A DNA stretch of 64,000 nt from an uncultured virus (IMG/VR IMGVR_UViG_3300028886_000081) (Duplodnaviria > Heunggongvirae > Uroviricota > Caudoviricetes). Location: the IMG/VR virus record IMGVR_UViG_3300028886_000081, one strand, 5' to 3'. The position numbers and the translations under genes are program-made. How positions within the stretch are numbered: position 1 is the first letter of the stretch; every line of letters starts with the position of its first letter. Shown one piece after another: positions 1 through 64,000 of this stretch. The notes under the pieces were generated by a model that did not search any database, was not told the DNA's origin, and saw only the letters and a program-made list of their open reading frames with translations.

Positions 1-214
1 TTGCACCTTCAAGATTTGCATTTGCGAAGCTTGCATTGTATAATTTAGCACCGTGAAGGTCAGCACCTTTAAGAGTTGCACAACTAAAGTCAGCATGACT
101 TAAATTTACTCCACGTCTAACTGCTTCTTCGACAGTATCTTTGAAGGTGTTACCTTCTTTGTCTAACTCGAAGATAACTTTGTCAGTTTTCCAATTTCTA
201 ATCTGAATTAGCAT
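1..214 (-). CDS. Pentapeptide repeat protein, 5' part (runs off window edge)
   Basis: Translates MLIQIRNWKTDKVIFELDKEGNTFKDTVEEAVRRGVNLSHADFS..; nt 1-127 identical to 2799-2925; promoter TACCTTTG upstream at ~238-245. Confidence 0.9.
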   Translation of the reverse strand, partial: MLIQIRNWKTDKVIFELDKEGNTFKDTVEEAVRRGVNLSHADFSCATLKGADLHGAKLYNASFANANLEGA

Positions 215-344
215 AACTTGTTTCTGTTTTAACAATGCAAAGGTATGACAATTTGCGATAATAAATAAATTTTAGACGTTAAATAGTGTTAATCCGAAAT
301 GTTTATTTAATTACCGTGATATTTATAAGAAAGATTTTTTTCTT

Positions 345-728
345 ATGGATAAGTTTCAGTTAAATAGATATATAAAAAACGTGGTTCGTGAATGTATTGA
401 GGAGATGTCAATTAGGAATCATGTAAGGGATATTATATCGGAAGAAGTACATAAAGTACTGTCAAAGAGAAGAATTAATGAATCGGAAGATGATGATGGT
501 GGTATTTCAATCAAAAGAAGAACTGTAATGGCTATGCTTAAGGATGATAAGTATGACCATGCTTACCTTGCATATAAGTTGTGGCATCCGAAGGATGACG
601 GTGAAAAAGATACATACCGTTCATTATTCTCAAAGAAGGCAAACGGAACACCGGATGCTGACGGTGCAATAAGGCATTTCTCTGATGATGAAATTACGAA
701 ACTCTATGAACTTATGAGGAAGAATTAA
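345..728 (+). CDS. Hypothetical protein with IxxVVRE/IISEEV..INES N-terminal motif (possible virion-internal protein)
   Basis: 127 aa ORF; TATTTAT motif at ~320 upstream. Confidence 0.75.
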   Translation: MDKFQLNRYIKNVVRECIEEMSIRNHVRDIISEEVHKVLSKRRINESEDDDGGISIKRRTVMAMLKDDKYDHAYLAYKLWHPKDDGEKDTYRSLFSKKANGTPDADGAIRHFSDDEITKLYELMRKN

Positions 729-752
729 AAAGAATTAAGATTTTTTTCTAAC

Positions 753-1172
753 ATGGTTAAAATATTAACAGAAGCACAAATTAAGTCAATCGTCAAAAAA
801 ACTTTAAATAGGATTTTGGAAAATTCAGATAAACCGAAAACAATCAGTCTAAACAATAGTCAGATTAGTATTTTGGTTGAGGAATTGCTTAATTATATTG
901 AACCTACATATTCAGACGGTTCAGACGGTTCAGTTGAAATCGTATTCGGAGATAATACGGTAACTTTTAATTTTGATTATTATTTTGATTATTCAGGACA
1001 TAGTGAAAAAGAGACCGGTGCATTTGTAATTGATGATACTGATTTTGAAATAAGTTTCAACGATGTATATATCTTTAACAATAAAACCGAAGAAGAAGAA
1101 ACATGCAGGCTTGATAAGGGAACGGAACAAATTATAAACAAGATAATTTACAAGGAAATCTCCCGAAACTAA
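753..1172 (+). CDS. Hypothetical protein with LTEAQIKSIVKKTLNRILE leader
   Basis: 139 aa ORF; leader resembles that of 27539..27898. Confidence 0.75.
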   Translation: MVKILTEAQIKSIVKKTLNRILENSDKPKTISLNNSQISILVEELLNYIEPTYSDGSDGSVEIVFGDNTVTFNFDYYFDYSGHSEKETGAFVIDDTDFEISFNDVYIFNNKTEEEETCRLDKGTEQIINKIIYKEISRN

Positions 1173-1194
1173 ATAAACTTCCGGTAATTGTTAA

Positions 1195-1611
1195 TTACCG
1201 GATTTCTTGCCTTTTAAGATTCTTTCTAAAATCCCATGATATTAGCCATACTGAAGCATTGTTAACCTCATCAATTCTGTCATGTAATGGTATGAACTTA
1301 AATCCGTTATCCTTAAAAGGTTTGAAAATTTCGTCAACATAGGGAACCATATCCTCGTCAAAGTCAACCATAGCATAATAGGAGTGGAATTTATCCTCGT
1401 TAGCATCCTCGTATATATTAGGAAACATACTCCTTTTTATTTCGAGTTCAATGTGGTTTTTGGCAACCTCAATATATTCTTCAAGTGAAGTTATATCACC
1501 ATACTTAGTTTTGAAATAAGCTTCCTGAGCAGTTAAAAGTTTTCTGTCCTTTTTCCAAGGAAAAAGCACCCGTTTGCAACATCTCAAAAAACCTTTGTTC
1601 TTATTTTCCAT
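1195..1611 (-). CDS. Hypothetical protein
   Basis: 138 aa ORF in tightly packed minus-strand run. Confidence 0.75.
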   Translation of the reverse strand: MENKNKGFLRCCKRVLFPWKKDRKLLTAQEAYFKTKYGDITSLEEYIEVAKNHIELEIKRSMFPNIYEDANEDKFHSYYAMVDFDEDMVPYVDEIFKPFKDNGFKFIPLHDRIDEVNNASVWLISWDFRKNLKRQEIR

Positions 1612-1624
1612 AAAAAAACTGATT

Positions 1625-2158
1625 TTAATTTAATTCAACATTATACACATTCTTTAGTTTCCAAAGCCTTTCTTCAATAGCATCTTCGCATGACTTTTTC
1701 GCATTTTCCAACATTTCTTCCTTAGTTGCTTTTTCAAATAACAGGTCATTCTCTGTAAAAAGCTTATCATCCATAATCATAAAGTAAGCTTCGCGTAAGC
1801 CGTTTGTGGTATTCCCATAAGGATTTATATCAGAACACAAAGTCGATAAACAACCGTTAACATTGTTAAACTTATAAGGAAAAATGTACATAACAGGATT
1901 CTCAGTCAGAGCATTATTTGCCTTTATGACCCTCCAATACGAATATAACAGATTGTTGACTGTATTGAAGTATTCGGCATAGTTTTCGTTATAACTGTTG
2001 TAGTACTTATTTATATCCTCCTTTATAAGCCTTACAGTATTGTAATTAGGAGATAATCTGAAAAGATGACTATAATCATTAACAATGTTGTTAAGAAGAT
2101 GTACCTCTTCCTCTTTAGGGAATGCTAACTTTTTAAGAAATATTGTTTCGTTTTCCAT
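1625..2158 (-). CDS. Hypothetical protein
   Basis: 177 aa ORF. Confidence 0.75.
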   Translation of the reverse strand: MENETIFLKKLAFPKEEEVHLLNNIVNDYSHLFRLSPNYNTVRLIKEDINKYYNSYNENYAEYFNTVNNLLYSYWRVIKANNALTENPVMYIFPYKFNNVNGCLSTLCSDINPYGNTTNGLREAYFMIMDDKLFTENDLLFEKATKEEMLENAKKSCEDAIEERLWKLKNVYNVELN

Positions 2159-2181
2159 AAAATTTCTTTTTGTTTTAATTT

Positions 2182-3012
2182 TTAATATTCTAAGGCTTCA
2201 TACTCATTCATGAAAAAATGTATACCATTTGAGCATTCATGCCAACGGCACTCGTCAAAGGAGTCAGGGTAAACATACTCACCAACTTTGTAGGTACAGG
2301 GCTTTTCGTTAATGTTAGTTATTTCATTAATTGTTTCTCCTGACTTCATATCTTTTATCTCAAGTACTTTAGCCTTTGAACAACGGCACTTACTCGTAGT
2401 AGATGAACTGCGTTTCGCATCTTCAGGTATCTCAAGTTTAACAATGAATTCTCTCTGATAGTTATATTTTTTCGAACGCCATATCTTTTTATACCCGATG
2501 AAACTGCCTTTATCAGGGCAAACCATAGGAAAATCGGGCATAATGGTATTATCCAAAATAACATTATCAAGCCATGCATATTTTATATTTGCACCACTAA
2601 GGTCAGCACCGCTAAGGTCAGCACCTTTAATGGTTGCACAAATTAAGTCAGCATCTGTAAGATTTGCATTTGTAATGTTTACAAGTTCAAGGTCAGCACC
2701 ACTAAGTTTTGAATCACGTAAGTCAGCACTACTCAAATCTGCACAACTAAGATTTGCGCCTATAATATTAGCAAAGGTTAAATCAGCACAACGAAGATTT
2801 GCACCTTCAAGATTTGCATTTGCGAAGCTTGCATTGTATAATTTAGCACCGTGAAGGTCAGCACCTTTAAGAGTTGCACAACTAAAGTCAGCATGACTTA
2901 AATTTACTCCACGTCTAACTGCTTCCTCTACAGTATCTTTGATGGTATTATTCTCTTTGTCTAACTCGAAGATAGTTTCAAATGTTTTCCAATTTTTAAT
3001 CTGAATTAACAT
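2182..3012 (-). CDS. Pentapeptide repeat protein with DUF5758-like C-terminal domain
   Basis: A(D/N)Lxx repeats followed by IVKLEIPEDAKRSS..KCRCSKAKV..ECSNGIHFF. Confidence 0.9.
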   Translation of the reverse strand: MLIQIKNWKTFETIFELDKENNTIKDTVEEAVRRGVNLSHADFSCATLKGADLHGAKLYNASFANANLEGANLRCADLTFANIIGANLSCADLSSADLRDSKLSGADLELVNITNANLTDADLICATIKGADLSGADLSGANIKYAWLDNVILDNTIMPDFPMVCPDKGSFIGYKKIWRSKKYNYQREFIVKLEIPEDAKRSSSTTSKCRCSKAKVLEIKDMKSGETINEITNINEKPCTYKVGEYVYPDSFDECRWHECSNGIHFFMNEYEALEY

Positions 3013-3029
3013 AAAAATGGTTTTATTCG

Positions 3030-3920
3030 TTAAACATGTACACCTCTGACAGATTGACCATAGGCACGGTAACTTCCATATGTGTATCTACCGATATTGT
3101 CCGCGACGAAGCTGCGCCCGATACGTGCATCCCAATTGTAGAGGGACGAAGTCCAAAAGAAACCGTTACTACCTACATTGCTGACACTACCTGTAAAACA
3201 GAAGCCTGAAGAGGGTAAGATAATGTAATTACCGTTAACTTTAGAAGTGAGTTTCATCACATTATGACCGGTACCCTTATAGTTTTCAATCCATTCCATT
3301 GAGGTGTTAGCCCTTAACTCCTTATACTCTTCTTCTGTCGGCATTCTCCAACCTTCACCCATATTCACGGTTGCTGCATCATCCTCAGGGTCTAACACTG
3401 TTTTACAGTGGGTTGAATTATACTTGGATAATTCATTTGTTTTACCGAACTTATAATCGGCCCATGTAAATGACTTACCACTGCTTGCATCGGGATAACC
3501 AACAGTTTCACCCCAAGCGAAGTACAGTCCGAAGTCTCCTTCCCTGAATGCACCCACATCGGTTTTACACCATTTCAATCCTGAAGGTAAACCTAAGTCC
3601 ACGTATTCATAGTTGTTGATGGTTATTTCTTCAGACTTCTTATCACCTTGCTTTTCAAGCCAAGCAAGTACTTTATCTTTTGTTAACAGATACTGATGCA
3701 GTGTTTCTCCTTTTATATCATTTATAAAAGAACACAGACGAACTCTAATATCCTCATCATCAGGTTCTTTAAGTTCGGTAAATATCCTCTCAAAATTCTC
3801 GTTAATTACGCCATCTTCCTCTATAACCCCTTCCTTAATCAGCATATCCCGTAGTTTACCTATTTCCTCCACGGCTATGTCATAGGCCTTTGCTTTTTCT
3901 TCTACAGTTTTATAATGCAT
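3030..3920 (-). CDS. Modular protein: EEKAKAYD/WLEKQG modules plus VDLGLPSG (FISUMP/CLec-like) domain
   Basis: EYVDLGLPSGLKW..YFAWGE..DDAAT..WRMPT..FWTSS..GQSVRGV. Confidence 0.8.
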   Translation of the reverse strand: MHYKTVEEKAKAYDIAVEEIGKLRDMLIKEGVIEEDGVINENFERIFTELKEPDDEDIRVRLCSFINDIKGETLHQYLLTKDKVLAWLEKQGDKKSEEITINNYEYVDLGLPSGLKWCKTDVGAFREGDFGLYFAWGETVGYPDASSGKSFTWADYKFGKTNELSKYNSTHCKTVLDPEDDAATVNMGEGWRMPTEEEYKELRANTSMEWIENYKGTGHNVMKLTSKVNGNYIILPSSGFCFTGSVSNVGSNGFFWTSSLYNWDARIGRSFVADNIGRYTYGSYRAYGQSVRGVHV

Positions 3921-3926
3921 GGCAGT

Positions 3927-4220
3927 TTATTTTTTATCTTTTTTGAAATATCTTACATTGAACTTTTTCTTTGTTTTCCGATATTCTGTTAATTCATCCA
4001 CGGAAACCGATAATTCTGTACATTTATTTTCAATTGACCTCAATCTGTCAAGTAATGCAGAATTTAGCTTGTAGTTGTTCTCCTGAGAAACATAATAAGA
4101 TTCATATGCCAACCCTAATATGACTGATAAGGACAACCATGCCAAAACAGTAAAAGATTCAATTGAAATAAAAGGTAATGTTATAAGAAGTGCAATAAGC
4201 AAAAATACTAATACTCGCAT
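3927..4220 (-). CDS. Hypothetical membrane protein
   Basis: Two hydrophobic N-terminal segments. Confidence 0.7.
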   Translation of the reverse strand: MRVLVFLLIALLITLPFISIESFTVLAWLSLSVILGLAYESYYVSQENNYKLNSALLDRLRSIENKCTELSVSVDELTEYRKTKKKFNVRYFKKDKK

Positions 4221-4224
4221 ATTT

Positions 4225-4605
4225 TTAAATAAATTGACTTTTATAGGAATTAATTCTTCTTCCGATAAGTTTATTTAAACGGATTCTCTCCTCTTCTAAA
4301 AAATTAGGATGTTCCTCAAAGAATTTCTCTCTTGTGTCCTTATATTCGCATATAACAGTTTTTGGGGTATTCTTCTCGATTATTTTCTGCAACTCCTTGA
4401 AAATCAAACCCTGATATACATAACCCTCTTCCTTTGTGTATTGTTCTAAGGAATCATTTACGGTAAACTGCTCGCGGATATTATATTTACGTGGAAAAAC
4501 TTCAGGGTCGAAATCCCATCTGTCCTTCAATATAAGGACAACCTGTTCTCCAAGTCCCTTCTCAATATATTGACTGAGAAGTCTAATTTTCTTTGTATTT
4601 GTCAT
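4225..4605 (-). CDS. Hypothetical protein
   Basis: 126 aa ORF. Confidence 0.7.
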   Translation of the reverse strand: MTNTKKIRLLSQYIEKGLGEQVVLILKDRWDFDPEVFPRKYNIREQFTVNDSLEQYTKEEGYVYQGLIFKELQKIIEKNTPKTVICEYKDTREKFFEEHPNFLEEERIRLNKLIGRRINSYKSQFI

Positions 4606-4764
4606 CTTTTATTTATATACCTTAATTAGTTCTTGTTGAGTCTGTTGTTGAAACAAACATTGAATGTGTTTTGTCGATAACGACATTTCCGATATCAATT
4701 ATCTTTGAGAAATTAGTCCAAAGAAGATATATCAGAATAAATGCTAAAAATAGTTTAAAAAGTT

Positions 4765-4959
4765 TCATTTTTCCTCCTCCTTTTTATATTCCTTTAACAT
4801 ATTTTCAGATGGATGATAAACTTCGATATCAGAATAGCATCCCTGACAGAAGTAAGTACTGATAAGTCGGTCATCTTCCTCAGGCATATCACCTTCTATT
4901 TCAGATAACATAAAATCCGACTGCCAAATAAGTTCTCCGTTGCAAATAGGGCATTTCAT
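4765..4959 (-). CDS. Small zinc-ribbon protein
   Basis: CPIC..CQGC. Confidence 0.7.
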   Translation of the reverse strand: MKCPICNGELIWQSDFMLSEIEGDMPEEDDRLISTYFCQGCYSDIEVYHPSENMLKEYKKEEEK

Positions 4960-4965
4960 TTTTTT

Positions 4966-5358
4966 TTACTTTGTTAAAAAATTAATAAATTCAATAGGCA
5001 GTGATATATTCTCAATATCCAAGGCTTCCCTGAAAAGAGGGGCTATTTCATTTGGCTCAAATCCGGCGATACCACAACCTATTAATGTCACGAGGAAATG
5101 ATATTCAGTATGTTCCTTTGCAAACTCAATAAAATCATCCACGTATGGCTTAATTGTGTCAACCCCACCTTGCATCGTAGGAATAGCATAACATCTGCCG
5201 GTCAAACCTACGCCAACTCCCCACTCAGCACCGAATTTCTTCCATGCAGTATAAGCAGCACCACCGCCGTGAAACCCATCCAAATTACTTCCGAATACAA
5301 ATATTTCGTTATCTTTTAATTCAGTAACTAATGTTGGTGTAATTCTGTTCTTTTCCAT
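4966..5358 (-). CDS. Macro-like phage protein (A1S_2505-type)
   Basis: EIFVFGSNLDGFHGGGAA..FGA..YAIPTM..VTLIGCGIAG; start moved to the ATG downstream of the promoter. Confidence 0.8.
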   Translation of the reverse strand: MEKNRITPTLVTELKDNEIFVFGSNLDGFHGGGAAYTAWKKFGAEWGVGVGLTGRCYAIPTMQGGVDTIKPYVDDFIEFAKEHTEYHFLVTLIGCGIAGFEPNEIAPLFREALDIENISLPIEFINFLTK

Positions 5359-5585
5359 AAGTTTCTTTTTCTTTTGTTTCTGCAAATATACGACAATTTT
5401 CAGTACTGTCGAAATTTACATGCTGAAAAAATGTTAAAGCATGCTATATTTATTTGTTATTTATCTGAAATGGGAGTACTTGAAGTCATATTGTTTGTTT
5501 ACCATGGGTATATATTAATACAGTATATACTAATCAGATTGTATTCCAAACGGGATAAAGGCATATATCTGAGTTATCAGCATTA

Positions 5586-5876
5586 TTAGCTGTTAACCTC
5601 GATAATTATATCTGCAAAGTCTGCAAGCTGTTCCAAACTTAGATTAGATAAATAATCGACTTCTCCGTTTCCGTTGTCAATTGACAAAGAATCATCTTCA
5701 GAAAAATAGTCAATAAAGTTTATTTTATGCGGATAACCGTTAATTGTCAGACCACCACAATCAAGGCTGAAAACCTTGTTATCAGATGTAAAACCGTTTG
5801 TTCTTACTATATCCTTAATAGCTGTGATAATTTCCAAACGGATGTCAAATAAACGTTCAGTAAATAATTTTTCCAT
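5586..5876 (-). CDS. Hypothetical protein
   Basis: 96 aa ORF. Confidence 0.7.
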   Translation of the reverse strand: MEKLFTERLFDIRLEIITAIKDIVRTNGFTSDNKVFSLDCGGLTINGYPHKINFIDYFSEDDSLSIDNGNGEVDYLSNLSLEQLADFADIIIEVNS

Positions 5877-5895
5877 AAAATTTATGTTTTATAAA

Positions 5896-6741
5896 TTAAT
5901 AGTTCAACGCCTCCTGTTCAGTCATGAAGAAGTGAATACCGGATGAGCACTCATGCCAACGGCACTCATCAAAGGAATCGGGGTAAACCATTTCTCCAAC
6001 TTTGTAAACACAAGGTTTTTTGAAAGTGTTGGTTATTTCCTCAATAGTTTCACCTGAGTCAATATCCTTTATTTCAAGCACTTTAGCCTTACTGCAACGA
6101 CATTTATTTGAAGTAGCTGAACTGCGTTTCGCATCTTCTGGTATTTCAAGTTTAACCATGAAACTTCTCTGACACTTATATTCCTCTGTCCCGTATATCT
6201 TTTTATACACTACGAAACGACCTTTCTCAGGACAAGTCATAGAGAAATCCGGCATAATAGTATTATCAAAGCATGCTCTGTCAAATGAACAGTATTCTAT
6301 ATTTGCGCCACGTAAATAAGAATCTGTTAAATTAGCACTACATAAATTACAATAACGTAAATCAGCACAACCAAGGTCAGCACCAGTAAGATTAGAACAA
6401 GATATGTTAGCACTACTAAGGTTAGTACCGAGTAAATTTGCTCCATGTAAATCAGCATGGGTAATATCTACGCGGGATAAGTCGGCACGGGTTAAGTCAG
6501 CACCGGATATATTTACGCTGTTAAGATTCGCCCAGTGTAAATGAGCACCACTTAAATCAGCACAACTAAGGTCGGCACTGTATAAGTCCACACCGCGTAA
6601 ATAAGCACAATGTAAATCTGCTTCATGTAAACTGATACCTTGCCTTACTGCTTCCTCTACCGTTTCTTTGATTGTGTTATTCTCCTTATCTGACTCAAAG
6701 ATAACCTCATCGGTTTTCCGTTTTTTAATCTGAATTAACAT
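5896..6741 (-). CDS. Pentapeptide repeat protein with DUF5758-like domain
   Basis: Paralog of 2182..3012. Confidence 0.9.
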   Translation of the reverse strand: MLIQIKKRKTDEVIFESDKENNTIKETVEEAVRQGISLHEADLHCAYLRGVDLYSADLSCADLSGAHLHWANLNSVNISGADLTRADLSRVDITHADLHGANLLGTNLSSANISCSNLTGADLGCADLRYCNLCSANLTDSYLRGANIEYCSFDRACFDNTIMPDFSMTCPEKGRFVVYKKIYGTEEYKCQRSFMVKLEIPEDAKRSSATSNKCRCSKAKVLEIKDIDSGETIEEITNTFKKPCVYKVGEMVYPDSFDECRWHECSSGIHFFMTEQEALNY

Positions 6742-6760
6742 AAAAAAACAGTTTTATTCA

Positions 6761-7735
6761 TTAAAGACGTACACCCCTGACAGCCTGACCGTCAAAACGA
6801 CTGTCATAGCCAATTAAACAACCATATCTGTTCAGACCTAAGCTTCGAGCATAACATCCATCCGACGTTCCCGTGGATGAAGTCCAAAAGTAACCATATC
6901 TGTTGTAAGCGAAAACACTATATGAACCACAGATACCTGAAACCGGAAATATAATATAATTACCGTTAATCTTAGAAGTAAGTTTCATTACATTGTGACC
7001 TGTATCTTCATAATCCTCTATCCACTCCCATGTGGTATTATCCATCAGTTCCTGACACTCTTCTTCTGTCGGCATTCTCCAACCTTTACCCATATTCACG
7101 GTTGCTGCATCATCCTCAGGGTCTAACACTGTTTTACCGTCAGCCTTGTTGTATTTGGATATTTTTTTTATGTCACCGAACTTGTAATCTTCCCATGTAA
7201 ATGCCTTACCACTGCTTGCATTAGGATAACCGTTTATTTCACCCCAAGCGAAATACAGTCCGAAGTCACCTTCCTTGAATGCTCCGACATCGGTTTTACA
7301 CCATTTCAATCCTGAAGGTAAACCTAAGTCCACATACTCGTATCCGGGTTTATATTCATCTGATAGTTCACCGTTTTCGTTAACAATACCCGATGATTTT
7401 AGGAACTGTGTTGCTGATTCCTTATTTTTGGTTACACATTCAGCAGTATGCTTAATAGCTGACTTATTATTTTGTTCTTCAGCATACTTTACAACATTAT
7501 AAGGTACACTATCTTTATTGAGTTTACTGATATAGTCCAAATACCATTCACCCTTTTTAATATCCTGCTCCTCACTGTTGTTTTCTTTTTCTCCCTTTCG
7601 GTAGTTGTATTTGTAGTGGTTAAGTACACACCAAATATATACACCTGTTTCACCGAATATATCAAGCATTTCCTCAATACATTCCTTCCTGCCTTCCTTA
7701 CTGTAGTGTGAAGGATGATTTACGTTTTCTGACAT
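6761..7735 (-). CDS. DUF3310-like domain fused to VDLGLPSG domain
   Basis: N-term VNHPSHY..ECIEEM..NHYKY..DIKKGEWY; C-term paralog of 3030..3920. Confidence 0.8.
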   Translation of the reverse strand: MSENVNHPSHYSKEGRKECIEEMLDIFGETGVYIWCVLNHYKYNYRKGEKENNSEEQDIKKGEWYLDYISKLNKDSVPYNVVKYAEEQNNKSAIKHTAECVTKNKESATQFLKSSGIVNENGELSDEYKPGYEYVDLGLPSGLKWCKTDVGAFKEGDFGLYFAWGEINGYPNASSGKAFTWEDYKFGDIKKISKYNKADGKTVLDPEDDAATVNMGKGWRMPTEEECQELMDNTTWEWIEDYEDTGHNVMKLTSKINGNYIIFPVSGICGSYSVFAYNRYGYFWTSSTGTSDGCYARSLGLNRYGCLIGYDSRFDGQAVRGVRL

Positions 7736-7805
7736 GATGCTATTATTATTTTGATATTATGTTGCAAAGATATGACAAATAAATGAATCAGACAATAAAT
7801 GTGTG

Positions 7806-8516
7806 TTAAACTTTGTTATCTCCCTTTAGTTTCTTTAAATCTTCGTATAATCCATTGAGCCGTTTTGAAACTTCCTGTTCAACCACGCTATCGCCTAACT
7901 TTACGTTCGCAATCCAATTCAGATAGTGCATCTGTTCATTAGTCGGCTTCCATGTGTATTTTGTTTTGAGGGATTTGAGCCATGCGGAAAGTTCAATTTT
8001 TACTTCCATGGACTCTTCTTTAGATTCGACTAAATCAATAAGCATGGAAATATTTTCTTTATCCTCTTCACTCCAAGCAGAGTTCTGTTCAATTTTCTTG
8101 TTTTTTTCCTCAACATCAATAGCAGATAATGAACCGTCAACCATAATCTCACGTATCTTCTCTAAAGGACTGCCTTCCTTATCTTCATATTGTGATAATA
8201 CGGTTGCTATCTTAAAAAGAGTTTCACCATAAACTTCCTGAACATCAGTTTCAGTTTTCTCTCCCTGACTTTCAAGCCATGCAATCCATCTATCACGTTT
8301 AAACGGAGATAAAATAATACTGTCCTCAGATTCTTTTAGTTCCTGTAGTATTTCTTTCCTAACTCTCTCGTATTCTGACTCTTTGAGTTGTGGGAAAACA
8401 TGTTCAAGTTCTTCTCTTGAACAGGAGCTACCTGAACCTAATAGCATCTCTATTTTTTTAACGGCTATATCATAGGCTTTTGCCTTTTCTTCAATACTAA
8501 GTTTTTTCATAAACAT
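7806..8516 (-). CDS. Modular family protein (EEKAKAYD / FPQLKESE / WSEED / WKPTNEQ)
   Basis: Motifs shared with 12358, 57533, 62421. Confidence 0.8.
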   Translation of the reverse strand: MFMKKLSIEEKAKAYDIAVKKIEMLLGSGSSCSREELEHVFPQLKESEYERVRKEILQELKESEDSIILSPFKRDRWIAWLESQGEKTETDVQEVYGETLFKIATVLSQYEDKEGSPLEKIREIMVDGSLSAIDVEEKNKKIEQNSAWSEEDKENISMLIDLVESKEESMEVKIELSAWLKSLKTKYTWKPTNEQMHYLNWIANVKLGDSVVEQEVSKRLNGLYEDLKKLKGDNKV

Positions 8517-8752
8517 AAAAAATGATATTTGTTAAGTTCATTTATTATCTTCTCATCTTTAGAATTTTCCCTAATCAGGAAAAGCAGTACATTATACAGT
8601 TTATCATCATCTGAATCACATATAAATTCAGAAATAATTACGCCTACTTCTTCATTTTCCAAAAGATGGACAGCAGTATTAATTGTTTTGCCGATTCCTT
8701 TTATAGGAAACTTCTCTCTGCATCTTCGTTTAGAACCTTCAGTTATTTTCAT
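8507..8752 (-). CDS. Hypothetical protein
   Basis: 81 aa ORF overlapping neighbours. Confidence 0.6.
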   Translation of the reverse strand: MKITEGSKRRCREKFPIKGIGKTINTAVHLLENEEVGVIISEFICDSDDDKLYNVLLFLIRENSKDEKIINELNKYHFLCL

Positions 8753-9111
8753 ATATGTGCAACCCTTTACAATCCAAGGCTAAATTCTTTTCAATCAGCC
8801 CAATGAAGTCGAAATGATGGGCAAGAAGCCAATCAAATGTCTCAAAAGAACTTACTAATACGCCATCCACAGTTACTAAATCGCTAAGAACAATGTATTT
8901 CTTCCTTAGTCATGCTTGACATTGGCCGGAGATATGGTTTTATAGTTTCTACCCAATATGGTAAATGGGGATATTTTCTGCTATATACATCCTCGTTTAA
9001 AACATAATGAAGTTCTTGTAATTCATCTTCAGATTCATCCTTAAACTTCACTCCGTAAGGTAATGCCATGCAGAGGTATTTCAAAAGTAGTTCTTTATTT
9101 TCCTGTGTCAT
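8739..9111 (-). pseudogene. Frameshifted KPYLRPMSSM-family gene
   Basis: After MTKEE the family C-terminus (FDWLLAHHFDFIGLIEKNLAL) continues in another frame. Confidence 0.7.
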
Positions 9112-9547
9112 TTCTTTTTCCGGTTTTAAATTCTTCAAAGGTAATATTCGGGTCTTGCTCTTCAAATGGATTCCAAGGGATATAATTTTTCTCTAAATAT
9201 TTATGCCATTCCTTCCAGTCCTTATAGAAATCCTTTATGTGCTTACCGTCAAATTCAGAATCGGTAACATTCAACCATAAATTACAGTATTCATCTAAAG
9301 GACAAAATCCGTCATAACTGAAATTGAATTCTTCTTTATATAAAGCATCTAATAAATTAACAATATCGTTAGGTTCTTCTAATAATATTTCCCTAATATA
9401 TCGTAAAGCATCGCCACGGTTATTTTTGCACCATTCTATTAGTTTATTATAGTGTTCTTTAGCCGCCGGGTCTGCTGAGCCATGTGCACTAAAAATGAAT
9501 GAAGAATGCCACTTGTTATATAAATCTAAAAATTCCTGCTTATCCAT
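9095..9547 (-). CDS. Hypothetical protein
   Basis: 150 aa ORF. Confidence 0.75.
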   Translation of the reverse strand: MDKQEFLDLYNKWHSSFIFSAHGSADPAAKEHYNKLIEWCKNNRGDALRYIREILLEEPNDIVNLLDALYKEEFNFSYDGFCPLDEYCNLWLNVTDSEFDGKHIKDFYKDWKEWHKYLEKNYIPWNPFEEQDPNITFEEFKTGKRNDTGK

Positions 9548-9893
9548 TTTTATTCTTCATGAAAAAATCTATTAATTCATCTTCGTTTTTAAATGATGAA
9601 ATAAATTCGTTTTTGATATCATCTATATTTTCAAACACTTTTTTGTATACTATTGTTTCTAAAGGATTTGTTTTAGAATTAATATTTACATTTTTGAAAA
9701 TTTTATTATAAATGTGATTACTTATTAATGAAATAATTGCCTGATTATATAAAATATCCGGAGTTATTCCGACCTTTTCAAATTCTTTTTGGGTTTTCTT
9801 TTTTCTAATATCTGCATACTTATTGATTTTGAATTCATTTATCAAATCAACATCAGTATCTTTAAGTTTTTCTGTTAATTCATCCCAAGTCAT
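9540..9893 (-). CDS. Hypothetical protein
   Basis: 117 aa ORF. Confidence 0.7.
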   Translation of the reverse strand: MTWDELTEKLKDTDVDLINEFKINKYADIRKKKTQKEFEKVGITPDILYNQAIISLISNHIYNKIFKNVNINSKTNPLETIVYKKVFENIDDIKNEFISSFKNEDELIDFFMKNKNG

Positions 9894-9897
9894 GACT

Positions 9898-10287
9898 TTA
9901 TTCCTTATAAGGATTATTATTTTCAGTTACCTCAATAGCCAAATCTTTGGGAATTAAATCCATGAAGTCGAAATGATGTTCAAGTAACCAACCAAATGAC
10001 TTAAGTGTTGGATAGTCAACAATTGACAGTGACTTAGTTAGGCTATATTCTTTTTTCTCTTCCTCAGTCATTGAAGATAATGGTCTAAGATAAGGTTTAG
10101 TACCGGCTATAACCGGATAGTATTGAATATCATTGAGGTCATTGTCAACTAACATAGAACCGTCAATTCCTATGTTAATTAGCTTAGATACTCCATAAAT
10201 TTCATTAAAGGTATCTAAAACCTTAACTCCATAAGGCAATGCCATAGAGAGGTATTTCAATAAAAGTTGTCTGCGTTCTTCTGACAT
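9898..10287 (-). CDS. KPYLRPxSSM-family hypothetical protein
   Basis: LLKYLSMALPYGV..KPYLRPLSSMTEEE..HHFDF. Confidence 0.8.
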   Translation of the reverse strand: MSEERRQLLLKYLSMALPYGVKVLDTFNEIYGVSKLINIGIDGSMLVDNDLNDIQYYPVIAGTKPYLRPLSSMTEEEKKEYSLTKSLSIVDYPTLKSFGWLLEHHFDFMDLIPKDLAIEVTENNNPYKE

Positions 10288-10467
10288 GCTATTCTCCTTT
10301 TTGTGCTTTAAGTTCTTTCAATTTAGGATAGTCAACCACAAATGAACAAGCACCATTACAAAGAACTATAGTACCAAAATATCTTGTGCAGGTATAAGGA
10401 TTTCCTGTTTGTCGTTCCCTCCACGGACATTCTTCAATCCTATCTTGAATTTCCTGTTCTGTCATTA

Positions 10468-10857
10468 TTATTCTTCCTTCTGTACTTTATAATGTTTTGT
10501 TATAAACTCCGAACTATTCTTTGCAATACGCTTAATCTCATCGAGAGCATAAGAATCTGTCATTCTCTGATTGGTAAGTGTCATTCTATCATCGGCAATC
10601 TGAGCAATATGGTCAAACCACTCTATTATAAATTTCAAATCTACATCTTTCACTTCATGGGTGCTTGTTTCTTCTTTAATTAAAGCATCATAATCAGCAA
10701 TGTAATTATCAGTACCTATTGCTATTACTTTTTTTGGTTCATCCATAAGTTCATTGCCCATATGTGTTTTAAAAAGCTCAATAGCTTCTTCGATAGTTTT
10801 TGCTACTACAAGTTCATGGTCAACTTGCCACACTCTTGTTAACGTCCAGCCATTCAT
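10468..10857 (-). CDS. Hypothetical protein
   Basis: 129 aa ORF with promoter at ~10907-10914. Confidence 0.75.
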   Translation of the reverse strand: MNGWTLTRVWQVDHELVVAKTIEEAIELFKTHMGNELMDEPKKVIAIGTDNYIADYDALIKEETSTHEVKDVDLKFIIEWFDHIAQIADDRMTLTNQRMTDSYALDEIKRIAKNSSEFITKHYKVQKEE

Positions 10858-10985
10858 GTTTATTTAATTTTTATATTATATGATATTATTATTACGTTTT
10901 TACACTGCAAATATACGATATTTGAGTCAAGTATACAAAAAAAAGTATGCTAAACTTTGTTAAAAGATGCACTTAAACGACAACT

Positions 10986-11300
10986 TTACAGATTCTGTGC
11001 TTTTAATCCAAGTTCAAAGAAGTGTTTGGCACACTCAAATAATTCTTCATAAGGCTCATTTTCAAGGTCAATAAGATATAGATTATCACAATACTTATCA
11101 AACTCTTTATCTAAATCCACCTCTTTCACTTCAAGGGTGTCACATAGTGTCCTTATTTCATTAAGGCAAGACAAGACCCCACCCCAATACATGCCATATC
11201 CATCACGTTTGGCATCTGACTCTTCACCGCGTTTGGTATATTTTTCTATTTTGTTTTCTATCTCTGCTACTAAAGCGTACTTGTCTATGTACTGTGCCAT
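10986..11300 (-). CDS. YIxKxALVAEIE-family hypothetical protein
   Basis: Paralog of 11312 and 63783. Confidence 0.8.
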   Translation of the reverse strand: MAQYIDKYALVAEIENKIEKYTKRGEESDAKRDGYGMYWGGVLSCLNEIRTLCDTLEVKEVDLDKEFDKYCDNLYLIDLENEPYEELFECAKHFFELGLKAQNL

Positions 11301-11311
11301 AACTTAATTTA

Positions 11312-11689
11312 TTAATTGTTGCAAAAAGTCGAGTGAAACCATTTGTATGCTTTATCAATAGCCTCCTCTGGAGTATTTCCTTCAAAGTCTTTAATACCAT
11401 CCCCTTCTTCGCAACTAACCCAAGAAACATGCCACATTCCGTCAAAGAAATAAAGATTTGGTGCATAACCCCAATCTTCTAATGTCTGATGAAGGTCTCC
11501 ACTAACATGTTGTAAGGATTTGAATTTCTCCAAATAGTTATCTTCATCTGTTTTAACTTCAAGGGTATTGAGAAAAGAGAGCAAACTTTCAATAAATATT
11601 TGTCCTCCTAGACCTTTAGAAAGATGGTAGAACCCATCCAGTCTCTCTATCTCCGCTACTAAAGCGGATTTTGATATATACTGTTCCAT
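11312..11689 (-). CDS. YIxKxALVAEIE-family hypothetical protein
   Basis: Shared N-terminus and TLEVK motif. Confidence 0.8.
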   Translation of the reverse strand: MEQYISKSALVAEIERLDGFYHLSKGLGGQIFIESLLSFLNTLEVKTDEDNYLEKFKSLQHVSGDLHQTLEDWGYAPNLYFFDGMWHVSWVSCEEGDGIKDFEGNTPEEAIDKAYKWFHSTFCNN

Positions 11690-11695
11690 AACTAT

Positions 11696-11932
11696 TTATT
11701 CGAATTCTTTTTTTAAATTTTCAATACATTCATCATTAATCATACGTTCTAATGGGCCACCGGGATATTCTTGATATGTTAAACTTTTAAGATAATCACA
11801 AACCTTCTCAATAACAGCATCTGTACGGGTGTATTCAATGTCATTACCCGTTATATTGATTTCCGATGCTGCTAATAAGCCTAAAATCTCGGTTTTATGA
11901 ACATAAATCTTCTCCGGTGTGTTTGTTTTCAT
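11696..11932 (-). CDS. PEKIY/IEYTRTDA-family hypothetical protein
   Basis: Paralog of the C-terminal part of 63218..63580. Confidence 0.75.
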   Translation of the reverse strand: MKTNTPEKIYVHKTEILGLLAASEINITGNDIEYTRTDAVIEKVCDYLKSLTYQEYPGGPLERMINDECIENLKKEFE

Positions 11933-12094
11933 GACTTTATTCTTTATAGTCAAAACATTGAATATCATTTGGAAGAGGTTCCCCTAAGAACTTAATGTAT
12001 CTTATTTCGTTGGCTTCGTCAACATTAGTCATAGCCATATCTTCATTTCTCTTTTGCCAAAGTTTCCAAAATCTTTTCTTCCTACTGTTCATAA

Positions 12095-12355
12095 CTATTC
12101 CATTAAATCATGAATATAACTATTACATTTTTCCCGCATTTCTCTTTCAAATTGTTTTTTATCACCATCAGACCATTTTACGACTTTTCCATCTGCAACT
12201 TCTCCCCATCTCCCATTAAGTACATTTCTAATGTAAAAGTCAGTCATCTTACGCATGACTTCTACATTTTTTCTGTAACGCTTACTTGTGTACTCTTTCC
12301 AAAGTACCTTTATATCCCTAACACTTGTTGGAAATCTAAAACTAACATTTTTCAT
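12095..12355 (-). CDS. Hypothetical protein
   Basis: 86 aa ORF. Confidence 0.65.
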   Translation of the reverse strand: MKNVSFRFPTSVRDIKVLWKEYTSKRYRKNVEVMRKMTDFYIRNVLNGRWGEVADGKVVKWSDGDKKQFEREMREKCNSYIHDLME

Positions 12356-12357
12356 AA

Positions 12358-13650
12358 CTATCCCTCTTTTAGATTCTTTAAATCATTGTAAAGTGATTGA
12401 AGTTTCTTGGATGCTGCTTCTTCTACAATACCGTCATGATGAAGTAGAATATTTGCAACCCAATTAAGAATATACATCTGCTCATCAGTCGGCTTCCAAT
12501 GGGGCTGGGGTTTATGATTAAGCCATTTATCCATCCATTCCCCAAGTTCTGATTCTTCTTTGAGTGTTATTACTTTATCCACTCTTTGAGAGTGTACAAT
12601 ACGGCATAACCACAGAAACGTCTCTTCGTCCTTTTCGCTCCACTCCTGTTGAGGTTGTATTCTGCATTTGAGGGATTTGAGAAATTCCATTTGATTGTCT
12701 GTCAATAAAGCATCATTTTGTGTTACCTCAAGTTTGGCAATTATTGCATCAAAATAATCTCTATCCTCTTCACTCCAAGCATCATCATCACCCTCTTCAA
12801 TAAACTCCTGTTTAGCTTGTATTCTGTTTTTGATTGATTTGAGCCAATGTACTATATCCTCTTTATCATCAAAAGTATAATAATCTGATATACCTATAGC
12901 ACCAATAGCACTTTCAAGCATCTTTTCATCCTCTTCACTCCAAACAGGATTTTGTTCACAAATTTTTGTATCAAAATCACCACCGTTAGTTATAAGCAAC
13001 TTTAACTCTTTCTTCTCGGCTTCCCATTCATATCCTGCTTCTTTTATCTTCTGAAATAGAAGGTCTCGCTGTTCTTTGGTTGCGGGACATACATCAGAAG
13101 GAATTACTATCTTAGACCCAAAGGAAATATAATTACTGTTATAGTAACGATTAATACAACAATGACATTGTTCTGTATTTTTATGAAGCCATAACAGATT
13201 ATGCCCAGGAGAATAAAGAATATCACCGTTCCATGCATCTTCAATAGTCCAACGTCTGATTAATTCATTATCAAAATGTACCGAAAATGTACCTCCTAAA
13301 TAATGCCTAAGATAATAACGGCAGTTGTCTATTTTCTCGACTTGATATACACTATTCTGATTTTCATTGAAGATTATCCACTCACCTACATGAAATTTAG
13401 ATTCAACCTTATCAGCAGTTTCCTGTTCACCCTGTTTTTCAAGCCATGCAATCCATTTTGCTATTCTTTCAGCCCCTTCTTCTGTTACACATCTTGTATT
13501 TCTGCAATGTGCTATAAGTTCTTTCCTAATCCTTTCATCTTCTGACTCTTTGAGTTCGGGGAAGATATATTCAATGGTCTCTTTATCATAAGAACCGGAA
13601 TCTAACGCTTCTTTTGCTAATGCTAATTTATTTTCGTAGTCCATAATCAC
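12358..13650 (-). CDS. Modular family protein with one KFxxGxW/WTIEDA/PATKEQR unit and three WSExDx modules
   Basis: 430 aa ORF; motifs visible. Confidence 0.85.
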   Translation of the reverse strand: MIMDYENKLALAKEALDSGSYDKETIEYIFPELKESEDERIRKELIAHCRNTRCVTEEGAERIAKWIAWLEKQGEQETADKVESKFHVGEWIIFNENQNSVYQVEKIDNCRYYLRHYLGGTFSVHFDNELIRRWTIEDAWNGDILYSPGHNLLWLHKNTEQCHCCINRYYNSNYISFGSKIVIPSDVCPATKEQRDLLFQKIKEAGYEWEAEKKELKLLITNGGDFDTKICEQNPVWSEEDEKMLESAIGAIGISDYYTFDDKEDIVHWLKSIKNRIQAKQEFIEEGDDDAWSEEDRDYFDAIIAKLEVTQNDALLTDNQMEFLKSLKCRIQPQQEWSEKDEETFLWLCRIVHSQRVDKVITLKEESELGEWMDKWLNHKPQPHWKPTDEQMYILNWVANILLHHDGIVEEAASKKLQSLYNDLKNLKEG

Positions 13651-14036
13651 AGCATTTTAAGTTCGTGAAGTTTAATAATCATTTCAACACAAGCGTCAAC
13701 AGGGGTTGGTGCATGACAAGTCTCTATAAAAAACGGATGATTATGTTGTTCATAAGAGCAGAACCATTCATCTATATAATTATCACCCTGATAACCTCCA
13801 AAACAAAGTTCAACATCTTTATATTCATCTTTAGGAATAACACTAAGCAATGCTGTAAGGCTCCAACATCTGACATCTTTGGGAAAAAGTACAAAATGGT
13901 CATCTTCTTCCGTTATACTAGGAATAGACTCTAATTCATCAAAATCAAAATCATAATGATAATGCATATCCGCACTTTCAAGCGGTAGTATCTCAGCTAA
14001 CTTTTTGCTTTGTTCTAAGTCTGTATAACTTTTCAT
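13647..14036 (-). CDS. EQSKKLAE/WSLTALL-family hypothetical protein
   Basis: Paralog of 61369 and 62068. Confidence 0.8.
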   Translation of the reverse strand: MKSYTDLEQSKKLAEILPLESADMHYHYDFDFDELESIPSITEEDDHFVLFPKDVRCWSLTALLSVIPKDEYKDVELCFGGYQGDNYIDEWFCSYEQHNHPFFIETCHAPTPVDACVEMIIKLHELKML

Positions 14037-14227
14037 ATCCTTTCGTTGTTTAATTTTTCAGATACTTCAACACCTATAAACAACGGTACATACAAAGCAA
14101 CCGCCAAAGATGCAATCGCCCAAGCTACTCTAAGCCATGTGTTTTTCTCCTCAATAAACATGGCCAAAGCGTAGCCATAGCAGAATAGGTATATACAACC
14201 TATTATTAAAATTTCAAATACTGTCAT
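14033..14227 (-). CDS. Small membrane protein
   Basis: Two hydrophobic segments. Confidence 0.65.
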   Translation of the reverse strand: MTVFEILIIGCIYLFCYGYALAMFIEEKNTWLRVAWAIASLAVALYVPLFIGVEVSEKLNNERI

Positions 14228-14411
14228 GGTTAAATAACATCTTTTATTTGTTTAACGCCTAAACCGACCTTCAATAAAGTTTTTATACCTATAGTACTTC
14301 CGTCCTTAAACTCCATTTTGACCAGACTGCTATTTTTCACATATTTTCTGCAAATCTCCCTAAATTCTTCGAGAAACCTAACGCCGTCGTTATCAATAAT
14401 CACTGCCATAA

Positions 14412-14657
14412 TTATTTCTCCTTTAATTTAATTACCAACTCTTTCAATTCCCTTTGCCTACGTTCTTTACAAAAATGGCAGTTGCCTTTATGAGCAAGTT
14501 TATACTCGCCTCTTATATATTCGCAACTATCTACCATAATAGTTCCATAAATAGTTCCTTCAGTTTTAGTATCTATATTACGATTAGAATTTTTATCACA
14601 CCCTACTATCATTAAGGCAGTAAGTGCTAATACGATGGTATTTTTAAATGCTGTCAT
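14412..14657 (-). CDS. Putative small lipoprotein (DSCEY..HKGNC family)
   Basis: Signal peptide ending IVGC; paralog of 30323..30532. Confidence 0.75.
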   Translation of the reverse strand: MTAFKNTIVLALTALMIVGCDKNSNRNIDTKTEGTIYGTIMVDSCEYIRGEYKLAHKGNCHFCKERRQRELKELVIKLKEK

Positions 14658-14817
14658 AGTTATTTTACTTTAATCTTGTTTGTATATTATTGCGTTATAA
14701 ACTCCAACAAATGCTCCTCCACTACACATAAGGATAATGTTAGATGTATGTATTCCAAAGGCTATCAGTACAATAGCAGAACACAACAAAAAAGATGTTA
14801 AATAGGTTTTCATGAGT

Positions 14818-15231
14818 TTATTCGGTTTTATACATATTATCCGGAGCAACTATTGCCAACGATTTTTCAATTAAACCACGATAATCGAAATGATGAGCAT
14901 TAAGAAAATCAAATGATTTATAGGTCATTGTAGAATCATAATGTCCATCAGCAAGTTTTATTGTAGCGAAAGTTGCATCATATTCTATTTCTTCTTCCTC
15001 AGTCATACTACTCATTGGACGAAGATAGGGTTTAACCTCTGAACAAAATTTTGTGATGGTATTTCCTTTTGGATATTGTACTGTGATTGGTGGGTCTGAA
15101 TCTTCAAACGGCTCAATACACCATAATTTCCCGATATCACCATATTCACAATCCGGAGCAAAACATATTACCCCATAAGGTAATGCCATACAGAGATATT
15201 GTAAAAGTAAATCTTTATCTTCTTGTGTCAT
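14818..15231 (-). CDS. KPYLRPxSSM-family hypothetical protein
   Basis: Family motifs. Confidence 0.8.
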   Translation of the reverse strand: MTQEDKDLLLQYLCMALPYGVICFAPDCEYGDIGKLWCIEPFEDSDPPITVQYPKGNTITKFCSEVKPYLRPMSSMTEEEEIEYDATFATIKLADGHYDSTMTYKSFDFLNAHHFDYRGLIEKSLAIVAPDNMYKTE

Positions 15232-15249
15232 AACTTATTCTCCTTTAAA

Positions 15250-15444
15250 TTAGAGTTCCCCTATTCTTGCTTCCTCAAGGTGGTACAGTGTTATGCAACG
15301 GTTAATCCACCTTTCCTTTAATTGTATGTTCTCCAACTGATGTGCAAGTTTTGATATCACCGGAACATCAGTCCATTCAGAATTATCATACAACCTGTGT
15401 ATCTTCTTAAGAATTAATTTATCGTGTTCACTGAGCATTTCCAT
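15250..15444 (-). CDS. Hypothetical protein
   Basis: Short ORF; start at MEMLS inferred. Confidence 0.6.
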   Translation of the reverse strand: MEMLSEHDKLILKKIHRLYDNSEWTDVPVISKLAHQLENIQLKERWINRCITLYHLEEARIGEL

Positions 15445-15457
15445 AGATTTATTCTTT

Positions 15458-16270
15458 TTAATTGTGAAGCCAGTATGCCATTTCAAGTGCTGCCATTTCG
15501 CACCAGCTTTCTTTGCTTAATGTGGGGTCATAACGCTTGGAAGATTCCCACGCTATTTGATGGGCTTTTTCCTTAATCCTATCCATGTTAGGGGTTTTCT
15601 GCTCACCTTTATTTTCATCCATTACGGCCATCGGTACATCCTCGCCATTCATTTGCTTTAAACATTCCCCGACTATTTTCGCATCGGTGGAATATCCTTC
15701 CTCTATAAGGGTATCTATAAGTTTCTGACAATATGCCTTTGCCCTGCTTGAAGGTTCTATCATCTCAAGCAGACGTGGAAGTGACTTAAAGGTATATTCT
15801 TTCTGTTTAGATTGATTTTCAGAGCTGATACAAGAAGGATTTTTATCTGACCATTCTGCACCTTTAATAAACCATTCTTCTTGCTCTATGATACCTGTAG
15901 CAGATACTGCCGCTTTCACTATATCTAATTTTCTCTTTTGATTAGCAGGTTGTTCTTCCATAAATTTAACATTATGTTCACCTTGCTTTTCAAGAGCCTT
16001 CTTGTAGCCTTTATTGAAGTAGTCACAGGCACATCTGTCAAGTTTATCCTCGTAGTAGTTTACAAGATTACCTTTGTATTCTGAAATTAATTCTTTGATG
16101 TTATTAAACTTTTTATCTGAAATTGGGTTTATACTTCCATCTTCGTGTACCTCTACAATTGTCCAACCAATGATTTTATCAATATCAACTATTGCAGATA
16201 CTTTATACCCTTTAGGTAAATTAATCGCATCAGTCAGTTCATCAATAATTTGTTTTAACTCAACTTTCAT
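15458..16270 (-). CDS. Modular hypothetical protein (LEKQGE module)
   Basis: ORF; ATG start MKVELK preferred. Confidence 0.75.
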   Translation of the reverse strand: MKVELKQIIDELTDAINLPKGYKVSAIVDIDKIIGWTIVEVHEDGSINPISDKKFNNIKELISEYKGNLVNYYEDKLDRCACDYFNKGYKKALEKQGEHNVKFMEEQPANQKRKLDIVKAAVSATGIIEQEEWFIKGAEWSDKNPSCISSENQSKQKEYTFKSLPRLLEMIEPSSRAKAYCQKLIDTLIEEGYSTDAKIVGECLKQMNGEDVPMAVMDENKGEQKTPNMDRIKEKAHQIAWESSKRYDPTLSKESWCEMAALEMAYWLHN

Positions 16271-16462
16271 CGTTTTTATATTTCTTTCTTTTCTTATTAT
16301 TTTCCTTAGCACGTGCTGAATAGAGTCTGCCACTAAGTTATACTGAAATCTTGTCAGTCTATCCCATGATTATCGCACCTCTCAAATTGTCAGTACCAAT
16401 GTCATACAAAAATACAAAGATTGATAGGATAAACGCCGGCATTAATCTGAAGTCAAATCTTT

Positions 16463-16693
16463 TCATTGTTTATTTATTAGTCCATTAAGGCATTTTTCTG
16501 CATCTTTAATATCACTAAAAACACAATTAACAGTACAAGGTCCCGGTACAGCTAAATCAGGATGAGGTGGTTTAGGCCCCCAATAAGTAACAGTTGTCCA
16601 AAATAAAGGAAGTCCAAATAAAGGGTTTTCTTGAACTTTATAAATAACTTCGTTATTTTCGTATTTACTTACAATTCTGTATTTCATAATCAA
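16463..16693 (-). CDS. Hypothetical protein
   Basis: 76 aa ORF. Confidence 0.65.
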   Translation of the reverse strand: MIMKYRIVSKYENNEVIYKVQENPLFGLPLFWTTVTYWGPKPPHPDLAVPGPCTVNCVFSDIKDAEKCLNGLINKQ

Positions 16694-16893
16694 TTATCTT
16701 TATACCTTAACTTGTTTAGTTCTTTATATGCGTCTTTTTCATTTCTGTAAGAATCAATTTTTTTCCATTTATTCCACCAATGTTTTTTACGTTCCAATAC
16801 ATATAAATCTGTCCCTCCTATATTTAGAAATGAAAAGGGGGTAAAAAATAACCAACTTGTATCAATATATCTTACCCTATATTCCATAATCAC
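16690..16893 (-). CDS. Hypothetical protein
   Basis: 67 aa ORF. Confidence 0.65.
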   Translation of the reverse strand: MIMEYRVRYIDTSWLFFTPFSFLNIGGTDLYVLERKKHWWNKWKKIDSYRNEKDAYKELNKLRYKDN

Positions 16894-17176
16894 GGCATTT
16901 TAAATTTGTTTAACTTCGATTCGTATGGTATGGCCACTTGAAGGTTCAATAGATATTCTGACTATATCTTCTCCTGTTTCGTGTTTATCCAGTAAACAGT
17001 TGTCTTTTGAACTCGAATTTCTGCAAGTACAGTTAGGCATACTGCAAAAACAACAGTTATAAATTCTGTTCATTTTTCAATCATCTTTTTGTAGTTATTA
17101 TGTTTTGATGCTGCAAAGATATGACAATTATCTGATATACACAAGTAAAAACCGATTTATTTTCAGTGTATAAACA

Positions 17177-20026
17177 TTATTTAACATTATCCTCTCTTAG
17201 TTTCTTTAATTGTTCCAACAATTCGGTTAATATTTCAGTATTAAACCATCCTTTTCCTGTGGCAACAATTCCTAATTCCCGTATCTGTTCATCAGTCGGT
17301 TTCCACTCTTCTTTAGTTTGCAGTTGTACTTTATCTTTAAGGGCTTTTAGCCAATTATCTGCATCTTCCGGTGTTATATACCATGATTTTAGATATCCTT
17401 CTGGGTTTTTTAATGTTAAAGCAAAAGTTATGGCTTTATACATTCTTTCATCATCTTCGCTCCATGAAGAATTCTGCTTACCATAGATACATTCATCCAC
17501 AACCTTGTTATATGTTTCGGAATCGATATCAAGGCTTTCTTCCGGTGTTTTCTGTTCAATCTTCTTTATTTCTTTCTTTTCACCATCCCATTCATATCCT
17601 GATTCTTTAATCTTCTGAAATAGAAGGTCACGTTGTTCTTTGGTTGCGGGTTTTGTTTTATCAATACCCAGATTCCAAGTACCGTCCGTAATTTGAATGT
17701 CACCACAGCTATCTAAACCAACGTATGCTACAATGTGTTGTCTGTATGATGGCTCTTCAAAATTTTTGAATATTACTATCATTTTTCCGTTGGAAAGTAC
17801 ATCACCGTCCTTTGCATCCTGTATAGACCAGAGGTGACATTGTTCGTCACAAAAATAAAATCCCCAGTAAAACACTTCACCATTAAAAGTGTAACTTTTC
17901 CCTTCTATACTTGATATTTGAAGAACATTATTTTCAGGAGTTACAATCCAGTCCCCTTCATTAAACTTATGTTCAATTTTCTTTATTTCCTTCTTTTCTT
18001 CAATCCATTCATATCCGGCTTTGTGCATAGCCTTCTCAAGTTTGTCACGCTGTTCCTTTGTGGCAGGATAAGTACTTGTATCATCAAACTCTAAATTAGA
18101 ATTTAATGTGAAGTCACCGTCATCAAACAAACAGCAATATGTTTTAGCACTATGGTCACGATTTAATTTCCTGATTATGAATATGCAACTATCTTCTGCA
18201 AGCACATCACCGTCCTTTGCATCCTCTAAAGTCCAGAGATGGAAGTCATTATCCACATCAGTAATTTTAAGATATCCCTGTACTTCAGCATAAAGAGGCC
18301 AAATACAATATTCATTATCTCTAAATTCAGTAACCTTATAAACACTCCCACTGTTGTTATGCACAATCCAATCCCCAACATCAAACTTAGGTTCAATCCT
18401 ATCTACAAGCTTATGCTCAACCTTCTTTAATTCTTTCGTTTCTTCAATCCATTCATATCCGGCTTTGTGTATTTCTTTCATCAGTGTTTCACGCTGTTCT
18501 TTGGTTGCCGGATGAACTGCTCCTGATGTTTCCCAATAGCCGCCTTCTGCTTTTTTATTGATTTTAACCTCGTTGAAGTTTGTTAGTGCAACATAATACT
18601 TACAAGCACAATCAGCCCCGGCAAAAATAAAAATCGAGTCATCAGAAGCAACAAGCACATCACCATCTTTTGCATCCTCTATAGTCCATAGGTGACAGTC
18701 ATTTTCCCTATCAAAGGAAATAAAACAATGCATTCCGTAATCGTGTGAAAATACTTTATAATAATATTTGCATACCTCTACGATTTTGTATGTACCCGAC
18801 CCGTTCACAATCCAGTCACCTTCATTAAACTTCGGCTCAACCCGGACAGTTTCCCATTCATCCTGTTCAGTTATTTCACAAATGATAAATTCGTTATACC
18901 AGTATTTACCGTCCCTTATATCCGTAATCTTGAACTTACCGAATTTGTTAATATCAGAGTTCTGTTTCTTGATAATCCAATCACCGACATGAAACTCAGG
19001 CTCAATCTTCTTCAATTCTTTCTTCTCGAAGTCAAAGGTATATCCGGATTCTTTCATTTTAGATAATAGAAGGTCACGTTGTTCTTTAGTTGCAGGGCAT
19101 ATTTTATTTCTTGTAGTTAATAAACTATCAACTACTTCTTTACTGTGGAAATTATTTGTTTGCCCGTTATACCAACAGTATAAAGAGATGCGTCCTTGTA
19201 CTGAATATGATTTGAATATTAAGATTTCTTCATTGCAAGCAAGCACATCACCGTCCTTTGCATCTTGAATAGTCCAAAGATGGACACCTTCAGTATCGTC
19301 GTTAAAATATCCACCTCCTACAATATCATAGCCAAATGTGTGTGTAGTTACATTTTCCACCACTCCTCCAATTTGATGAGTCAATCCTTGACTATCTACT
19401 ACCCAATCACCTACATGAAATTTAGATTCAATTTTCCTTAATTCTTTCTTTTCGAAGTCAAAGGTATATCCTGCTTCGTGCATTGCTTTCATTAGAGTAT
19501 CACGCTGTTCTTCGGTTGCAGGTTTTACATCATGCATGTGATGAAAATTACCTTCTTTGAAACGTGGTCTATCGCCCATGGTAAGAAAACAATAAGAACT
19601 GTAATCTGATGGCCTTACCAGTCCAAAATCAACTCTCTCAAATTTCTTAAGAATGAAAATCAGAGGGTTTTTGTATTCGTCGCTATAGTCTGTAAGCACG
19701 TCACCTTCCCTTGCATCTTCAACAGTCCACAATCTTGCCATTTTGTCTATGCACCAGTCATAGTTATAAGATATATTATCTTTAGATATTGTTTTATAGA
19801 AACCGAAGGCAACTTCTTTGATATAGAAAGTATGGTCGTTAAAAACAATCCAGTCACCTTCCTTAAACTTAGGTTTAACAGGTGCAAAGTCCTTCTGAAC
19901 TATTGTGGCATTCTCATAGTCAAAAGGTTTTCCACTCTCAATTGCAAACTGGTTCCTTGTTTCATATATAATTTCTTGCATTCTGTCAAGAAAATCATTA
20001 AAATTCTTTATATTATCTGTCGCCAT
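17177..20026 (-). CDS. 949 aa tandem-repeat protein (5 full + 1 partial ~140 aa units)
   Basis: Repeated KFxxGDW / LWTIxDAKDGDVL / PATKEQR..GY..EKKELKKIE. Confidence 0.9.
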   Translation of the reverse strand: MATDNIKNFNDFLDRMQEIIYETRNQFAIESGKPFDYENATIVQKDFAPVKPKFKEGDWIVFNDHTFYIKEVAFGFYKTISKDNISYNYDWCIDKMARLWTVEDAREGDVLTDYSDEYKNPLIFILKKFERVDFGLVRPSDYSSYCFLTMGDRPRFKEGNFHHMHDVKPATEEQRDTLMKAMHEAGYTFDFEKKELRKIESKFHVGDWVVDSQGLTHQIGGVVENVTTHTFGYDIVGGGYFNDDTEGVHLWTIQDAKDGDVLACNEEILIFKSYSVQGRISLYCWYNGQTNNFHSKEVVDSLLTTRNKICPATKEQRDLLLSKMKESGYTFDFEKKELKKIEPEFHVGDWIIKKQNSDINKFGKFKITDIRDGKYWYNEFIICEITEQDEWETVRVEPKFNEGDWIVNGSGTYKIVEVCKYYYKVFSHDYGMHCFISFDRENDCHLWTIEDAKDGDVLVASDDSIFIFAGADCACKYYVALTNFNEVKINKKAEGGYWETSGAVHPATKEQRETLMKEIHKAGYEWIEETKELKKVEHKLVDRIEPKFDVGDWIVHNNSGSVYKVTEFRDNEYCIWPLYAEVQGYLKITDVDNDFHLWTLEDAKDGDVLAEDSCIFIIRKLNRDHSAKTYCCLFDDGDFTLNSNLEFDDTSTYPATKEQRDKLEKAMHKAGYEWIEEKKEIKKIEHKFNEGDWIVTPENNVLQISSIEGKSYTFNGEVFYWGFYFCDEQCHLWSIQDAKDGDVLSNGKMIVIFKNFEEPSYRQHIVAYVGLDSCGDIQITDGTWNLGIDKTKPATKEQRDLLFQKIKESGYEWDGEKKEIKKIEQKTPEESLDIDSETYNKVVDECIYGKQNSSWSEDDERMYKAITFALTLKNPEGYLKSWYITPEDADNWLKALKDKVQLQTKEEWKPTDEQIRELGIVATGKGWFNTEILTELLEQLKKLREDNVK

Positions 20027-20054
20027 AAATGTTCTCTGTTTTTATTATATTATC

Positions 20055-20603
20055 TTATGAATACTGTTTTTCAAGCCATGAAATAAGTCTGTTCTTATCC
20101 GACTGAAATACTTCCGGTGCTTCATTAATTATGTTCTTTATATCATTGATGAATGATTTATCAGTATTACTGAGAGAAGGTACTTTTACACTTTCAAGCC
20201 ATGCAATAAATTCTTTCTTAGTAAAATCGCCGGCATCGCCATGACAATAAACATAATTGATAAGTGATTTCTTTATCATCTCATCCTCTTCACTCAAAGT
20301 AGAGTTATGCACTTTTAACTCTTCTTTAGCAGCTTCTAAAAGTTCTTTTGAATGTTCTTTAGCCCACTGTTTAACATTTACTTTTTCACCTAGTAAATAA
20401 GACTGCCAAGCATCACTAAAAGCAGTAAACAAAGCACTTTCAAAGCAAGATAACTGACACTTCTCATCCTCCTCACCCTGGCTTTGTGTATTCCACTCCT
20501 TTCCCTCAAAATGATTTATTAATAAATCTATTTCGGGAATCATTTTGTCTGGCGTTCTTGGCGATGTTGTCAAGAAGAGCAATTGACTATCTATTCTTGC
20601 CAT
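20055..20603 (-). CDS. Chimera: first ~42 aa of AlwI/PleI-family restriction endonuclease fused to 3' half of a phage modular gene
   Basis: LFLTTSPRTPDKMIPEIDLL..W resembles recalled PleI/MlyI-type N-termini; then EEDEK..IAWLES..WLEKQ phage modules. Confidence 0.75.
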   Translation of the reverse strand: MARIDSQLLFLTTSPRTPDKMIPEIDLLINHFEGKEWNTQSQGEEDEKCQLSCFESALFTAFSDAWQSYLLGEKVNVKQWAKEHSKELLEAAKEELKVHNSTLSEEDEMIKKSLINYVYCHGDAGDFTKKEFIAWLESVKVPSLSNTDKSFINDIKNIINEAPEVFQSDKNRLISWLEKQYS

Positions 20604-20605
20604 AA

Positions 20606-21460
20606 TTAGACGTAATTAGTAACTATTATGTGTATTGCCTCTGATTGGAACCGATTTCTAATATTAACGGAATAATTTTTTCCATACTCCGCAATTATAT
20701 TATTTCCATAGAGCTCCCTCGTTAACGGTGTTGCGCCTATTACCATCATAGCTCTACAACCCAAATTAAAGAAATCATTTGCTAATTGTCTATGACTAGG
20801 TTCGTTAAACCCATCCCTATACTCTGCATTACCATAATCCGAAAAGATACAGTCATAGGGTGGGTCAAGAAATATAAAATCATCGGGTAATGCTAAATCA
20901 AAGATTTCCCTATAATCTTGATTGTGGATATCTGTATGTTGGAGCAAATTATGATGGTCTTCCGTTATTATTCCAGTATTAAAATTTTTATATCTTCCGT
21001 ATGGGACGTTATATTCTCCTCTTGCGTTAAATCGAATCATGCCAGAATATGCAGTTTTGTTTATAAAATAATACAAAGCTGCATCGGAATAATCTGCCGG
21101 TATTATTCCATTATACATATCACGCAGATGATAATATAATGGTTCGTTACCATCCGGCACCCTTTCTGTTGGGTGTGCTGCTTTTAAATTTTCAAATTCA
21201 ATTCTATTTTGTGAATATATAGCTTCAAGTTGTGTTAACTCCCTCATTAAGCCATCATAGTTGTTTTGCACAGCTCTATAAAACTCCATTAATCGCTCGT
21301 TTATATCATTTATAATGGCGTCATCGGGTGCTAAATGAAAGAACATAGCTCCCCCTCCAAAAAAAGGCTCAATATATCTACCCCCATATTGTGGAATATG
21401 TGGAATTAAATATGGCAATTCTCTTGATTTACCTCCTCTGTATTTTATTATTGGTTTCAT
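20606..21460 (-). CDS. DNA adenine methyltransferase, Dam/D12 class
   Basis: KYRGGK, YIEPFFGGGA, INDIN, FLDPPY. Confidence 0.92.
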   Translation of the reverse strand: MKPIIKYRGGKSRELPYLIPHIPQYGGRYIEPFFGGGAMFFHLAPDDAIINDINERLMEFYRAVQNNYDGLMRELTQLEAIYSQNRIEFENLKAAHPTERVPDGNEPLYYHLRDMYNGIIPADYSDAALYYFINKTAYSGMIRFNARGEYNVPYGRYKNFNTGIITEDHHNLLQHTDIHNQDYREIFDLALPDDFIFLDPPYDCIFSDYGNAEYRDGFNEPSHRQLANDFFNLGCRAMMVIGATPLTRELYGNNIIAEYGKNYSVNIRNRFQSEAIHIIVTNYV

Positions 21461-21490
21461 TTTTTAAATTTTATTTCACGAAAATTTTAA

Positions 21491-22863
21491 GCAAGGAAGC
21501 CCACATGCTTTAGCTGTGGGAGGAATTGCTTAGTGCAAATATACATCTATTTTTATAATTAAATGAATTTTTTATGTTATTTTTTTGTTAAATATTGATA
21601 CTTTTTAAAATTAATAGTATATTTATGTATATACACAAGTGAAACGCAAATGGGTATTTGTACTTACATAGTCAAACTGAAAACAACAGAAGAAAACAAC
21701 AACTTCTGGAAAAGCAGACTGCAAAACGCAGCATCTGCACATGACTTGTGCATACAAATCATCAAACTAAACAATGTTAAACTCGGACTTAAAGAAGTAC
21801 ACGACGCAGTATATGAAACGTTAAGAATTAACTTCCCTGACTTACCGGCACAAGCCGTAATCAAAATCTATAAAAGCGTCATGTCCGAACTACGTTCAAT
21901 TATTTCGAATAAACACGAAGATGCAAAAGCACCGGTACGAAAAGGACTTGCCCTTGTGTTGGACAAGAGACTGTACAGTAATCTAAGTATTAACGGTATC
22001 AGTCTGTCAGATGCAAATCACGGCAAACGTACACATTACGACTTCGAGGTTTATGACAAACTAAAGGAAATGTTCTCCAAATACATACCATCCGACCCGA
22101 CATTGTTTATGAGAAGGGGCAGTCTATATCTTGCCATACCGTTTAACGTGGAGGACAAACCCGTAACAAATGACCGTTGTGTAGGTGTTGACCTTGGTGT
22201 AAGAAGGCTGTTCGTTACTTCTGACGGTATCGCATTCCGTGATAAGAAATACCTTGGAAACAGGCGAAAAGTCAGGTATCTTAAACGCAGTCTCAAATCA
22301 AAGGGTACTAAATCGGCATATAGGCATTTACGCAAGTTAAGGCGTAAGGAACGTAACATGTCAAAGGATATGCAGAACCGTGCGGTTAATGCACTGATTA
22401 AGTCAACAAATGCCGGTACGTTAGTCCTTGAAGATTTGAAAAAAATAAAGAATAACACATCGAAATTCGCAAACGGGGCTAAACGGAAGAAGCATAACAA
22501 TATGTTAAGTCAGGTTCCATTTGCGGAGTTCAAAGAACGTCTGACTCATAAGGCACACCTTTGCGGAATGAAGGTGAAAACAGTTAATCCGGCAAACACA
22601 AGTAAAACTGATAGCAGGACAGGAGAGAAGAACGGTGTACGTAAGGGTTGCCGTTATTACTGCAAGGATAAGGTTATACTTGATGCAGACTGGAACGCAG
22701 CAGTCAATATAGCTAAAAAAAGCAAACTCCCATGCTCGAATGAAGTTCCGAAAGACGGAACACTGTCGTTCTTGTGTGGCAGGCCCTTGCCAGTGGGCCA
22801 TACGTATGTAAACCCATCCTAGATGGTATTACAAGCCCACTCCTTTATGGGTGGGTAACTGAC
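21491..22863 (+). mobile_element. Non-autonomous IS200/IS605-family (IS1341-like) element
   Basis: Subterminal hairpins AAGCCCACATGCTTTAGCTGTGGG (left) and AAGCCCACTCCTTTATGGGTGGG (right, ending TGAC); tnpB only; ends approximate. Confidence 0.8.
21650..22822 (+). CDS. tnpB: RNA-guided endonuclease TnpB family protein
   Basis: RuvC motifs VGVDLG, LVLEDL, DADWNAAVNI. Confidence 0.92.
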   Translation: MGICTYIVKLKTTEENNNFWKSRLQNAASAHDLCIQIIKLNNVKLGLKEVHDAVYETLRINFPDLPAQAVIKIYKSVMSELRSIISNKHEDAKAPVRKGLALVLDKRLYSNLSINGISLSDANHGKRTHYDFEVYDKLKEMFSKYIPSDPTLFMRRGSLYLAIPFNVEDKPVTNDRCVGVDLGVRRLFVTSDGIAFRDKKYLGNRRKVRYLKRSLKSKGTKSAYRHLRKLRRKERNMSKDMQNRAVNALIKSTNAGTLVLEDLKKIKNNTSKFANGAKRKKHNNMLSQVPFAEFKERLTHKAHLCGMKVKTVNPANTSKTDSRTGEKNGVRKGCRYYCKDKVILDADWNAAVNIAKKSKLPCSNEVPKDGTLSFLCGRPLPVGHTYVNPS

Positions 22864-22927
22864 CAACACCTTAACAGCCCTTTCTCCTATCTTCACAATG
22901 GCGTTAGAGCCTGTTGGGAGTTGGGTT

Positions 22928-23160
22928 TTATTCCACTATAACTGTTTTTGTAGTGTAGTTAGAATAAACAACTATTTGTAATCCTTTATCGTTAGCGTTT
23001 ACTGGCATCCCTTGTAGATTATATCTAGCAACTTCTGTAATTTCAGCACCTGTATTTGCTCTTACACTCGGTGCAGCGTCAGAAGAGTCTGAATCAGATG
23101 AGGACTTTGAAAGTAAAAAGTATGTACAGCTTTTTAGATTACCAGACGAATTTACGCCAA
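22928..23160 (-). pseudogene. Startless fragment of a host T9SS-secreted protein C-terminal sorting domain
   Basis: Manual translation ..EITEVARYNLQGMPVNANDKGLQIVVYSNYTTKTVIVE*. Confidence 0.7.
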
Positions 23161-23637
23161 AGCAGACTTCTGTTCACTTTGCTTTTCCCTTAAATAGTAT
23201 TCACTTTCTTCCCAATGTTTTTGAATATATTCAAGCTGAGTGCCGTATTCCGTCGAAATACTACCGTTGGTAAGTTCTTTCCACTCACTCCCTAAATCCC
23301 ATATAGCAAGAATAACCTCTCTTGCCGGTACATTCATAATAGGTTTCTGTTCACCCTGCTTTTCAAGCCATGCAAGAATATCTTTATCGTATATACCGTT
23401 TGTTTGTTCTCCATTTTCAGAACCTTTTCCGAAGAAGTCAATGAGTGCCTTCCTTATCCTATCATCCTCTGATTCTGAGAGTTGGGGAAATAAACTTTCC
23501 AACACATACTTCTGGTCTGAATTAGCAGTTTTATAAAGCCTCCTTGCCTCTTCTATTTTCCTGTCAAGATGTTCCACAATCTGCTCCGGTGTAGGCATCA
23601 TTGACTCAATCTGTTTCTGCATTTCTTCTGTATTCAT
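23152..23637 (-). CDS. 5' half of modular family gene, truncated by insertion
   Basis: FPQLSESEDDRIRK..LAWLEKQGEQK; stops at EQKSA, where paralogs continue WSEEDE. Confidence 0.75.
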   Translation of the reverse strand: MNTEEMQKQIESMMPTPEQIVEHLDRKIEEARRLYKTANSDQKYVLESLFPQLSESEDDRIRKALIDFFGKGSENGEQTNGIYDKDILAWLEKQGEQKPIMNVPAREVILAIWDLGSEWKELTNGSISTEYGTQLEYIQKHWEESEYYLREKQSEQKSALA

Positions 23638-23910
23638 AACTTTGTGCTACCTTTTATCTGATTATTTTAATCCTCTTTATTACAGTATAAACCACCGGGG
23701 CAACTTGTATCATTGAATGGACAATCCTTGCATTTATCATTTATATTTCCCTTAATGTGAAACGGAAATACATCAGCCAACTTCTTTGTCTGCTCTATGT
23801 CTGTGTAACTCTTCATAACCGTTCTCTGTTTTTTTCTGCAAAGGTAAACAAAAAATTCATAAACACAAAATATTTTAACACAGTTTAACTTTTATTTATG
23901 TTTGTTAAAT

Positions 23911-24123
23911 TCAAACCCTTACATTTGACAAAGTGAATATATCATAGAATTGGTCGTATGGGAAATAGTTAATCACGACACCTTTAATATTGTCACTACG
24001 ACCACACAAATCACCGTTTGAAAGTAGCTCAAGCCAGTAGCGTTCACCTTTCTTAAATACTTCAAAGTCCTTGTTGCAAATCAGCCAATTCGTCAATGCT
24101 GTTCTTAATTCCTGTTCTTCCAT
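23911..24123 (-). CDS. Hypothetical protein
   Basis: 70 aa ORF. Confidence 0.65.
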   Translation of the reverse strand: MEEQELRTALTNWLICNKDFEVFKKGERYWLELLSNGDLCGRSDNIKGVVINYFPYDQFYDIFTLSNVRV

Positions 24124-24127
24124 AGTC

Positions 24128-24331
24128 TTATTGTTTTTTAACCCTAACTATCCAGCCGTAAACGCTGTCTAACTGCAACTCTCCATCTTTTCCGTACTTC
24201 TCTTTAAGTATCTTCTGTACTTCTTGTGCATCGGAATAAGTACCTCCACTGTCGTAGAACTCATACGTATCGTTCTCGGAAAACTTTCTTGCTGCCATAT
24301 TCTTTCCGTTTTCTTTCAGCCATACTATCAT
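24128..24331 (-). CDS. Hypothetical protein
   Basis: 67 aa ORF; start uncertain. Confidence 0.55.
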   Translation of the reverse strand: MIVWLKENGKNMAARKFSENDTYEFYDSGGTYSDAQEVQKILKEKYGKDGELQLDSVYGWIVRVKKQ

Positions 24332-24353
24332 TTCAAATGCCGCATCAACATAG

Positions 24354-24962
24354 TTATTTTCCTATTAATGTAAACACGACAACAGTTGCATTTGGATTTA
24401 CTTTATATATGGTATTGATAATGTAACTCAATGTTGCACCACTTGTCATAACATCATCAATAACCAGTACTTTCGGCTGTGTCAGTTTATTGAATGCTTC
24501 TTTAACTAATTCAAAGGTCAGAAAATCAGGATAGCCGAATAATCTTATGTAAGATATTACTTTCCTGTTTATTTCTGAAATTGACTGGGGATAGACAACT
24601 GTATCGTATTCCCTGATATTTATTGTGTCATCCAAAGAGTTAACTGCCTTTTCAATAAATGCAGATACATCACCATTATCCATATTTTCATGAAATTTTA
24701 TATATTCTATAAAATTTGCCCTAACTGACGAGTCCACATCATCTTCAAACTGATATTTGAAATAAAAACACTTATTATATATACTGCTCTGAAACAAGCC
24801 GTGATTAGTCAGTTTTATAATATCATGTTCTGAATCCTGGGTAAAATCAAATGTGAATGAATTACTACGGCTGTCATATTGAACACCTTCAACCAATTTG
24901 CCATTCGGCTTTCTAATGCTGTTTAATGTTTCATTTACTATTCTGTCTATTATCTGTTTCAT
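24354..24962 (-). CDS. Phosphoribosyltransferase-motif protein with IDRIVNETLN leader
   Basis: PRPP-binding loop VLVIDDVMTSGAT. Confidence 0.7.
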   Translation of the reverse strand: MKQIIDRIVNETLNSIRKPNGKLVEGVQYDSRSNSFTFDFTQDSEHDIIKLTNHGLFQSSIYNKCFYFKYQFEDDVDSSVRANFIEYIKFHENMDNGDVSAFIEKAVNSLDDTINIREYDTVVYPQSISEINRKVISYIRLFGYPDFLTFELVKEAFNKLTQPKVLVIDDVMTSGATLSYIINTIYKVNPNATVVVFTLIGK

Positions 24963-24985
24963 GTTATCTCTTCTTTTCTTTATTG

Positions 24986-25336
24986 CTACCAGCAAATGCT
25001 TTCCTGATACGGATGAGGTATTATTGTATTGTCAAATTCAAATATATAGTACCCGCCACAGGCATGCCTGCTGTAATTTTCCTCTTTATTGTCAATAAGA
25101 TATATAATCATTCCACAAACAGGAACATTATCTTCATCTGAAAATATACGGATTTTCTCAGGCCTTAATGTATTCCTGTCATAAAGTTCATCAAAACTGT
25201 GTTTATGGGATGTTTCAGCTTCCTGAAGAATCATCTTTATGTCACGCTCAATTGCAAACCGGCAATCGTAGTGTTTGCCTAAGTATTCAAATCCGTTATC
25301 CTTAATAGGATATTCTTCTTTCTTGATTTTTGCCAT
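24986..25336 (-). CDS. Hypothetical protein
   Basis: 116 aa ORF. Confidence 0.7.
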   Translation of the reverse strand: MAKIKKEEYPIKDNGFEYLGKHYDCRFAIERDIKMILQEAETSHKHSFDELYDRNTLRPEKIRIFSDEDNVPVCGMIIYLIDNKEENYSRHACGGYYIFEFDNTIIPHPYQESICW

Positions 25337-25345
25337 AGTTATACC

Positions 25346-26113
25346 CTAAATTTGTTTGCTGTACTTCTCTTCTGAAATTCGTTTGCCGGCAATGTCAAAA
25401 TACTTCTCTTCTTTCTCTATTCCTATGTATTGTCTGTTTTCCTTTATAGCAGCAACGATTGTACTGCCACTACCCATCGTGTTGTCAAGTACAACATCGT
25501 TTTCGTTTGTGTAGGTACGAATTAAATACTGCAACAGTTCAACTGGCTTTTGGGTAGGATGAAACTTAACCTTGTCGCGGTTGTAGTGCAGAATGGTCTT
25601 AGGGTATCGCTTTCCCTCATTCTTGGTTTCGATGGCTTCGACCATGTTCTTTGTGTCATAGTTATGCTCCATCTTTCCCTGCTTGCAAGTGTACGGCTTA
25701 CCCTCAGTCATTTGCGGATGATAAACCATTGCATTATCCGGATTCTTTACGTAGCATGCTGCAAGGTTGGAAAATACAAGTATATTCTCATGACTCTTAA
25801 GCGGTGCATAGTTAGCATTCAGGAATCCCGTTCCCATTTCCTTTTCCCATATCCATTCGTAACGGAACATCTTCGGATTGCTCATCACCAATGCCGACGT
25901 AAAAGGCTGCTGACTAAATAATACAATCGCACCCTTTGGCTTGATTACACGTTTGTACTCTGCCCATAACTTGTCAATAGGTATCAGACAATCCCATGAG
26001 TTTTTTGTTGAGCCATAAGGTAAATCACACAATACCATGTCAATGCTATGGTCTTCTATTTCCGGCATCAAGTCCAGACAGTCACCTAAGTAAATTTTGT
26101 TTAATTCTAACAT
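25346..26113 (-). CDS. DNA methyltransferase, N4/N6 (beta class)
   Basis: GDCL, DLPY, HPTQKPV, LDNTMGSGST; start at MLELNKIY. Confidence 0.92.
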   Translation of the reverse strand: MLELNKIYLGDCLDLMPEIEDHSIDMVLCDLPYGSTKNSWDCLIPIDKLWAEYKRVIKPKGAIVLFSQQPFTSALVMSNPKMFRYEWIWEKEMGTGFLNANYAPLKSHENILVFSNLAACYVKNPDNAMVYHPQMTEGKPYTCKQGKMEHNYDTKNMVEAIETKNEGKRYPKTILHYNRDKVKFHPTQKPVELLQYLIRTYTNENDVVLDNTMGSGSTIVAAIKENRQYIGIEKEEKYFDIAGKRISEEKYSKQI

Positions 26114-26165
26114 ATTGTATTTTTTTAAACTTAAACCTCTTCTGAAATTCGCTTGTTGGCAATAT

Positions 26166-26753
26166 CTACATATTCCTGATAGTAGATGAATAATAGTCAT
26201 CTGCATACATCCACCGGAAGCCTTTATAGACATTCCCTTGTTTGCCGTATTTATTCCGGCAACATTCAGACACATGACCTGAATCAAATCCGTTTCTTCC
26301 GCATTCAGCGGTACTTTCCCATTCTTTTATGAAATTGTAATCAAAAGTCAGTTGTATGGGTTTCTTGGATAGTTTTCCGTTCGTCATGGTTTCTGCCACT
26401 CGTTCGTTTCGTGTTCCGTGATTAATATTATATTTTGTAGTACACCATTCGAGGTTACTTACTTGATTGTTGGTTTTATCTTCATCTATGTGGTTAATTT
26501 CCGGTAAGTTGTACGGATTTTCGATAAAGGCTTGCGCTACTAACCGGTGAACTGTGTAAGTTTTAGCCTTACAATCTTTGTGAAGGCCAACGACCAGATA
26601 ACCGCGTTTGTCTTTACAAGTTTTTAATATTCTACCTTCTTGAAAATAACCTTTTCCTTTACCCTTCCACATTCCAAGGCTTCGTACATTACCTAAGTTC
26701 GACACTTCATACAAGCCTTCATATCCGGCAATACTTTTAAATAGTTCCAACAT
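26166..26753 (-). CDS. NUMOD4-HNH homing endonuclease
   Basis: GYEGLYEVSNLGNVRS; VHRLVAQAF..INHIDEDKTNN..NLEW. Confidence 0.92.
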   Translation of the reverse strand: MLELFKSIAGYEGLYEVSNLGNVRSLGMWKGKGKGYFQEGRILKTCKDKRGYLVVGLHKDCKAKTYTVHRLVAQAFIENPYNLPEINHIDEDKTNNQVSNLEWCTTKYNINHGTRNERVAETMTNGKLSKKPIQLTFDYNFIKEWESTAECGRNGFDSGHVSECCRNKYGKQGNVYKGFRWMYADDYYSSTIRNM

Positions 26754-26756
26754 ATC

Positions 26757-27047
26757 TTAATATATATTCTTTTCCTGTTTCTGTAAACGCGAATGCCAGT
26801 ATTCCTCACCGATATGCTCAATAAGGGTCTGTTCTATCCCGTTTGCTTCACGGAATCCGTGCAACTCCCTGATTTTCTCAAGCGGTGTATTATGCATACG
26901 TTCCACTATGTCAACCCCGATTTCCTCTATTTCCTCAGAACCGTTAAGCTTTATATATACAGTACCAAGTTGCCTATGATGAGCATATACAAACCTGTCA
27001 CTCAGGAAATACGGATTCGGTACACTATAACAAGTTCTTTCTTCCAT
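26757..27047 (-). CDS. Hypothetical protein
   Basis: 96 aa ORF with promoter at ~27073-27080. Confidence 0.7.
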   Translation of the reverse strand: MEERTCYSVPNPYFLSDRFVYAHHRQLGTVYIKLNGSEEIEEIGVDIVERMHNTPLEKIRELHGFREANGIEQTLIEHIGEEYWHSRLQKQEKNIY

Positions 27048-27113
27048 AACATATCTTTCTGTTTAACAACCGCAAAGGTATGACATTATATACTATTGAA
27101 CAAATTTCTGAAG

Positions 27114-27437
27114 TTAAACTTTGTTAAACGACTCTAAAACCGTTGACGTGTTAATAACCCTCAAGCCCTCTTCCACAGTTAACCTGTATTGCTTTTCTTT
27201 CTTCATGTCATAATTACCGCTTTCCAAAGCTGCCTGTATATTGTCTATCGATTTTTTCAGTATTTCAAGACACTCTTTCGGAAATTCATTTACCTGTTCA
27301 TCATCTTTCAGATAGACGAAGTAATTGACAATGTCACGGTCTTTCTCGATTTCACTTTCATCCTTACTGAACCTGTTCCATATCTGACCGGTTTCATCTA
27401 CCCAAACCATATCCTTTTTTCTGCAAATATACTGCAT
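27114..27437 (-). CDS. Hypothetical protein
   Basis: 107 aa ORF; start uncertain. Confidence 0.55.
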   Translation of the reverse strand: MQYICRKKDMVWVDETGQIWNRFSKDESEIEKDRDIVNYFVYLKDDEQVNEFPKECLEILKKSIDNIQAALESGNYDMKKEKQYRLTVEEGLRVINTSTVLESFNKV

Positions 27438-27538
27438 TTAACGGAATATGCAAATTTTATCGGTTAAAAAATACTAAACCGCAAGCCTTTTCTTAACATA
27501 GTATAATATTTAATATTATACTTAACTATACAGAAATA

Positions 27539-27898
27539 ATGAAACAGAGAATAAGAATAACAGAGAGTGACCTTCATAGAATTGTGAAGCAATCAGTAAA
27601 GAGAGTATTGAGAGAATCTCAGTTTATGAATGATGAAAATATTGCCAGCCAATACAAAGATATGAGAATAACATATTTTGATATAAAGCCTCTGATAAAT
27701 TCTGATGGATGGAAAGGAACTTTCGAACTTGAATTCCCTAATGCTGATGATGTTGATTTTGACGGAACGATGGTTAATGATTTTATTGTATATGATATGG
27801 TAGGAAACCAAATTGCTTGGGACAATTGGATGCCTGATGAGCAAACAAAACGTTTAGAGAAGATTATTAGGCAAGAAATTGTTAAGAGAACCCGTTAA
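27539..27898 (+). CDS. Protein with ITESDLHRIVKQSVKRVLRE leader (putative virion-internal protein)
   Basis: Leader motif; followed by hairpin plus U-tract at ~27968-27995. Confidence 0.8.
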   Translation: MKQRIRITESDLHRIVKQSVKRVLRESQFMNDENIASQYKDMRITYFDIKPLINSDGWKGTFELEFPNADDVDFDGTMVNDFIVYDMVGNQIAWDNWMPDEQTKRLEKIIRQEIVKRTR

Positions 27899-27899
27899 G

Positions 27900-29590
27900 C
27901 CGCCATCAATCCAACCCTAATCTAAGACCATTTCTTGATAATACCAATGGACTTCTTGAACATATGGGCGAATCTCTCTGATTCGCTCTTTTTTTATCTT
28001 CAGACACTCCATAACAGAGCCGATTTACTGCTCTAACTAATATACAACGTAACTTGCTGATTATCAGATAGTTACATAAAATTTTGATACCATCCCCCAT
28101 CCGGACAAACCAGTACGGTCAGGAAAGGCGGTAAATAGGACACAGGTAAGCTGAAATAAGTATTTGAGAACCATTAATCGTAAATATTTATGGGACAGGA
28201 CTGTAAATGCGTAATTTTCAAGCACATACGAAACAGAGACAGAAATCCTAAAGAAAAACGGCGTGTAGTGAGGGAAGGAAATTTGAAACTAATTGAAATG
28301 AAATTGTGTAGGAAGATTAAAATGAAATGTATGTGTCGTAAAGGAAATGTATAGTAGGTTTAAAAGAAAATAGATTAACATATATTGAATGATAAATGTA
28401 TAGGATTGTAAATGAAATAGTATAGGATAGATTTTGTATTGAAACAGTACTGAATTTGTATAGTAAGGTTAAAAGAAAATATGTAGGAAGAATAATATAT
28501 AGATAGTAGATAGATATAGTATAGATAACAGGTAGTTTTATGCTGAAGTCATATAGTAGGTTTAAAAGAAAATTTTATATTGAAAACTGATTGAAAATTC
28601 TGTGTCCTCCATCAATTTCCGGAAAAAAATTATTAAAAATTTAAAATTAGATAATTAGTTACTATATACTATATATACCGTACTCATTTGAGTACATCTA
28701 TACCACATTTTTAGTATTAACTTATTATAATTCAATTATTTAGTATTTAATTTTTAGTTTCCCTCAATTATCCCCCTTGTATTATATTATATGACATTCT
28801 GCACATTATATTGTAATGATATTATGTGCAATATTATATATAACATTATTAAGTATTTAATATTACATCTCTGTTATATATCATATTATATACCGGTTAT
28901 ATTTCATATTATATATTATGTTATGTAGAATGTTATATATTCTGATAACGGTTATTATTATAATGTGTATTATTATTCTGTGTATATTACTGTTATGATT
29001 CTATTTGTATTTCTGCTTTAGTTTTTAAGCAGATAGTATATATCATATTTTTAAGTTTATGATATTATAGGAATTAAGTATTATATAATTAGTAATTCAT
29101 TATATAGTATAAAATGTCAAAAATTAAAGTTTTGTATTTAGAAAAATTGAAAAAACGTCAAAAAAACGCTGTTTTAAGGCTGCTATAGACATTTTACTTA
29201 TAATGTTGATTTTCAATCAGTTAAAAAATTGGTGTTTTAAAAAATGCTATAGAGAAAAAATTTTTTATCACCTACTGGTTTGTGTTTGATATATTTTTCA
29301 TTTTATGAATGTCAAAAATTAAAGTTTTGGGTGATAGGGAGATATAAATCTGTATAAAAAACAGTGTTACATTTAGTATTTGAATAGGATATTTCAATTA
29401 GTATAGTTCTTCTTGTTGATGTAGGGTATTAGATATTTTAATTAGTATTATTATTGATATGTTGGTATGTATTATTAAGTACTAAAAAATTAGTAGTCCA
29501 TTGAATTAACATAAATTAACAAAAAAAGTACAGTCATGATGGAGACTATACTTTAGAGTTTCACTTCTACCTTTGTTTTATCATTTTGAT
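27900..29590. other. Long AT-rich non-coding region with strand-composition switch
   Basis: No credible ORFs; purine-rich to ~28600 then T-rich; short direct repeats. Confidence 0.7.
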
Positions 29591-29657
29591 AGTGCAAAGG
29601 TACGAAGATATTTTGGATTATGCAATAGTTTGTATGTTAAATGATGTTAATAGGATG

Positions 29658-30266
29658 TTATTTTATTATTTCGACATATTTGGATGACTGTTCTGTTACG
29701 TAGGGATTATGTTCAACGACTTCGATATTAAGTACTTTATGTTTCTTTTGGAACCATCTTAGCAGGAAGAATTTCTTCGGTGGGTTGACGGTTTCTTTCT
29801 TAGTGAATGCTATGATATGTTTATCCGATTTGAAGTACGGTGTTGTTATGATGGTTGAGGGGTAGATGAGTTTAAGGTTCATGGTGTACCATTGGTTTTT
29901 GTCCTGTAGTGTGGTATCGATGTTCAGTGTAGGGTTTCTGAACAGTGTATCGGTTACTGTAATGGTGTCTGTCCTTGTGAATGAGGACTTTACGGACTGT
30001 AGTGCCTTGAGGTTTTTGTCCTTTATCTTGAGTTGTGTTCTTGTGTCATTCAGTGCCACAAGAACGGAGTCATTGAAATACTTGAGTTGGTTTACTGACA
30101 GCTGTAATGCTGTGTTTTTGTTTTTATTCTCTGAGAGTTCCTCTGCATAGGCTTTTACGTTGGCTTCTGCTGTCTTCCACTTATTGCTTGTTGTATTAAG
30201 CTGATACGTGAGTATTGCTATTACTCCTATAAGCAATGCAATTGTAAGAAATAGATACTTCTTCAT
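29658..30266 (-). CDS. Membrane-anchored coiled-coil protein, possible spanin-like lysis accessory
   Basis: N-terminal TM, coiled coil, PPKKFFLLRWF; function inferred. Confidence 0.55.
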   Translation of the reverse strand: MKKYLFLTIALLIGVIAILTYQLNTTSNKWKTAEANVKAYAEELSENKNKNTALQLSVNQLKYFNDSVLVALNDTRTQLKIKDKNLKALQSVKSSFTRTDTITVTDTLFRNPTLNIDTTLQDKNQWYTMNLKLIYPSTIITTPYFKSDKHIIAFTKKETVNPPKKFFLLRWFQKKHKVLNIEVVEHNPYVTEQSSKYVEIIK

Positions 30267-30322
30267 TATTGTTTTATATTAATTGATTTATTTTAATTTA
30301 GTTCTTTTAAGATAAATAGGAT

Positions 30323-30532
30323 TTACCGGTTTTCCTTTAGTCTTCTCTGCTTGCAGTACTTGCAGTTTCCTTTATGGGAGAAATATCCGTAGCCTTGATA
30401 CATTACTGTTTTTTTGGCTATGAGGTATTCACATGAATCAATTTCAATTGCTTTGAAAGTTTCCGGTTTTGGATTATTACATGAACAGAGTATTAGAAAT
30501 GTCCCTGATAAAAACGTGATAATTTTGTTCAT
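30323..30532 (-). CDS. Putative small lipoprotein (DSCEY..HKGNC family)
   Basis: LILCSC lipobox-like; paralog of 14412. Confidence 0.75.
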   Translation of the reverse strand: MNKIITFLSGTFLILCSCNNPKPETFKAIEIDSCEYLIAKKTVMYQGYGYFSHKGNCKYCKQRRLKENR

Positions 30533-30574
30533 TTTTCTTTAAATTAAATTTAACATGGAAAATATACTATTTTA

Positions 30575-30995
30575 GGGGTTGAAGTCCGATAAACAGTGAC
30601 TTTGCAGGGAGAAGATGGAAATCATTTCCATCTTGCAGGATGAGACTATTTGAAAATCAGACAGTTAACATAGTAATTTCATTTAGGATGAAAAACGGTC
30701 AAAATGGGGTTGAAGTCCGATGGATAGTGAGTTTGCAGGGAAAAGATGGAAAAATGGTGCTGTTTTTTGAGTGAAATTACATTGTCATTTCCATGTTGGA
30801 AAAGTATGAAAAATGGGGTAAAAGCACGATGAATAGTGACTTTGCAGGGAGAAGTGTGCAATCATTTCCATCTTGCAGGATGAGACTATTTGAAAATCAA
30901 GCACTTAACATGGTAATTTTGAAAAGTGTGAAAAACACCTCAAATAGGGTTAAAGTCCGATAAACAGTGACTTTGCAGGGAAAAGATGGAAAAAT
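30575..30995. repeat. Four ~45 bp direct repeats in 240 bp higher-order tandem
   Basis: GGGTTxAAGTCCGAT..AGTGACTTTGCAGGGA at 30575, 30706, 30815, 30946. Confidence 0.85.
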
Positions 30996-31004
30996 GGGGT
31001 TAAT

Positions 31005-31148
31005 TCATTTTTTGTCAATTTCGCGGTATTCGTTCTTCAATTGTTTGCCGAATTGGTATGGTGTCTTCTCTCCTTTGAAGTTAAACCACTCAGTCCATTC
31101 CTTGCCGTTTTTAGTCCACCGCTGATAGCGTTTTTGGAGTTGTTTCAT
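31005..31148 (-). CDS. Small hypothetical protein
   Basis: Manual translation MKQLQKRYQRWTKNGKEWTEWFNF.. 47 aa. Confidence 0.55.
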   Translation of the reverse strand: MKQLQKRYQRWTKNGKEWTEWFNFKGEKTPYQFGKQLKNEYREIDKK

Positions 31149-31486
31149 GACGGTTTTTCTCTTATTAACTTTTCTTTCTTTATATATTTCTTTCTTTTGA
31201 TAATTCTCTTACTAGGATTTTTTTTAAATAAAATAAAAAAAATCTAAAGTACTATACTAGTCTAGTACTTATATACTGGAACTATAGTACCTGGGACTAT
31301 AACGTACTGGACTAGTAGGGAATTTTTTTTCTAAGTTTCAAGTCAAATTGAACGTAATGTTTCCAACTTTGGTTTTGGAAACATTTTACTTTCAGACGTT
31401 GAAGGCTCATTCCCATTTCGCCTTAAACATCCTCCATATGAAAAATTTGTTCTTTTCTCATAACGGTTCCCGGTAAGCGTGAAGTA

Positions 31487-31666
31487 TCACAGTTGGAAAA
31501 ATCTGAATTCAGATGAGAGTTTAAAACCGGTTTCAACTGAAGCACGTATAGCATCACCGGCCTTGTCATACTTCATGGCATTTGAAATGTCTTTTGTTAA
31601 CGTTTCACCGTCTTCGGATAAAAACCCTTTCAAGTCTTCTGAATAGATTACGAATACATTGTTCAT
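31487..31666 (-). CDS. Small hypothetical protein
   Basis: Manual translation MNNVFVIYSEDLKGFL.. 59 aa. Confidence 0.55.
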   Translation of the reverse strand: MNNVFVIYSEDLKGFLSEDGETLTKDISNAMKYDKAGDAIRASVETGFKLSSEFRFFQL

Positions 31667-31951
31667 GTCGGGATAGTCATTTTTCCTGCTTATTTCGCCT
31701 TCTGTCGGCTTAAAGCCTTTCAGGTGGACAGTTGTTCAACTGAGGTATAAACAAGCATTTAGAGAGCCGTTTAAACGTGTTTACTTCACGCGGGTATTGT
31801 CTGTTATGAATGTAGAGTTCAGTTGAAAAAACGGGAATACGCGAATATTCCCGTTACAGAAGTGTAGAAGAAGGAAACCCGTTTCACGTATGGAGTCGAA
31901 AATATGTAGTATATGAAAGTAGTGGAGTTTCGGGTTTCCTTAGACGGTTAA

Positions 31952-32233
31952 TCAGAGTCCCAGTTCTTTCTTGAGGTTTTCTGCAATTCTCAGACCATCC
32001 TCATACTGTTCTATCAGTCCGGCAGTATCGACGATTTTCTGGATGTCGAGCGGGTATTCTGATTTCAGTTCTTCGAGTTTCGCCTTAGTATCTTGGACTG
32101 ATTTCTTTGTACTTAAGATGGCGGCTTGCAAGTCTAGGCTTGCGGATTCTACATAATAGTCCACCTTGTTCTTTTCCTCGTTCTCCTCTGAGAGAATTTC
32201 TCTGTTCTTGTAGTTGATTTTCATTGTTTTCAT
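31952..32233 (-). CDS. Coiled-coil hypothetical protein
   Basis: ORF; start MKTMKINY inferred. Confidence 0.75.
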   Translation of the reverse strand: MKTMKINYKNREILSEENEEKNKVDYYVESASLDLQAAILSTKKSVQDTKAKLEELKSEYPLDIQKIVDTAGLIEQYEDGLRIAENLKKELGL

Positions 32234-32486
32234 CGTTTTTAAAAGTTTCACGTTTGTCTATCGTAGTGTTATAAGATTCATGTCTGTCTATCGTAGTGGA
32301 ATCACATACACAGTAATTACGGTCTAAATACAGTACTGAACCGGTTTGACCTACATCAGTTATTGTAAGAGCATCTTTGTAATCTTTGAAAGCTTCTCCT
32401 ATGGTCATAGGTTGCTCTGAAGCAATTGCGTACAGTGCGAATTTTCTTGCTAATTCATAATCTACAGTTAACTTATCATCATTCAT
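32085..32486 (-). CDS. Hypothetical protein, 3' end probably rearranged
   Basis: Long overlap with next gene; internal duplication TTIDRHE/TTIDKRE. Confidence 0.5.
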   Translation of the reverse strand: MNDDKLTVDYELARKFALYAIASEQPMTIGEAFKDYKDALTITDVGQTGSVLYLDRNYCVCDSTTIDRHESYNTTIDKRETFKNDENNENQLQEQRNSLRGERGKEQGGLLCRIRKPRLASRHLKYKEISPRY

Positions 32487-32529
32487 AAAAAATTTAATTA
32501 ATCTAAAAAAACTTACGTTACGCTTAGTC

Positions 32530-32606
32530 TGGTAGGGAGTGTGGGACTTGAACCCACAACCTCATGCGTATAAGACATCTGCGCTAACCAATTGCGCCAA
32601 CTCCCT
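32530..32606 (-). tRNA. tRNA-Ile, anticodon UAU
   Basis: Cloverleaf: acceptor AGGGAGT/ACTCCCT, D stem GCGC, loop CT-TAT-AC, T arm GTGGG-TTCAAGT-CCCAC, discriminator A, encoded CCA. Confidence 0.92.
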
Positions 32607-33075
32607 GAATATGCCTTAATGCGTGTGACTTCTTAAGGACTTTTGAGACTGTCATTACCTTGTTGAAATTCTTGCAAGTGTCACTCCATTGAATAGGCTG
32701 TTAACAACCTTCAACTCTGAGATTCTAATTCCAACTTGGTATCTCCCTTTCAGTCTCTACACGTTTATAAAACTCTCGCTATCCACTCTTATTTAATACA
32801 GACGCTATCTGCTTTATTTGGGAGCTTCTCCTAGGTCTTAAAGTTCTATTTTCGCTCGGTGCTGTCCTTTTGTCAGATTATACTAAGGGATTCTAACCCT
32901 CAAACCGCCTTTACCACAAGCATCATGACCATGCTTTCGACTTTGCATTACTGCTTTCAGATAGCTTACACTTAGGTCAATTTACTATCATTGTACAATC
33001 GACTAAAAGGACTTATACCGAATTTGGGTAGATTCTACTATGGGATTTCTCGCCATAGCACACACTTTTTTTCTT
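32607..33075 (-). ncRNA. Group I intron-like structured RNA without evident exons
   Basis: Manually paired P2, P3, P4, P5, P6, P7, P8, P9 in group I order (see findings). Confidence 0.75.
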
Positions 33076-33083
33076 TCACGTTG

Positions 33084-33116
33084 CAAAGGTACGACAATTA
33101 TTCCGTTCGTGCAAAT
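33084..33116 (-). promoter_or_regulatory. Bacteroidota promoter driving ncRNA-tRNA transcript
   Basis: TTTG..TACCTTTG on minus strand. Confidence 0.8.
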
Positions 33117-33134
33117 TTCAGATGTTAAAAAAAT

Positions 33135-33422
33135 CTAAAGAATGCAATCTTCATCTTCCTCGTCATCTTCGTCCTCGTCAGAACCATTTTCGTATTCATC
33201 CCAGGAACCGTAGCCAAGGTGTTCTGCTATCATGTCACGTTCGAACCACAGAAAATCATTTATTTCTGTTTCAGTCCAACCTTCTCCTGATTGGTCTGAG
33301 ACTTCTTCTATTAAATCTTCAACTGAATCACAGTCGCCCTTCTCAATCAGTACGTCCAGTGTATCTTTGCCACCTGACCATGCTTCGAAACTCTCAAGGC
33401 TTGTCTCTACGTAATATCTCAT
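33135..33422 (-). CDS. Highly acidic small protein
   Basis: FEAWSGGKDT..TEINDFLWFE; D/E-rich tail. Confidence 0.8.
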   Translation of the reverse strand: MRYYVETSLESFEAWSGGKDTLDVLIEKGDCDSVEDLIEEVSDQSGEGWTETEINDFLWFERDMIAEHLGYGSWDEYENGSDEDEDDEEDEDCIL

Positions 33423-33457
33423 ATCTGAAATGAATTTACAGGTTAAACATAAACTGA

Positions 33458-33874
33458 TTAGAATAAGTCCTCGTCCTCATCGAAATCTTCGACAAACTTC
33501 CTAATCTCATCGATTCTATTTGAATCGAATTCAATTTCTTCTTCGCACCAGTTTTCTTCGATAAACGGAACTTTAGACAGAATTGCGTTGCATCCTTCGA
33601 TTACCATACATACCATATAGGCTTCAGGTTCACTGAACGGATTATGTGTATTTTCACCGAAGTTCATCTTTTCCCAGTCAAAATACTCACCTGCTTCCCA
33701 ATTCCATTCACGAAGATAGTCAAGTGCTTTTTCACGGCTATATGTACATGTGCCGTTAGCATTTATACCTTCTGTGATTGTAGTGGGGAAATCACAAGCG
33801 TAGAAACTCATATCTTCATAATTGTCGATATTCTCCAAAATGAAATCCTTACAATACTTTACGAAACCTTCCAT
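33458..33874 (-). CDS. Highly acidic protein (candidate DNA mimic)
   Basis: 138 aa D/E-rich ORF with own promoter. Confidence 0.75.
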   Translation of the reverse strand: MEGFVKYCKDFILENIDNYEDMSFYACDFPTTITEGINANGTCTYSREKALDYLREWNWEAGEYFDWEKMNFGENTHNPFSEPEAYMVCMVIEGCNAILSKVPFIEENWCEEEIEFDSNRIDEIRKFVEDFDEDEDLF

Positions 33875-33990
33875 AGAATTTGTTTTTTGAGTTGTTGTTT
33901 TGTTTTTGTTTCACGGTGCAAAGGTACGATGATTTTTTTACCCGTGCAACTTTTTCACGTTAATCGTTCTTAATGAAATGCTAAAGAATG

Positions 33991-34629
33991 TTAACAGTAG
34001 CCCAATGCTTCTTCCTCTGTCATAAAGAAGTGAATACCGGCTGAACATTCATTCCACCTGCATTCGTCAAAGGAGTCTGGGTAGACATATTCTCCTACCT
34101 TGTAAACACAAGATACCATATTAGTGTTAGTTACCTCATTAACCGTTTCACCTGATACCATGTCTCTTATCTCAAGCACCTTCGCCTTACTGCAACGGCA
34201 CTTATTCGAAGTAGAAGAACTACGTTTCGCGTCCTCCGGTATCTCAAGTTTAACTATGAAATACCTATTACGACCATATTCCTCTGTCCAGTATATTTTC
34301 TTCCAACCGATGAAACTACCGGTCTCAGGGCAAGTCATAGGTAAATCCGGCATGATAGTATTATTCAAAAAAGCTTTATCAAGATATACATCATGTAAGT
34401 CTGCGCCGGTTAAGTCAGAACCGGTTAAATCTGCACAGTATAAATAAGCTTCACGCAAGTCAGCACCACGCAAGTCTGCACCACGTAAATTAGCATAACT
34501 TAAACTTGCACCACGTAAACTTATACCTCGTTTCACTGCTTCCTCGACAGTATCTTTGATGGTATTATCCTCTTTGTTTAACTCGAAGATAACATCATAT
34601 GTTTCCAAATTTTTAATCTGAATTAGCAT
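33991..34629 (-). CDS. Pentapeptide repeat protein with DUF5758-like domain
   Basis: Family motifs. Confidence 0.9.
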   Translation of the reverse strand: MLIQIKNLETYDVIFELNKEDNTIKDTVEEAVKRGISLRGASLSYANLRGADLRGADLREAYLYCADLTGSDLTGADLHDVYLDKAFLNNTIMPDLPMTCPETGSFIGWKKIYWTEEYGRNRYFIVKLEIPEDAKRSSSTSNKCRCSKAKVLEIRDMVSGETVNEVTNTNMVSCVYKVGEYVYPDSFDECRWNECSAGIHFFMTEEEALGYC

Positions 34630-34729
34630 AACTCGTTTCTGTTTTTGTTTGACACTGCAAAGGTACGATGATATTTTGGAACGTACAAGTTTTCGGTGTT
34701 AATCGTTCTTAATGAAATGCTAAAGAATG

Positions 34730-35071
34730 TTAACTGATTTTCTCAAGTTTTGCTATCATCTGGTTCAGCCTTGTAGTGAAGAAAAGTGCATCTCTTTTAT
34801 TCAGGGATTCATTGAAAGTTTCTACAAGCCGGTGAAGTACTGATGAGGCTTCGTTTAATGGTATCTTATCTGTTACCACATTCTTCTGTGCTTCTTGCAG
34901 TTCTTCGGCACTGTTCTCGATTGCTTCGACAATTGAATCCTTATCAGCAGGATTGATACCGGTAAATGACTTGAGTGCCTTGCCCTTGCTCCATACAATC
35001 AATGCACCTTCCTTGTTTATCACGTCAAATGAACCGATTTTCGTATTAACTCTAAATCCAATAACTTCCAT
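34730..35071 (-). CDS. Hypothetical protein
   Basis: 113 aa ORF. Confidence 0.75.
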   Translation of the reverse strand: MEVIGFRVNTKIGSFDVINKEGALIVWSKGKALKSFTGINPADKDSIVEAIENSAEELQEAQKNVVTDKIPLNEASSVLHRLVETFNESLNKRDALFFTTRLNQMIAKLEKIS

Positions 35072-35126
35072 TTTTTATTTGTTTTTAATTAATATAAATG
35101 CTTTAGCGTACTCATTTGAGTACATA

Positions 35127-35606
35127 TCAGATGGTGTTTTCTCTGATTAGCCTTTGTTTTTCCTCGTCAGTATAGTTGAACAGGTTTATATTATCCACAA
35201 GCCATTTCCAATTTTTACCGGTAACGTCAAGTGTACCTGAATTATTCAAATTACCTATACCGAACCAATCTCCTTGTTTTGTTCTTACGAATACTCCTAA
35301 TTCATCATTTTCGCCTTTTTCAGTTACAATGAATTTATCTGTATTTCTTGCATAAAGCCAATAGCAATCCTTTGATACTTCGCAGTAAGTCTTAAAGAGT
35401 TCCGGATATTTCTTCTTGAACTGCATATACCCAAGTACTTCACTGACTTCAATGATATAATGCCTTGAGAATCTTATCTTACCGTCATCAAAGCAATGGT
35501 ATTTCTTACCTACCTCAGGTACCGGTTCAAGATGTTTCTTCCGTGAATATAGTACGGTTTTATCCGGTAGGGGATATTTGTTTTTCTTCCTATGCCTTGT
35601 TTTCAT
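35127..35606 (-). CDS. Hypothetical protein
   Basis: 159 aa ORF (FDDGKI..SRHY). Confidence 0.75.
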   Translation of the reverse strand: MKTRHRKKNKYPLPDKTVLYSRKKHLEPVPEVGKKYHCFDDGKIRFSRHYIIEVSEVLGYMQFKKKYPELFKTYCEVSKDCYWLYARNTDKFIVTEKGENDELGVFVRTKQGDWFGIGNLNNSGTLDVTGKNWKWLVDNINLFNYTDEEKQRLIRENTI

Positions 35607-35607
35607 A

Positions 35608-35973
35608 TTAGAAAGTTATGTCTCTTATAACTATATGAGTTGAATTATCGGATAGTCTGAAATTGATATTACAGAGATGTGTTCCGTTACTTCCGCCGGT
35701 GAATGTTTCGTATCTGAAGTCAAGTACGAAGAAAAGTTCATAGCCTCCCTCCTCATCTTCTGTAAGATGACCGGAACCTTCAATTTTAACTGATTTGAAC
35801 AAGCATGGTTGTGTTTGGAAACTGTCACTGTCTATAATCAGTATGGCTTCTCCGTTTCTTAACGTTCTGTCTGTCATATGTATTTTGGTATTGATACCGA
35901 AACGCATCAGACAGTTTTCAATATCCGTTCTGATTTCTTCACGTATGTTCTCTGTAAAATCATTTATTTTCAT
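35608..35973 (-). CDS. Hypothetical protein
   Basis: 121 aa ORF. Confidence 0.75.
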   Translation of the reverse strand: MKINDFTENIREEIRTDIENCLMRFGINTKIHMTDRTLRNGEAILIIDSDSFQTQPCLFKSVKIEGSGHLTEDEEGGYELFFVLDFRYETFTGGSNGTHLCNINFRLSDNSTHIVIRDITF

Positions 35974-36164
35974 ATTCCAACGTTTTTAATCCAGTTATCT
36001 TTATCGTCATAAATCGACACTTCCTCAATGATATTTCCGTCCAAGTCACCTTGAGAGATTATATTCCACGCATAGTTCTCTGCATCAGTGATATTTTCTC
36101 CCACAATGTCCTTCACCCTCGGTTCTGAAAGATTAAGGACAGTCCACGCTAATCTGTATCTCAT
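35970..36164 (-). CDS. Hypothetical protein
   Basis: 64 aa ORF coupled to next. Confidence 0.65.
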   Translation of the reverse strand: MRYRLAWTVLNLSEPRVKDIVGENITDAENYAWNIISQGDLDGNIIEEVSIYDDKDNWIKNVGI

Positions 36165-36170
36165 GGCTAA

Positions 36171-36410
36171 TTAATATTTATATTTTCCAAGATGATTTTC
36201 TCTCAGTCCTTCTTCGTACAAGGCATTATATGCCTGCATAAGTGTGTAGCCATATTGACGAGACTTTCCACTATTGCAATTGCTGCTCATTCTGTCAATG
36301 GCAAGGGAATTGTTTGTAACGTAGTGATACGGTTTTCCGTAATAAGTGAACACAATTTTCCAAGCGCCGGAACCGACTTTTCTTATACTGAATATTCTGT
36401 TATTTCTCAT
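36171..36410 (-). CDS. Hypothetical protein
   Basis: 79 aa ORF. Confidence 0.7.
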   Translation of the reverse strand: MRNNRIFSIRKVGSGAWKIVFTYYGKPYHYVTNNSLAIDRMSSNCNSGKSRQYGYTLMQAYNALYEEGLRENHLGKYKY

Positions 36411-36598
36411 TCAATTTCTCTGTTAAGCCATTCATTGAAACCTCTGTGGTACATTGATAGGATAATGACAATTGACATTACTACAATACCAATGGAGTTA
36501 ATCACAAAGGCTTTTATACCAAGTATCAGACAGAAGAATAGCCCTGAAGCTATCCAAAATAATAAAATCGTGTATAATAGCAGTTCTTTATTTGTCAT
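36407..36598 (-). CDS. Small membrane protein
   Basis: Two hydrophobic segments. Confidence 0.6.
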   Translation of the reverse strand: MTNKELLLYTILLFWIASGLFFCLILGIKAFVINSIGIVVMSIVIILSMYHRGFNEWLNREIE

Positions 36599-36750
36599 AG
36601 ATATATTTTTCTAATTTTTCAAGAAATTCAACAAGAGAACACTCTGCTTTGATTTTGAATTTTCCGTTTCCCATAGGGAGTTCCTTTAGATTATCAATAA
36701 GAAACTCCTCTACCTTAAAAAGACTAATATTCTTGTCTGTCATGGCATTA

Positions 36751-36915
36751 TCACGTACTGAATATTACACTAATCTCACCTTCCTCAGTAAAGCCGTACA
36801 GCGTCTTAGGGGCATCTGTACGATGATACTTGCGGAATGCTTCTCTATAACTCTCAAAATCTTCGCTAACTTCACCAAGGTCAGCAACTAACTGAAATCT
36901 TACATACTTCTTCAT
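36751..36915 (-). CDS. Small hypothetical protein
   Basis: Manual translation MKKYVRFQLVADLG..; directly after a promoter cassette. Confidence 0.6.
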   Translation of the reverse strand: MKKYVRFQLVADLGEVSEDFESYREAFRKYHRTDAPKTLYGFTEEGEISVIFST

Positions 36916-37018
36916 AACTTAATCTTGTTTTTTTTGTTTGACGGTGCAAAGGTACGATGATTTTTTTATCCGTGCAACTTTTTCACGTTAATCGTTCTTA
37001 ACGGAATGCTAAAGGATG

Positions 37019-37273
37019 TTAATCGGTTTCAAACACTATTCTCCATGTAAAATAGGGCAGAGTCTTTGCATATACTGAACGTCCGTCAATCTTTCCTTTT
37101 TGCTTAATGAATGACCATTTTTCACTACACAGAATGTCCGATGAGGCTTCTTCCTCTGTTATTGCCTTAGCTTTAACAAATGCATATGTAAACAGATGAC
37201 GTAGTTTATCTTTATTAATATCTAATCTGGTCTTGTATTCCTTCCCGGTTCTGTTGTCTCTGATAAGATACAT
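37019..37273 (-). CDS. Hypothetical protein
   Basis: 84 aa ORF. Confidence 0.7.
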   Translation of the reverse strand: MYLIRDNRTGKEYKTRLDINKDKLRHLFTYAFVKAKAITEEEASSDILCSEKWSFIKQKGKIDGRSVYAKTLPYFTWRIVFETD

Positions 37274-37294
37274 AATGGTATTTTATTTTAATTG

Positions 37295-37927
37295 TTAATA
37301 ATTCAGTGCTTCTTCTTCACTCATAAAGAAGTGTATGCCATTACTACACTCATGCCATCTACACTCGTCAAAGGAATCAGGGTAAACATACTCTCCTACT
37401 TTGTAAATGCACGTATGCATATTTTTATTTGTTACCTTGACAATTGTTTTGTCTGTCCTTATGTTTCTTATCTCAAGTACCTTAGCTTTCGAGCAACGGC
37501 ACTTATTTGAAAAACCCGAACTTCTCTTAGCATCCTCCGGTATCTCAAGTTTTACAATAAAATCATCGGCAAAATATTCCCTCGTCCATAAAATCTTTTT
37601 ATAGCCTATAAAACTACCGGTCTCAGGACAATGCATGGGAAAATCGATTTTAGTGGTGTCATCAAAATCAGCACTATAAATACGAATCTTTTCTAAATTT
37701 GCACCACGCAAGTCTGTACCGGTAAGATTTGCATCATCTAAAATGGCTTCACGCAAGTCAGCACCACGTAAGTCCGCATCACGTAAATCTGAATAATATA
37801 AATCAGCAAAACGTAAACTGACACCTTGCCTTACCGCTTCCTCGACAGTATCTTTGATGCTATTATACTCCTTGTCCAACTCGAAGATAACCTCATCTGT
37901 TTTCCAATTTAAAATCTTTATCAGCAT
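37295..37927 (-). CDS. Pentapeptide repeat protein with DUF5758-like domain
   Basis: Family motifs; start MLIKILNW by paralogy. Confidence 0.9.
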   Translation of the reverse strand: MLIKILNWKTDEVIFELDKEYNSIKDTVEEAVRQGVSLRFADLYYSDLRDADLRGADLREAILDDANLTGTDLRGANLEKIRIYSADFDDTTKIDFPMHCPETGSFIGYKKILWTREYFADDFIVKLEIPEDAKRSSGFSNKCRCSKAKVLEIRNIRTDKTIVKVTNKNMHTCIYKVGEYVYPDSFDECRWHECSNGIHFFMSEEEALNY

Positions 37928-38106
37928 AACTATTTTCTGTTTCTGTTTGACACTGCAAAGGTACGACAATAATTTCATTCGTACAACTTTCTGACGTTAA
38001 TCGTTCTTAATGAAGTGCTAAAGAATGTTAACCGTACTCATTTGAGTACATACTAATAAAAAAAACACCATGCTATACAGATAACATGGTGTAGTTTTTA
38101 ATTCAA

Positions 38107-39093
38107 TCAGATTTTCCAATAGTTTGATAAATCATCCTTGTATGCCGCTTCAATACCTTCGCTTGTATGGAAAATGAGTTTGTCGTAATAGTTTGTGTAT
38201 TGTCCGACAGATGAGTTTTTGTACCACTCGAAGATATCACCTTCACACTGGTTGATGGAATAGGGGTTGCCGTTGAATACCACATATGAATTAATGTGTT
38301 TAATCAGTTCAATGGCACTTCTAAGGAATTCAGGCTTGATATCCTTTTCGGTAAGTTCAACATTATCACCTACTTCGGCTTCAATGTCATTTCCCCATAT
38401 AACCAGTTCACCTTTGTCGGTACGGCTTAATGAACTGATATCAAAAGTTGTCATACTGTCTATAATGAATGTGGCGTCACCATAGTTAGGACATTCGAAA
38501 CGAAGATTAGGTTCAAGGGAAAGGAGTTCCATGAGTTGTTTGTATTCCTTGCTTCTGTGAAGTCTCTCAATGCTGATAAGGTCACGGAGTCTGATAATCT
38601 CATCATAATTCAGAATTTCCGTTATCTCCACGAAATCAGATAGGAAGTTTTTCTTACGTACACACACTTCAAGTTTTCCGTTCTGTCTGAAGTTTATCTG
38701 ACATACGTCTGTATCTTCCGAAACAAACATGGACTTAGTCCAGTAGGTTCTTAGACCAGTGTTCTCGGTAATCATTGAAGCGATGTCTCTGATAGCATCA
38801 CTCAATTCCTTTTCCCTTATGGCATCTATCACCTTAGTCAGTTCAGAATAGGCAAAGTCATAATACATATACTCCCTATAGTCATCCACGTAGAATGTAA
38901 CATCGTTATTACGAAGTGTCATGGAAGTAATGTTTACAACCTCATTTTCCCGGCCTGCCATCTTAATAGGGGAATCGAACTCGTAAAGATAATCATAGTA
39001 CTTCTCTTTCTCACGAAGGAAATTATGGATTACCTCTTCTTCCTTTTGCATAACAATGTTATAGTCACGAATGAATTTTCTTTCTTTTTCCAT
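38107..39093 (-). CDS. Hypothetical protein
   Basis: 328 aa ORF. Confidence 0.8.
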   Translation of the reverse strand: MEKERKFIRDYNIVMQKEEEVIHNFLREKEKYYDYLYEFDSPIKMAGRENEVVNITSMTLRNNDVTFYVDDYREYMYYDFAYSELTKVIDAIREKELSDAIRDIASMITENTGLRTYWTKSMFVSEDTDVCQINFRQNGKLEVCVRKKNFLSDFVEITEILNYDEIIRLRDLISIERLHRSKEYKQLMELLSLEPNLRFECPNYGDATFIIDSMTTFDISSLSRTDKGELVIWGNDIEAEVGDNVELTEKDIKPEFLRSAIELIKHINSYVVFNGNPYSINQCEGDIFEWYKNSSVGQYTNYYDKLIFHTSEGIEAAYKDDLSNYWKI

Positions 39094-39109
39094 ATCTTAT
39101 TTGCTTTTA

Positions 39110-39415
39110 TCAGTTATCTAATAGTTCAGGGTTTTCCTCAATGATATTTCCGCAAGCAATCCACAAGGCTCTGCATTCGTTGGTATGTCTGTCTGCATTC
39201 TCTATGGGTTCCACATCGTCCCATACTTCTGATAATGACTTAATCAGTAACTCGTCTGAAATCTCGTCAAATTGCTTACGGATAGTAGGTTCTATAATAC
39301 AATTCTCAACGTCATAAGTACATTCCCCCGAATGATAACACAAGGTTACAATGTCATTCGGTATTTCCAACTCAATCAAGCCACAGCCATCAACATATCC
39401 GATACTCGTTTCCAT
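39110..39415 (-). CDS. Acidic hypothetical protein
   Basis: CYHSGEC..RALWIACGNI; after promoter cassette. Confidence 0.75.
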   Translation of the reverse strand: METSIGYVDGCGLIELEIPNDIVTLCYHSGECTYDVENCIIEPTIRKQFDEISDELLIKSLSEVWDDVEPIENADRHTNECRALWIACGNIIEENPELLDN

Positions 39416-39552
39416 ATTATTCTTTTATTTGTTTGACTCTGCAAAGGTACGACAACTTTTCGAAGTATGCAAATTTCAGACGTTAATCGTTCTTAATGAA
39501 GTACTAAAGAATGTTAACCGTACTCATTTGAGTACATAGGGGGGGGGGTCAA

Positions 39553-40188
39553 TTAATAGTCTAAGGCTTCTTTCTCTGTCATGAAGAAGTGAATACCACT
39601 TGAACATTCATTCCAACGGCATTCGTCAAAAGCATTCGAATAGACATACTCTCCTACTTCATAAACGCACATAAACATATTTTTATTTGTTATACTTTCA
39701 ATTGTTTCTCCTGACATCATATCCCTTATCTCAAGTACTTTAGCCTTTGAACAACGGCACTTATTCGAAGTGGATGAACTGCGTTTCGCATCCTCAGGTA
39801 TCTCAAGTTTAACTATGAAACTTCTCTTAAATCCATATTCCGCTGTCCATGAAATCTTTTTATATCCTATGAAACTGCCTTTCTCCGGGCAAGCCATGGG
39901 GAAATCCGGTATGATGGTATTATTCAAAATGGCTTTATCAAAGAAACAATTTTTTATATTTGCGCCGGTTAAGTCAGCACCACTAAGGTCAGAACCTTCA
40001 AAATATGCACGATATAAATTAGCACCACGCAAGTCCGCATCATGTAAATCCTCATCACATAAACTAGCAAAACTTAAATCTACCCTTTGTCTTACTGCCT
40101 CTTCTACAGTGTCCTTGATAGTGTTATTTTCTTTGTCCAACCCGAAGATAACTTCATCGCTTCTCCAATCCCAAATTTTAATTAACAT
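39553..40188 (-). CDS. Pentapeptide repeat protein with DUF5758-like domain
   Basis: Family motifs. Confidence 0.9.
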   Translation of the reverse strand: MLIKIWDWRSDEVIFGLDKENNTIKDTVEEAVRQRVDLSFASLCDEDLHDADLRGANLYRAYFEGSDLSGADLTGANIKNCFFDKAILNNTIIPDFPMACPEKGSFIGYKKISWTAEYGFKRSFIVKLEIPEDAKRSSSTSNKCRCSKAKVLEIRDMMSGETIESITNKNMFMCVYEVGEYVYSNAFDECRWNECSSGIHFFMTEKEALDY

Positions 40189-40201
40189 AACTTATTTCAG
40201 C

Positions 40202-40480
40202 TTATTTAGTTTCAATGAAGAAGATGGGATATCTTCCGAATTCTTTATTACAATTGAAATATGAATACTCACTGACAACCTTTTCAAAACTATCCCCATC
40301 ACTATTATCTCTCGGATAGGGTGTCTGCCATGCATTGTTTATCCTCATGTCACAAGGGTGCATCCATACGCATTCACCATTGTCATAAGCCTTCTTAGCC
40401 TTAGTTTTGGTTACTTGCCTAACCTTATGTCCGTTTCCGTTAATATCATACAATAACCACGTAATTCCGCTGTATCTCAT
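40202..40480 (-). CDS. Hypothetical protein
   Basis: 92 aa ORF. Confidence 0.7.
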   Translation of the reverse strand: MRYSGITWLLYDINGNGHKVRQVTKTKAKKAYDNGECVWMHPCDMRINNAWQTPYPRDNSDGDSFEKVVSEYSYFNCNKEFGRYPIFFIETK

Positions 40481-40765
40481 AATCTTTTATTTTAATTTAT
40501 ATGTATTGTTGTAATATCCGTACTCATTTGAGTACATAGAGGGATAGAACAGACTCACTTCAAATGTATAAAATTCAATTAGATTTTACTTTTCTGTTAA
40601 TCCATTCTTTTGCTTCTCTCAAAGTACTGAAATACGTGTTTTTCCCATCCTTAAACACGTTCCATACGAATCCGTCACCACCGCTTGAAAATACACTTCG
40701 TGACAGTTTTCCTATTTTATATCCTTTGTACTTAAAATCCATTTTAATTAGTTTTTTTAATTATG

Positions 40766-41419
40766 TTATTCGATATTGTTTGCTTTTCCCCTTAATGTGT
40801 CTGCTTTATAGTACACTGCTTCACCATTAGAGAAAACACCGCCACAGACAAGAGTTTCATCACATATATATTCACAAAGGCTGTCCGCTTCTTCTGAAAA
40901 TTTAGTAATTAATTTATTAACCCATTTCTCAAAGTTCTTACGTTGGATTTTTGCCATACCTTCATTTTCATTTGAAGCATAGTAAAACCATTCCTCGGAT
41001 ATGGCTTCAATAAAATCCTCTGTAGAATAGTAATCACATAAATAGAACTTTTCTCCGTTTACAGATACACATATATCCCAATCATAGAGCATCCCTGAAT
41101 AATATCCACCCCTTGCAAATATTTCCTCTATGAACTTAATGGAATTCCACCATCTGTCAGACCATTTCTTACCAAAGACTTCGTAATTATCCTTTTTAAG
41201 AAACGAACATCCTTCCATGTTTATGTTATATGAACCCTTTTCGGCTTCAAAACCCTTCTCCTTCGCATCTTCAGCAGCGAATTCCAAGTCCATATCATAG
41301 TCAAAGGAATCCTTTATGCATTCAACTTCTTCTTCCCTCTCATCATCATAACGTGTAGTAATGTCGGAAACTACATAATAGTTCAACGCATTAACCTTAC
41401 TGAAATTAGGGCAACTCAT
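40766..41419 (-). CDS. Acidic hypothetical protein (FSNGEAVY C-terminus)
   Basis: 217 aa ORF. Confidence 0.8.
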   Translation of the reverse strand: MSCPNFSKVNALNYYVVSDITTRYDDEREEEVECIKDSFDYDMDLEFAAEDAKEKGFEAEKGSYNINMEGCSFLKKDNYEVFGKKWSDRWWNSIKFIEEIFARGGYYSGMLYDWDICVSVNGEKFYLCDYYSTEDFIEAISEEWFYYASNENEGMAKIQRKNFEKWVNKLITKFSEEADSLCEYICDETLVCGGVFSNGEAVYYKADTLRGKANNIE

Positions 41420-41629
41420 ACTTATTTCTCCTTTCTATTATTTTAGTTGTTATTACTTATTGTCCAACTTGTAGGCAGCATATACAATACCGCAAAGAAT
41501 CAACAAAGTGATTAACGCGCATTTCAGATATAAATTAAACTGAAATACGATAAGACATAACACAATAATCAGTAATGTAATATAAACTTTCTTCAGATAC
41601 ATAAAACGTGAATTTAAGTTGTTTCGAAA

Positions 41630-41780
41630 ATCGGTGCAAAGTTATGCATTATTTTCCATACCACCAAATAATTTCACGTTTTTTATGTATTTTTTCCTAC
41701 ATATGTTAATTTAACTGAATTACATGAAAATAATTCAATTAAAATTTGTATATATCATATAAACACACTACCTTTGCAGA
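41630..41780. promoter_or_regulatory. Back-to-back promoters at the main strand switch
   Basis: TAACTTTG on minus (~41637-41644) and TACCTTTG on plus (~41768-41775). Confidence 0.75.
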
Positions 41781-41832
41781 AAATTTGAGAGAATATATAT
41801 TATACATTGTTTAATTTAATTCAGTCGGATTT

Positions 41833-42105
41833 ATGAGAAATAGGGATTTTATGTCATGTTTCGTTAATGGTCAAAAAGCAGTTAACGGAAATCTGAGAAG
41901 TGAAGGTGATACACTATTCTCCTACTTCACTGCCATCGGTCAGAAAATCAATGGCAAGTATGTAGTAAATAGTACTAAGTATTCAGTAAGTACCTCTACA
42001 CATCAGACCTATCTGAGAAGGGAACTCCAAAAACGTAGTATTAACTTTGTAGAAACTACAAAGTACGTACCAAAGGAAACTAAGGATTTAACTGCCTATA
42101 TCTAA
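41833..42105 (+). CDS. Hypothetical protein
   Basis: 90 aa ORF (YSVSTSTHQ); followed by hairpin 42115-42150. Confidence 0.8.
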   Translation: MRNRDFMSCFVNGQKAVNGNLRSEGDTLFSYFTAIGQKINGKYVVNSTKYSVSTSTHQTYLRRELQKRSINFVETTKYVPKETKDLTAYI

Positions 42106-42179
42106 AAAATACGTAACACCCCTACTGATTATTTAGTCGGTAAGGGTGTTGTTTTTTTAAAAAATAATAAGAAAACATA

Positions 42180-42235
42180 TAAGCATGACGGAGTCAAAAC
42201 TTTAAGGTTTCACCCTTACCCTCTGTATTTCTACA
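42180..42235 (-). ncRNA. Candidate multicopy small RNA, copy 1 of 7
   Basis: Promoter then TAAGG-GTGAAA-CCTTA-AAGTTTTGACTCCG; other copies ~44185, 46560, 48635, 50975, 52045, 54950. Confidence 0.55.
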
Positions 42236-42544
42236 CTGCAAAGTACGGCATTTTTTCCGACATATCCAAACTTTTTTACCACTTTAACATAACTTTAACA
42301 TTTCATATTCTGTATATATGTATATTTCAAATATTCCATATATTTCGTATATCTATATATTTCATATATACAAATATTTGAATATCTGTATATTTGTATA
42401 TTTAGATATTTGGTGAAATGTAAATATAGTATTAAAAATGTTAATTTATGTATTTTTGTTTGGTGGTTTCGTAAAAAAGCCATACCTTTGTCACAGATTT
42501 AGAAAACAAATGAATTAATAATAACTCTTAATACATTATATATT

Positions 42545-43231
42545 ATGGCAAGTAATACAGAATTCGAGAAAAGTCAGTACATCGTAGTTAACGGAAAGAG
42601 AATGCTCCTTAGCGAGTACCGTAAGATGAAAAAGGGTGCAGCACCCAAGAAGAAGCGTACAAGCCGTATCAAGGCTACTGACGTGGTTGGCAGCGGTTAC
42701 AAGGATATTTCCTTCATTGCCATCGAATCAGATAAACTGATAAAGAATGCCGCTCCGTTCAAGTCTCTGTCTGTTTTCTATAACCATGCCTATCGTTCTT
42801 ACGGCAAGGTATCAGAAGAGATTATGAAGCCCTACAGACGCGAATACACCCTCTATCAGTCCAAGTACAGAGAGGTCGAAAACCTTATTAAGGTAATGCA
42901 CGATTGTGCCAAGAATAAGGAAAACGAGGTTTATGACTTCGCCATCAAGTTGTCATGGAAGTTGGATGATATGAAAGAGTCACTTAACAACCTTATCAAC
43001 AAGGTACGCGACAATCACGAAGTTACAAAGAGACTATTCGGTGGTCAGCCTATCTATGAGGGTAGGAAATTAGGCGGCAAGACCGAAAGAGAGTTAGGAT
43101 TCAAGCAGCAGTTGTTCTGTCAGTCACCGACAAAGATTTGCAAGACTATGGAAAAATTAGAAGAGTGTGTAAAGACCATTGAGAATTGGGGTAAGGTCGG
43201 CAGAGACCCCATGGAGTACAAGGCATTCTAA
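42545..43231 (+). CDS. Basic hypothetical protein
   Basis: 228 aa ORF with own promoter. Confidence 0.8.
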   Translation: MASNTEFEKSQYIVVNGKRMLLSEYRKMKKGAAPKKKRTSRIKATDVVGSGYKDISFIAIESDKLIKNAAPFKSLSVFYNHAYRSYGKVSEEIMKPYRREYTLYQSKYREVENLIKVMHDCAKNKENEVYDFAIKLSWKLDDMKESLNNLINKVRDNHEVTKRLFGGQPIYEGRKLGGKTERELGFKQQLFCQSPTKICKTMEKLEECVKTIENWGKVGRDPMEYKAF

Positions 43232-43326
43232 GAAGTTAAGAGAATACTACCACTGAATCAGTAAGTTCGGTGGTAGTACATTCAGAGTTCATTAAAAATA
43301 AATTAAATACTAAAAAATTCGTTATT

Positions 43327-43881
43327 ATGGAAAAGAAAGAGATTTTAGAGAAGGAGCATGACATTAAGGTGGAGATTTTAAGGGAAATACGCAAAGTTCT
43401 TCCCAATGGTGTTCATGAGTTCAAGAATAAGTTTTATATCCACTATGTTGAGGGTGAGGTTGCTACTACCGAAGTATGCAAAGCAGTTGAGGTTTGTGCG
43501 GAAGAAGGGCAGATGGTAAAAATACATACAATTCTCGGTAGAGACACAGATATTACAGATGGTGAAGCTGTCCTTTGTTATGATATCACTTCGCTTGCTG
43601 ATATTTTAGACAACCTCAAAAAGGAATTTTCTTCTTATAAGGATTTTGTTTTGGAGTGTCTGAATACACTTAGCAAAAACGAGCTATTTGTTACTTTGCT
43701 TAGGTTTGGTGTTATCAAATTACGTGCCGAAAACTATGCCTATGAGGAATCTTCAAATTACACGAAAAGGAAGTTTTGCCGTTCGATTGAAGAAGCCATA
43801 AAATTTGTGGAAAACAATAACGGTCATACATGTATTTATGCGGACGGCTTTGGATGTGTAAGTATATTCGACCTACCATGA
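43327..43881 (+). CDS. Hypothetical protein
   Basis: ORF; start MEKKEIL. Confidence 0.75.
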   Translation: MEKKEILEKEHDIKVEILREIRKVLPNGVHEFKNKFYIHYVEGEVATTEVCKAVEVCAEEGQMVKIHTILGRDTDITDGEAVLCYDITSLADILDNLKKEFSSYKDFVLECLNTLSKNELFVTLLRFGVIKLRAENYAYEESSNYTKRKFCRSIEEAIKFVENNNGHTCIYADGFGCVSIFDLP

Positions 43882-44102
43882 TATTAGCATTCTATAAAAT
43901 GATAAACTCAAGGGGCTATGATAACCATACCTTTGAGTTTATCTCTGAAGAGCCGCAGACCATACAGAAAATGTTATCTGAACTCAATGATGGTGAAGTA
44001 AGGCTGTATGATATGGCAGACAAATTTGATATTATTTCATTTGAAAATGATTTCAATAACGGAACACTCGATAACTATTGGTGCGTAACAATTAAATACT
44101 AA
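43878..44102 (+). CDS. Hypothetical protein
   Basis: ATGA-coupled ORF. Confidence 0.65.
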   Translation: MILAFYKMINSRGYDNHTFEFISEEPQTIQKMLSELNDGEVRLYDMADKFDIISFENDFNNGTLDNYWCVTIKY

Positions 44103-44421
44103 AAAATTAGTTCTCCCCTATCTTCTAAGAAAATAGTCGGTAGGGGAAGTTTATTTTTAAAAAGATAAGAAGATAGTATATATGCGTGACGGAGTCAAAA
44201 CTTTAAGGTTTCACCCTTACCATCTTACCTTGTTTGGTACTGCAAAGTACGGCATTTTTTTCCATATAACCAAGCATTTTCCGATATTTAACATGAATTT
44301 AACCCAATTAGGATAGAAAAGTTAATTAATGTTTAACACATGAAAATAATTGTGTTTTTGTTTGGTGGTTACATAAAAAAGTCATACCTTTGCAGCAGAA
44401 AACGATTAAAAACTAATTGAT

Positions 44422-44745
44422 ATGTATTATATTGTAACTTATAAGGTTATCACGATTGACCCAAAGGGAAACGAGACAAAGGACAAATTTATCTTGGGTA
44501 TATTCGATTCATTTGAGAAGGGCAGAGACTATCTGCGGAAGTACTACGAGAATACGGACAAAAACATAACGTATGATAGGGAAGAAATACAGACAAGAGA
44601 AGTAAAGAACGGAAATTCCGATTGCTGCGTTTATAAAAGGATGACTGAAATGGGCACAACCATGATAGGGAAAATGAAGATTGTACCCTTTGAAGTAAAT
44701 GCACTTTCAGACCCTATTAAGGACATAAACGAGATTTTGTGTTAA
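44422..44745 (+). CDS. Hypothetical protein
   Basis: 107 aa ORF after promoter. Confidence 0.75.
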   Translation: MYYIVTYKVITIDPKGNETKDKFILGIFDSFEKGRDYLRKYYENTDKNITYDREEIQTREVKNGNSDCCVYKRMTEMGTTMIGKMKIVPFEVNALSDPIKDINEILC

Positions 44746-44820
44746 AAAATGTCTAAAGATTTGCATATATCAGAAAAAAGTCATACCTTTGCAGCAGAAA
44801 ACGATTAAAAACTAATTGAT

Positions 44821-45069
44821 ATGGATAAAGTATTAAAATTACATTTAGGTTATGCTTTTGAAGATTTCATAGAAACCTTTGAACATGGCGACTATACATA
44901 CTATGACATTTTATCCATGTCTAATGATGAGGAAACAAAGGAAAAAAATGAAGAAGTTATAAGGGAGTTTTTTGCTTATGCATATAGCGAATTTTTTAAG
45001 AAAGTAGCAGAAGATTTCATGCCTAATGTTTCTAATTCTTTTTGGAACGTGGAAGTAAATATTTACTAA
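44821..45069 (+). CDS. Acidic hypothetical protein
   Basis: 82 aa ORF after duplicated promoter-leader. Confidence 0.75.
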   Translation: MDKVLKLHLGYAFEDFIETFEHGDYTYYDILSMSNDEETKEKNEEVIREFFAYAYSEFFKKVAEDFMPNVSNSFWNVEVNIY

Positions 45070-45085
45070 TTAATTCGGATTTTCT

Positions 45086-45406
45086 ATGGATATAGTTGTT
45101 ATTTCTTCAGTAAGCATTTTAATCTTAGTTACATTGGCGGTAATGGGTCAGAGTAATAGGAATATTTATCTGAATAAGGGTTGGGTTAACAAAACAAATT
45201 CTAAAACATCTATACCGACTTTTGAGATATATTCAGTTAGAATAACATACGGATGTAATAATGAAAAAGTAGCTGAATATAAGGCGAAATGTTGGTTTAA
45301 AACAAAAAATGACCTTGATTATAATGAAGTGATTTTTTATGATACCATCGGAAAATATAGTGTAGGTGATTATTTAGTATTAACAAAAACAGAAAATTTT
45401 ATATGA
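45086..45406 (+). CDS. Membrane-anchored hypothetical protein
   Basis: N-terminal hydrophobic segment. Confidence 0.65.
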   Translation: MDIVVISSVSILILVTLAVMGQSNRNIYLNKGWVNKTNSKTSIPTFEIYSVRITYGCNNEKVAEYKAKCWFKTKNDLDYNEVIFYDTIGKYSVGDYLVLTKTENFI

Positions 45407-45738
45407 AAAAGATAGTAATCCACAAAAGTCAGTTCTATGATGATTCATTCGGAACAACTTCACATTCGATAAAGTTCTGTGACAACTTTGAGGATGCAAA
45501 GGCAAAAATCCTTAGTGACGTTAAGGAATATTATGAAGGTAACGAAGAAGTTAGTAATTGCGAGACTTTGGACGAACTAAGCCAACTCTTAAGAAAAGAC
45601 ATAAGTTGCATATACAATGACGTGAAAGAATCTTCTCCGATTAATACTTTCGCATTTATGTTTGAAGATAACGGAAAAGGTGCAATGTATGAGATGACAT
45701 TTGTTGACGATAATACAGAAAATTGGCAGACAATATAA
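45403..45738 (+). CDS. Hypothetical protein
   Basis: 111 aa ORF. Confidence 0.75.
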   Translation: MKKIVIHKSQFYDDSFGTTSHSIKFCDNFEDAKAKILSDVKEYYEGNEEVSNCETLDELSQLLRKDISCIYNDVKESSPINTFAFMFEDNGKGAMYEMTFVDDNTENWQTI

Positions 45739-45756
45739 ACAGATTAATAATAAAAC

Positions 45757-46104
45757 ATGGCAAAAGACGAAAAGCAATATAGTATAAGGTTAAAGAACGG
45801 AAAGTATATAGGTTTGGTCAATTTCGGCAAAACCTATATTCCTTGTGAAAATTTCTGCATACTTCGCAATATTTCAGAAGATAACGCTAAAAAAATAGCA
45901 AAGGATTGGGACGGACAACTCTTTGAGGTTAAATTTAAACCATGCCTTAAAATCAATAAAGGTGAAGGTTGGGAAATATCTGACTTCTTCACTTGTAATA
46001 ATGTAGAAGTGGAAAACAGAAAACGCGAACTCAAAAAAGAATATCCGAACGCAAGGTTCAGAAGAACATACGCTAATCAAGAAATACCTATCGACTTAGA
46101 TTAA
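45757..46104 (+). CDS. Hypothetical protein
   Basis: 115 aa ORF. Confidence 0.75.
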   Translation: MAKDEKQYSIRLKNGKYIGLVNFGKTYIPCENFCILRNISEDNAKKIAKDWDGQLFEVKFKPCLKINKGEGWEISDFFTCNNVEVENRKRELKKEYPNARFRRTYANQEIPIDLD

Positions 46105-46135
46105 AATCTATTTAATATTAAAAAATTAGTAAACC

Positions 46136-46465
46136 ATGAGTACGAGAGCAACTATCCTTATAAGAGAAGGAAAAGACGAAGTAAGACTATATCACCACCA
46201 TGACGGATATCCAAGCGGTGTGGGCAAGGATTTGAAAAATTATCTCAATAAGAATCCAAACAGATATTGGGATGCCTACGAGATTGCAAATGAACTGATA
46301 AAGGGAGACTGCGTAAAGGATGACGAATACGAATTAACTTCTTGTCAGCATGGGGATGAGGAATACGCCTATCTTATTGACTGCAAAGATAAATCCATTA
46401 CTTGCTACAAGGTAGGTTGGGACGATTTGGATTGGACTGAAGATAAAATTGTGGAAATTCCATAG
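46136..46465 (+). CDS. Phage hypothetical protein (MSTR..YxHxDGYP type)
   Basis: Motif LYHHHDGYP..EEYAYLID. Confidence 0.8.
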   Translation: MSTRATILIREGKDEVRLYHHHDGYPSGVGKDLKNYLNKNPNRYWDAYEIANELIKGDCVKDDEYELTSCQHGDEEYAYLIDCKDKSITCYKVGWDDLDWTEDKIVEIP

Positions 46466-46744
46466 CAGTTAGATTAAATATTAATTCATTTAACATAATT
46501 TAACCGGGATTGTTTGTCAGTCTCGGTTTTTTTATATACCTTTGTACCATGAAACAATGAAGGTAAGGGTAAAACTTTAAAGTATTGTCTCCGACCCATG
46601 TATAATATACAATTTTTTAGTAGTTTATTATAATTTAGTAGTAATGTTAAATAAACCTTATACACTGAAAATAATTCTAGAAATACTTGCATGAATTAAA
46701 ATAAAGTTGTACCTTTGCAGCAGAAATCAGAAAAAAACAGATAT

Positions 46745-47098
46745 ATGAGCAAGAAAAAGGAATTTATGTATAATGTACGAGTAAATAACTTTGACGTGGT
46801 TACAGACTTCATTGAAGTAGGTAAATTCTATGTATGTATGCGTATGCCGAAGGATTGTTGGACAGCATTTCACATGGCTAAGCAAAAAGGCATTGTCGCA
46901 TACAGACGTAACGGATATATGTGGATTCAAGCCTATACAGAACACGTTACAAAAATTACCCATCTGTATTCTGTCGAGCCTAAATTCTCTGTAAGTACCT
47001 ATTTCCCCAAAAAGAATGAGTTATACACAAGTGATAAAAAACAACAGACATTGAATGATTTACTTAACTATTTAGAAACACAGAACCCATGCATATAA
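46745..47098 (+). CDS. Hypothetical protein
   Basis: ORF after promoter; start MSKKK. Confidence 0.75.
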   Translation: MSKKKEFMYNVRVNNFDVVTDFIEVGKFYVCMRMPKDCWTAFHMAKQKGIVAYRRNGYMWIQAYTEHVTKITHLYSVEPKFSVSTYFPKKNELYTSDKKQQTLNDLLNYLETQNPCI

Positions 47099-47277
47099 AA
47101 CTTAAATATCAAATAAGGGATTATTTCAGAAGTAACAATTATGTAGTAAGGGAACTTATTTATGATTGTGACCCTAATAAGACTGATAGGGAAAATTTGG
47201 ACGATGCTTTTGGCAAGGCTTGTGAATTGGGTGCAGAACCTAATAAACAGATAAGGTGGGGTTTTATAGAAGGATAA
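47089..47277 (+). CDS. Hypothetical protein
   Basis: 62 aa ORF. Confidence 0.65.
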   Translation: MHIKLKYQIRDYFRSNNYVVRELIYDCDPNKTDRENLDDAFGKACELGAEPNKQIRWGFIEG

Positions 47278-47617
47278 TCCGATAAAGAGGATTTATAGAA
47301 GAATAATTCAATAATATAAATAAACCATGAGTGCGGAAGATATTTTAATTACTTTGGGATTCGTTGACGGAGGTTTCACGAATTGGAAGAAATGGAATGA
47401 CAATGAGTGTGCGGAGTATATCAAGGGCAGATATAATTGCTCTGATGAAGTTTCTAAGAAAGTAGGAGCAGTCATATCGAAATGGACTCCATAACATAAA
47501 TTAACATTTCACTTAACACTTTTTAACTGGGCAAGTATTGCACAATCCAAAAAATTGTCATACCTTTGCAGAGTCAAAAGATAAGATATTGTTTAACATT
47601 ATAAATTTTATAGGCTT

Positions 47618-48166
47618 ATGAAAAAGAATTCAGTTGAGACCGCAATCCGTAATGCAGCAGAAAACAAGATTAACGGAAAGTACAACCTACCCCAATTCAA
47701 GAAGGAGGGTACACCACACTATGAGGAACGTCAGAAAGCGTTACTCCACAAGAAGGTATGCGAAGAAATTGTAGCCTTTGCAGCCGCTCACAAGGATATT
47801 CCATTCTATTTCATTCTCCAAGTCGGTGTATCGAAGGGGGCATTCAAACTCTCGGAGTTCAACAAGGGTTACAAGTCATTCAATGCCGCTAAGGTGGAAG
47901 AAGTACACCGCATGGGCATGGAGTACAACAAGTACAACGGACGAGAGGGCAAGAAAATGTCGGACGTTACAATACGTCTCATTATGAGATTCTATGAGAA
48001 GGTCAGCACCGATTTTGACACGTTCATGGACGCTCTCTCCAAGTCCCAAGTATTAGGCAAGGAGTGCGGCAAGCGCGGAAGCTATGAAGCCCTGTGTAAG
48101 AACCTCAATATCCCCATAAAGGATAAAGAGGACGCACAAGAGACTATCACCCAAGCAGCAGCCTAA
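47618..48166 (+). CDS. Hypothetical protein ending QAAA
   Basis: 182 aa ORF with own promoter. Confidence 0.8.
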   Translation: MKKNSVETAIRNAAENKINGKYNLPQFKKEGTPHYEERQKALLHKKVCEEIVAFAAAHKDIPFYFILQVGVSKGAFKLSEFNKGYKSFNAAKVEEVHRMGMEYNKYNGREGKKMSDVTIRLIMRFYEKVSTDFDTFMDALSKSQVLGKECGKRGSYEALCKNLNIPIKDKEDAQETITQAAA

Positions 48167-48822
48167 AAAACAACAACCCCAAAACCTCTCAACGCATGAG
48201 AACAAGAGACCGACCCATAACTTAAAAGTTAGTATATTATAGAGAGTGGGATGAATATAAAGCAGTCTAACTTATTAAAAAAGTCCTATCTATGAAGGCA
48301 AGAGACAAGCCATAATTACATAACATATATATTTTATTTAATTTTATAAGAATTAGGAAAAAACGAACTGATAGTGTAGTAACGCTGCGTAAGGCTCTAT
48401 GGGTTTTCCTCAATATTGGGGTTTAGAATTGAGCCGCAAAGAAGTCCACGACTATGGCAAGAGACCGACCCATTACTTAGATTTTAATATTTATAATTTA
48501 TTTAGTTTTCAGAAATGGTGGAGTAATATAAACGCTCCCCATTTTTTTGTATATAAAAATTAACATTTCATTTCATATTAATTAACATGAAAAATTTGTC
48601 TGTATGGAATATTATTCCGACCTTTGCACTATGAAAAGGTAAGGGTAAAACTTTAAAGTATTGTCTCCGACCCATATATAATAACTAATTTTTTAATAAG
48701 TTAATACAATTTAGTAGTAATGTTAAATAAACTTTATAGACTGAAAATAATTTGTTTTTTACTTGTATATATGGAAGAATATGTGTAATTTTGCATTGTC
48801 AAACATAATAAAACTGATTAAT

Positions 48823-49074
48823 ATGGAAAAGATAACGATTAATTTCAATGGAAATGAATACGAAGCAAGGGTTATTAACCTACCTCCCCAACTCGGTGGT
48901 TTTAGAACCCTTGTAGCTGATGTTGAGTTGTTCTTTGCAATCGAAGAAGAAATAGGACACGAAGAAGCAACCGAAATAGACAATTACATTTACTTTTACT
49001 TCGATAGCGGTGTTCTGTCAGATAACATGACAGATGAGGAAATTATTAAGTATTTAGAAAAGAACGTATTATGA
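48823..49074 (+). CDS. Acidic hypothetical protein
   Basis: ORF; start MEKITIN. Confidence 0.75.
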   Translation: MEKITINFNGNEYEARVINLPPQLGGFRTLVADVELFFAIEEEIGHEEATEIDNYIYFYFDSGVLSDNMTDEEIIKYLEKNVL

Positions 49075-49190
49075 TTTATATGGTAAACGGAAAACTCAGA
49101 TTTTCAATTTCTGAAAAGTCAATTCAAGATAATGTAAAACAAGTTTTCGACAATGCAAAGTACGAGAAAAGAAAAGAAGCGGCATAACCT

Positions 49191-49394
49191 ATGGGAAAGA
49201 TAAAGATTTTAAATGACCCTCACGGAACATATAAAGAAGGGTCGGTATATGAAGTTACAGACATTATAAGAGACTACTGCGAAGCCAACGAAGGTGTAGA
49301 TAACGGAATAACAGACTATGTCTGTAGAATACCTATTGCATCAGCTATAGACTTTATCTGCGAGGCTTGGCAAATAAATTACAAATTCGTTTAA
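49191..49394 (+). CDS. Hypothetical protein
   Basis: 67 aa ORF. Confidence 0.7.
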   Translation: MGKIKILNDPHGTYKEGSVYEVTDIIRDYCEANEGVDNGITDYVCRIPIASAIDFICEAWQINYKFV

Positions 49395-49420
49395 TAACAA
49401 TTACTAAAAATATCTGACTT

Positions 49421-49951
49421 ATGAATATCAATCCATATGTATCTTTGGCAAAGGGAGAAATGTCCAAAAACCAAACAATGCTCAATAAGTTCAAAACCGA
49501 AAGAGATGAACTTCAGACAATCCTCAATGACATATCTTCTGCCGAACAGAAAAACGTTAGCGGAATATCGTCATTCTGCCCTTATATTATCTTTGTAAGG
49601 TTAGATGCACTGAAAAGCAAGGATTACCCCAACAGAATAGCACAGAATTCAGTTTACCTTGAATTCGAAGTTGACCTTATTGAAAAGAAGGTTGAATTAC
49701 ATACAAATGGTTCTATATGGCTGTCACCCTATGACAGAGAACACAAATACAAATATCTCGCTATGAAGTCAATGGTAAACGTACTTACCGACTTTGGCGG
49801 CAAGAAGTTCAGAAAACAGTCATTCAAAAATATGAAAGACCTTGCTGCGAGAATGGAGAATTATTACATAAATGTAATGGAAGCCGTGAAGAAATACACA
49901 GATAACAAGTACCCATATAAAGAAGGTACACTAACGGAAGAAGCAGCATGA
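49421..49951 (+). CDS. Hypothetical protein ending EEAA
   Basis: 176 aa ORF. Confidence 0.8.
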   Translation: MNINPYVSLAKGEMSKNQTMLNKFKTERDELQTILNDISSAEQKNVSGISSFCPYIIFVRLDALKSKDYPNRIAQNSVYLEFEVDLIEKKVELHTNGSIWLSPYDREHKYKYLAMKSMVNVLTDFGGKKFRKQSFKNMKDLAARMENYYINVMEAVKKYTDNKYPYKEGTLTEEAA

Positions 49952-50205
49952 AAGCGTATGGAAACGAGTAGTATTAATACTACTCACTTCTTTTTTAATA
50001 CTAAAAAATTAGTACCTATGTACTCAAATGAGTACGGTATATACTTTTAATCTGATTAACATAATTTAATAGTATTATACCGCAAATGTTAATTAAACTT
50101 TATACATTGAAAATAATTCATTTAGAATTTGCATAGTTCAATTATTCTCACTACCTTTGCAGCAGATTTAGAAAACAATAATAACAATTCTAATTTAATT
50201 TAAGT

Positions 50206-50871
50206 ATGGAAACTAATAATAAAGGCTTAACAAGAGAGAGAGTTCTTAAAGAGATTGAACAAGCAGTTAAAGAGTACGGAATTTGGGGAACGGGGTTAAA
50301 CGGTAATAATACTCTATGTTTCTCTTTTGATGAACCAAAGGTAAAAGGTTCAGACAATACCGAGTTGCAATATATTATCATTAGTGGTGATGATGATGAA
50401 CAAAACGATAAAAACTTAGAATTGAGATACCTTGCCTTCAGATTCTATAATGAAAAAGAAGAGGAATTGGAATATGTGGAAGCAGAAGAACTCTCTACTG
50501 ATAAATTAATAGAAATCAATAACGAGATTAACGCTGCCATAGAAAGCGGAAAATACGAACAAGAAAATTTCGATGCTGATATTAGGGATTGGTACAAATA
50601 TGCTAAACACTGTGGCAGAAAACGTGACAAGAAGGATTTGTGTGCATATGAGAATAAGTTAACAAAAACTTTCCTTAATGTGGGTAATAACTCAAGGTAT
50701 CGTGATATTGCATTATGGTATATGCAGAAATGCAAGGAAGAAGGTACTACTTTTGTAAAAGACCATTACACCATGTACCCCGCTCCATATGCTAAAATCA
50801 TAGGAATCGAAAAGTACATGACATCAGAAGAAATCATGCTCCATTTCATTAACGATTTTGATAAATATTAA
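50206..50871 (+). CDS. Hypothetical protein
   Basis: 221 aa ORF with own promoter. Confidence 0.8.
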   Translation: METNNKGLTRERVLKEIEQAVKEYGIWGTGLNGNNTLCFSFDEPKVKGSDNTELQYIIISGDDDEQNDKNLELRYLAFRFYNEKEEELEYVEAEELSTDKLIEINNEINAAIESGKYEQENFDADIRDWYKYAKHCGRKRDKKDLCAYENKLTKTFLNVGNNSRYRDIALWYMQKCKEEGTTFVKDHYTMYPAPYAKIIGIEKYMTSEEIMLHFINDFDKY

Positions 50872-50898
50872 CTGATACAAAGAATAATTGTCATAATC

Positions 50899-50939
50899 AG
50901 AATGTACTTGCTTGTGATAAGTAGGTACGTTCATTTTTT
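50899..50939 (+). terminator. Repeated terminator-like hairpin (also ~51969-52008, ~54784-54826)
   Basis: GAAyGTACyyGCTTGTGATAAGTrGGTACGyTC followed by T-rich tract after three genes. Confidence 0.7.
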
Positions 50940-51406
50940 ATATATCCGCTACTAAAAAATTATAATATATGTACGTGACGGAGACAATTCTTTAAGGTTT
51001 CACCCTTACCCTCTGTATTTCTACACTGCAAAATTACACATATTCTGCCATATATACAAGTTTATCCTAATTTATTTTAATCTGATTAACATTATTTAAC
51101 CGGTAATATCATGAAATGTTAATTAATACTTATACACTGAAAATAATTCAATTAAAATTTGCATATATCAATTAATCATCGTACCTTTGCATTGTCAAAC
51201 AAAAAAACAATATGACTTATGAATAATCTTATAAAGGCAATTAACAGAAGTATAAACGCAAAAAACAAGGTACATAACTTTGTATTCGTTGATTCACAAC
51301 AGACATATAGAGTTGTTAAGATGTTGTCAAAGTATTGGAAAACCAATGTAAGAGAAGCATATAAAATGTATGCAGAGTATCTGTTCAATTAATATAAATA
51401 AGTATT

Positions 51407-51922
51407 ATGGAAAAGGTAACAGCATACAAGGCAAATAACGGACGTTTATTCGAGACAGAGGAAAAATGTCTCGCATACGAGAAAAAGTTGTCTCAATATC
51501 CGAAAGTAAAAGAAGAAACAACTAAATCTTTGACATATGGGGATATAGTGATGCATACTAAAAAAATAAAAAAGTCCCCTAATTCAGATTTAATCAAGGA
51601 AAAGTATTTCATTGTCGGTGACAAATATAAATTCATGGATGAATTCAGTCAGCATGAACATTCCGTTATGAACTCCATACCGACTAAGATAATTCCGATG
51701 GCTTGGTATCTTGCATTCAGACATTTTGCAGAAATGATATTAAACGGAAATGAATTGACAGATAATCTTGTAAAAGAGGAAATAGAAAAGATAAACGATT
51801 TCAATGAAATAAAACTTAGTTATGAGATAATTGAACCCAACAGAAAATGGAAAATAGACAATCCGAAATGGAAAAGCGGAGCAGTAGCACCACACACATT
51901 CACAATGGAAAAAATTGACTGA
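51407..51922 (+). CDS. Hypothetical protein
   Basis: 171 aa ORF. Confidence 0.8.
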   Translation: MEKVTAYKANNGRLFETEEKCLAYEKKLSQYPKVKEETTKSLTYGDIVMHTKKIKKSPNSDLIKEKYFIVGDKYKFMDEFSQHEHSVMNSIPTKIIPMAWYLAFRHFAEMILNGNELTDNLVKEEIEKINDFNEIKLSYEIIEPNRKWKIDNPKWKSGAVAPHTFTMEKID

Positions 51923-52309
51923 TACAAAGAATAATTGTCATAATCAAAAATTCATATCGTTTCATTTAGAGCGTACTTGCTTGTGATAAGTGGGTACGCT
52001 CATTCTTTATATATCCGCTACTAAAAAATTATAATATATGTACGTGACGGAGTCAAAACTTTAAGGTTCTACCCTTACCATCTTACCTTTTGTTTGGTAC
52101 TGCAAAGTACGGCATTTTTTCTGATATATGCAAGTTTATCCTAATCTATTTTAATTCAGTTAACATTATTTAACCGGTAATATCGTGGAATGTTAAATAA
52201 TCTTTATATAATAAAAATAAATTGATTTTTATTTGGTAGTTATATAAAAAAGTTATACCTTTGCAACAGATTTAGAAAACAATATGAATTAATATAAATA
52301 AATAAGGTT

Positions 52310-54739
52310 ATGGCAACAAGCAAATTTTTTGAGCAGATTAAGAGTTCAGTAATTGAGAGAGAAGTAGAGGACGTATATAACAAGGGTATTTCATTATACT
52401 TTGTTGAGGATATCAAGCACCCATTCGCGTGTGACGGACTGATAGATACCAAAACAGAGAACGGTAAAATGCTTAAACTTATCATTGAGTATAAGTTCAA
52501 TGAGATGATGACTTCAAAGTTGGCTCGTTCAAAGGTCATTGCACAAGTTCTTTTCTATCTTAAGCGTTTTGAGAATGAAGGTCTTACTTTGCCTAATGTA
52601 TGTTTGGTCGGTGACATTGACGAGTGTTTCTGCTTCCATACAAATGACATTCTTTCCTATCTTGACGAAGATGTGGATTGGAGTCTCGCTCCGTCAGCAG
52701 CATGGACTTGCACAGACTTGGTAATGAAACTTGTCAACGATGAAAATCTAAATCCTTATATTTTTGATATTGACGAGAATTTCTCGTTCAAGGAAGTTGC
52801 AGAGAAAATCAAGTCACTTGCCGATAATGTTCAGCGTTATGTACGTGTGACAGAACACAATATTTCAAACATCTTCGACTATTTCTGCAAAAAAGTAGTA
52901 AAGGATGTCGAGAAAATACAGCCTAATGACTTAGTAGCCATTTTCATGGGTGTTATCACTGATACTGACGAATATTATCAGCACCCTACAAAAAAGAATA
53001 TCTTGGTATGCAAGGAAGGCAAACAGATTAATATAAATGGTGACGGATTCAAGAGTTTCTTCTCCTACTTTAATAGAAACTATACTCCGCAAGAAAAAAA
53101 TAAGTTTGCAGAAATCAGTGACAGACTCATCGAAGATACCAACAGAAGAAACAAGGGAGAGTTCTATACACCGACTCCATTTGCCGACTATGCACATAAA
53201 TACATGGAAGAAACTTTCGGTGAGAATTGGAAGGAAGAATATGTAGTATGGTCTTGTTGCTGTGGAACAAAGAATATGACAAGAGACTACTATTTCAAGG
53301 AATTGTATTGCTCAACACTCGAAAATGCAGAACTGCAAATCGGTGCAAGATACAATAAGGAAGCAACTTGCTTTCAAATGGACTTCCTTAATGACGGAGA
53401 GGATAAAATGCCACAAGGACTGATAAACGCAATGAAAGAAAATAAAAAAATCATTTTCTTTATCAATCCACCTTATGCTACTGCAAACAATTTCGGTGAG
53501 TCTTCAAAAGCAGGTTGCGCAAAGACTTTGATAAATGAGGAAATGCTTGCCAACAATATGGGTGCTTGTTCACAGAACTTGTATGCACAATTCTTCTACC
53601 GCATAATGATGTTCAAGGAAAAGTATAACCTTACAAATCTACATATCGGATTGTTCTGCCCTACATTATTCTTAAGCGGAACATCTTACAAACAATTTAG
53701 AACTAAGTTTTTGAACGAGTTTTCTTTCAATAAGGGATTTCAGTTCAATGCAGGCTATTTTGCAAACTGCGCTTCTACTTGGGGTATCGGTTTCTCAATT
53801 TGGAATAGTGGTGTTTCTGCCGACAAGGAAAACTTTGTTTTTGACTTGGTGGACTTTGAGGGAGAGGAAATCGAAAAGGTTGGCGAAAAGATTGTCTATA
53901 ATGTTGATGGTGAAATAACTGCAAGAAGTTGGGCAGTTAAAGACGTAAAAAAACTAAAAACGAAAGATGTAGTAAACATGACAAGTGCACTTGTTGTTAA
54001 AAATGACGATAAGACAAGAGGAACTTTATTTGATAATGCACTTGGCTATTTCTACTGCAATTCTAATAATGTAGATAAAAATGCACAAAATGTAGGTATG
54101 TTTTCATCTGCTTTTGGAGCATCCAATGGTTTCGGAATTAATGAAGATAATTTCACAAAATGTACCGCTCTCTTCTCTGCAAGAAAGTTGATTGAAAAGA
54201 CTTGGATTAACTCAAAGGATGAATATCTCGCACCCAATGAGGAACACCCACAATATCAAGAGTTCGTAAACGATTCAATTGTTTATAGCCTTTTCCATAA
54301 TTCTTCAAATCAGTCCTCATTAAGACAGATTGATTACAAGGGTAAGAAGTGGGATATAAAGAACGAGTTCTTCTTCATGTCAAAAAATGAAGTTATGGAA
54401 TTGGCAAATGAAAACAATCTTGACTTTACCTACAATGACGCAAAAACTTCCTCTGACAGATACGTATATAACAAGTTGCAGAATATCACACTATCAAAGG
54501 AAGCACAAGAAGTTCTCGATAAGGCAATAGAACTTACAAGAAAATCATTCAAATACAGACAGATTTTCAATGAGGAACATACAGAATACCAAATACTGAA
54601 TTGGGATGCATCATACTACCAATTAAAGGCAATGTGGAAAGAATTTATGCCAAACGAATACAAGGAATTCACTGAATTGTTTAAGATGTTGGCTGATAAA
54701 ATGAGACCTATGGTGTACGAACTAAATTTCCTAAAATAA
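52310..54739 (+). CDS. Probable fused restriction-modification enzyme (type IIG-like): PD-(D/E)xK-like N-terminus plus N6-adenine MTase
   Basis: CDG..IIEYK..Q; GEFYTP; motif I-like WSCCCGTKN; catalytic NPPY. Confidence 0.75.
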   Translation: MATSKFFEQIKSSVIEREVEDVYNKGISLYFVEDIKHPFACDGLIDTKTENGKMLKLIIEYKFNEMMTSKLARSKVIAQVLFYLKRFENEGLTLPNVCLVGDIDECFCFHTNDILSYLDEDVDWSLAPSAAWTCTDLVMKLVNDENLNPYIFDIDENFSFKEVAEKIKSLADNVQRYVRVTEHNISNIFDYFCKKVVKDVEKIQPNDLVAIFMGVITDTDEYYQHPTKKNILVCKEGKQININGDGFKSFFSYFNRNYTPQEKNKFAEISDRLIEDTNRRNKGEFYTPTPFADYAHKYMEETFGENWKEEYVVWSCCCGTKNMTRDYYFKELYCSTLENAELQIGARYNKEATCFQMDFLNDGEDKMPQGLINAMKENKKIIFFINPPYATANNFGESSKAGCAKTLINEEMLANNMGACSQNLYAQFFYRIMMFKEKYNLTNLHIGLFCPTLFLSGTSYKQFRTKFLNEFSFNKGFQFNAGYFANCASTWGIGFSIWNSGVSADKENFVFDLVDFEGEEIEKVGEKIVYNVDGEITARSWAVKDVKKLKTKDVVNMTSALVVKNDDKTRGTLFDNALGYFYCNSNNVDKNAQNVGMFSSAFGASNGFGINEDNFTKCTALFSARKLIEKTWINSKDEYLAPNEEHPQYQEFVNDSIVYSLFHNSSNQSSLRQIDYKGKKWDIKNEFFFMSKNEVMELANENNLDFTYNDAKTSSDRYVYNKLQNITLSKEAQEVLDKAIELTRKSFKYRQIFNEEHTEYQILNWDASYYQLKAMWKEFMPNEYKEFTELFKMLADKMRPMVYELNFLK

Positions 54740-55167
54740 TAGCAAAAAGATAAAACCTTATTTATTATAATTCATATCATTCAGAACGTACCCGCTTGTG
54801 ATAAGTAGGTACGTTCATTCTTTTTTAACATTATTATACATTATCACTTTAGATTGTATAAAAAATATTAACCGAATGAAATTAATTGAACTGAAATTTG
54901 TATATGTCAGTAAATCTCACTACCTTTGTACCATGAAAATAATATTAAAGCAAAGGTGAAACTTTGAAGTATTGTCTCCGAAACATACATATATAACAAT
55001 TTTTTAGTAACTTAATATAATTTAATAGTATTATACAACAAATGTTAATTAATATGAAACACTTGAAAATAATTCATTTAAAATTTGTGTGAATTAAAAT
55101 AAAGCCGTACCTTTGCGACAGATTTAAAAACCAATTAAAGTTTAATCATCCTAATACATTATTTATT

Positions 55168-56283
55168 ATGGAAACAATTAATTTGAACGGAGAAAACAGC
55201 AGTGCTAAGGTACAACTCACTGAATCGGGAGCAAACAAGGTGGCATGGCAGCAGTTCGGTGTGGATTGCAAGAGTAACAACCTCAAGGATATTCATGATG
55301 TCATGAACTATGCCGACAAAGGACATATTAACTACAGCGTTAATGAAATGCCCTTGATGCGTGTTCCACAAGAACTGATTGACGCTATTCAGAGTGGGGA
55401 AACCTACGATTGGAATGATTGGAAACCTACCCTCAATGACATTATCAAAAGCCACAAGGCTACAATGAGAACGGACAGCGGTCAGAACTTAGGCATCGTT
55501 GGCAAGGGCTACGGAATCGTTCAGAATACCAAGGCTTTCGACTTCATGGACTTCATTAAGGAGGTCAGTGGAAACGAACCTAACATCGAGACCTTCGGAG
55601 CATTGGGCAACGGAGAACGTATGTTCATTACAGCAACACTCGGCGAGGATTGTTTCCTCAACCCCAATGACGCTATTAAGAACTACGTAGTTTTTACAAA
55701 CTCACATGACGGAACAGGTGGTGTCATGGCATTCTTTACGCCTATTCGCGTGATTTGTCAGAACACACTTAACATGGCTATCAGAGGATGTGCTAACAAA
55801 GTAGTATTCAAGCACACCTCAAAGGTGGAGGAACGTCTTGATTGGACTATCGAACGTAACAAAAAGATTGCCGCTGAATTGTTCAGCAAGAGCGTAAACT
55901 TCTCTAAGAAGTTCATGGACAATATGCTCAATCTGAAAGAGCAAAGGGTTACAGCAGAGGACGTAAGGGACTTCACTGCCAAAATGTATCTCAACGATAC
56001 ACAATTCAACCTCCTACAGAAGGCTAACCACAACCTCGATAAGGTAGAGGAAATCAGCACAAGAACCAAGAACCTTATTCAGCAACTGAGGGACACAACG
56101 GAATTCGGAGTAGGGCAAGAACAGAACAGAGGAACTAAGGTTTGGCTGCTCAACGGAGTTACGACTTATCTTCAGAACAGCAAGGGATGGCTCGGCAAAG
56201 AGCAAGAACAGTTCAACAGCCTTATGTTCGGAGAAGGACAGAAAAAAGTACAGAAGGCTTATGATATGCTCATGGCAGCATAA
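55168..56283 (+). CDS. DUF932/DUF945-type phage/plasmid protein
   Basis: LGIVGKGYGIVQN..ETFGALGNGER..NSHDG..TPIRVICQNTL..HT. Confidence 0.88.
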   Translation: METINLNGENSSAKVQLTESGANKVAWQQFGVDCKSNNLKDIHDVMNYADKGHINYSVNEMPLMRVPQELIDAIQSGETYDWNDWKPTLNDIIKSHKATMRTDSGQNLGIVGKGYGIVQNTKAFDFMDFIKEVSGNEPNIETFGALGNGERMFITATLGEDCFLNPNDAIKNYVVFTNSHDGTGGVMAFFTPIRVICQNTLNMAIRGCANKVVFKHTSKVEERLDWTIERNKKIAAELFSKSVNFSKKFMDNMLNLKEQRVTAEDVRDFTAKMYLNDTQFNLLQKANHNLDKVEEISTRTKNLIQQLRDTTEFGVGQEQNRGTKVWLLNGVTTYLQNSKGWLGKEQEQFNSLMFGEGQKKVQKAYDMLMAA

Positions 56284-56379
56284 TAACTAAAACATTAACA
56301 GGCTTACTTATTCAAAAATTCGTAAGCCTATTTTTATAATGTTAATGTAATAGGTTTTTAATACTAAATAATTAGCAAC

Positions 56380-56760
56380 ATAGGGGGTATAGGAGGACTA
56401 TCATACCCCCTCCCTATGTGTACCCCCCTCCGTAACCCCCCTCTCAGGTACTTAGTTTTTAGTAGTTCATATACGGCACACCGTTTCATCCGCATCCTTA
56501 CTAAAAAATTTCCAAAATAAAAATGGGGGTAGGGGTATTTTATTAAGGGGTTATTTCCAAAAAAAATTCCGGAAAAAAATTGACCTTATAAAAAATCATT
56601 TATTACATATTAAAAAAAAATTCCGGAAAAAAATTGACCTTATAAAAATCAGTCAATCTGAAAAAGATTAAACCAACGAAATAAATAAGAGGGGGTAGGG
56701 GTATTTTATTAAGGCTTTATTCCAAAAAAAAATTCCGGAAAAATTTTTTGATTTTTGAAA
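56380..56760. repeat. Non-coding G/C-run and A-tract repeat region
   Basis: An-TTCCGG-An x3 (56567, 56621, 56733); GGGGGTAGGGGTATTTTATTAAGG x2 (56525, 56691). Confidence 0.8.
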
Positions 56761-56822
56761 AATGGGTTTACAATCTTTTTGTCTGCTATTTATCATTAAG
56801 ATAAACGAATTGAATACATATT

Positions 56823-57329
56823 ATGTGGAAGAGTAAAGATAACATAATATCACGAATCGTAACTGAAACAATCAAAAACTATCTGAGAAGAAAGTATATG
56901 GTTAACGAACAGAAAAACAACGGGGTTATTGTATATCGTGGGATGGACAAAGAACATAACACAAATCAGAATGTATGGGTAACGGATTCCGAAGAGTATG
57001 CATTATATTGGGCTAAACAAGAATACAACAAAAATGGTATAGTATCAAGATATTTTCTGCCTAATGATGTTATCCGTGATTTATGCAATTCAAACGCTTT
57101 TGAGGAAATAATGAACGAGTATGATGCATGGCAAGAAATACCCGATGATTCACCGGTTTGGGAAGAGGGTGAAGATGCTGAACATGATTTAATGCACGAT
57201 TTATGTTTTCCTTCCAAGAAACAAATAGCGATATTAAAAGGAGAGGGGTATAAAGGTCTGATTTTCAAGTATACTGATGAGTGTTATTCTATTTTAATTT
57301 TTGACAGCAGAAACCTAAAAATAATATAA
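56823..57329 (+). CDS. Hypothetical protein with ISRIVTETIK leader and possible ADP-ribosyltransferase-like fold
   Basis: VYRG..VWVT..YA pattern; TATTTAT upstream. Confidence 0.6.
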   Translation: MWKSKDNIISRIVTETIKNYLRRKYMVNEQKNNGVIVYRGMDKEHNTNQNVWVTDSEEYALYWAKQEYNKNGIVSRYFLPNDVIRDLCNSNAFEEIMNEYDAWQEIPDDSPVWEEGEDAEHDLMHDLCFPSKKQIAILKGEGYKGLIFKYTDECYSILIFDSRNLKII

Positions 57330-57532
57330 GTCGGGACAACAGGTATATACTTCCCACAAAAAAAAGAGCGAACCGGATGGATTCGCTCATATATGTTCAA
57401 TTAATTTGATTTGTTCAAGAATAATGAACATATATAAAATCTTTGGTAAAAATCGCATTTTTTGATAAATTAACATTTTTTTCTTGTGTATTGTCTGTTT
57501 TCGGTGTATATTTGCACCAAAAAAAGGTTATT

Positions 57533-59443
57533 ATGTCAGAATTATCAGTAGAAGAAAAAGCAAGAAGGTTTGATGAGGCATTAAAGATTGCAAAAGACAA
57601 CTATGATGCTGTAATACAATGTGATAAAGATTGCACTTTTGCAAGAGACGGAATTATCAATACTTTTCATCACATGTTCCCCGAACTTAAAGAAAGTGAT
57701 GATGAGTGGATAAGAAAGAAACTAATTGAAGCCGTAAAAGGTGATATGGTTATTGGTGGTACAAAAGACAAACAGCTTGCTATTTCTTGGCTTGAAAAGC
57801 AAGCCGAGCATGCTAACTTTAGAAATAAAATTCAAGTTGGTGACAGGGTTACACGCAATGAAGACGGTGTTCTTGTAAATTTGTCTCAGCTTGATAGGGT
57901 TGCAAAACAAGGCAAAAATAATATGGGTATTTCTGAAGCTACTAAGCAAGAGTTGAAGGATAATCTTAATAAGGCTTTGGAAGAAGAAACCGCCGAATCT
58001 TGGAACGAATTTCTTGATGAACAGGAAACTGCTGATAAAATTCAGCTTGGCAAGAAATACAAGTGTATTGCTTCACCGAGATACACTGTGTTTATGACAG
58101 GTGATATATACAAGCCTGAAGATGAATTTCTTTGTAGTCTGATGAACTTCTGTTCTTATTGTTTCGTACCGGTAAAAGATGAAGAGCAAGAGCCTGTTGG
58201 TTATGTTGAACCGATAAAGTTCCATGTAGGTGACTGGTGCGTAGATAATGAAGATGGCACTATATTTCAAATAGTAAAAGTATTAGATAATAGCTATACC
58301 TATAAGACAAAAGACGGAAGCGAGTATCGTTGTCTGCATTATTCATTAGAAAATGATGCAAGGCTTTGGACAATTCAGGACGCAAAGGACGGTGATGTAC
58401 TTGCAAATAAATACGGTTCTGTTTTTATTTATGCAGGACTTAGAGAGGGTAATACAAATACTGTTGAGGATTATTGTTATATAACTGCAAACCACGATGA
58501 GTTTTCTGTAGAAGACCATAAAGCCGGATATTGGTATTATATTGATGAATTAAATCCTGCCACTAAAGAACAGCGTGACCTATTGTTCCAAAAGATGAAA
58601 GATGCAGGATATGAATGGGATGCTGAAAAGAAAGAATTAAGGAAAATTGAACCTAAGTTTCATGTAGGTGACTGGATTGTTTTTAACGGACTTACTCTGT
58701 ATGTCAAAGAAGTTGGTAAGAATTTCTATAGAGCATATCAGGATGATATACCGGATGGCTATTACTGGGATATAGACAATGTAGCAAGATTATGGACTAT
58801 AGAGGATGCAAAGGATGGTGACGTACTTACTTGTAATGATGATATGTTCAGTATCTGTATATTTTCACATTTTGACGGGATAAATGATAAATTTAGTTCT
58901 TTTTCATGTTATTGTGCCTTAGAAGGTGAGGGGTTAGGACAACAGTTGAATATTTACGGCTATCACGATGATAGTACAGGTTATGTTCCTGCAACCAAAG
59001 AACAGCGTGAAACACTGATGAAAGCAATAGATGATGCGGGATATACCTTTGACTTTGAGAAAAAAGAGTTAAAGAAAATTAAAGAGAAACCCATAATAAG
59101 TAATGTCTTAAAAACAGCATTTGATAAGTCAAGGAAAGACTATTCTCTTGAAGAGAAGGAAGAAGCATCAGATTATTCCGAAAGTATTATTCCGACATCA
59201 ATTGTTTATGGAGAGTCTGAAGAAGAGTATATGCTACATAAAATCATAGAAGCAGCATATATTACAGGTAAAAATTCAATACAGAACCATGCTTGGAATG
59301 AAGAGGATGAAGAGAATTTGCAAAAAGCAAGATTCTATGTTAACTACTATCAGACTCATGAAGCAGATTCGGAGGCAGCAGAATTGTGCGATAACTGGCT
59401 CAAATCCATCAGGGACAGATATACTTTGAAGTCAGATGCATAA
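57533..59443 (+). CDS. Modular family protein with two KFHVGDW/PATKEQR units
   Basis: Start MSELSVEEKARRFD; same units as 17177..20026. Confidence 0.88.
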   Translation: MSELSVEEKARRFDEALKIAKDNYDAVIQCDKDCTFARDGIINTFHHMFPELKESDDEWIRKKLIEAVKGDMVIGGTKDKQLAISWLEKQAEHANFRNKIQVGDRVTRNEDGVLVNLSQLDRVAKQGKNNMGISEATKQELKDNLNKALEEETAESWNEFLDEQETADKIQLGKKYKCIASPRYTVFMTGDIYKPEDEFLCSLMNFCSYCFVPVKDEEQEPVGYVEPIKFHVGDWCVDNEDGTIFQIVKVLDNSYTYKTKDGSEYRCLHYSLENDARLWTIQDAKDGDVLANKYGSVFIYAGLREGNTNTVEDYCYITANHDEFSVEDHKAGYWYYIDELNPATKEQRDLLFQKMKDAGYEWDAEKKELRKIEPKFHVGDWIVFNGLTLYVKEVGKNFYRAYQDDIPDGYYWDIDNVARLWTIEDAKDGDVLTCNDDMFSICIFSHFDGINDKFSSFSCYCALEGEGLGQQLNIYGYHDDSTGYVPATKEQRETLMKAIDDAGYTFDFEKKELKKIKEKPIISNVLKTAFDKSRKDYSLEEKEEASDYSESIIPTSIVYGESEEEYMLHKIIEAAYITGKNSIQNHAWNEEDEENLQKARFYVNYYQTHEADSEAAELCDNWLKSIRDRYTLKSDA

Positions 59444-60058
59444 ATGAAAACTGTATTAAAGAAGTTATCCGGTTTGTTGAACATACATGCTGATTCGAAT
59501 CAGAAGTGGTTGTTATGGAGCATGTTTTTTTCAGGTCTGTTATGTACATATGTTTCACCTTGTATTTCCAAATCCGTTATAACTCAGTTACCGGCTGAAT
59601 GGATTGCATTTGAGGCATTGTTCTCGTCTGTAGTCTGTCTCTTTATCGGTATTATATGGAAAGGTTGTTTCCGTCGTAGTATTATACGTCACTTTATTAT
59701 ATTCTGTATGGTTGAGTGCATGGCAGGATTTCTCATGTCCATGTATCTTGTATTTGTACATTATAATGTATGGGTTCTTGCTATAACTCAGCTGATATAC
59801 GGTAATTTCATCTGTACCCTTGTAGGTAAGTGCATTATGGCTTTTAAGGCTAAGCTGTGGATTGAGGATGAGAGAGAGGTTTATGACAACAACCTGAGTA
59901 TTGTTTCGGGAATAACATGTATTGTAGGTTTTGCGTTGGCTTTGGCGATGATGCCTTCACTGAAGTTATCCCTGTTTATATGGGGTATATGCTGTGTAAT
60001 AGATGATTTAGGTTGGATAATAGTATATCAGAAGAACAGTGAGAAGTTAAGGGAATAA
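59444..60058 (+). CDS. Multi-pass membrane protein (half-MFS-like)
   Basis: About six hydrophobic segments. Confidence 0.7.
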   Translation: MKTVLKKLSGLLNIHADSNQKWLLWSMFFSGLLCTYVSPCISKSVITQLPAEWIAFEALFSSVVCLFIGIIWKGCFRRSIIRHFIIFCMVECMAGFLMSMYLVFVHYNVWVLAITQLIYGNFICTLVGKCIMAFKAKLWIEDEREVYDNNLSIVSGITCIVGFALALAMMPSLKLSLFIWGICCVIDDLGWIIVYQKNSEKLRE

Positions 60059-60142
60059 GCTTTTAATGTTTTTTAACTTAATTTTTTTGGAGAAACTGTA
60101 TAAAAGATGTACCTTTGCAGTATTAAAACAGGAAAGAAAGTT

Positions 60143-60565
60143 ATGAAACAGGAAAATAAAGATTTATTATTAAAATACCTTTGTATGGCACAGCCTTACG
60201 GAGTAATATGCCAGTTCATTTGGACTTACAGTAACGAAACTACGGATGGAGAAGAAGTAATTGCTAACGAAGATGATAACATAAGATGTATTGACATTCA
60301 TACTAAAGAAATTCAGCCTGATTACTATGGGGAATGGGTTGATTTAGAACACTGTAAACCTTATCTTAGACCGTTATCTTCAATGAGTGGGGAAGAAAGG
60401 TTCAGATATGAGAGTTTATGCAAACTCAGACGTATAACAGGTCAGACTTATGAGGTATTCGATACAATTGACAGTATTCAATGGTTGTTAGAAAATCATT
60501 TCGACTTCATGGATTTAATTCCCAAAGGTCTTGCGTTGGAAACACCAGAAGGAATGTATAACTAA
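60143..60565 (+). CDS. KPYLRPxSSM-family hypothetical protein
   Basis: Family motifs; start MKQENK. Confidence 0.8.
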   Translation: MKQENKDLLLKYLCMAQPYGVICQFIWTYSNETTDGEEVIANEDDNIRCIDIHTKEIQPDYYGEWVDLEHCKPYLRPLSSMSGEERFRYESLCKLRRITGQTYEVFDTIDSIQWLLENHFDFMDLIPKGLALETPEGMYN

Positions 60566-60699
60566 AATTTGCAAAAAAATGGCTTATAGATATTTTCCTA
60601 TTGAATTTTCTTCTTATGAAGATTATATTAAATACCTCAAAGAAAAGGGTTTTGCTATTGAAGTAACTGAAGAAAACAATCCTTATAAGGAATAAAATT

Positions 60700-61188
60700 A
60701 TGATGAAAGAAGAAAAACAAAAAGAAAAGGAACTCTTGTTAAATGTGCTTAAGGATGGATTGCCTTATGGATTACAATTACAAATCACAGATGTTGATGG
60801 GTTCACCTTTAGTGGAGAGTTGCGTGTATTATCTAAGAATTGGTGCAGGTTAAATATTACTAATCCGGCTAAAAAAGCAAGGGTGAAAAATGAAACGATA
60901 CCATTAAACTACATTTATATCAAGCCATATCTTAGGTCAATGTCAAGTATGACTGATGAAGAATTTCAAGAACTTCATAATATATGTCCTCATTCAACCT
61001 TTAATAAGACTAATATCAGCACATGGGTAGTCGGGCTTGATGGCAGTGAATATGGTAGGATTACTCATCTAGATGAAATATGTGTTTTTATTAATTGGCT
61101 CAATGCCCATCATTTTGATTTTCACAACTTAATAGAGCGTGGGTTGGCAATAGAAGTAACTGAGGAAAATAACTCGTATAAAGATTAA
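60700..61188 (+). CDS. KPYLRxMSSM-family hypothetical protein
   Basis: Family motifs. Confidence 0.8.
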   Translation: MMKEEKQKEKELLLNVLKDGLPYGLQLQITDVDGFTFSGELRVLSKNWCRLNITNPAKKARVKNETIPLNYIYIKPYLRSMSSMTDEEFQELHNICPHSTFNKTNISTWVVGLDGSEYGRITHLDEICVFINWLNAHHFDFHNLIERGLAIEVTEENNSYKD

Positions 61189-61368
61189 AAAATATGTTAT
61201 ATCTACTGATATTTTATTGGATTTTTGCTGCATTATTTTGTTTTGGTGCAATATATAAAAGAGCAAAAAAAGACGGTAAGCCTATCATTGGGGTGTTTAT
61301 CGGTTGTTTAATGTTTGGAGGTATATTCTTTCCGATGTATCTTGGTAGAGGCTTAGAAGTGGATTAAT

Positions 61369-61824
61369 ATGGATAAAATCTGTACAAGTATAGAACAATC
61401 TCAAAAACTCGTAGAGTTGGGAATTGATGTTAATACTGCTGATATGCACTACTCTACTTGGACAATTTTGAATGACGGAGAATATATTTTATCTCCGAAT
61501 CAAGGACAAACAATAGAAGAACTACAAAAAGATTATGGGAATCAGGTTATTCCTGCTTGGAGCCTTACTGCTTTATTAAAATTAATAAAAAGTGAGATTT
61601 ATAACAAAACTATCCAGGGTGAGCCAGTAACATACAAGGTTGATTTTCGTAAATTCAAATTTACAGATGATATTGACTTGTATCAAATTGCATACGGCAG
61701 TATAAAATTTGATGTGGATGGCCAGTATTCATTTAGGGATATGATTAATACAGGTCAGAAAGAAGAGCCGATTGATGCAGCATTTCAGATGGTATGTTGG
61801 TTAAAAGAAAATAACAAAATATGA
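61369..61824 (+). CDS. EQSQKL/WSLTALL-family hypothetical protein
   Basis: Paralog of 13647. Confidence 0.8.
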   Translation: MDKICTSIEQSQKLVELGIDVNTADMHYSTWTILNDGEYILSPNQGQTIEELQKDYGNQVIPAWSLTALLKLIKSEIYNKTIQGEPVTYKVDFRKFKFTDDIDLYQIAYGSIKFDVDGQYSFRDMINTGQKEEPIDAAFQMVCWLKENNKI

Positions 61825-61857
61825 AAACATATACAGACATAGAACAAAGCAAGAAAT

Positions 61858-62064
61858 ATGAAAAAACCAACAATAAAAAGTCATAAACATAAATATAAAG
61901 TTGTTTTATATACTAAGTGGTTTGAGGTTCCAACATCATTATCTTGCGAACCGTTATTCAGTACTATTTATTTGGCGGCAGATAATGAAAATGAATTAAT
62001 TGAAAAAATTAATAAAAAATTCAATGGTCGGAAAGAAATTGAAAAAATAGAAAAGATATTATAA
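61858..62064 (+). CDS. Hypothetical protein
   Basis: 68 aa ORF. Confidence 0.6.
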   Translation: MKKPTIKSHKHKYKVVLYTKWFEVPTSLSCEPLFSTIYLAADNENELIEKINKKFNGRKEIEKIEKIL

Positions 62065-62067
62065 TAT

Positions 62068-62418
62068 ATGAATAAAATCTGTACAAGTCAAGAACAATCT
62101 CAAAAACTCGCAGAGTTGGGAATTGACAGAAAAACATCCGATATGTATTATTGGTGCGGTTCAGGCCTTAGAATCGGTGGGTATAAAGCACAGGAAGAAG
62201 AATTTGATATTCCTGCTTGGAGTCTTACTGCTTTACTTGATGTTTTACCTGATGAGTTGGAAGAAGGATATTATCTTACATTGTTTAAAGAAGGTAAGGA
62301 ATACTGTTGTTGTTACGAGGATAATAACGGAGATAGTTTCAAGCATACATTTGCAGATAATCCTATAGATGCCTGTTATGAAATGATACTGAAGTTGAAG
62401 GAATTAAAATTGTTGTAA
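62068..62418 (+). CDS. EQSQKL/WSLTALL-family hypothetical protein
   Basis: Paralog of 13647. Confidence 0.8.
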   Translation: MNKICTSQEQSQKLAELGIDRKTSDMYYWCGSGLRIGGYKAQEEEFDIPAWSLTALLDVLPDELEEGYYLTLFKEGKEYCCCYEDNNGDSFKHTFADNPIDACYEMILKLKELKLL

Positions 62419-62420
62419 TT

Positions 62421-63215
62421 ATGAAAGAACTTAGTGTAGAAGAAAAAGCAAAAAGATATGATGAGGCTAAAATAAATGGCTCAAGGCTTTGGGAATGTGG
62501 TGAGATTACAAGGACAAACTATGAATACATCTTCCCCGAACCCACAGAAAGCGAGGATGAGAAGATAAGGAAGGCTCTTGTTGAACATATTAAGGGTATA
62601 TACAAAGGCTCTTGCACAGAAGAAATGTGTAAAGAAAGAGATATGTTTCTTGCTTGGCTTGAAAAGCATAAGTACACAGAAGATGATTTGGATAAGGCAT
62701 ACAAGTGCGCCGACGAAGTACAGTACAGACGTGGCTATGAAGATGCCAAAAAAGAGATTGAAAAGCCTCAGTCATCTTCTCCTATATCGTATGGTATAAA
62801 ATTAGAGAAAAGAATGAATGAAGCCTGTAATAGATTCTTTGCTCCAAATACAGATGTTAATAGGTATAGTGCTTCCGATTTGTTTTATGCCGGCGTTAAA
62901 GCAGAGCGTGACCTTAATATGCCTGTTTGGAATGAAGATGATGAAAAATTATTCAGCAGAATTTCCGGAATTATTCATAATGCTGCTTATCAGAATTACG
63001 ACCTTGACGTAAACGGAGAAGAAGTTGGTGAATATGCAAATATAATGAGATGGTTCAAATCTCTCAAAGAAAGAGTACAGCCACAAGTTAAACAAGAGTG
63101 GAAGCCGACTGATGAGCAGATAAATACACTTTTCAAATATTCCGAACAGAACAACAAAGATGGTAGTATATTAACATCACTTTATAACGAATTGAAGAAA
63201 CTTAGGGGGGAATAG
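62421..63215 (+). CDS. Modular family protein (EEKAKRYD / ESEDEKIRK / WKPTDEQ)
   Basis: Family motifs. Confidence 0.85.
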   Translation: MKELSVEEKAKRYDEAKINGSRLWECGEITRTNYEYIFPEPTESEDEKIRKALVEHIKGIYKGSCTEEMCKERDMFLAWLEKHKYTEDDLDKAYKCADEVQYRRGYEDAKKEIEKPQSSSPISYGIKLEKRMNEACNRFFAPNTDVNRYSASDLFYAGVKAERDLNMPVWNEDDEKLFSRISGIIHNAAYQNYDLDVNGEEVGEYANIMRWFKSLKERVQPQVKQEWKPTDEQINTLFKYSEQNNKDGSILTSLYNELKKLRGE

Positions 63216-63217
63216 TT

Positions 63218-63580
63218 ATGAGGGCAAAGGTTATAAAAACAGGAGAAATAGTAGATGTTTATCACGAGCCACAGCACGGACAAATAACTAATATCTACAA
63301 GGAATCTGTATTTGTTAATGGTCGTATGTGGACAGAAGATGAACTTGATTTTTCTGTGAAAGCAAACAAAGCACCGGAGAAGATATACCTCAATCCTCTT
63401 CTTATGGAAGATGGGGAAAGCATTGTTAGACGATGTACTTTTGATAGACAAAGGGATAGTCAGATTGAATATACCCGTACAGATGCCTTTATTGAGAAGG
63501 CTTGTGATTTTATTAGTAGTCTAAGACGGTTAGATGATGATGTAATTGAAGATTTTAGAAAGTATATGAAAGGAGAGTAA
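63218..63580 (+). CDS. PEKIY/IEYTRTDA-family hypothetical protein
   Basis: Paralog of 11696. Confidence 0.8.
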   Translation: MRAKVIKTGEIVDVYHEPQHGQITNIYKESVFVNGRMWTEDELDFSVKANKAPEKIYLNPLLMEDGESIVRRCTFDRQRDSQIEYTRTDAFIEKACDFISSLRRLDDDVIEDFRKYMKGE

Positions 63581-63583
63581 GGT

Positions 63584-63778
63584 ATGAAAGAAGTATTTTT
63601 GACAAAGGGTGCACCTAAATGGATGCCTTTTCATTTGATTTTCTTTAAGAACGCAGATTACTTAATCTTGCCTTGTATTTCTTATGTTAAGAAGAACAAG
63701 GCTAAGTATTTAGGAAGTGAAATAGTATTTGGTTTTCTTCGTTGGAGGATGAGTATTTATTTTCATAATGGCAATTAA
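63584..63778 (+). CDS. Hypothetical protein
   Basis: 64 aa ORF. Confidence 0.6.
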   Translation: MKEVFLTKGAPKWMPFHLIFFKNADYLILPCISYVKKNKAKYLGSEIVFGFLRWRMSIYFHNGN

Positions 63779-63782
63779 AATT

Positions 63783-64000
63783 ATGGCACACTACATACCA
63801 AAAGACGCTTTAGTAGCTGAGATAGATAAGCTAATAGATGAACCGGCACCTTTGCATGACCAACAATGCAGTTGGGAAGATGGTTATTATTGTGGCTTGT
63901 ATAAAGCTGAAAGTATTATTGACACCCTTGAAGTAAAAGAGGATAATCTGCTTACTGAACAGAAAATTGAAAAAGAACTTGCTGAAATATATCTTAGTAT
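63783..64000 (+). CDS. YIxKxALVAEI-family protein (runs off window edge)
   Basis: MAHYIPKDALVAEID..DTLEVKE. Confidence 0.75.
   Translation, partial: MAHYIPKDALVAEIDKLIDEPAPLHDQQCSWEDGYYCGLYKAESIIDTLEVKEDNLLTEQKIEKELAEIYLS

What the first reader, a model, noticed from the sequence alone, without database searches (positions are those of the whole stretch)
32607..33091. Exon-less group I intron-like RNA forming the 5' leader of a phage tRNA-Ile
Seen on the minus strand, starting ~20 nt after a TACCTTTG promoter, are helices in group I order: P2 TGCTATGG/CCATAGTA (33060-33036); P3 TCT(A)CCC (33032-26) with GGGAGA (32747-42); P4 TTCGGT (33022-17) with ACCGAG (32860-55); long P5 GTCCTTTTAGTCGATTGTAC with GTATAATCTGACAAAAGGAC; P6 ATAGAACTT/GAGTTTTAT; J6/7 TGTA; P7 GAGACTG (32757-51) with CAGTCTC (32651-45); P8 TACC-AA-GTTGGAATT/AATTTCAAC-AA-GGTA; P9 CCTTAA/TTAAGG. 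The tRNA starts 7 nt later. Established: group I introns need P1 and exons, a bulged nucleotide in P7 at the G-binding site, and a J8/7 of about 6 nt. Here P7 can pair perfectly, J8/7 is only ATGA, no gene is interrupted, and the 5' GTGTG is complementary to CACAC in the P9 loop. Inference: a repurposed group I scaffold, such as a tRNA-leader processing or trans-acting ribozyme, or a non-catalytic decoy.
Basis: partly seen in the sequence, partly recalled or inferred. Interest (0 to 1): 0.9.

Follow-up and report, generated by a model that had tools for sequence, protein, structure and literature searches.

The report
Exon-less, disarmed group I intron RNA
A large cattle-rumen phage makes an abundant RNA of about 460 bases that is a self-splicing (group I) intron stripped of its exons and of key catalytic parts, and similar disarmed copies recur in other huge phages, so the intron fold may have been reused as a stand-alone RNA.

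Summary
Window 33065-32607 (minus strand) folds into group I helices P2-P8 in the stated order, just upstream of tRNA-Ile(UAU).

It is homologous to a family of 417-574-nt group I introns in tRNA anticodon loops of huge rumen/gut phages. Earlier notes of this scan describe that family on other DNA, but not an exon-less form. The family fold is backed by covariation: 96.5% of cells paired, 20 of 69 pairs changed on both sides.

This copy is not an intron.
- It has no exons.
- It starts about 20 nt after a TACCTTTG box.
- J8/7 is 4 nt instead of 6.
- The P7 bulge is paired.
- The P9.0-P9-omegaG domain is replaced by a hairpin 7 nt before the tRNA.

An ortholog (L183) keeps the same layout with only pair-preserving changes. 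Metatranscriptome contigs from four studies cover exactly this RNA at 3 to over 20 times the depth of its flanks where the flanks are covered at all.

Five further exon-less lineages exist: L042, L218, L142/L145, L081 and L187. All differ from the introns in J8/7 or P7. Most have their own promoter-like box, a terminator, or a helix joining the 5' and 3' ends.

Best reading (about 0.5): a catalytically disarmed scaffold RNA of unknown target. Main rival (about 0.33): a surviving intron remnant. Rfam's group I model misses the whole family.

The parts
33112..33115 (-). TTTG, candidate -33 box, 20 nt upstream of the -7 box
   Evidence: Read. The Bacteroidetes promoter consensus (TTTG / TAnnTTTG) is recalled, not tested here.
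33084..33091 (-). TACCTTTG, candidate -7 promoter box
   Evidence: Conserved in ortholog L183 (intergenic and promoter stretch 97.1% identical). Near-identical in L218 (TTCGTACCTTTGCAA). TAnnTTTG alone is near chance frequency in the window (50 and 62 per strand). The RNA contig of run X5 reaches 33068 and not beyond.
33059..33065 (-). GUGUGUG, remnant of the internal guide sequence; no 5' exon strand of P1 upstream
   Evidence: Same position as GUGUG in introns of tRNA(CAU) genes (5' exon ...GACUCAU|). Can pair with 32627-32621.
33036..33060 (-). P2 hairpin (UGCUAUGG / CCAUAGUA, 9-nt loop)
   Evidence: In family alignment A1, 3 of its 8 pairs change on both sides and 100% of cells are paired.
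33017..33032 (-). P3 5' strand (A33029 bulged), J3/4 AAA, P4 5' strand
   Evidence: Pairs with 32747-32742 (P3) and 32860-32855 (P4)..
32864..33012 (-). P5 long helix (33012-32993 with 32883-32864) and its extension. Lacks the ACACUAAnCAAUAAUGUGU element kept by the other 24 rows of A1
   Evidence: This P4-P6 middle part is not alignable with ortholog L183 (67.9% with 79 gap columns).
32855..32860 (-). P4 3' strand ACCGAG
32767..32849 (-). P6 (32849-32841 with 32775-32767) and its extension
   Evidence: At the P6 base in A1, 3 of 4 pairs change on both sides.
32742..32766 (-). J6/7, P7 5' strand GAGACUG (32757-32751), J7/3 AAA, P3 3' strand GGGAGA
   Evidence: Most conserved block of the family.
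32656..32741 (-). P8 (UACC..GUUGGAAUU / AAUUUCAAC..GGUA) with inner hairpins
   Evidence: Against L183 there is one compensatory A-U to G-C change, three one-sided pair-keeping changes and no pair broken.
32645..32655 (-). J8/7 AUGA (4 nt; the introns have 6) and P7 3' strand CAGUCUC (an extra U pairs the normally bulged A)
   Evidence: All 18 tRNA-intron rows in which the element was found have a 6-nt J8/7 ending GAGA and CAG(U/C)CC.
32614..32638 (-). Replacement 3' hairpin CCUUAA / UUAAGG with 13-nt loop. Loop CACACGC (32627-32621) is complementary to the guide remnant
   Evidence: It stands in place of the family's P9.0-P9-omegaG domain, whose signature has 0 matches in the window with up to 3 mismatches.
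32607..32613 (-). 7-nt linker CAUAUUC to the tRNA
   Evidence: The RNA contig of run X7 stops at 32613, which is only a weak hint of an end.
32530..32606 (-). tRNA-Ile(UAU), complete
   Evidence: ARAGORN. Rfam tRNA 65 bits. 100% identical in L183.

Best explanation
The stretch encodes a non-splicing, catalytically disarmed derivative of a mobile group I intron. The intron family normally sits in anticodon loops of tRNA genes of huge rumen/gut phages.

Shown:
- It is homologous to those introns from the guide sequence through P8.
- It has no exons, no P1 5' strand and no P9.0-P9-omegaG domain.
- Its J8/7 is 2 nt short and the P7 bulge is paired.
- It is present as RNA far above its flanks.
- A related phage keeps the same truncated form at the same locus.

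Inferred:
- It is transcribed from the TACCTTTG box together with tRNA-Ile(UAU) and released when RNase P cuts the tRNA 5' end, leaving a stable RNA of about 460 nt.
- Its guide remnant is tied up in cis by the CACAC loop of the 3' hairpin, acting as a pseudo-substrate with C-G where the cleavable U-G would be.
- The molecule is therefore a closed, harmless group I scaffold.
- Selection acts on the fold and not on catalysis. The RNA most likely works by being bound, as a decoy or sponge for a factor that recognises intron-bearing pre-tRNA or tRNA anticodon loops, or as a structural RNA.

The molecular target is unknown.
For: Homology:
- 22 of 116 loci fetched by a 14-mer are blastn homologs.
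- 11 of these are introns that ARAGORN or manual reading places in tRNA anticodon loops.

Family fold: 96.5% of 1648 cells paired against 38-46% when partners are slid, 20 of 69 pairs changed on both sides, and 0 of 500 shuffles reach it.

Not an intron: ARAGORN with introns of 10-900 nt finds no split tRNA in window 32001-33600. The 3' domain signature is absent.

Core lesions are specific:
- Against intron-consensus columns, the seven exon-less rows differ at 28 of 70 cells in J8/7-P7' but at 43 of 854 scaffold cells.
- Every exon-less copy differs there.

Ortholog L183: same promoter, guide, truncation, hairpin and tRNA. The P7-P8-hairpin block has 10 differences: 1 compensatory pair (two of the differences), 3 one-sided pair-keeping, 2 pair-creating, 3 unpaired and 0 pair-breaking.

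RNA:
- X3: 444-nt contig, depth 163, covers 32624-33027 with 0 differences; flanks 2-7.
- X5: 368-nt contig, depth 40, covers 32701-33068; flanks 1-2.
- X7: 433-nt contig, depth 6.7, covers 32613-33046; flanks 0 except one contig of depth 18.9 in a single bin about 800 nt upstream.
- X9: two contigs covering 32640-33006, 0 differences.

Recurrence:
- L042 is the only family copy in a complete 339-kb phage record. It has a TATCTTTG box and a terminator.
- L142 and L145 share only the RNA unit; their flanks are unrelated.
- L081 and L218 close their ends with helices of -24.8 and -21.8 kcal/mol, matched by 0 of 500 shuffles each.
- L218 has a remodelled, bulge-free but still paired P7.
- L042 against L218: 8 of 103 predicted pairs changed on both sides, and the only losses are gaps.
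Against: - No function is shown and no binding partner recurs next to the copies.
- The exon-less copies do not form one clade on 162 core columns (p-AU 0.0004). Their lesions differ and their 3' ends are heterogeneous. This also fits repeated breakage.
- L030 looks like a plainly broken gene: a tRNA-Ser(UGA) 5' exon, a truncated intron and a complete tRNA-Ser(UGA) right after it, the same layout as here.
- A lesion in the core may be the cause of death of each intron. That alone would enrich hits there.
- WIN and L183 are too close (93-100% outside the swapped part) for a strong selection test.
- Modules are exchanged between copies, so covariation seen in exon-less copies may have arisen inside working introns.
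- RNA evidence is from assembled contigs only. It gives no strand or ends, and a structured leader of a strongly transcribed tRNA would be abundant anyway.
- The guide-to-loop pairing in this copy is not significant alone (17% of shuffles).
Confidence: 0.5

Rival explanations
1. Neutral remnant. A split tRNA gene (CAU anticodon type), or an ectopic intron copy, was broken by deletions or recombination in a tRNA array. The intron body survives only because it now carries the promoter and forms the leader of tRNA-Ile(UAU). It is abundant because it is well folded, not because it is used.
For: - L030 shows an intermediate with a leftover 5' exon and a same-anticodon replacement tRNA.
- The exon-less copies are polyphyletic on core columns, with different lesions in each lineage.
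- This copy lost the whole 3' domain and the conserved P5 element that the other 24 rows keep.
- L042 differs from the intron consensus at only 5 of 169 conserved columns, so it could simply be young.
- The leader of L042 still resembles the end of a tRNA 5' exon as seen in L073.
Against: - Exons are gone while the scaffold is kept at about 95% of consensus columns.
- No pair-breaking change since the WIN/L183 split.
- New long 5'-3' closing helices in L081 and L218 and a re-paired P7 in L218 are constructive changes, not decay.
- L142 and L145 carry the same dead core into unrelated genome contexts.
- Phage genomes usually purge 0.5 kb of junk (general knowledge).
Confidence: 0.33
2. Still a ribozyme. 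The RNA uses its free guide sequence to cleave or trans-splice another RNA, for instance an anticodon loop with CAU or UAU, or it cuts itself near the 3' hairpin.
For: - The guide remnant sits at the very 5' end, as in engineered trans-acting group I ribozymes (recalled).
- The G-C pair at the G-binding position of P7, and J6/7, are retained in this copy.
- The X3 RNA contig is bounded by adapter sequence at 32624, inside the CACAC loop, and the X9 contig ends at G32640. Contig ends are weak evidence.
Against: - J8/7 is shortened by 2 nt, the bulged A is paired, and omegaG and P9.0 are absent.
- Other exon-less copies lose the G-binding pair itself: L042 has G.A, and L142 and L145 lack GA in the J6/7-P7 element.
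- The candidate cis target has C-G where a U-G wobble is needed.
- RNA contigs run through the proposed cleavage sites (X7 reaches 32613).
Confidence: 0.08
3. An ordinary intron whose exons were missed: a split or trans-spliced tRNA, or an intron in the flanking ORFs.
For: - All close relatives are ordinary tRNA introns.
- The upstream ORF matches only positions 10-84 of a 164-position PHROG profile.
Against: - No split tRNA is found with introns of 10-900 nt.
- The tRNA-Ile is complete by itself.
- There is no omegaG or 3' splice-site domain.
- Reading the upstream ORF through its TAG adds no profile match.
- The downstream ORF has no PHROG or Pfam match.
Confidence: 0.03

Closest known systems
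[quoted passage not shown]
   Same: The parent family found here sits in anticodon loops of tRNA-Leu(UAA), Arg(UCU), Met/Ile2(CAU) and others, with U at -1 paired to a G of the guide and G at omega. It has helices P1-P9.0 in the same order, a P3/P7 pseudoknot and a GNRA-capped hairpin in P9. The window copy keeps P2-P8 of that fold.
   Different: The window copy has no exons, no P1, no omegaG or P9.0-P9, a 4-nt J8/7 and no P7 bulge. The family carries large inserts in P5, P6, P8 and P9, and Rfam RF00028 does not see it. Likeness to the Azoarcus sequence itself is recalled, not tested.
'Enigmatic' introns in tRNA genes of Lak megaphages (Devoto et al., bioRxiv 10.1101/356790; passages read)
   Same: Huge gut phages of Bacteroidota hosts with intron-bearing tRNA genes and highly expressed intergenic regions.
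   Different: That paper does not class the introns as group I and describes no exon-less copies in the passages I read. Its supplementary tables were not seen. Kinship of this window's phage to Lak phages was not tested.
GIR1 / lariat-capping ribozyme of twin-ribozyme introns (PMC2219692, PMC4167309; search listing only)
   Same: An RNA derived from the group I fold that no longer splices and serves another purpose.
   Different: GIR1 is catalytic (branching), lies inside a eukaryotic rDNA intron, and caps a homing-endonuclease mRNA. No Rfam match to it at E up to 10.
GOLLD and ROOL large ornate RNAs of phages and prophages (recalled; both are in Rfam)
   Same: Large, highly structured, abundant phage-borne RNAs of unknown function, often next to tRNA genes.
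   Different: No sequence or structure match. Those RNAs are not group I derived.
Engineered trans-acting group I ribozymes (for example Azoarcus trans-splicing, PMC3895272; search listing only)
   Same: The transcript begins at the guide sequence, with no 5' exon.
   Different: Those keep an intact catalytic core. The natural copies here all carry lesions in J8/7 or P7.

Membership tests
Group I intron (self-splicing) | Core helices P3-P8 in canonical order with P3/P7 pseudoknot | tested here: met
   Present at the coordinates given. Homologous to 17 tRNA introns, and the pairs covary across 25 sequences.
Group I intron (self-splicing) | P1 with 5' splice site (U-G wobble) formed by 5' exon and guide sequence | tested here: not met
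   The guide remnant GUGUGUG is present, but nothing upstream can form P1. The promoter-like box lies 18 nt upstream. Relatives have ...CAU| or ...CUU| exons there.
Group I intron (self-splicing) | omegaG and 3' splice site, positioned by P9.0/P9 | tested here: not met
   The family's 3' domain signature has 0 matches in the window with up to 3 mismatches. The alignment shows the domain replaced by an unrelated hairpin.
Group I intron (self-splicing) | G-binding site in P7 with a bulged nucleotide, and J8/7 of family length | tested here: not met
   P7 is a perfect 7 bp because of an extra U. J8/7 is AUGA, against 6 nt ending GAGA in 18 of 18 intron rows in which the element was found. The effect on catalysis is inferred.
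Group I intron (self-splicing) | Interrupts a gene that is restored by excision | tested here: not met
   No split tRNA. The adjacent tRNA-Ile is complete. No ORF continuity.
Group I intron (self-splicing) | Match to Rfam RF00028 | tested here: inconclusive
   No match at E up to 10. Four bona fide introns of the same family (L094, L024, L169, L073) also give none, so the model is blind to this family.
Group I intron (self-splicing) | Self-splicing activity | not testable with these tools
   Needs in vitro transcription and a splicing assay.
Phage tRNA-intron family found here (P2 ..GGCGAGAAAUCC.., J6/7-P7 GUGUAGAGACUG) | Sequence homology over P2-P4 and J6/7-P8 | tested here: met
   blastn 83-91% over these blocks. 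Aligned in A1.
GOLLD / ROOL / GIR1 / other Rfam families | Covariance-model match | tested here: not met
   Only tRNA passes. The other 6 matches at E up to 10 are snoRNA, miRNA or plastid-UTR models at E of 1.9 or more.

The most novel reading that the evidence does not exclude
Huge rumen and gut phages maintain a class of stand-alone RNA genes made from group I introns. In these genes catalysis has been switched off by lesions in J8/7 and P7. The substrate-binding guide is locked by a built-in pseudo-substrate or a 5'-3' closing helix. The elaborate scaffold, with swappable peripheral modules that include tRNA-like T-loop hairpins, is kept by selection.

The RNA would act by binding. It could be a decoy for a host factor or defence that recognises intron-bearing pre-tRNAs or anticodon loops, or it could hold the anticodon loop of the co-transcribed tRNA. 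It would be the first natural example of a group I ribozyme fold domesticated as a non-catalytic RNA.
Probability: 0.45. Interest if true: 0.85.

Novelty: new variant of a known kind. Interest (0 to 1): 0.72.

Why it matters
Group I introns are textbook selfish ribozymes. The only well-known natural offshoot with another job is the lariat-capping ribozyme.

Here the same fold appears repeatedly as an independently transcribed, abundant RNA with no exons to splice. In every copy the changes cluster at the active site (J8/7 and P7). That makes an open question directly testable: can large ribozyme scaffolds be reused for non-catalytic roles in viruses?

It also gives a possible identity to some of the highly expressed 'intergenic' regions reported in huge phages.

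There is a practical point for annotation. The standard Rfam group I model misses the whole family, introns included, so split tRNA genes and these RNAs go unannotated in rumen and gut viromes.

In five full-text searches no listed title or abstract start described exon-less group I derivatives in phages; of the listed papers I read only three, in part.

Tried and rejected
- Exact 16-mers. GAGACTGAAAGGGAGA in IMG/VR gave 13 loci, all chance matches. TGACAGTCTCAAAAGT gave 6 loci, also chance.
- Loci around relatives of the flanking proteins. Three relatives of the upstream ORF (L014-L016) carry neither the RNA nor a tRNA. The downstream ORF has no relatives in IMG/VR.
- INPHARED phages, blastn 'distant': only the tRNA part matched one record.
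- No whole genome is held for the window.
- One search used a wrong gap length in a window pattern. One search, the last IMG/VR scan, used a pattern with one N too many and found nothing. Neither result means anything. The corrected pattern was used on genome contigs.
- One search used a structure string with P7 and P9 mis-registered. It was replaced.
- Rfam searches (and RF00028 over four phage records) found no family copy. The 42-bit sub-threshold hit in G001 is a different, smaller intron.
- One-clade test for exon-less copies: rejected. Recombination between copies makes the tree unreliable either way.
- Guide-to-loop duplexes of WIN, L183, L042, L142 and L145 are individually not better than 9-25% of shuffles.
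- The 16 differences in the X7 RNA contig all lie in 32965-33021 and would break distal P5. I treat this as a mosaic or chimeric contig and drew nothing from it.
- Parts of the laid stretch without RNA cover (the tRNA and most of the ORFs) are not evidence of silence.
- TAG=Q or TGA=W recoding to make the stretch coding: no support.
- Search of the Azoarcus cryo-EM paper for sequence motifs: none printed in the main text.
Full report
**1. What is in the sequence**

On the minus strand, an ORF ends at 33135. A TACCTTTG box lies at 33091-33084, with a TTTG 20 nt upstream of it. From 33065 to 32607 there is no credible ORF under table 11, TAG=Q or TGA=W. Reading the upstream ORF through its TAG adds nothing to its PHROG match.

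A complete tRNA-Ile(UAU) occupies 32606-32530 (ARAGORN; Rfam tRNA 65 bits).

The unconstrained MFE fold recovers P2, P4, P5, P6, P7 and P8. Its energy is -120.3 kcal/mol against -103.3 +/- 5.1 for 100 shuffles, z -3.34, with none as stable.

The context is an accessory region of a large phage. It holds five pentapeptide-repeat/DUF5758 paralogs, two DNA methyltransferases and a TnpB-like gene. No whole genome is held for the window.

**2. Rfam is silent, and that means nothing here**

The window gives only the tRNA at gathering thresholds. On 1.1 kb at E up to 10 there is no group I, GIR1, GOLLD or ROOL match.

The same holds for 20 homologous loci. At E up to 10 it also holds for four bona fide introns of the family, L094, L024, L169 and L073. 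RF00028 run over four whole phage records finds no family copy. The model is blind to this family, probably because of its large inserts.

**3. Relatives**

INPHARED has none. Of these, 22 are blastn homologs of the window RNA over P2-P5 and J6/7-P8, at 83-91% identity in those blocks.

With introns allowed, ARAGORN places 10 of the 22 inside tRNA anticodon loops, with introns of 417-574 nt. The isotype labels from those calls and from my manual reading include Leu-UAA, Arg-UCU and Met/Ile2-CAU. An eleventh, L073, is split on manual reading. Some ARAGORN isotype labels are wrong; for example L024 is called Pro but reads ...GACUCAU|.

A second pattern (guide GUGUG plus P2) gave 10 IMG/VR loci and 43 metagenome loci. 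About 18 of the 43 are GC-rich chance hits. Most of the rest are introns of tRNA(CAU) genes.

Earlier notes of this scan already describe this intron family on other DNA. They gave me the lead, and I re-derived the family independently.

**4. The family is group I by structure**

On a 25-sequence alignment (A1) I wrote P2, P3, P4, P5, a conserved P5 hairpin, the P6 base, P7 as a pseudoknot with its bulged A, P8, P9.0, P9 and a GUAA-capped hairpin.
- 96.5% of 1648 cells form standard pairs, against 38-46% when partners are slid by 1-3 columns.
- 20 of 69 pairs change on both sides, against at most 10 when slid.
- None of 500 shuffles reaches any of the five measures.

One search used a mis-registered string and is superseded. 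The introns have U at -1 opposite a G of the guide and end in G. From recall, the J3/4-P4 and J6/7-P7 sequences resemble IC3 tRNA introns such as that of Azoarcus. I could not test this against a reference sequence.

**5. This copy is not an intron**

No split tRNA is found with introns of 10-900 nt in window 32001-33600. Compared with the introns:
- (a) Nothing upstream of the guide GUGUGUG can form P1. The promoter-like box stands where the exon would be.
- (b) J8/7 is AUGA. All 18 intron rows where the element was found have 6 nt ending GAGA.
- (c) The P7 3' strand is CAGUCUC instead of CAG(U/C)CC. The extra U pairs the A that is bulged in the introns.
- (d) The whole 3' domain is absent (0 matches with up to 3 mismatches). 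That domain comprises P9.0 ACCAC/GUGGU, P9, the GUAA hairpin and omegaG. A hairpin whose loop holds CACACGC replaces it.
- (e) The conserved P5 hairpin kept by the other 24 rows is missing.

**6. An ortholog**

L163 is identical to the window over 2022 nt. L183 comes from a related phage and has the same flanking genes. Identity to the window by block:

| Block | Identity |
|---|---|
| Upstream ORF | 96.8% |
| Promoter region | 97.1% |
| Guide-P2-P3 | 39 of 39 |
| J6/7 to P7' | 92.6% |
| Hairpin and linker | 97.4% |
| tRNA | 100% |
| Downstream ORF | 86.2% |
| P4-P6 middle | 67.9%, 79 gap columns |

The P4-P6 middle is effectively a different module, of the ...CUAAAACG... type seen in other family members.

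The 10 differences in the P7-P8-hairpin block comprise one compensatory A-U to G-C pair (two of the differences), three one-sided pair-keeping changes, two that add pairs and three unpaired. None breaks a pair. The sample is small.

**7. It is an abundant RNA**

Nine RNA runs from bovine gut, from several studies, hold 0.19-0.38 of the sampled words. Contigs of four RNA runs from four studies were laid on window 31500-34100.

| Run | Contig(s) | Depth | Window cover | Flank depth |
|---|---|---|---|---|
| X3 | 444 nt, 0 differences | 163 | 32624-33027 | 2-7 |
| X5 | 368 nt | 40 | 32701-33068 | 1-2 |
| X7 | 433 nt | 6.7 | 32613-33046 | 0, except one bin about 800 nt upstream (33849-33935) at 9.9, from a contig of depth 18.9 |
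| X9 (size-fractionated) | 203 and 182 nt, 0 differences | 4-6 | 32640-33006 | 0 |

No contig deeper than 2.1 runs into the ORFs, and the one deeper piece over the tRNA (X5, depth 19.2, 32568-32603) comes from a contig that matches only there. Because flanks were laid too, DNA carry-over is an unlikely explanation.

Contigs cannot give the strand, true ends or level. The stops near 33068 and 32613 are only hints, though they fit a start after the TACCTTTG box and an end at the RNase P site of the tRNA.

The two most conserved blocks reach depths of 750-9035 from other family members. Their contigs skip 260-262 nt of the window. This family's RNAs are therefore very abundant in rumen RNA.

**8. 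Other exon-less copies**

- **L042.** It lies in a 339-kb record that IMG/VR classes as complete with terminal repeats, and it is the only family copy there. It has a TATCTTTG box, the guide GUGUGUG, no tRNA exons and the full 3' domain. The G-binding pair is changed (P7' CAGUAC). A terminator hairpin follows with loop UCACAC.
- **L142 and L145.** They lie in records of 184 and 124 kb, each the only copy there. GA is deleted from the J6/7-P7 element, J8/7 is 3-4 nt and P7' is CAGUCA. They end at the family's omegaG position, followed by a hairpin with loop UCACA. Their homology is confined to the RNA unit, and their flanks are unrelated by blastn and tblastx. L145 shares its P8 insert with a working intron, L169.
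- **L081.** It lies between two tRNA genes. J8/7 is AUGU, P7' is CAGUCA and there is no 3' domain. Its 5' leader and 3' tail pair at -24.8 kcal/mol, against -12.4 +/- 3.0 for shuffles, 0 of 500 as good.
- **L218.** It is on a goat-rumen MAG contig. Its promoter TTCGTACCTTTGCAA is nearly that of the window. P7 is rebuilt as a longer helix with no bulge. A 12-bp 5'-3' helix scores -21.8 against -11.1 +/- 2.6, 0 of 500 as good.
- **L187.** It has no tRNA exon upstream; a 12-bp T-loop minihelix stands there instead. Its contig ends before the 3' end. Its P7' insert also occurs in the real intron L127, so its core status is uncertain.
- **L030.** It is an apparent intermediate: a tRNA-Ser(UGA) 5' exon, an intron truncated after P8 with a bulge-free P7, then directly a complete tRNA-Ser(UGA).

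**9. Where the changes fall**

Take the columns that are the same in at least 16 of the 17 introns. The seven exon-less rows differ at 28 of 70 cells in J8/7-P7' but at 43 of 854 cells in the P2-P5, P5-P4', J6/7-P8 and P8' blocks.

Indels inflate the first figure. Counted as events, it is still roughly 2-3 events in about 13 nt, against 0-7 in 122 nt. The consensus was defined on the introns, so their own low counts follow by construction.

L042 and L218 share a leader and a P6 extension. Of 103 predicted pairs, 8 change on both sides and the only losses are gaps.

**10. How I weigh it**

Points for a kept, disarmed scaffold RNA:
- Exons are lost but the scaffold is retained.
- Lesions cluster in the catalytic centre in every lineage.
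- Some changes are constructive: new closing helices and a re-paired P7.
- The same dead unit occurs in unrelated genome contexts.
- It is the sole copy in a complete genome.
- Only pair-keeping change has occurred between orthologs.
- The RNA is abundant.

Points for a remnant:
- Exon-less copies are scattered among introns on a 162-column tree, and one clade is rejected (p-AU 0.0004). Recombination makes that tree unreliable in either direction.
- L030 looks like a plainly broken gene with the same layout.
- A core lesion may simply be what killed each intron.
- Module exchange could import covariation that evolved inside working introns.
- A folded leader of a tRNA transcript would be abundant anyway.
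- The guide-to-loop pairing recurs in WIN/L183, L042 and L142/L145, but each case is individually unremarkable, with 9-25% of shuffles as good.

I put a selected, non-catalytic role at about 0.5, a neutral remnant at about 0.33, residual ribozyme activity at about 0.08 and a missed ordinary intron at about 0.03. Whatever the function, the claim 'expressed, exon-less derivative of a group I tRNA intron with a damaged active site' is well supported (about 0.85).

**11. Literature**

Five full-text searches listed no paper whose title or abstract start describes exon-less or free-standing group I derivatives in phages.
- Williams 2020: I read part 1 of 2 of the text. [quoted passage not shown]
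- The Lak megaphage preprint: I read passages. It reports 'enigmatic introns' in phage tRNAs and highly expressed intergenic regions without classifying them. Its supplementary tables were not available to me.
- The Azoarcus cryo-EM paper: I saw two passages only.
- GIR1, trans-splicing and review papers were seen only as search listings.

Noticed in passing
window 28100-29658: A 1.56-kb ORF-free, very AT-rich stretch (GC 0.27 with strongly positive GC skew in the 28001-30000 bin). The motif AAAACTTTAATTTTTGACATT occurs twice, near 29325 and 29145. It could be an origin, a regulatory region, or another expressed non-coding region like those reported in Lak phages.
   Followed up: no
window 21650-22822 (+): A 390-aa TnpB-like ORF (Cas12f1-like TNB domain, OrfB_IS605; PHROG transposase). 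It lies on the opposite strand to its neighbours inside the phage accessory region.
   Followed up: no
window 2182-3012, 5896-6741, 33991-34629, 37295-37978, 39553-40188 (all -): Five paralogous proteins that each combine pentapeptide repeats with a C-terminal DUF5758 domain.
   Followed up: no
L081:334-480 (-): A tRNA directly after the exon-less RNA matches the Rfam tRNA model at 50 bits over 147 nt. It therefore carries an insert of about 74 nt, which ARAGORN places near the anticodon. A similar insert-bearing tRNA-like sequence follows L218.
   Followed up: no
L219:900-1824 (Paludibacteraceae MAG contig, 147 kb): A family member in which a LAGLIDADG-like ORF starts right after the J6/7-P7 element. 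This suggests that homing endonucleases mobilise the family. No tRNA exons are evident upstream.
   Followed up: partly
L106:89-530 (-): A family copy with an almost intact core (J8/7 AAGAGU, P7' CAGUCC, full 3' domain) whose flanks are not tRNA-like. The guide GAG could pair with ...CUU| upstream. It is possibly an active intron in a non-tRNA site.
   Followed up: partly
window 33027 and 32624 (run X3): The depth-163 RNA contig is bounded on both sides by Illumina adapter sequence, at C33027 in P3 and at A32624 inside the CACAC loop. This could mean recurrent fragment ends there, or an assembly quirk.
   Followed up: no
window 32739-32770 and 33030-33061: In rumen metatranscriptomes these two conserved blocks reach contig depths of 750-9035, from other members of the family. 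Those contigs skip 260-262 nt of the window. Intron-family RNAs are therefore among the abundant RNAs in those samples.
   Followed up: no
G001:C1:151626-151851 (locus L194): The 335-kb phage record that holds three family introns also has a different, small group I intron candidate (RF00028 42.1 bits, below the 50-bit cut-off).
   Followed up: no
window 32884-32905 (-): The P5 extension of the window RNA contains a hairpin GAGGGUUAGAAUCCCUUA. It resembles a tRNA T arm, in line with earlier notes of tRNA-like modules in this intron family.
   Followed up: no
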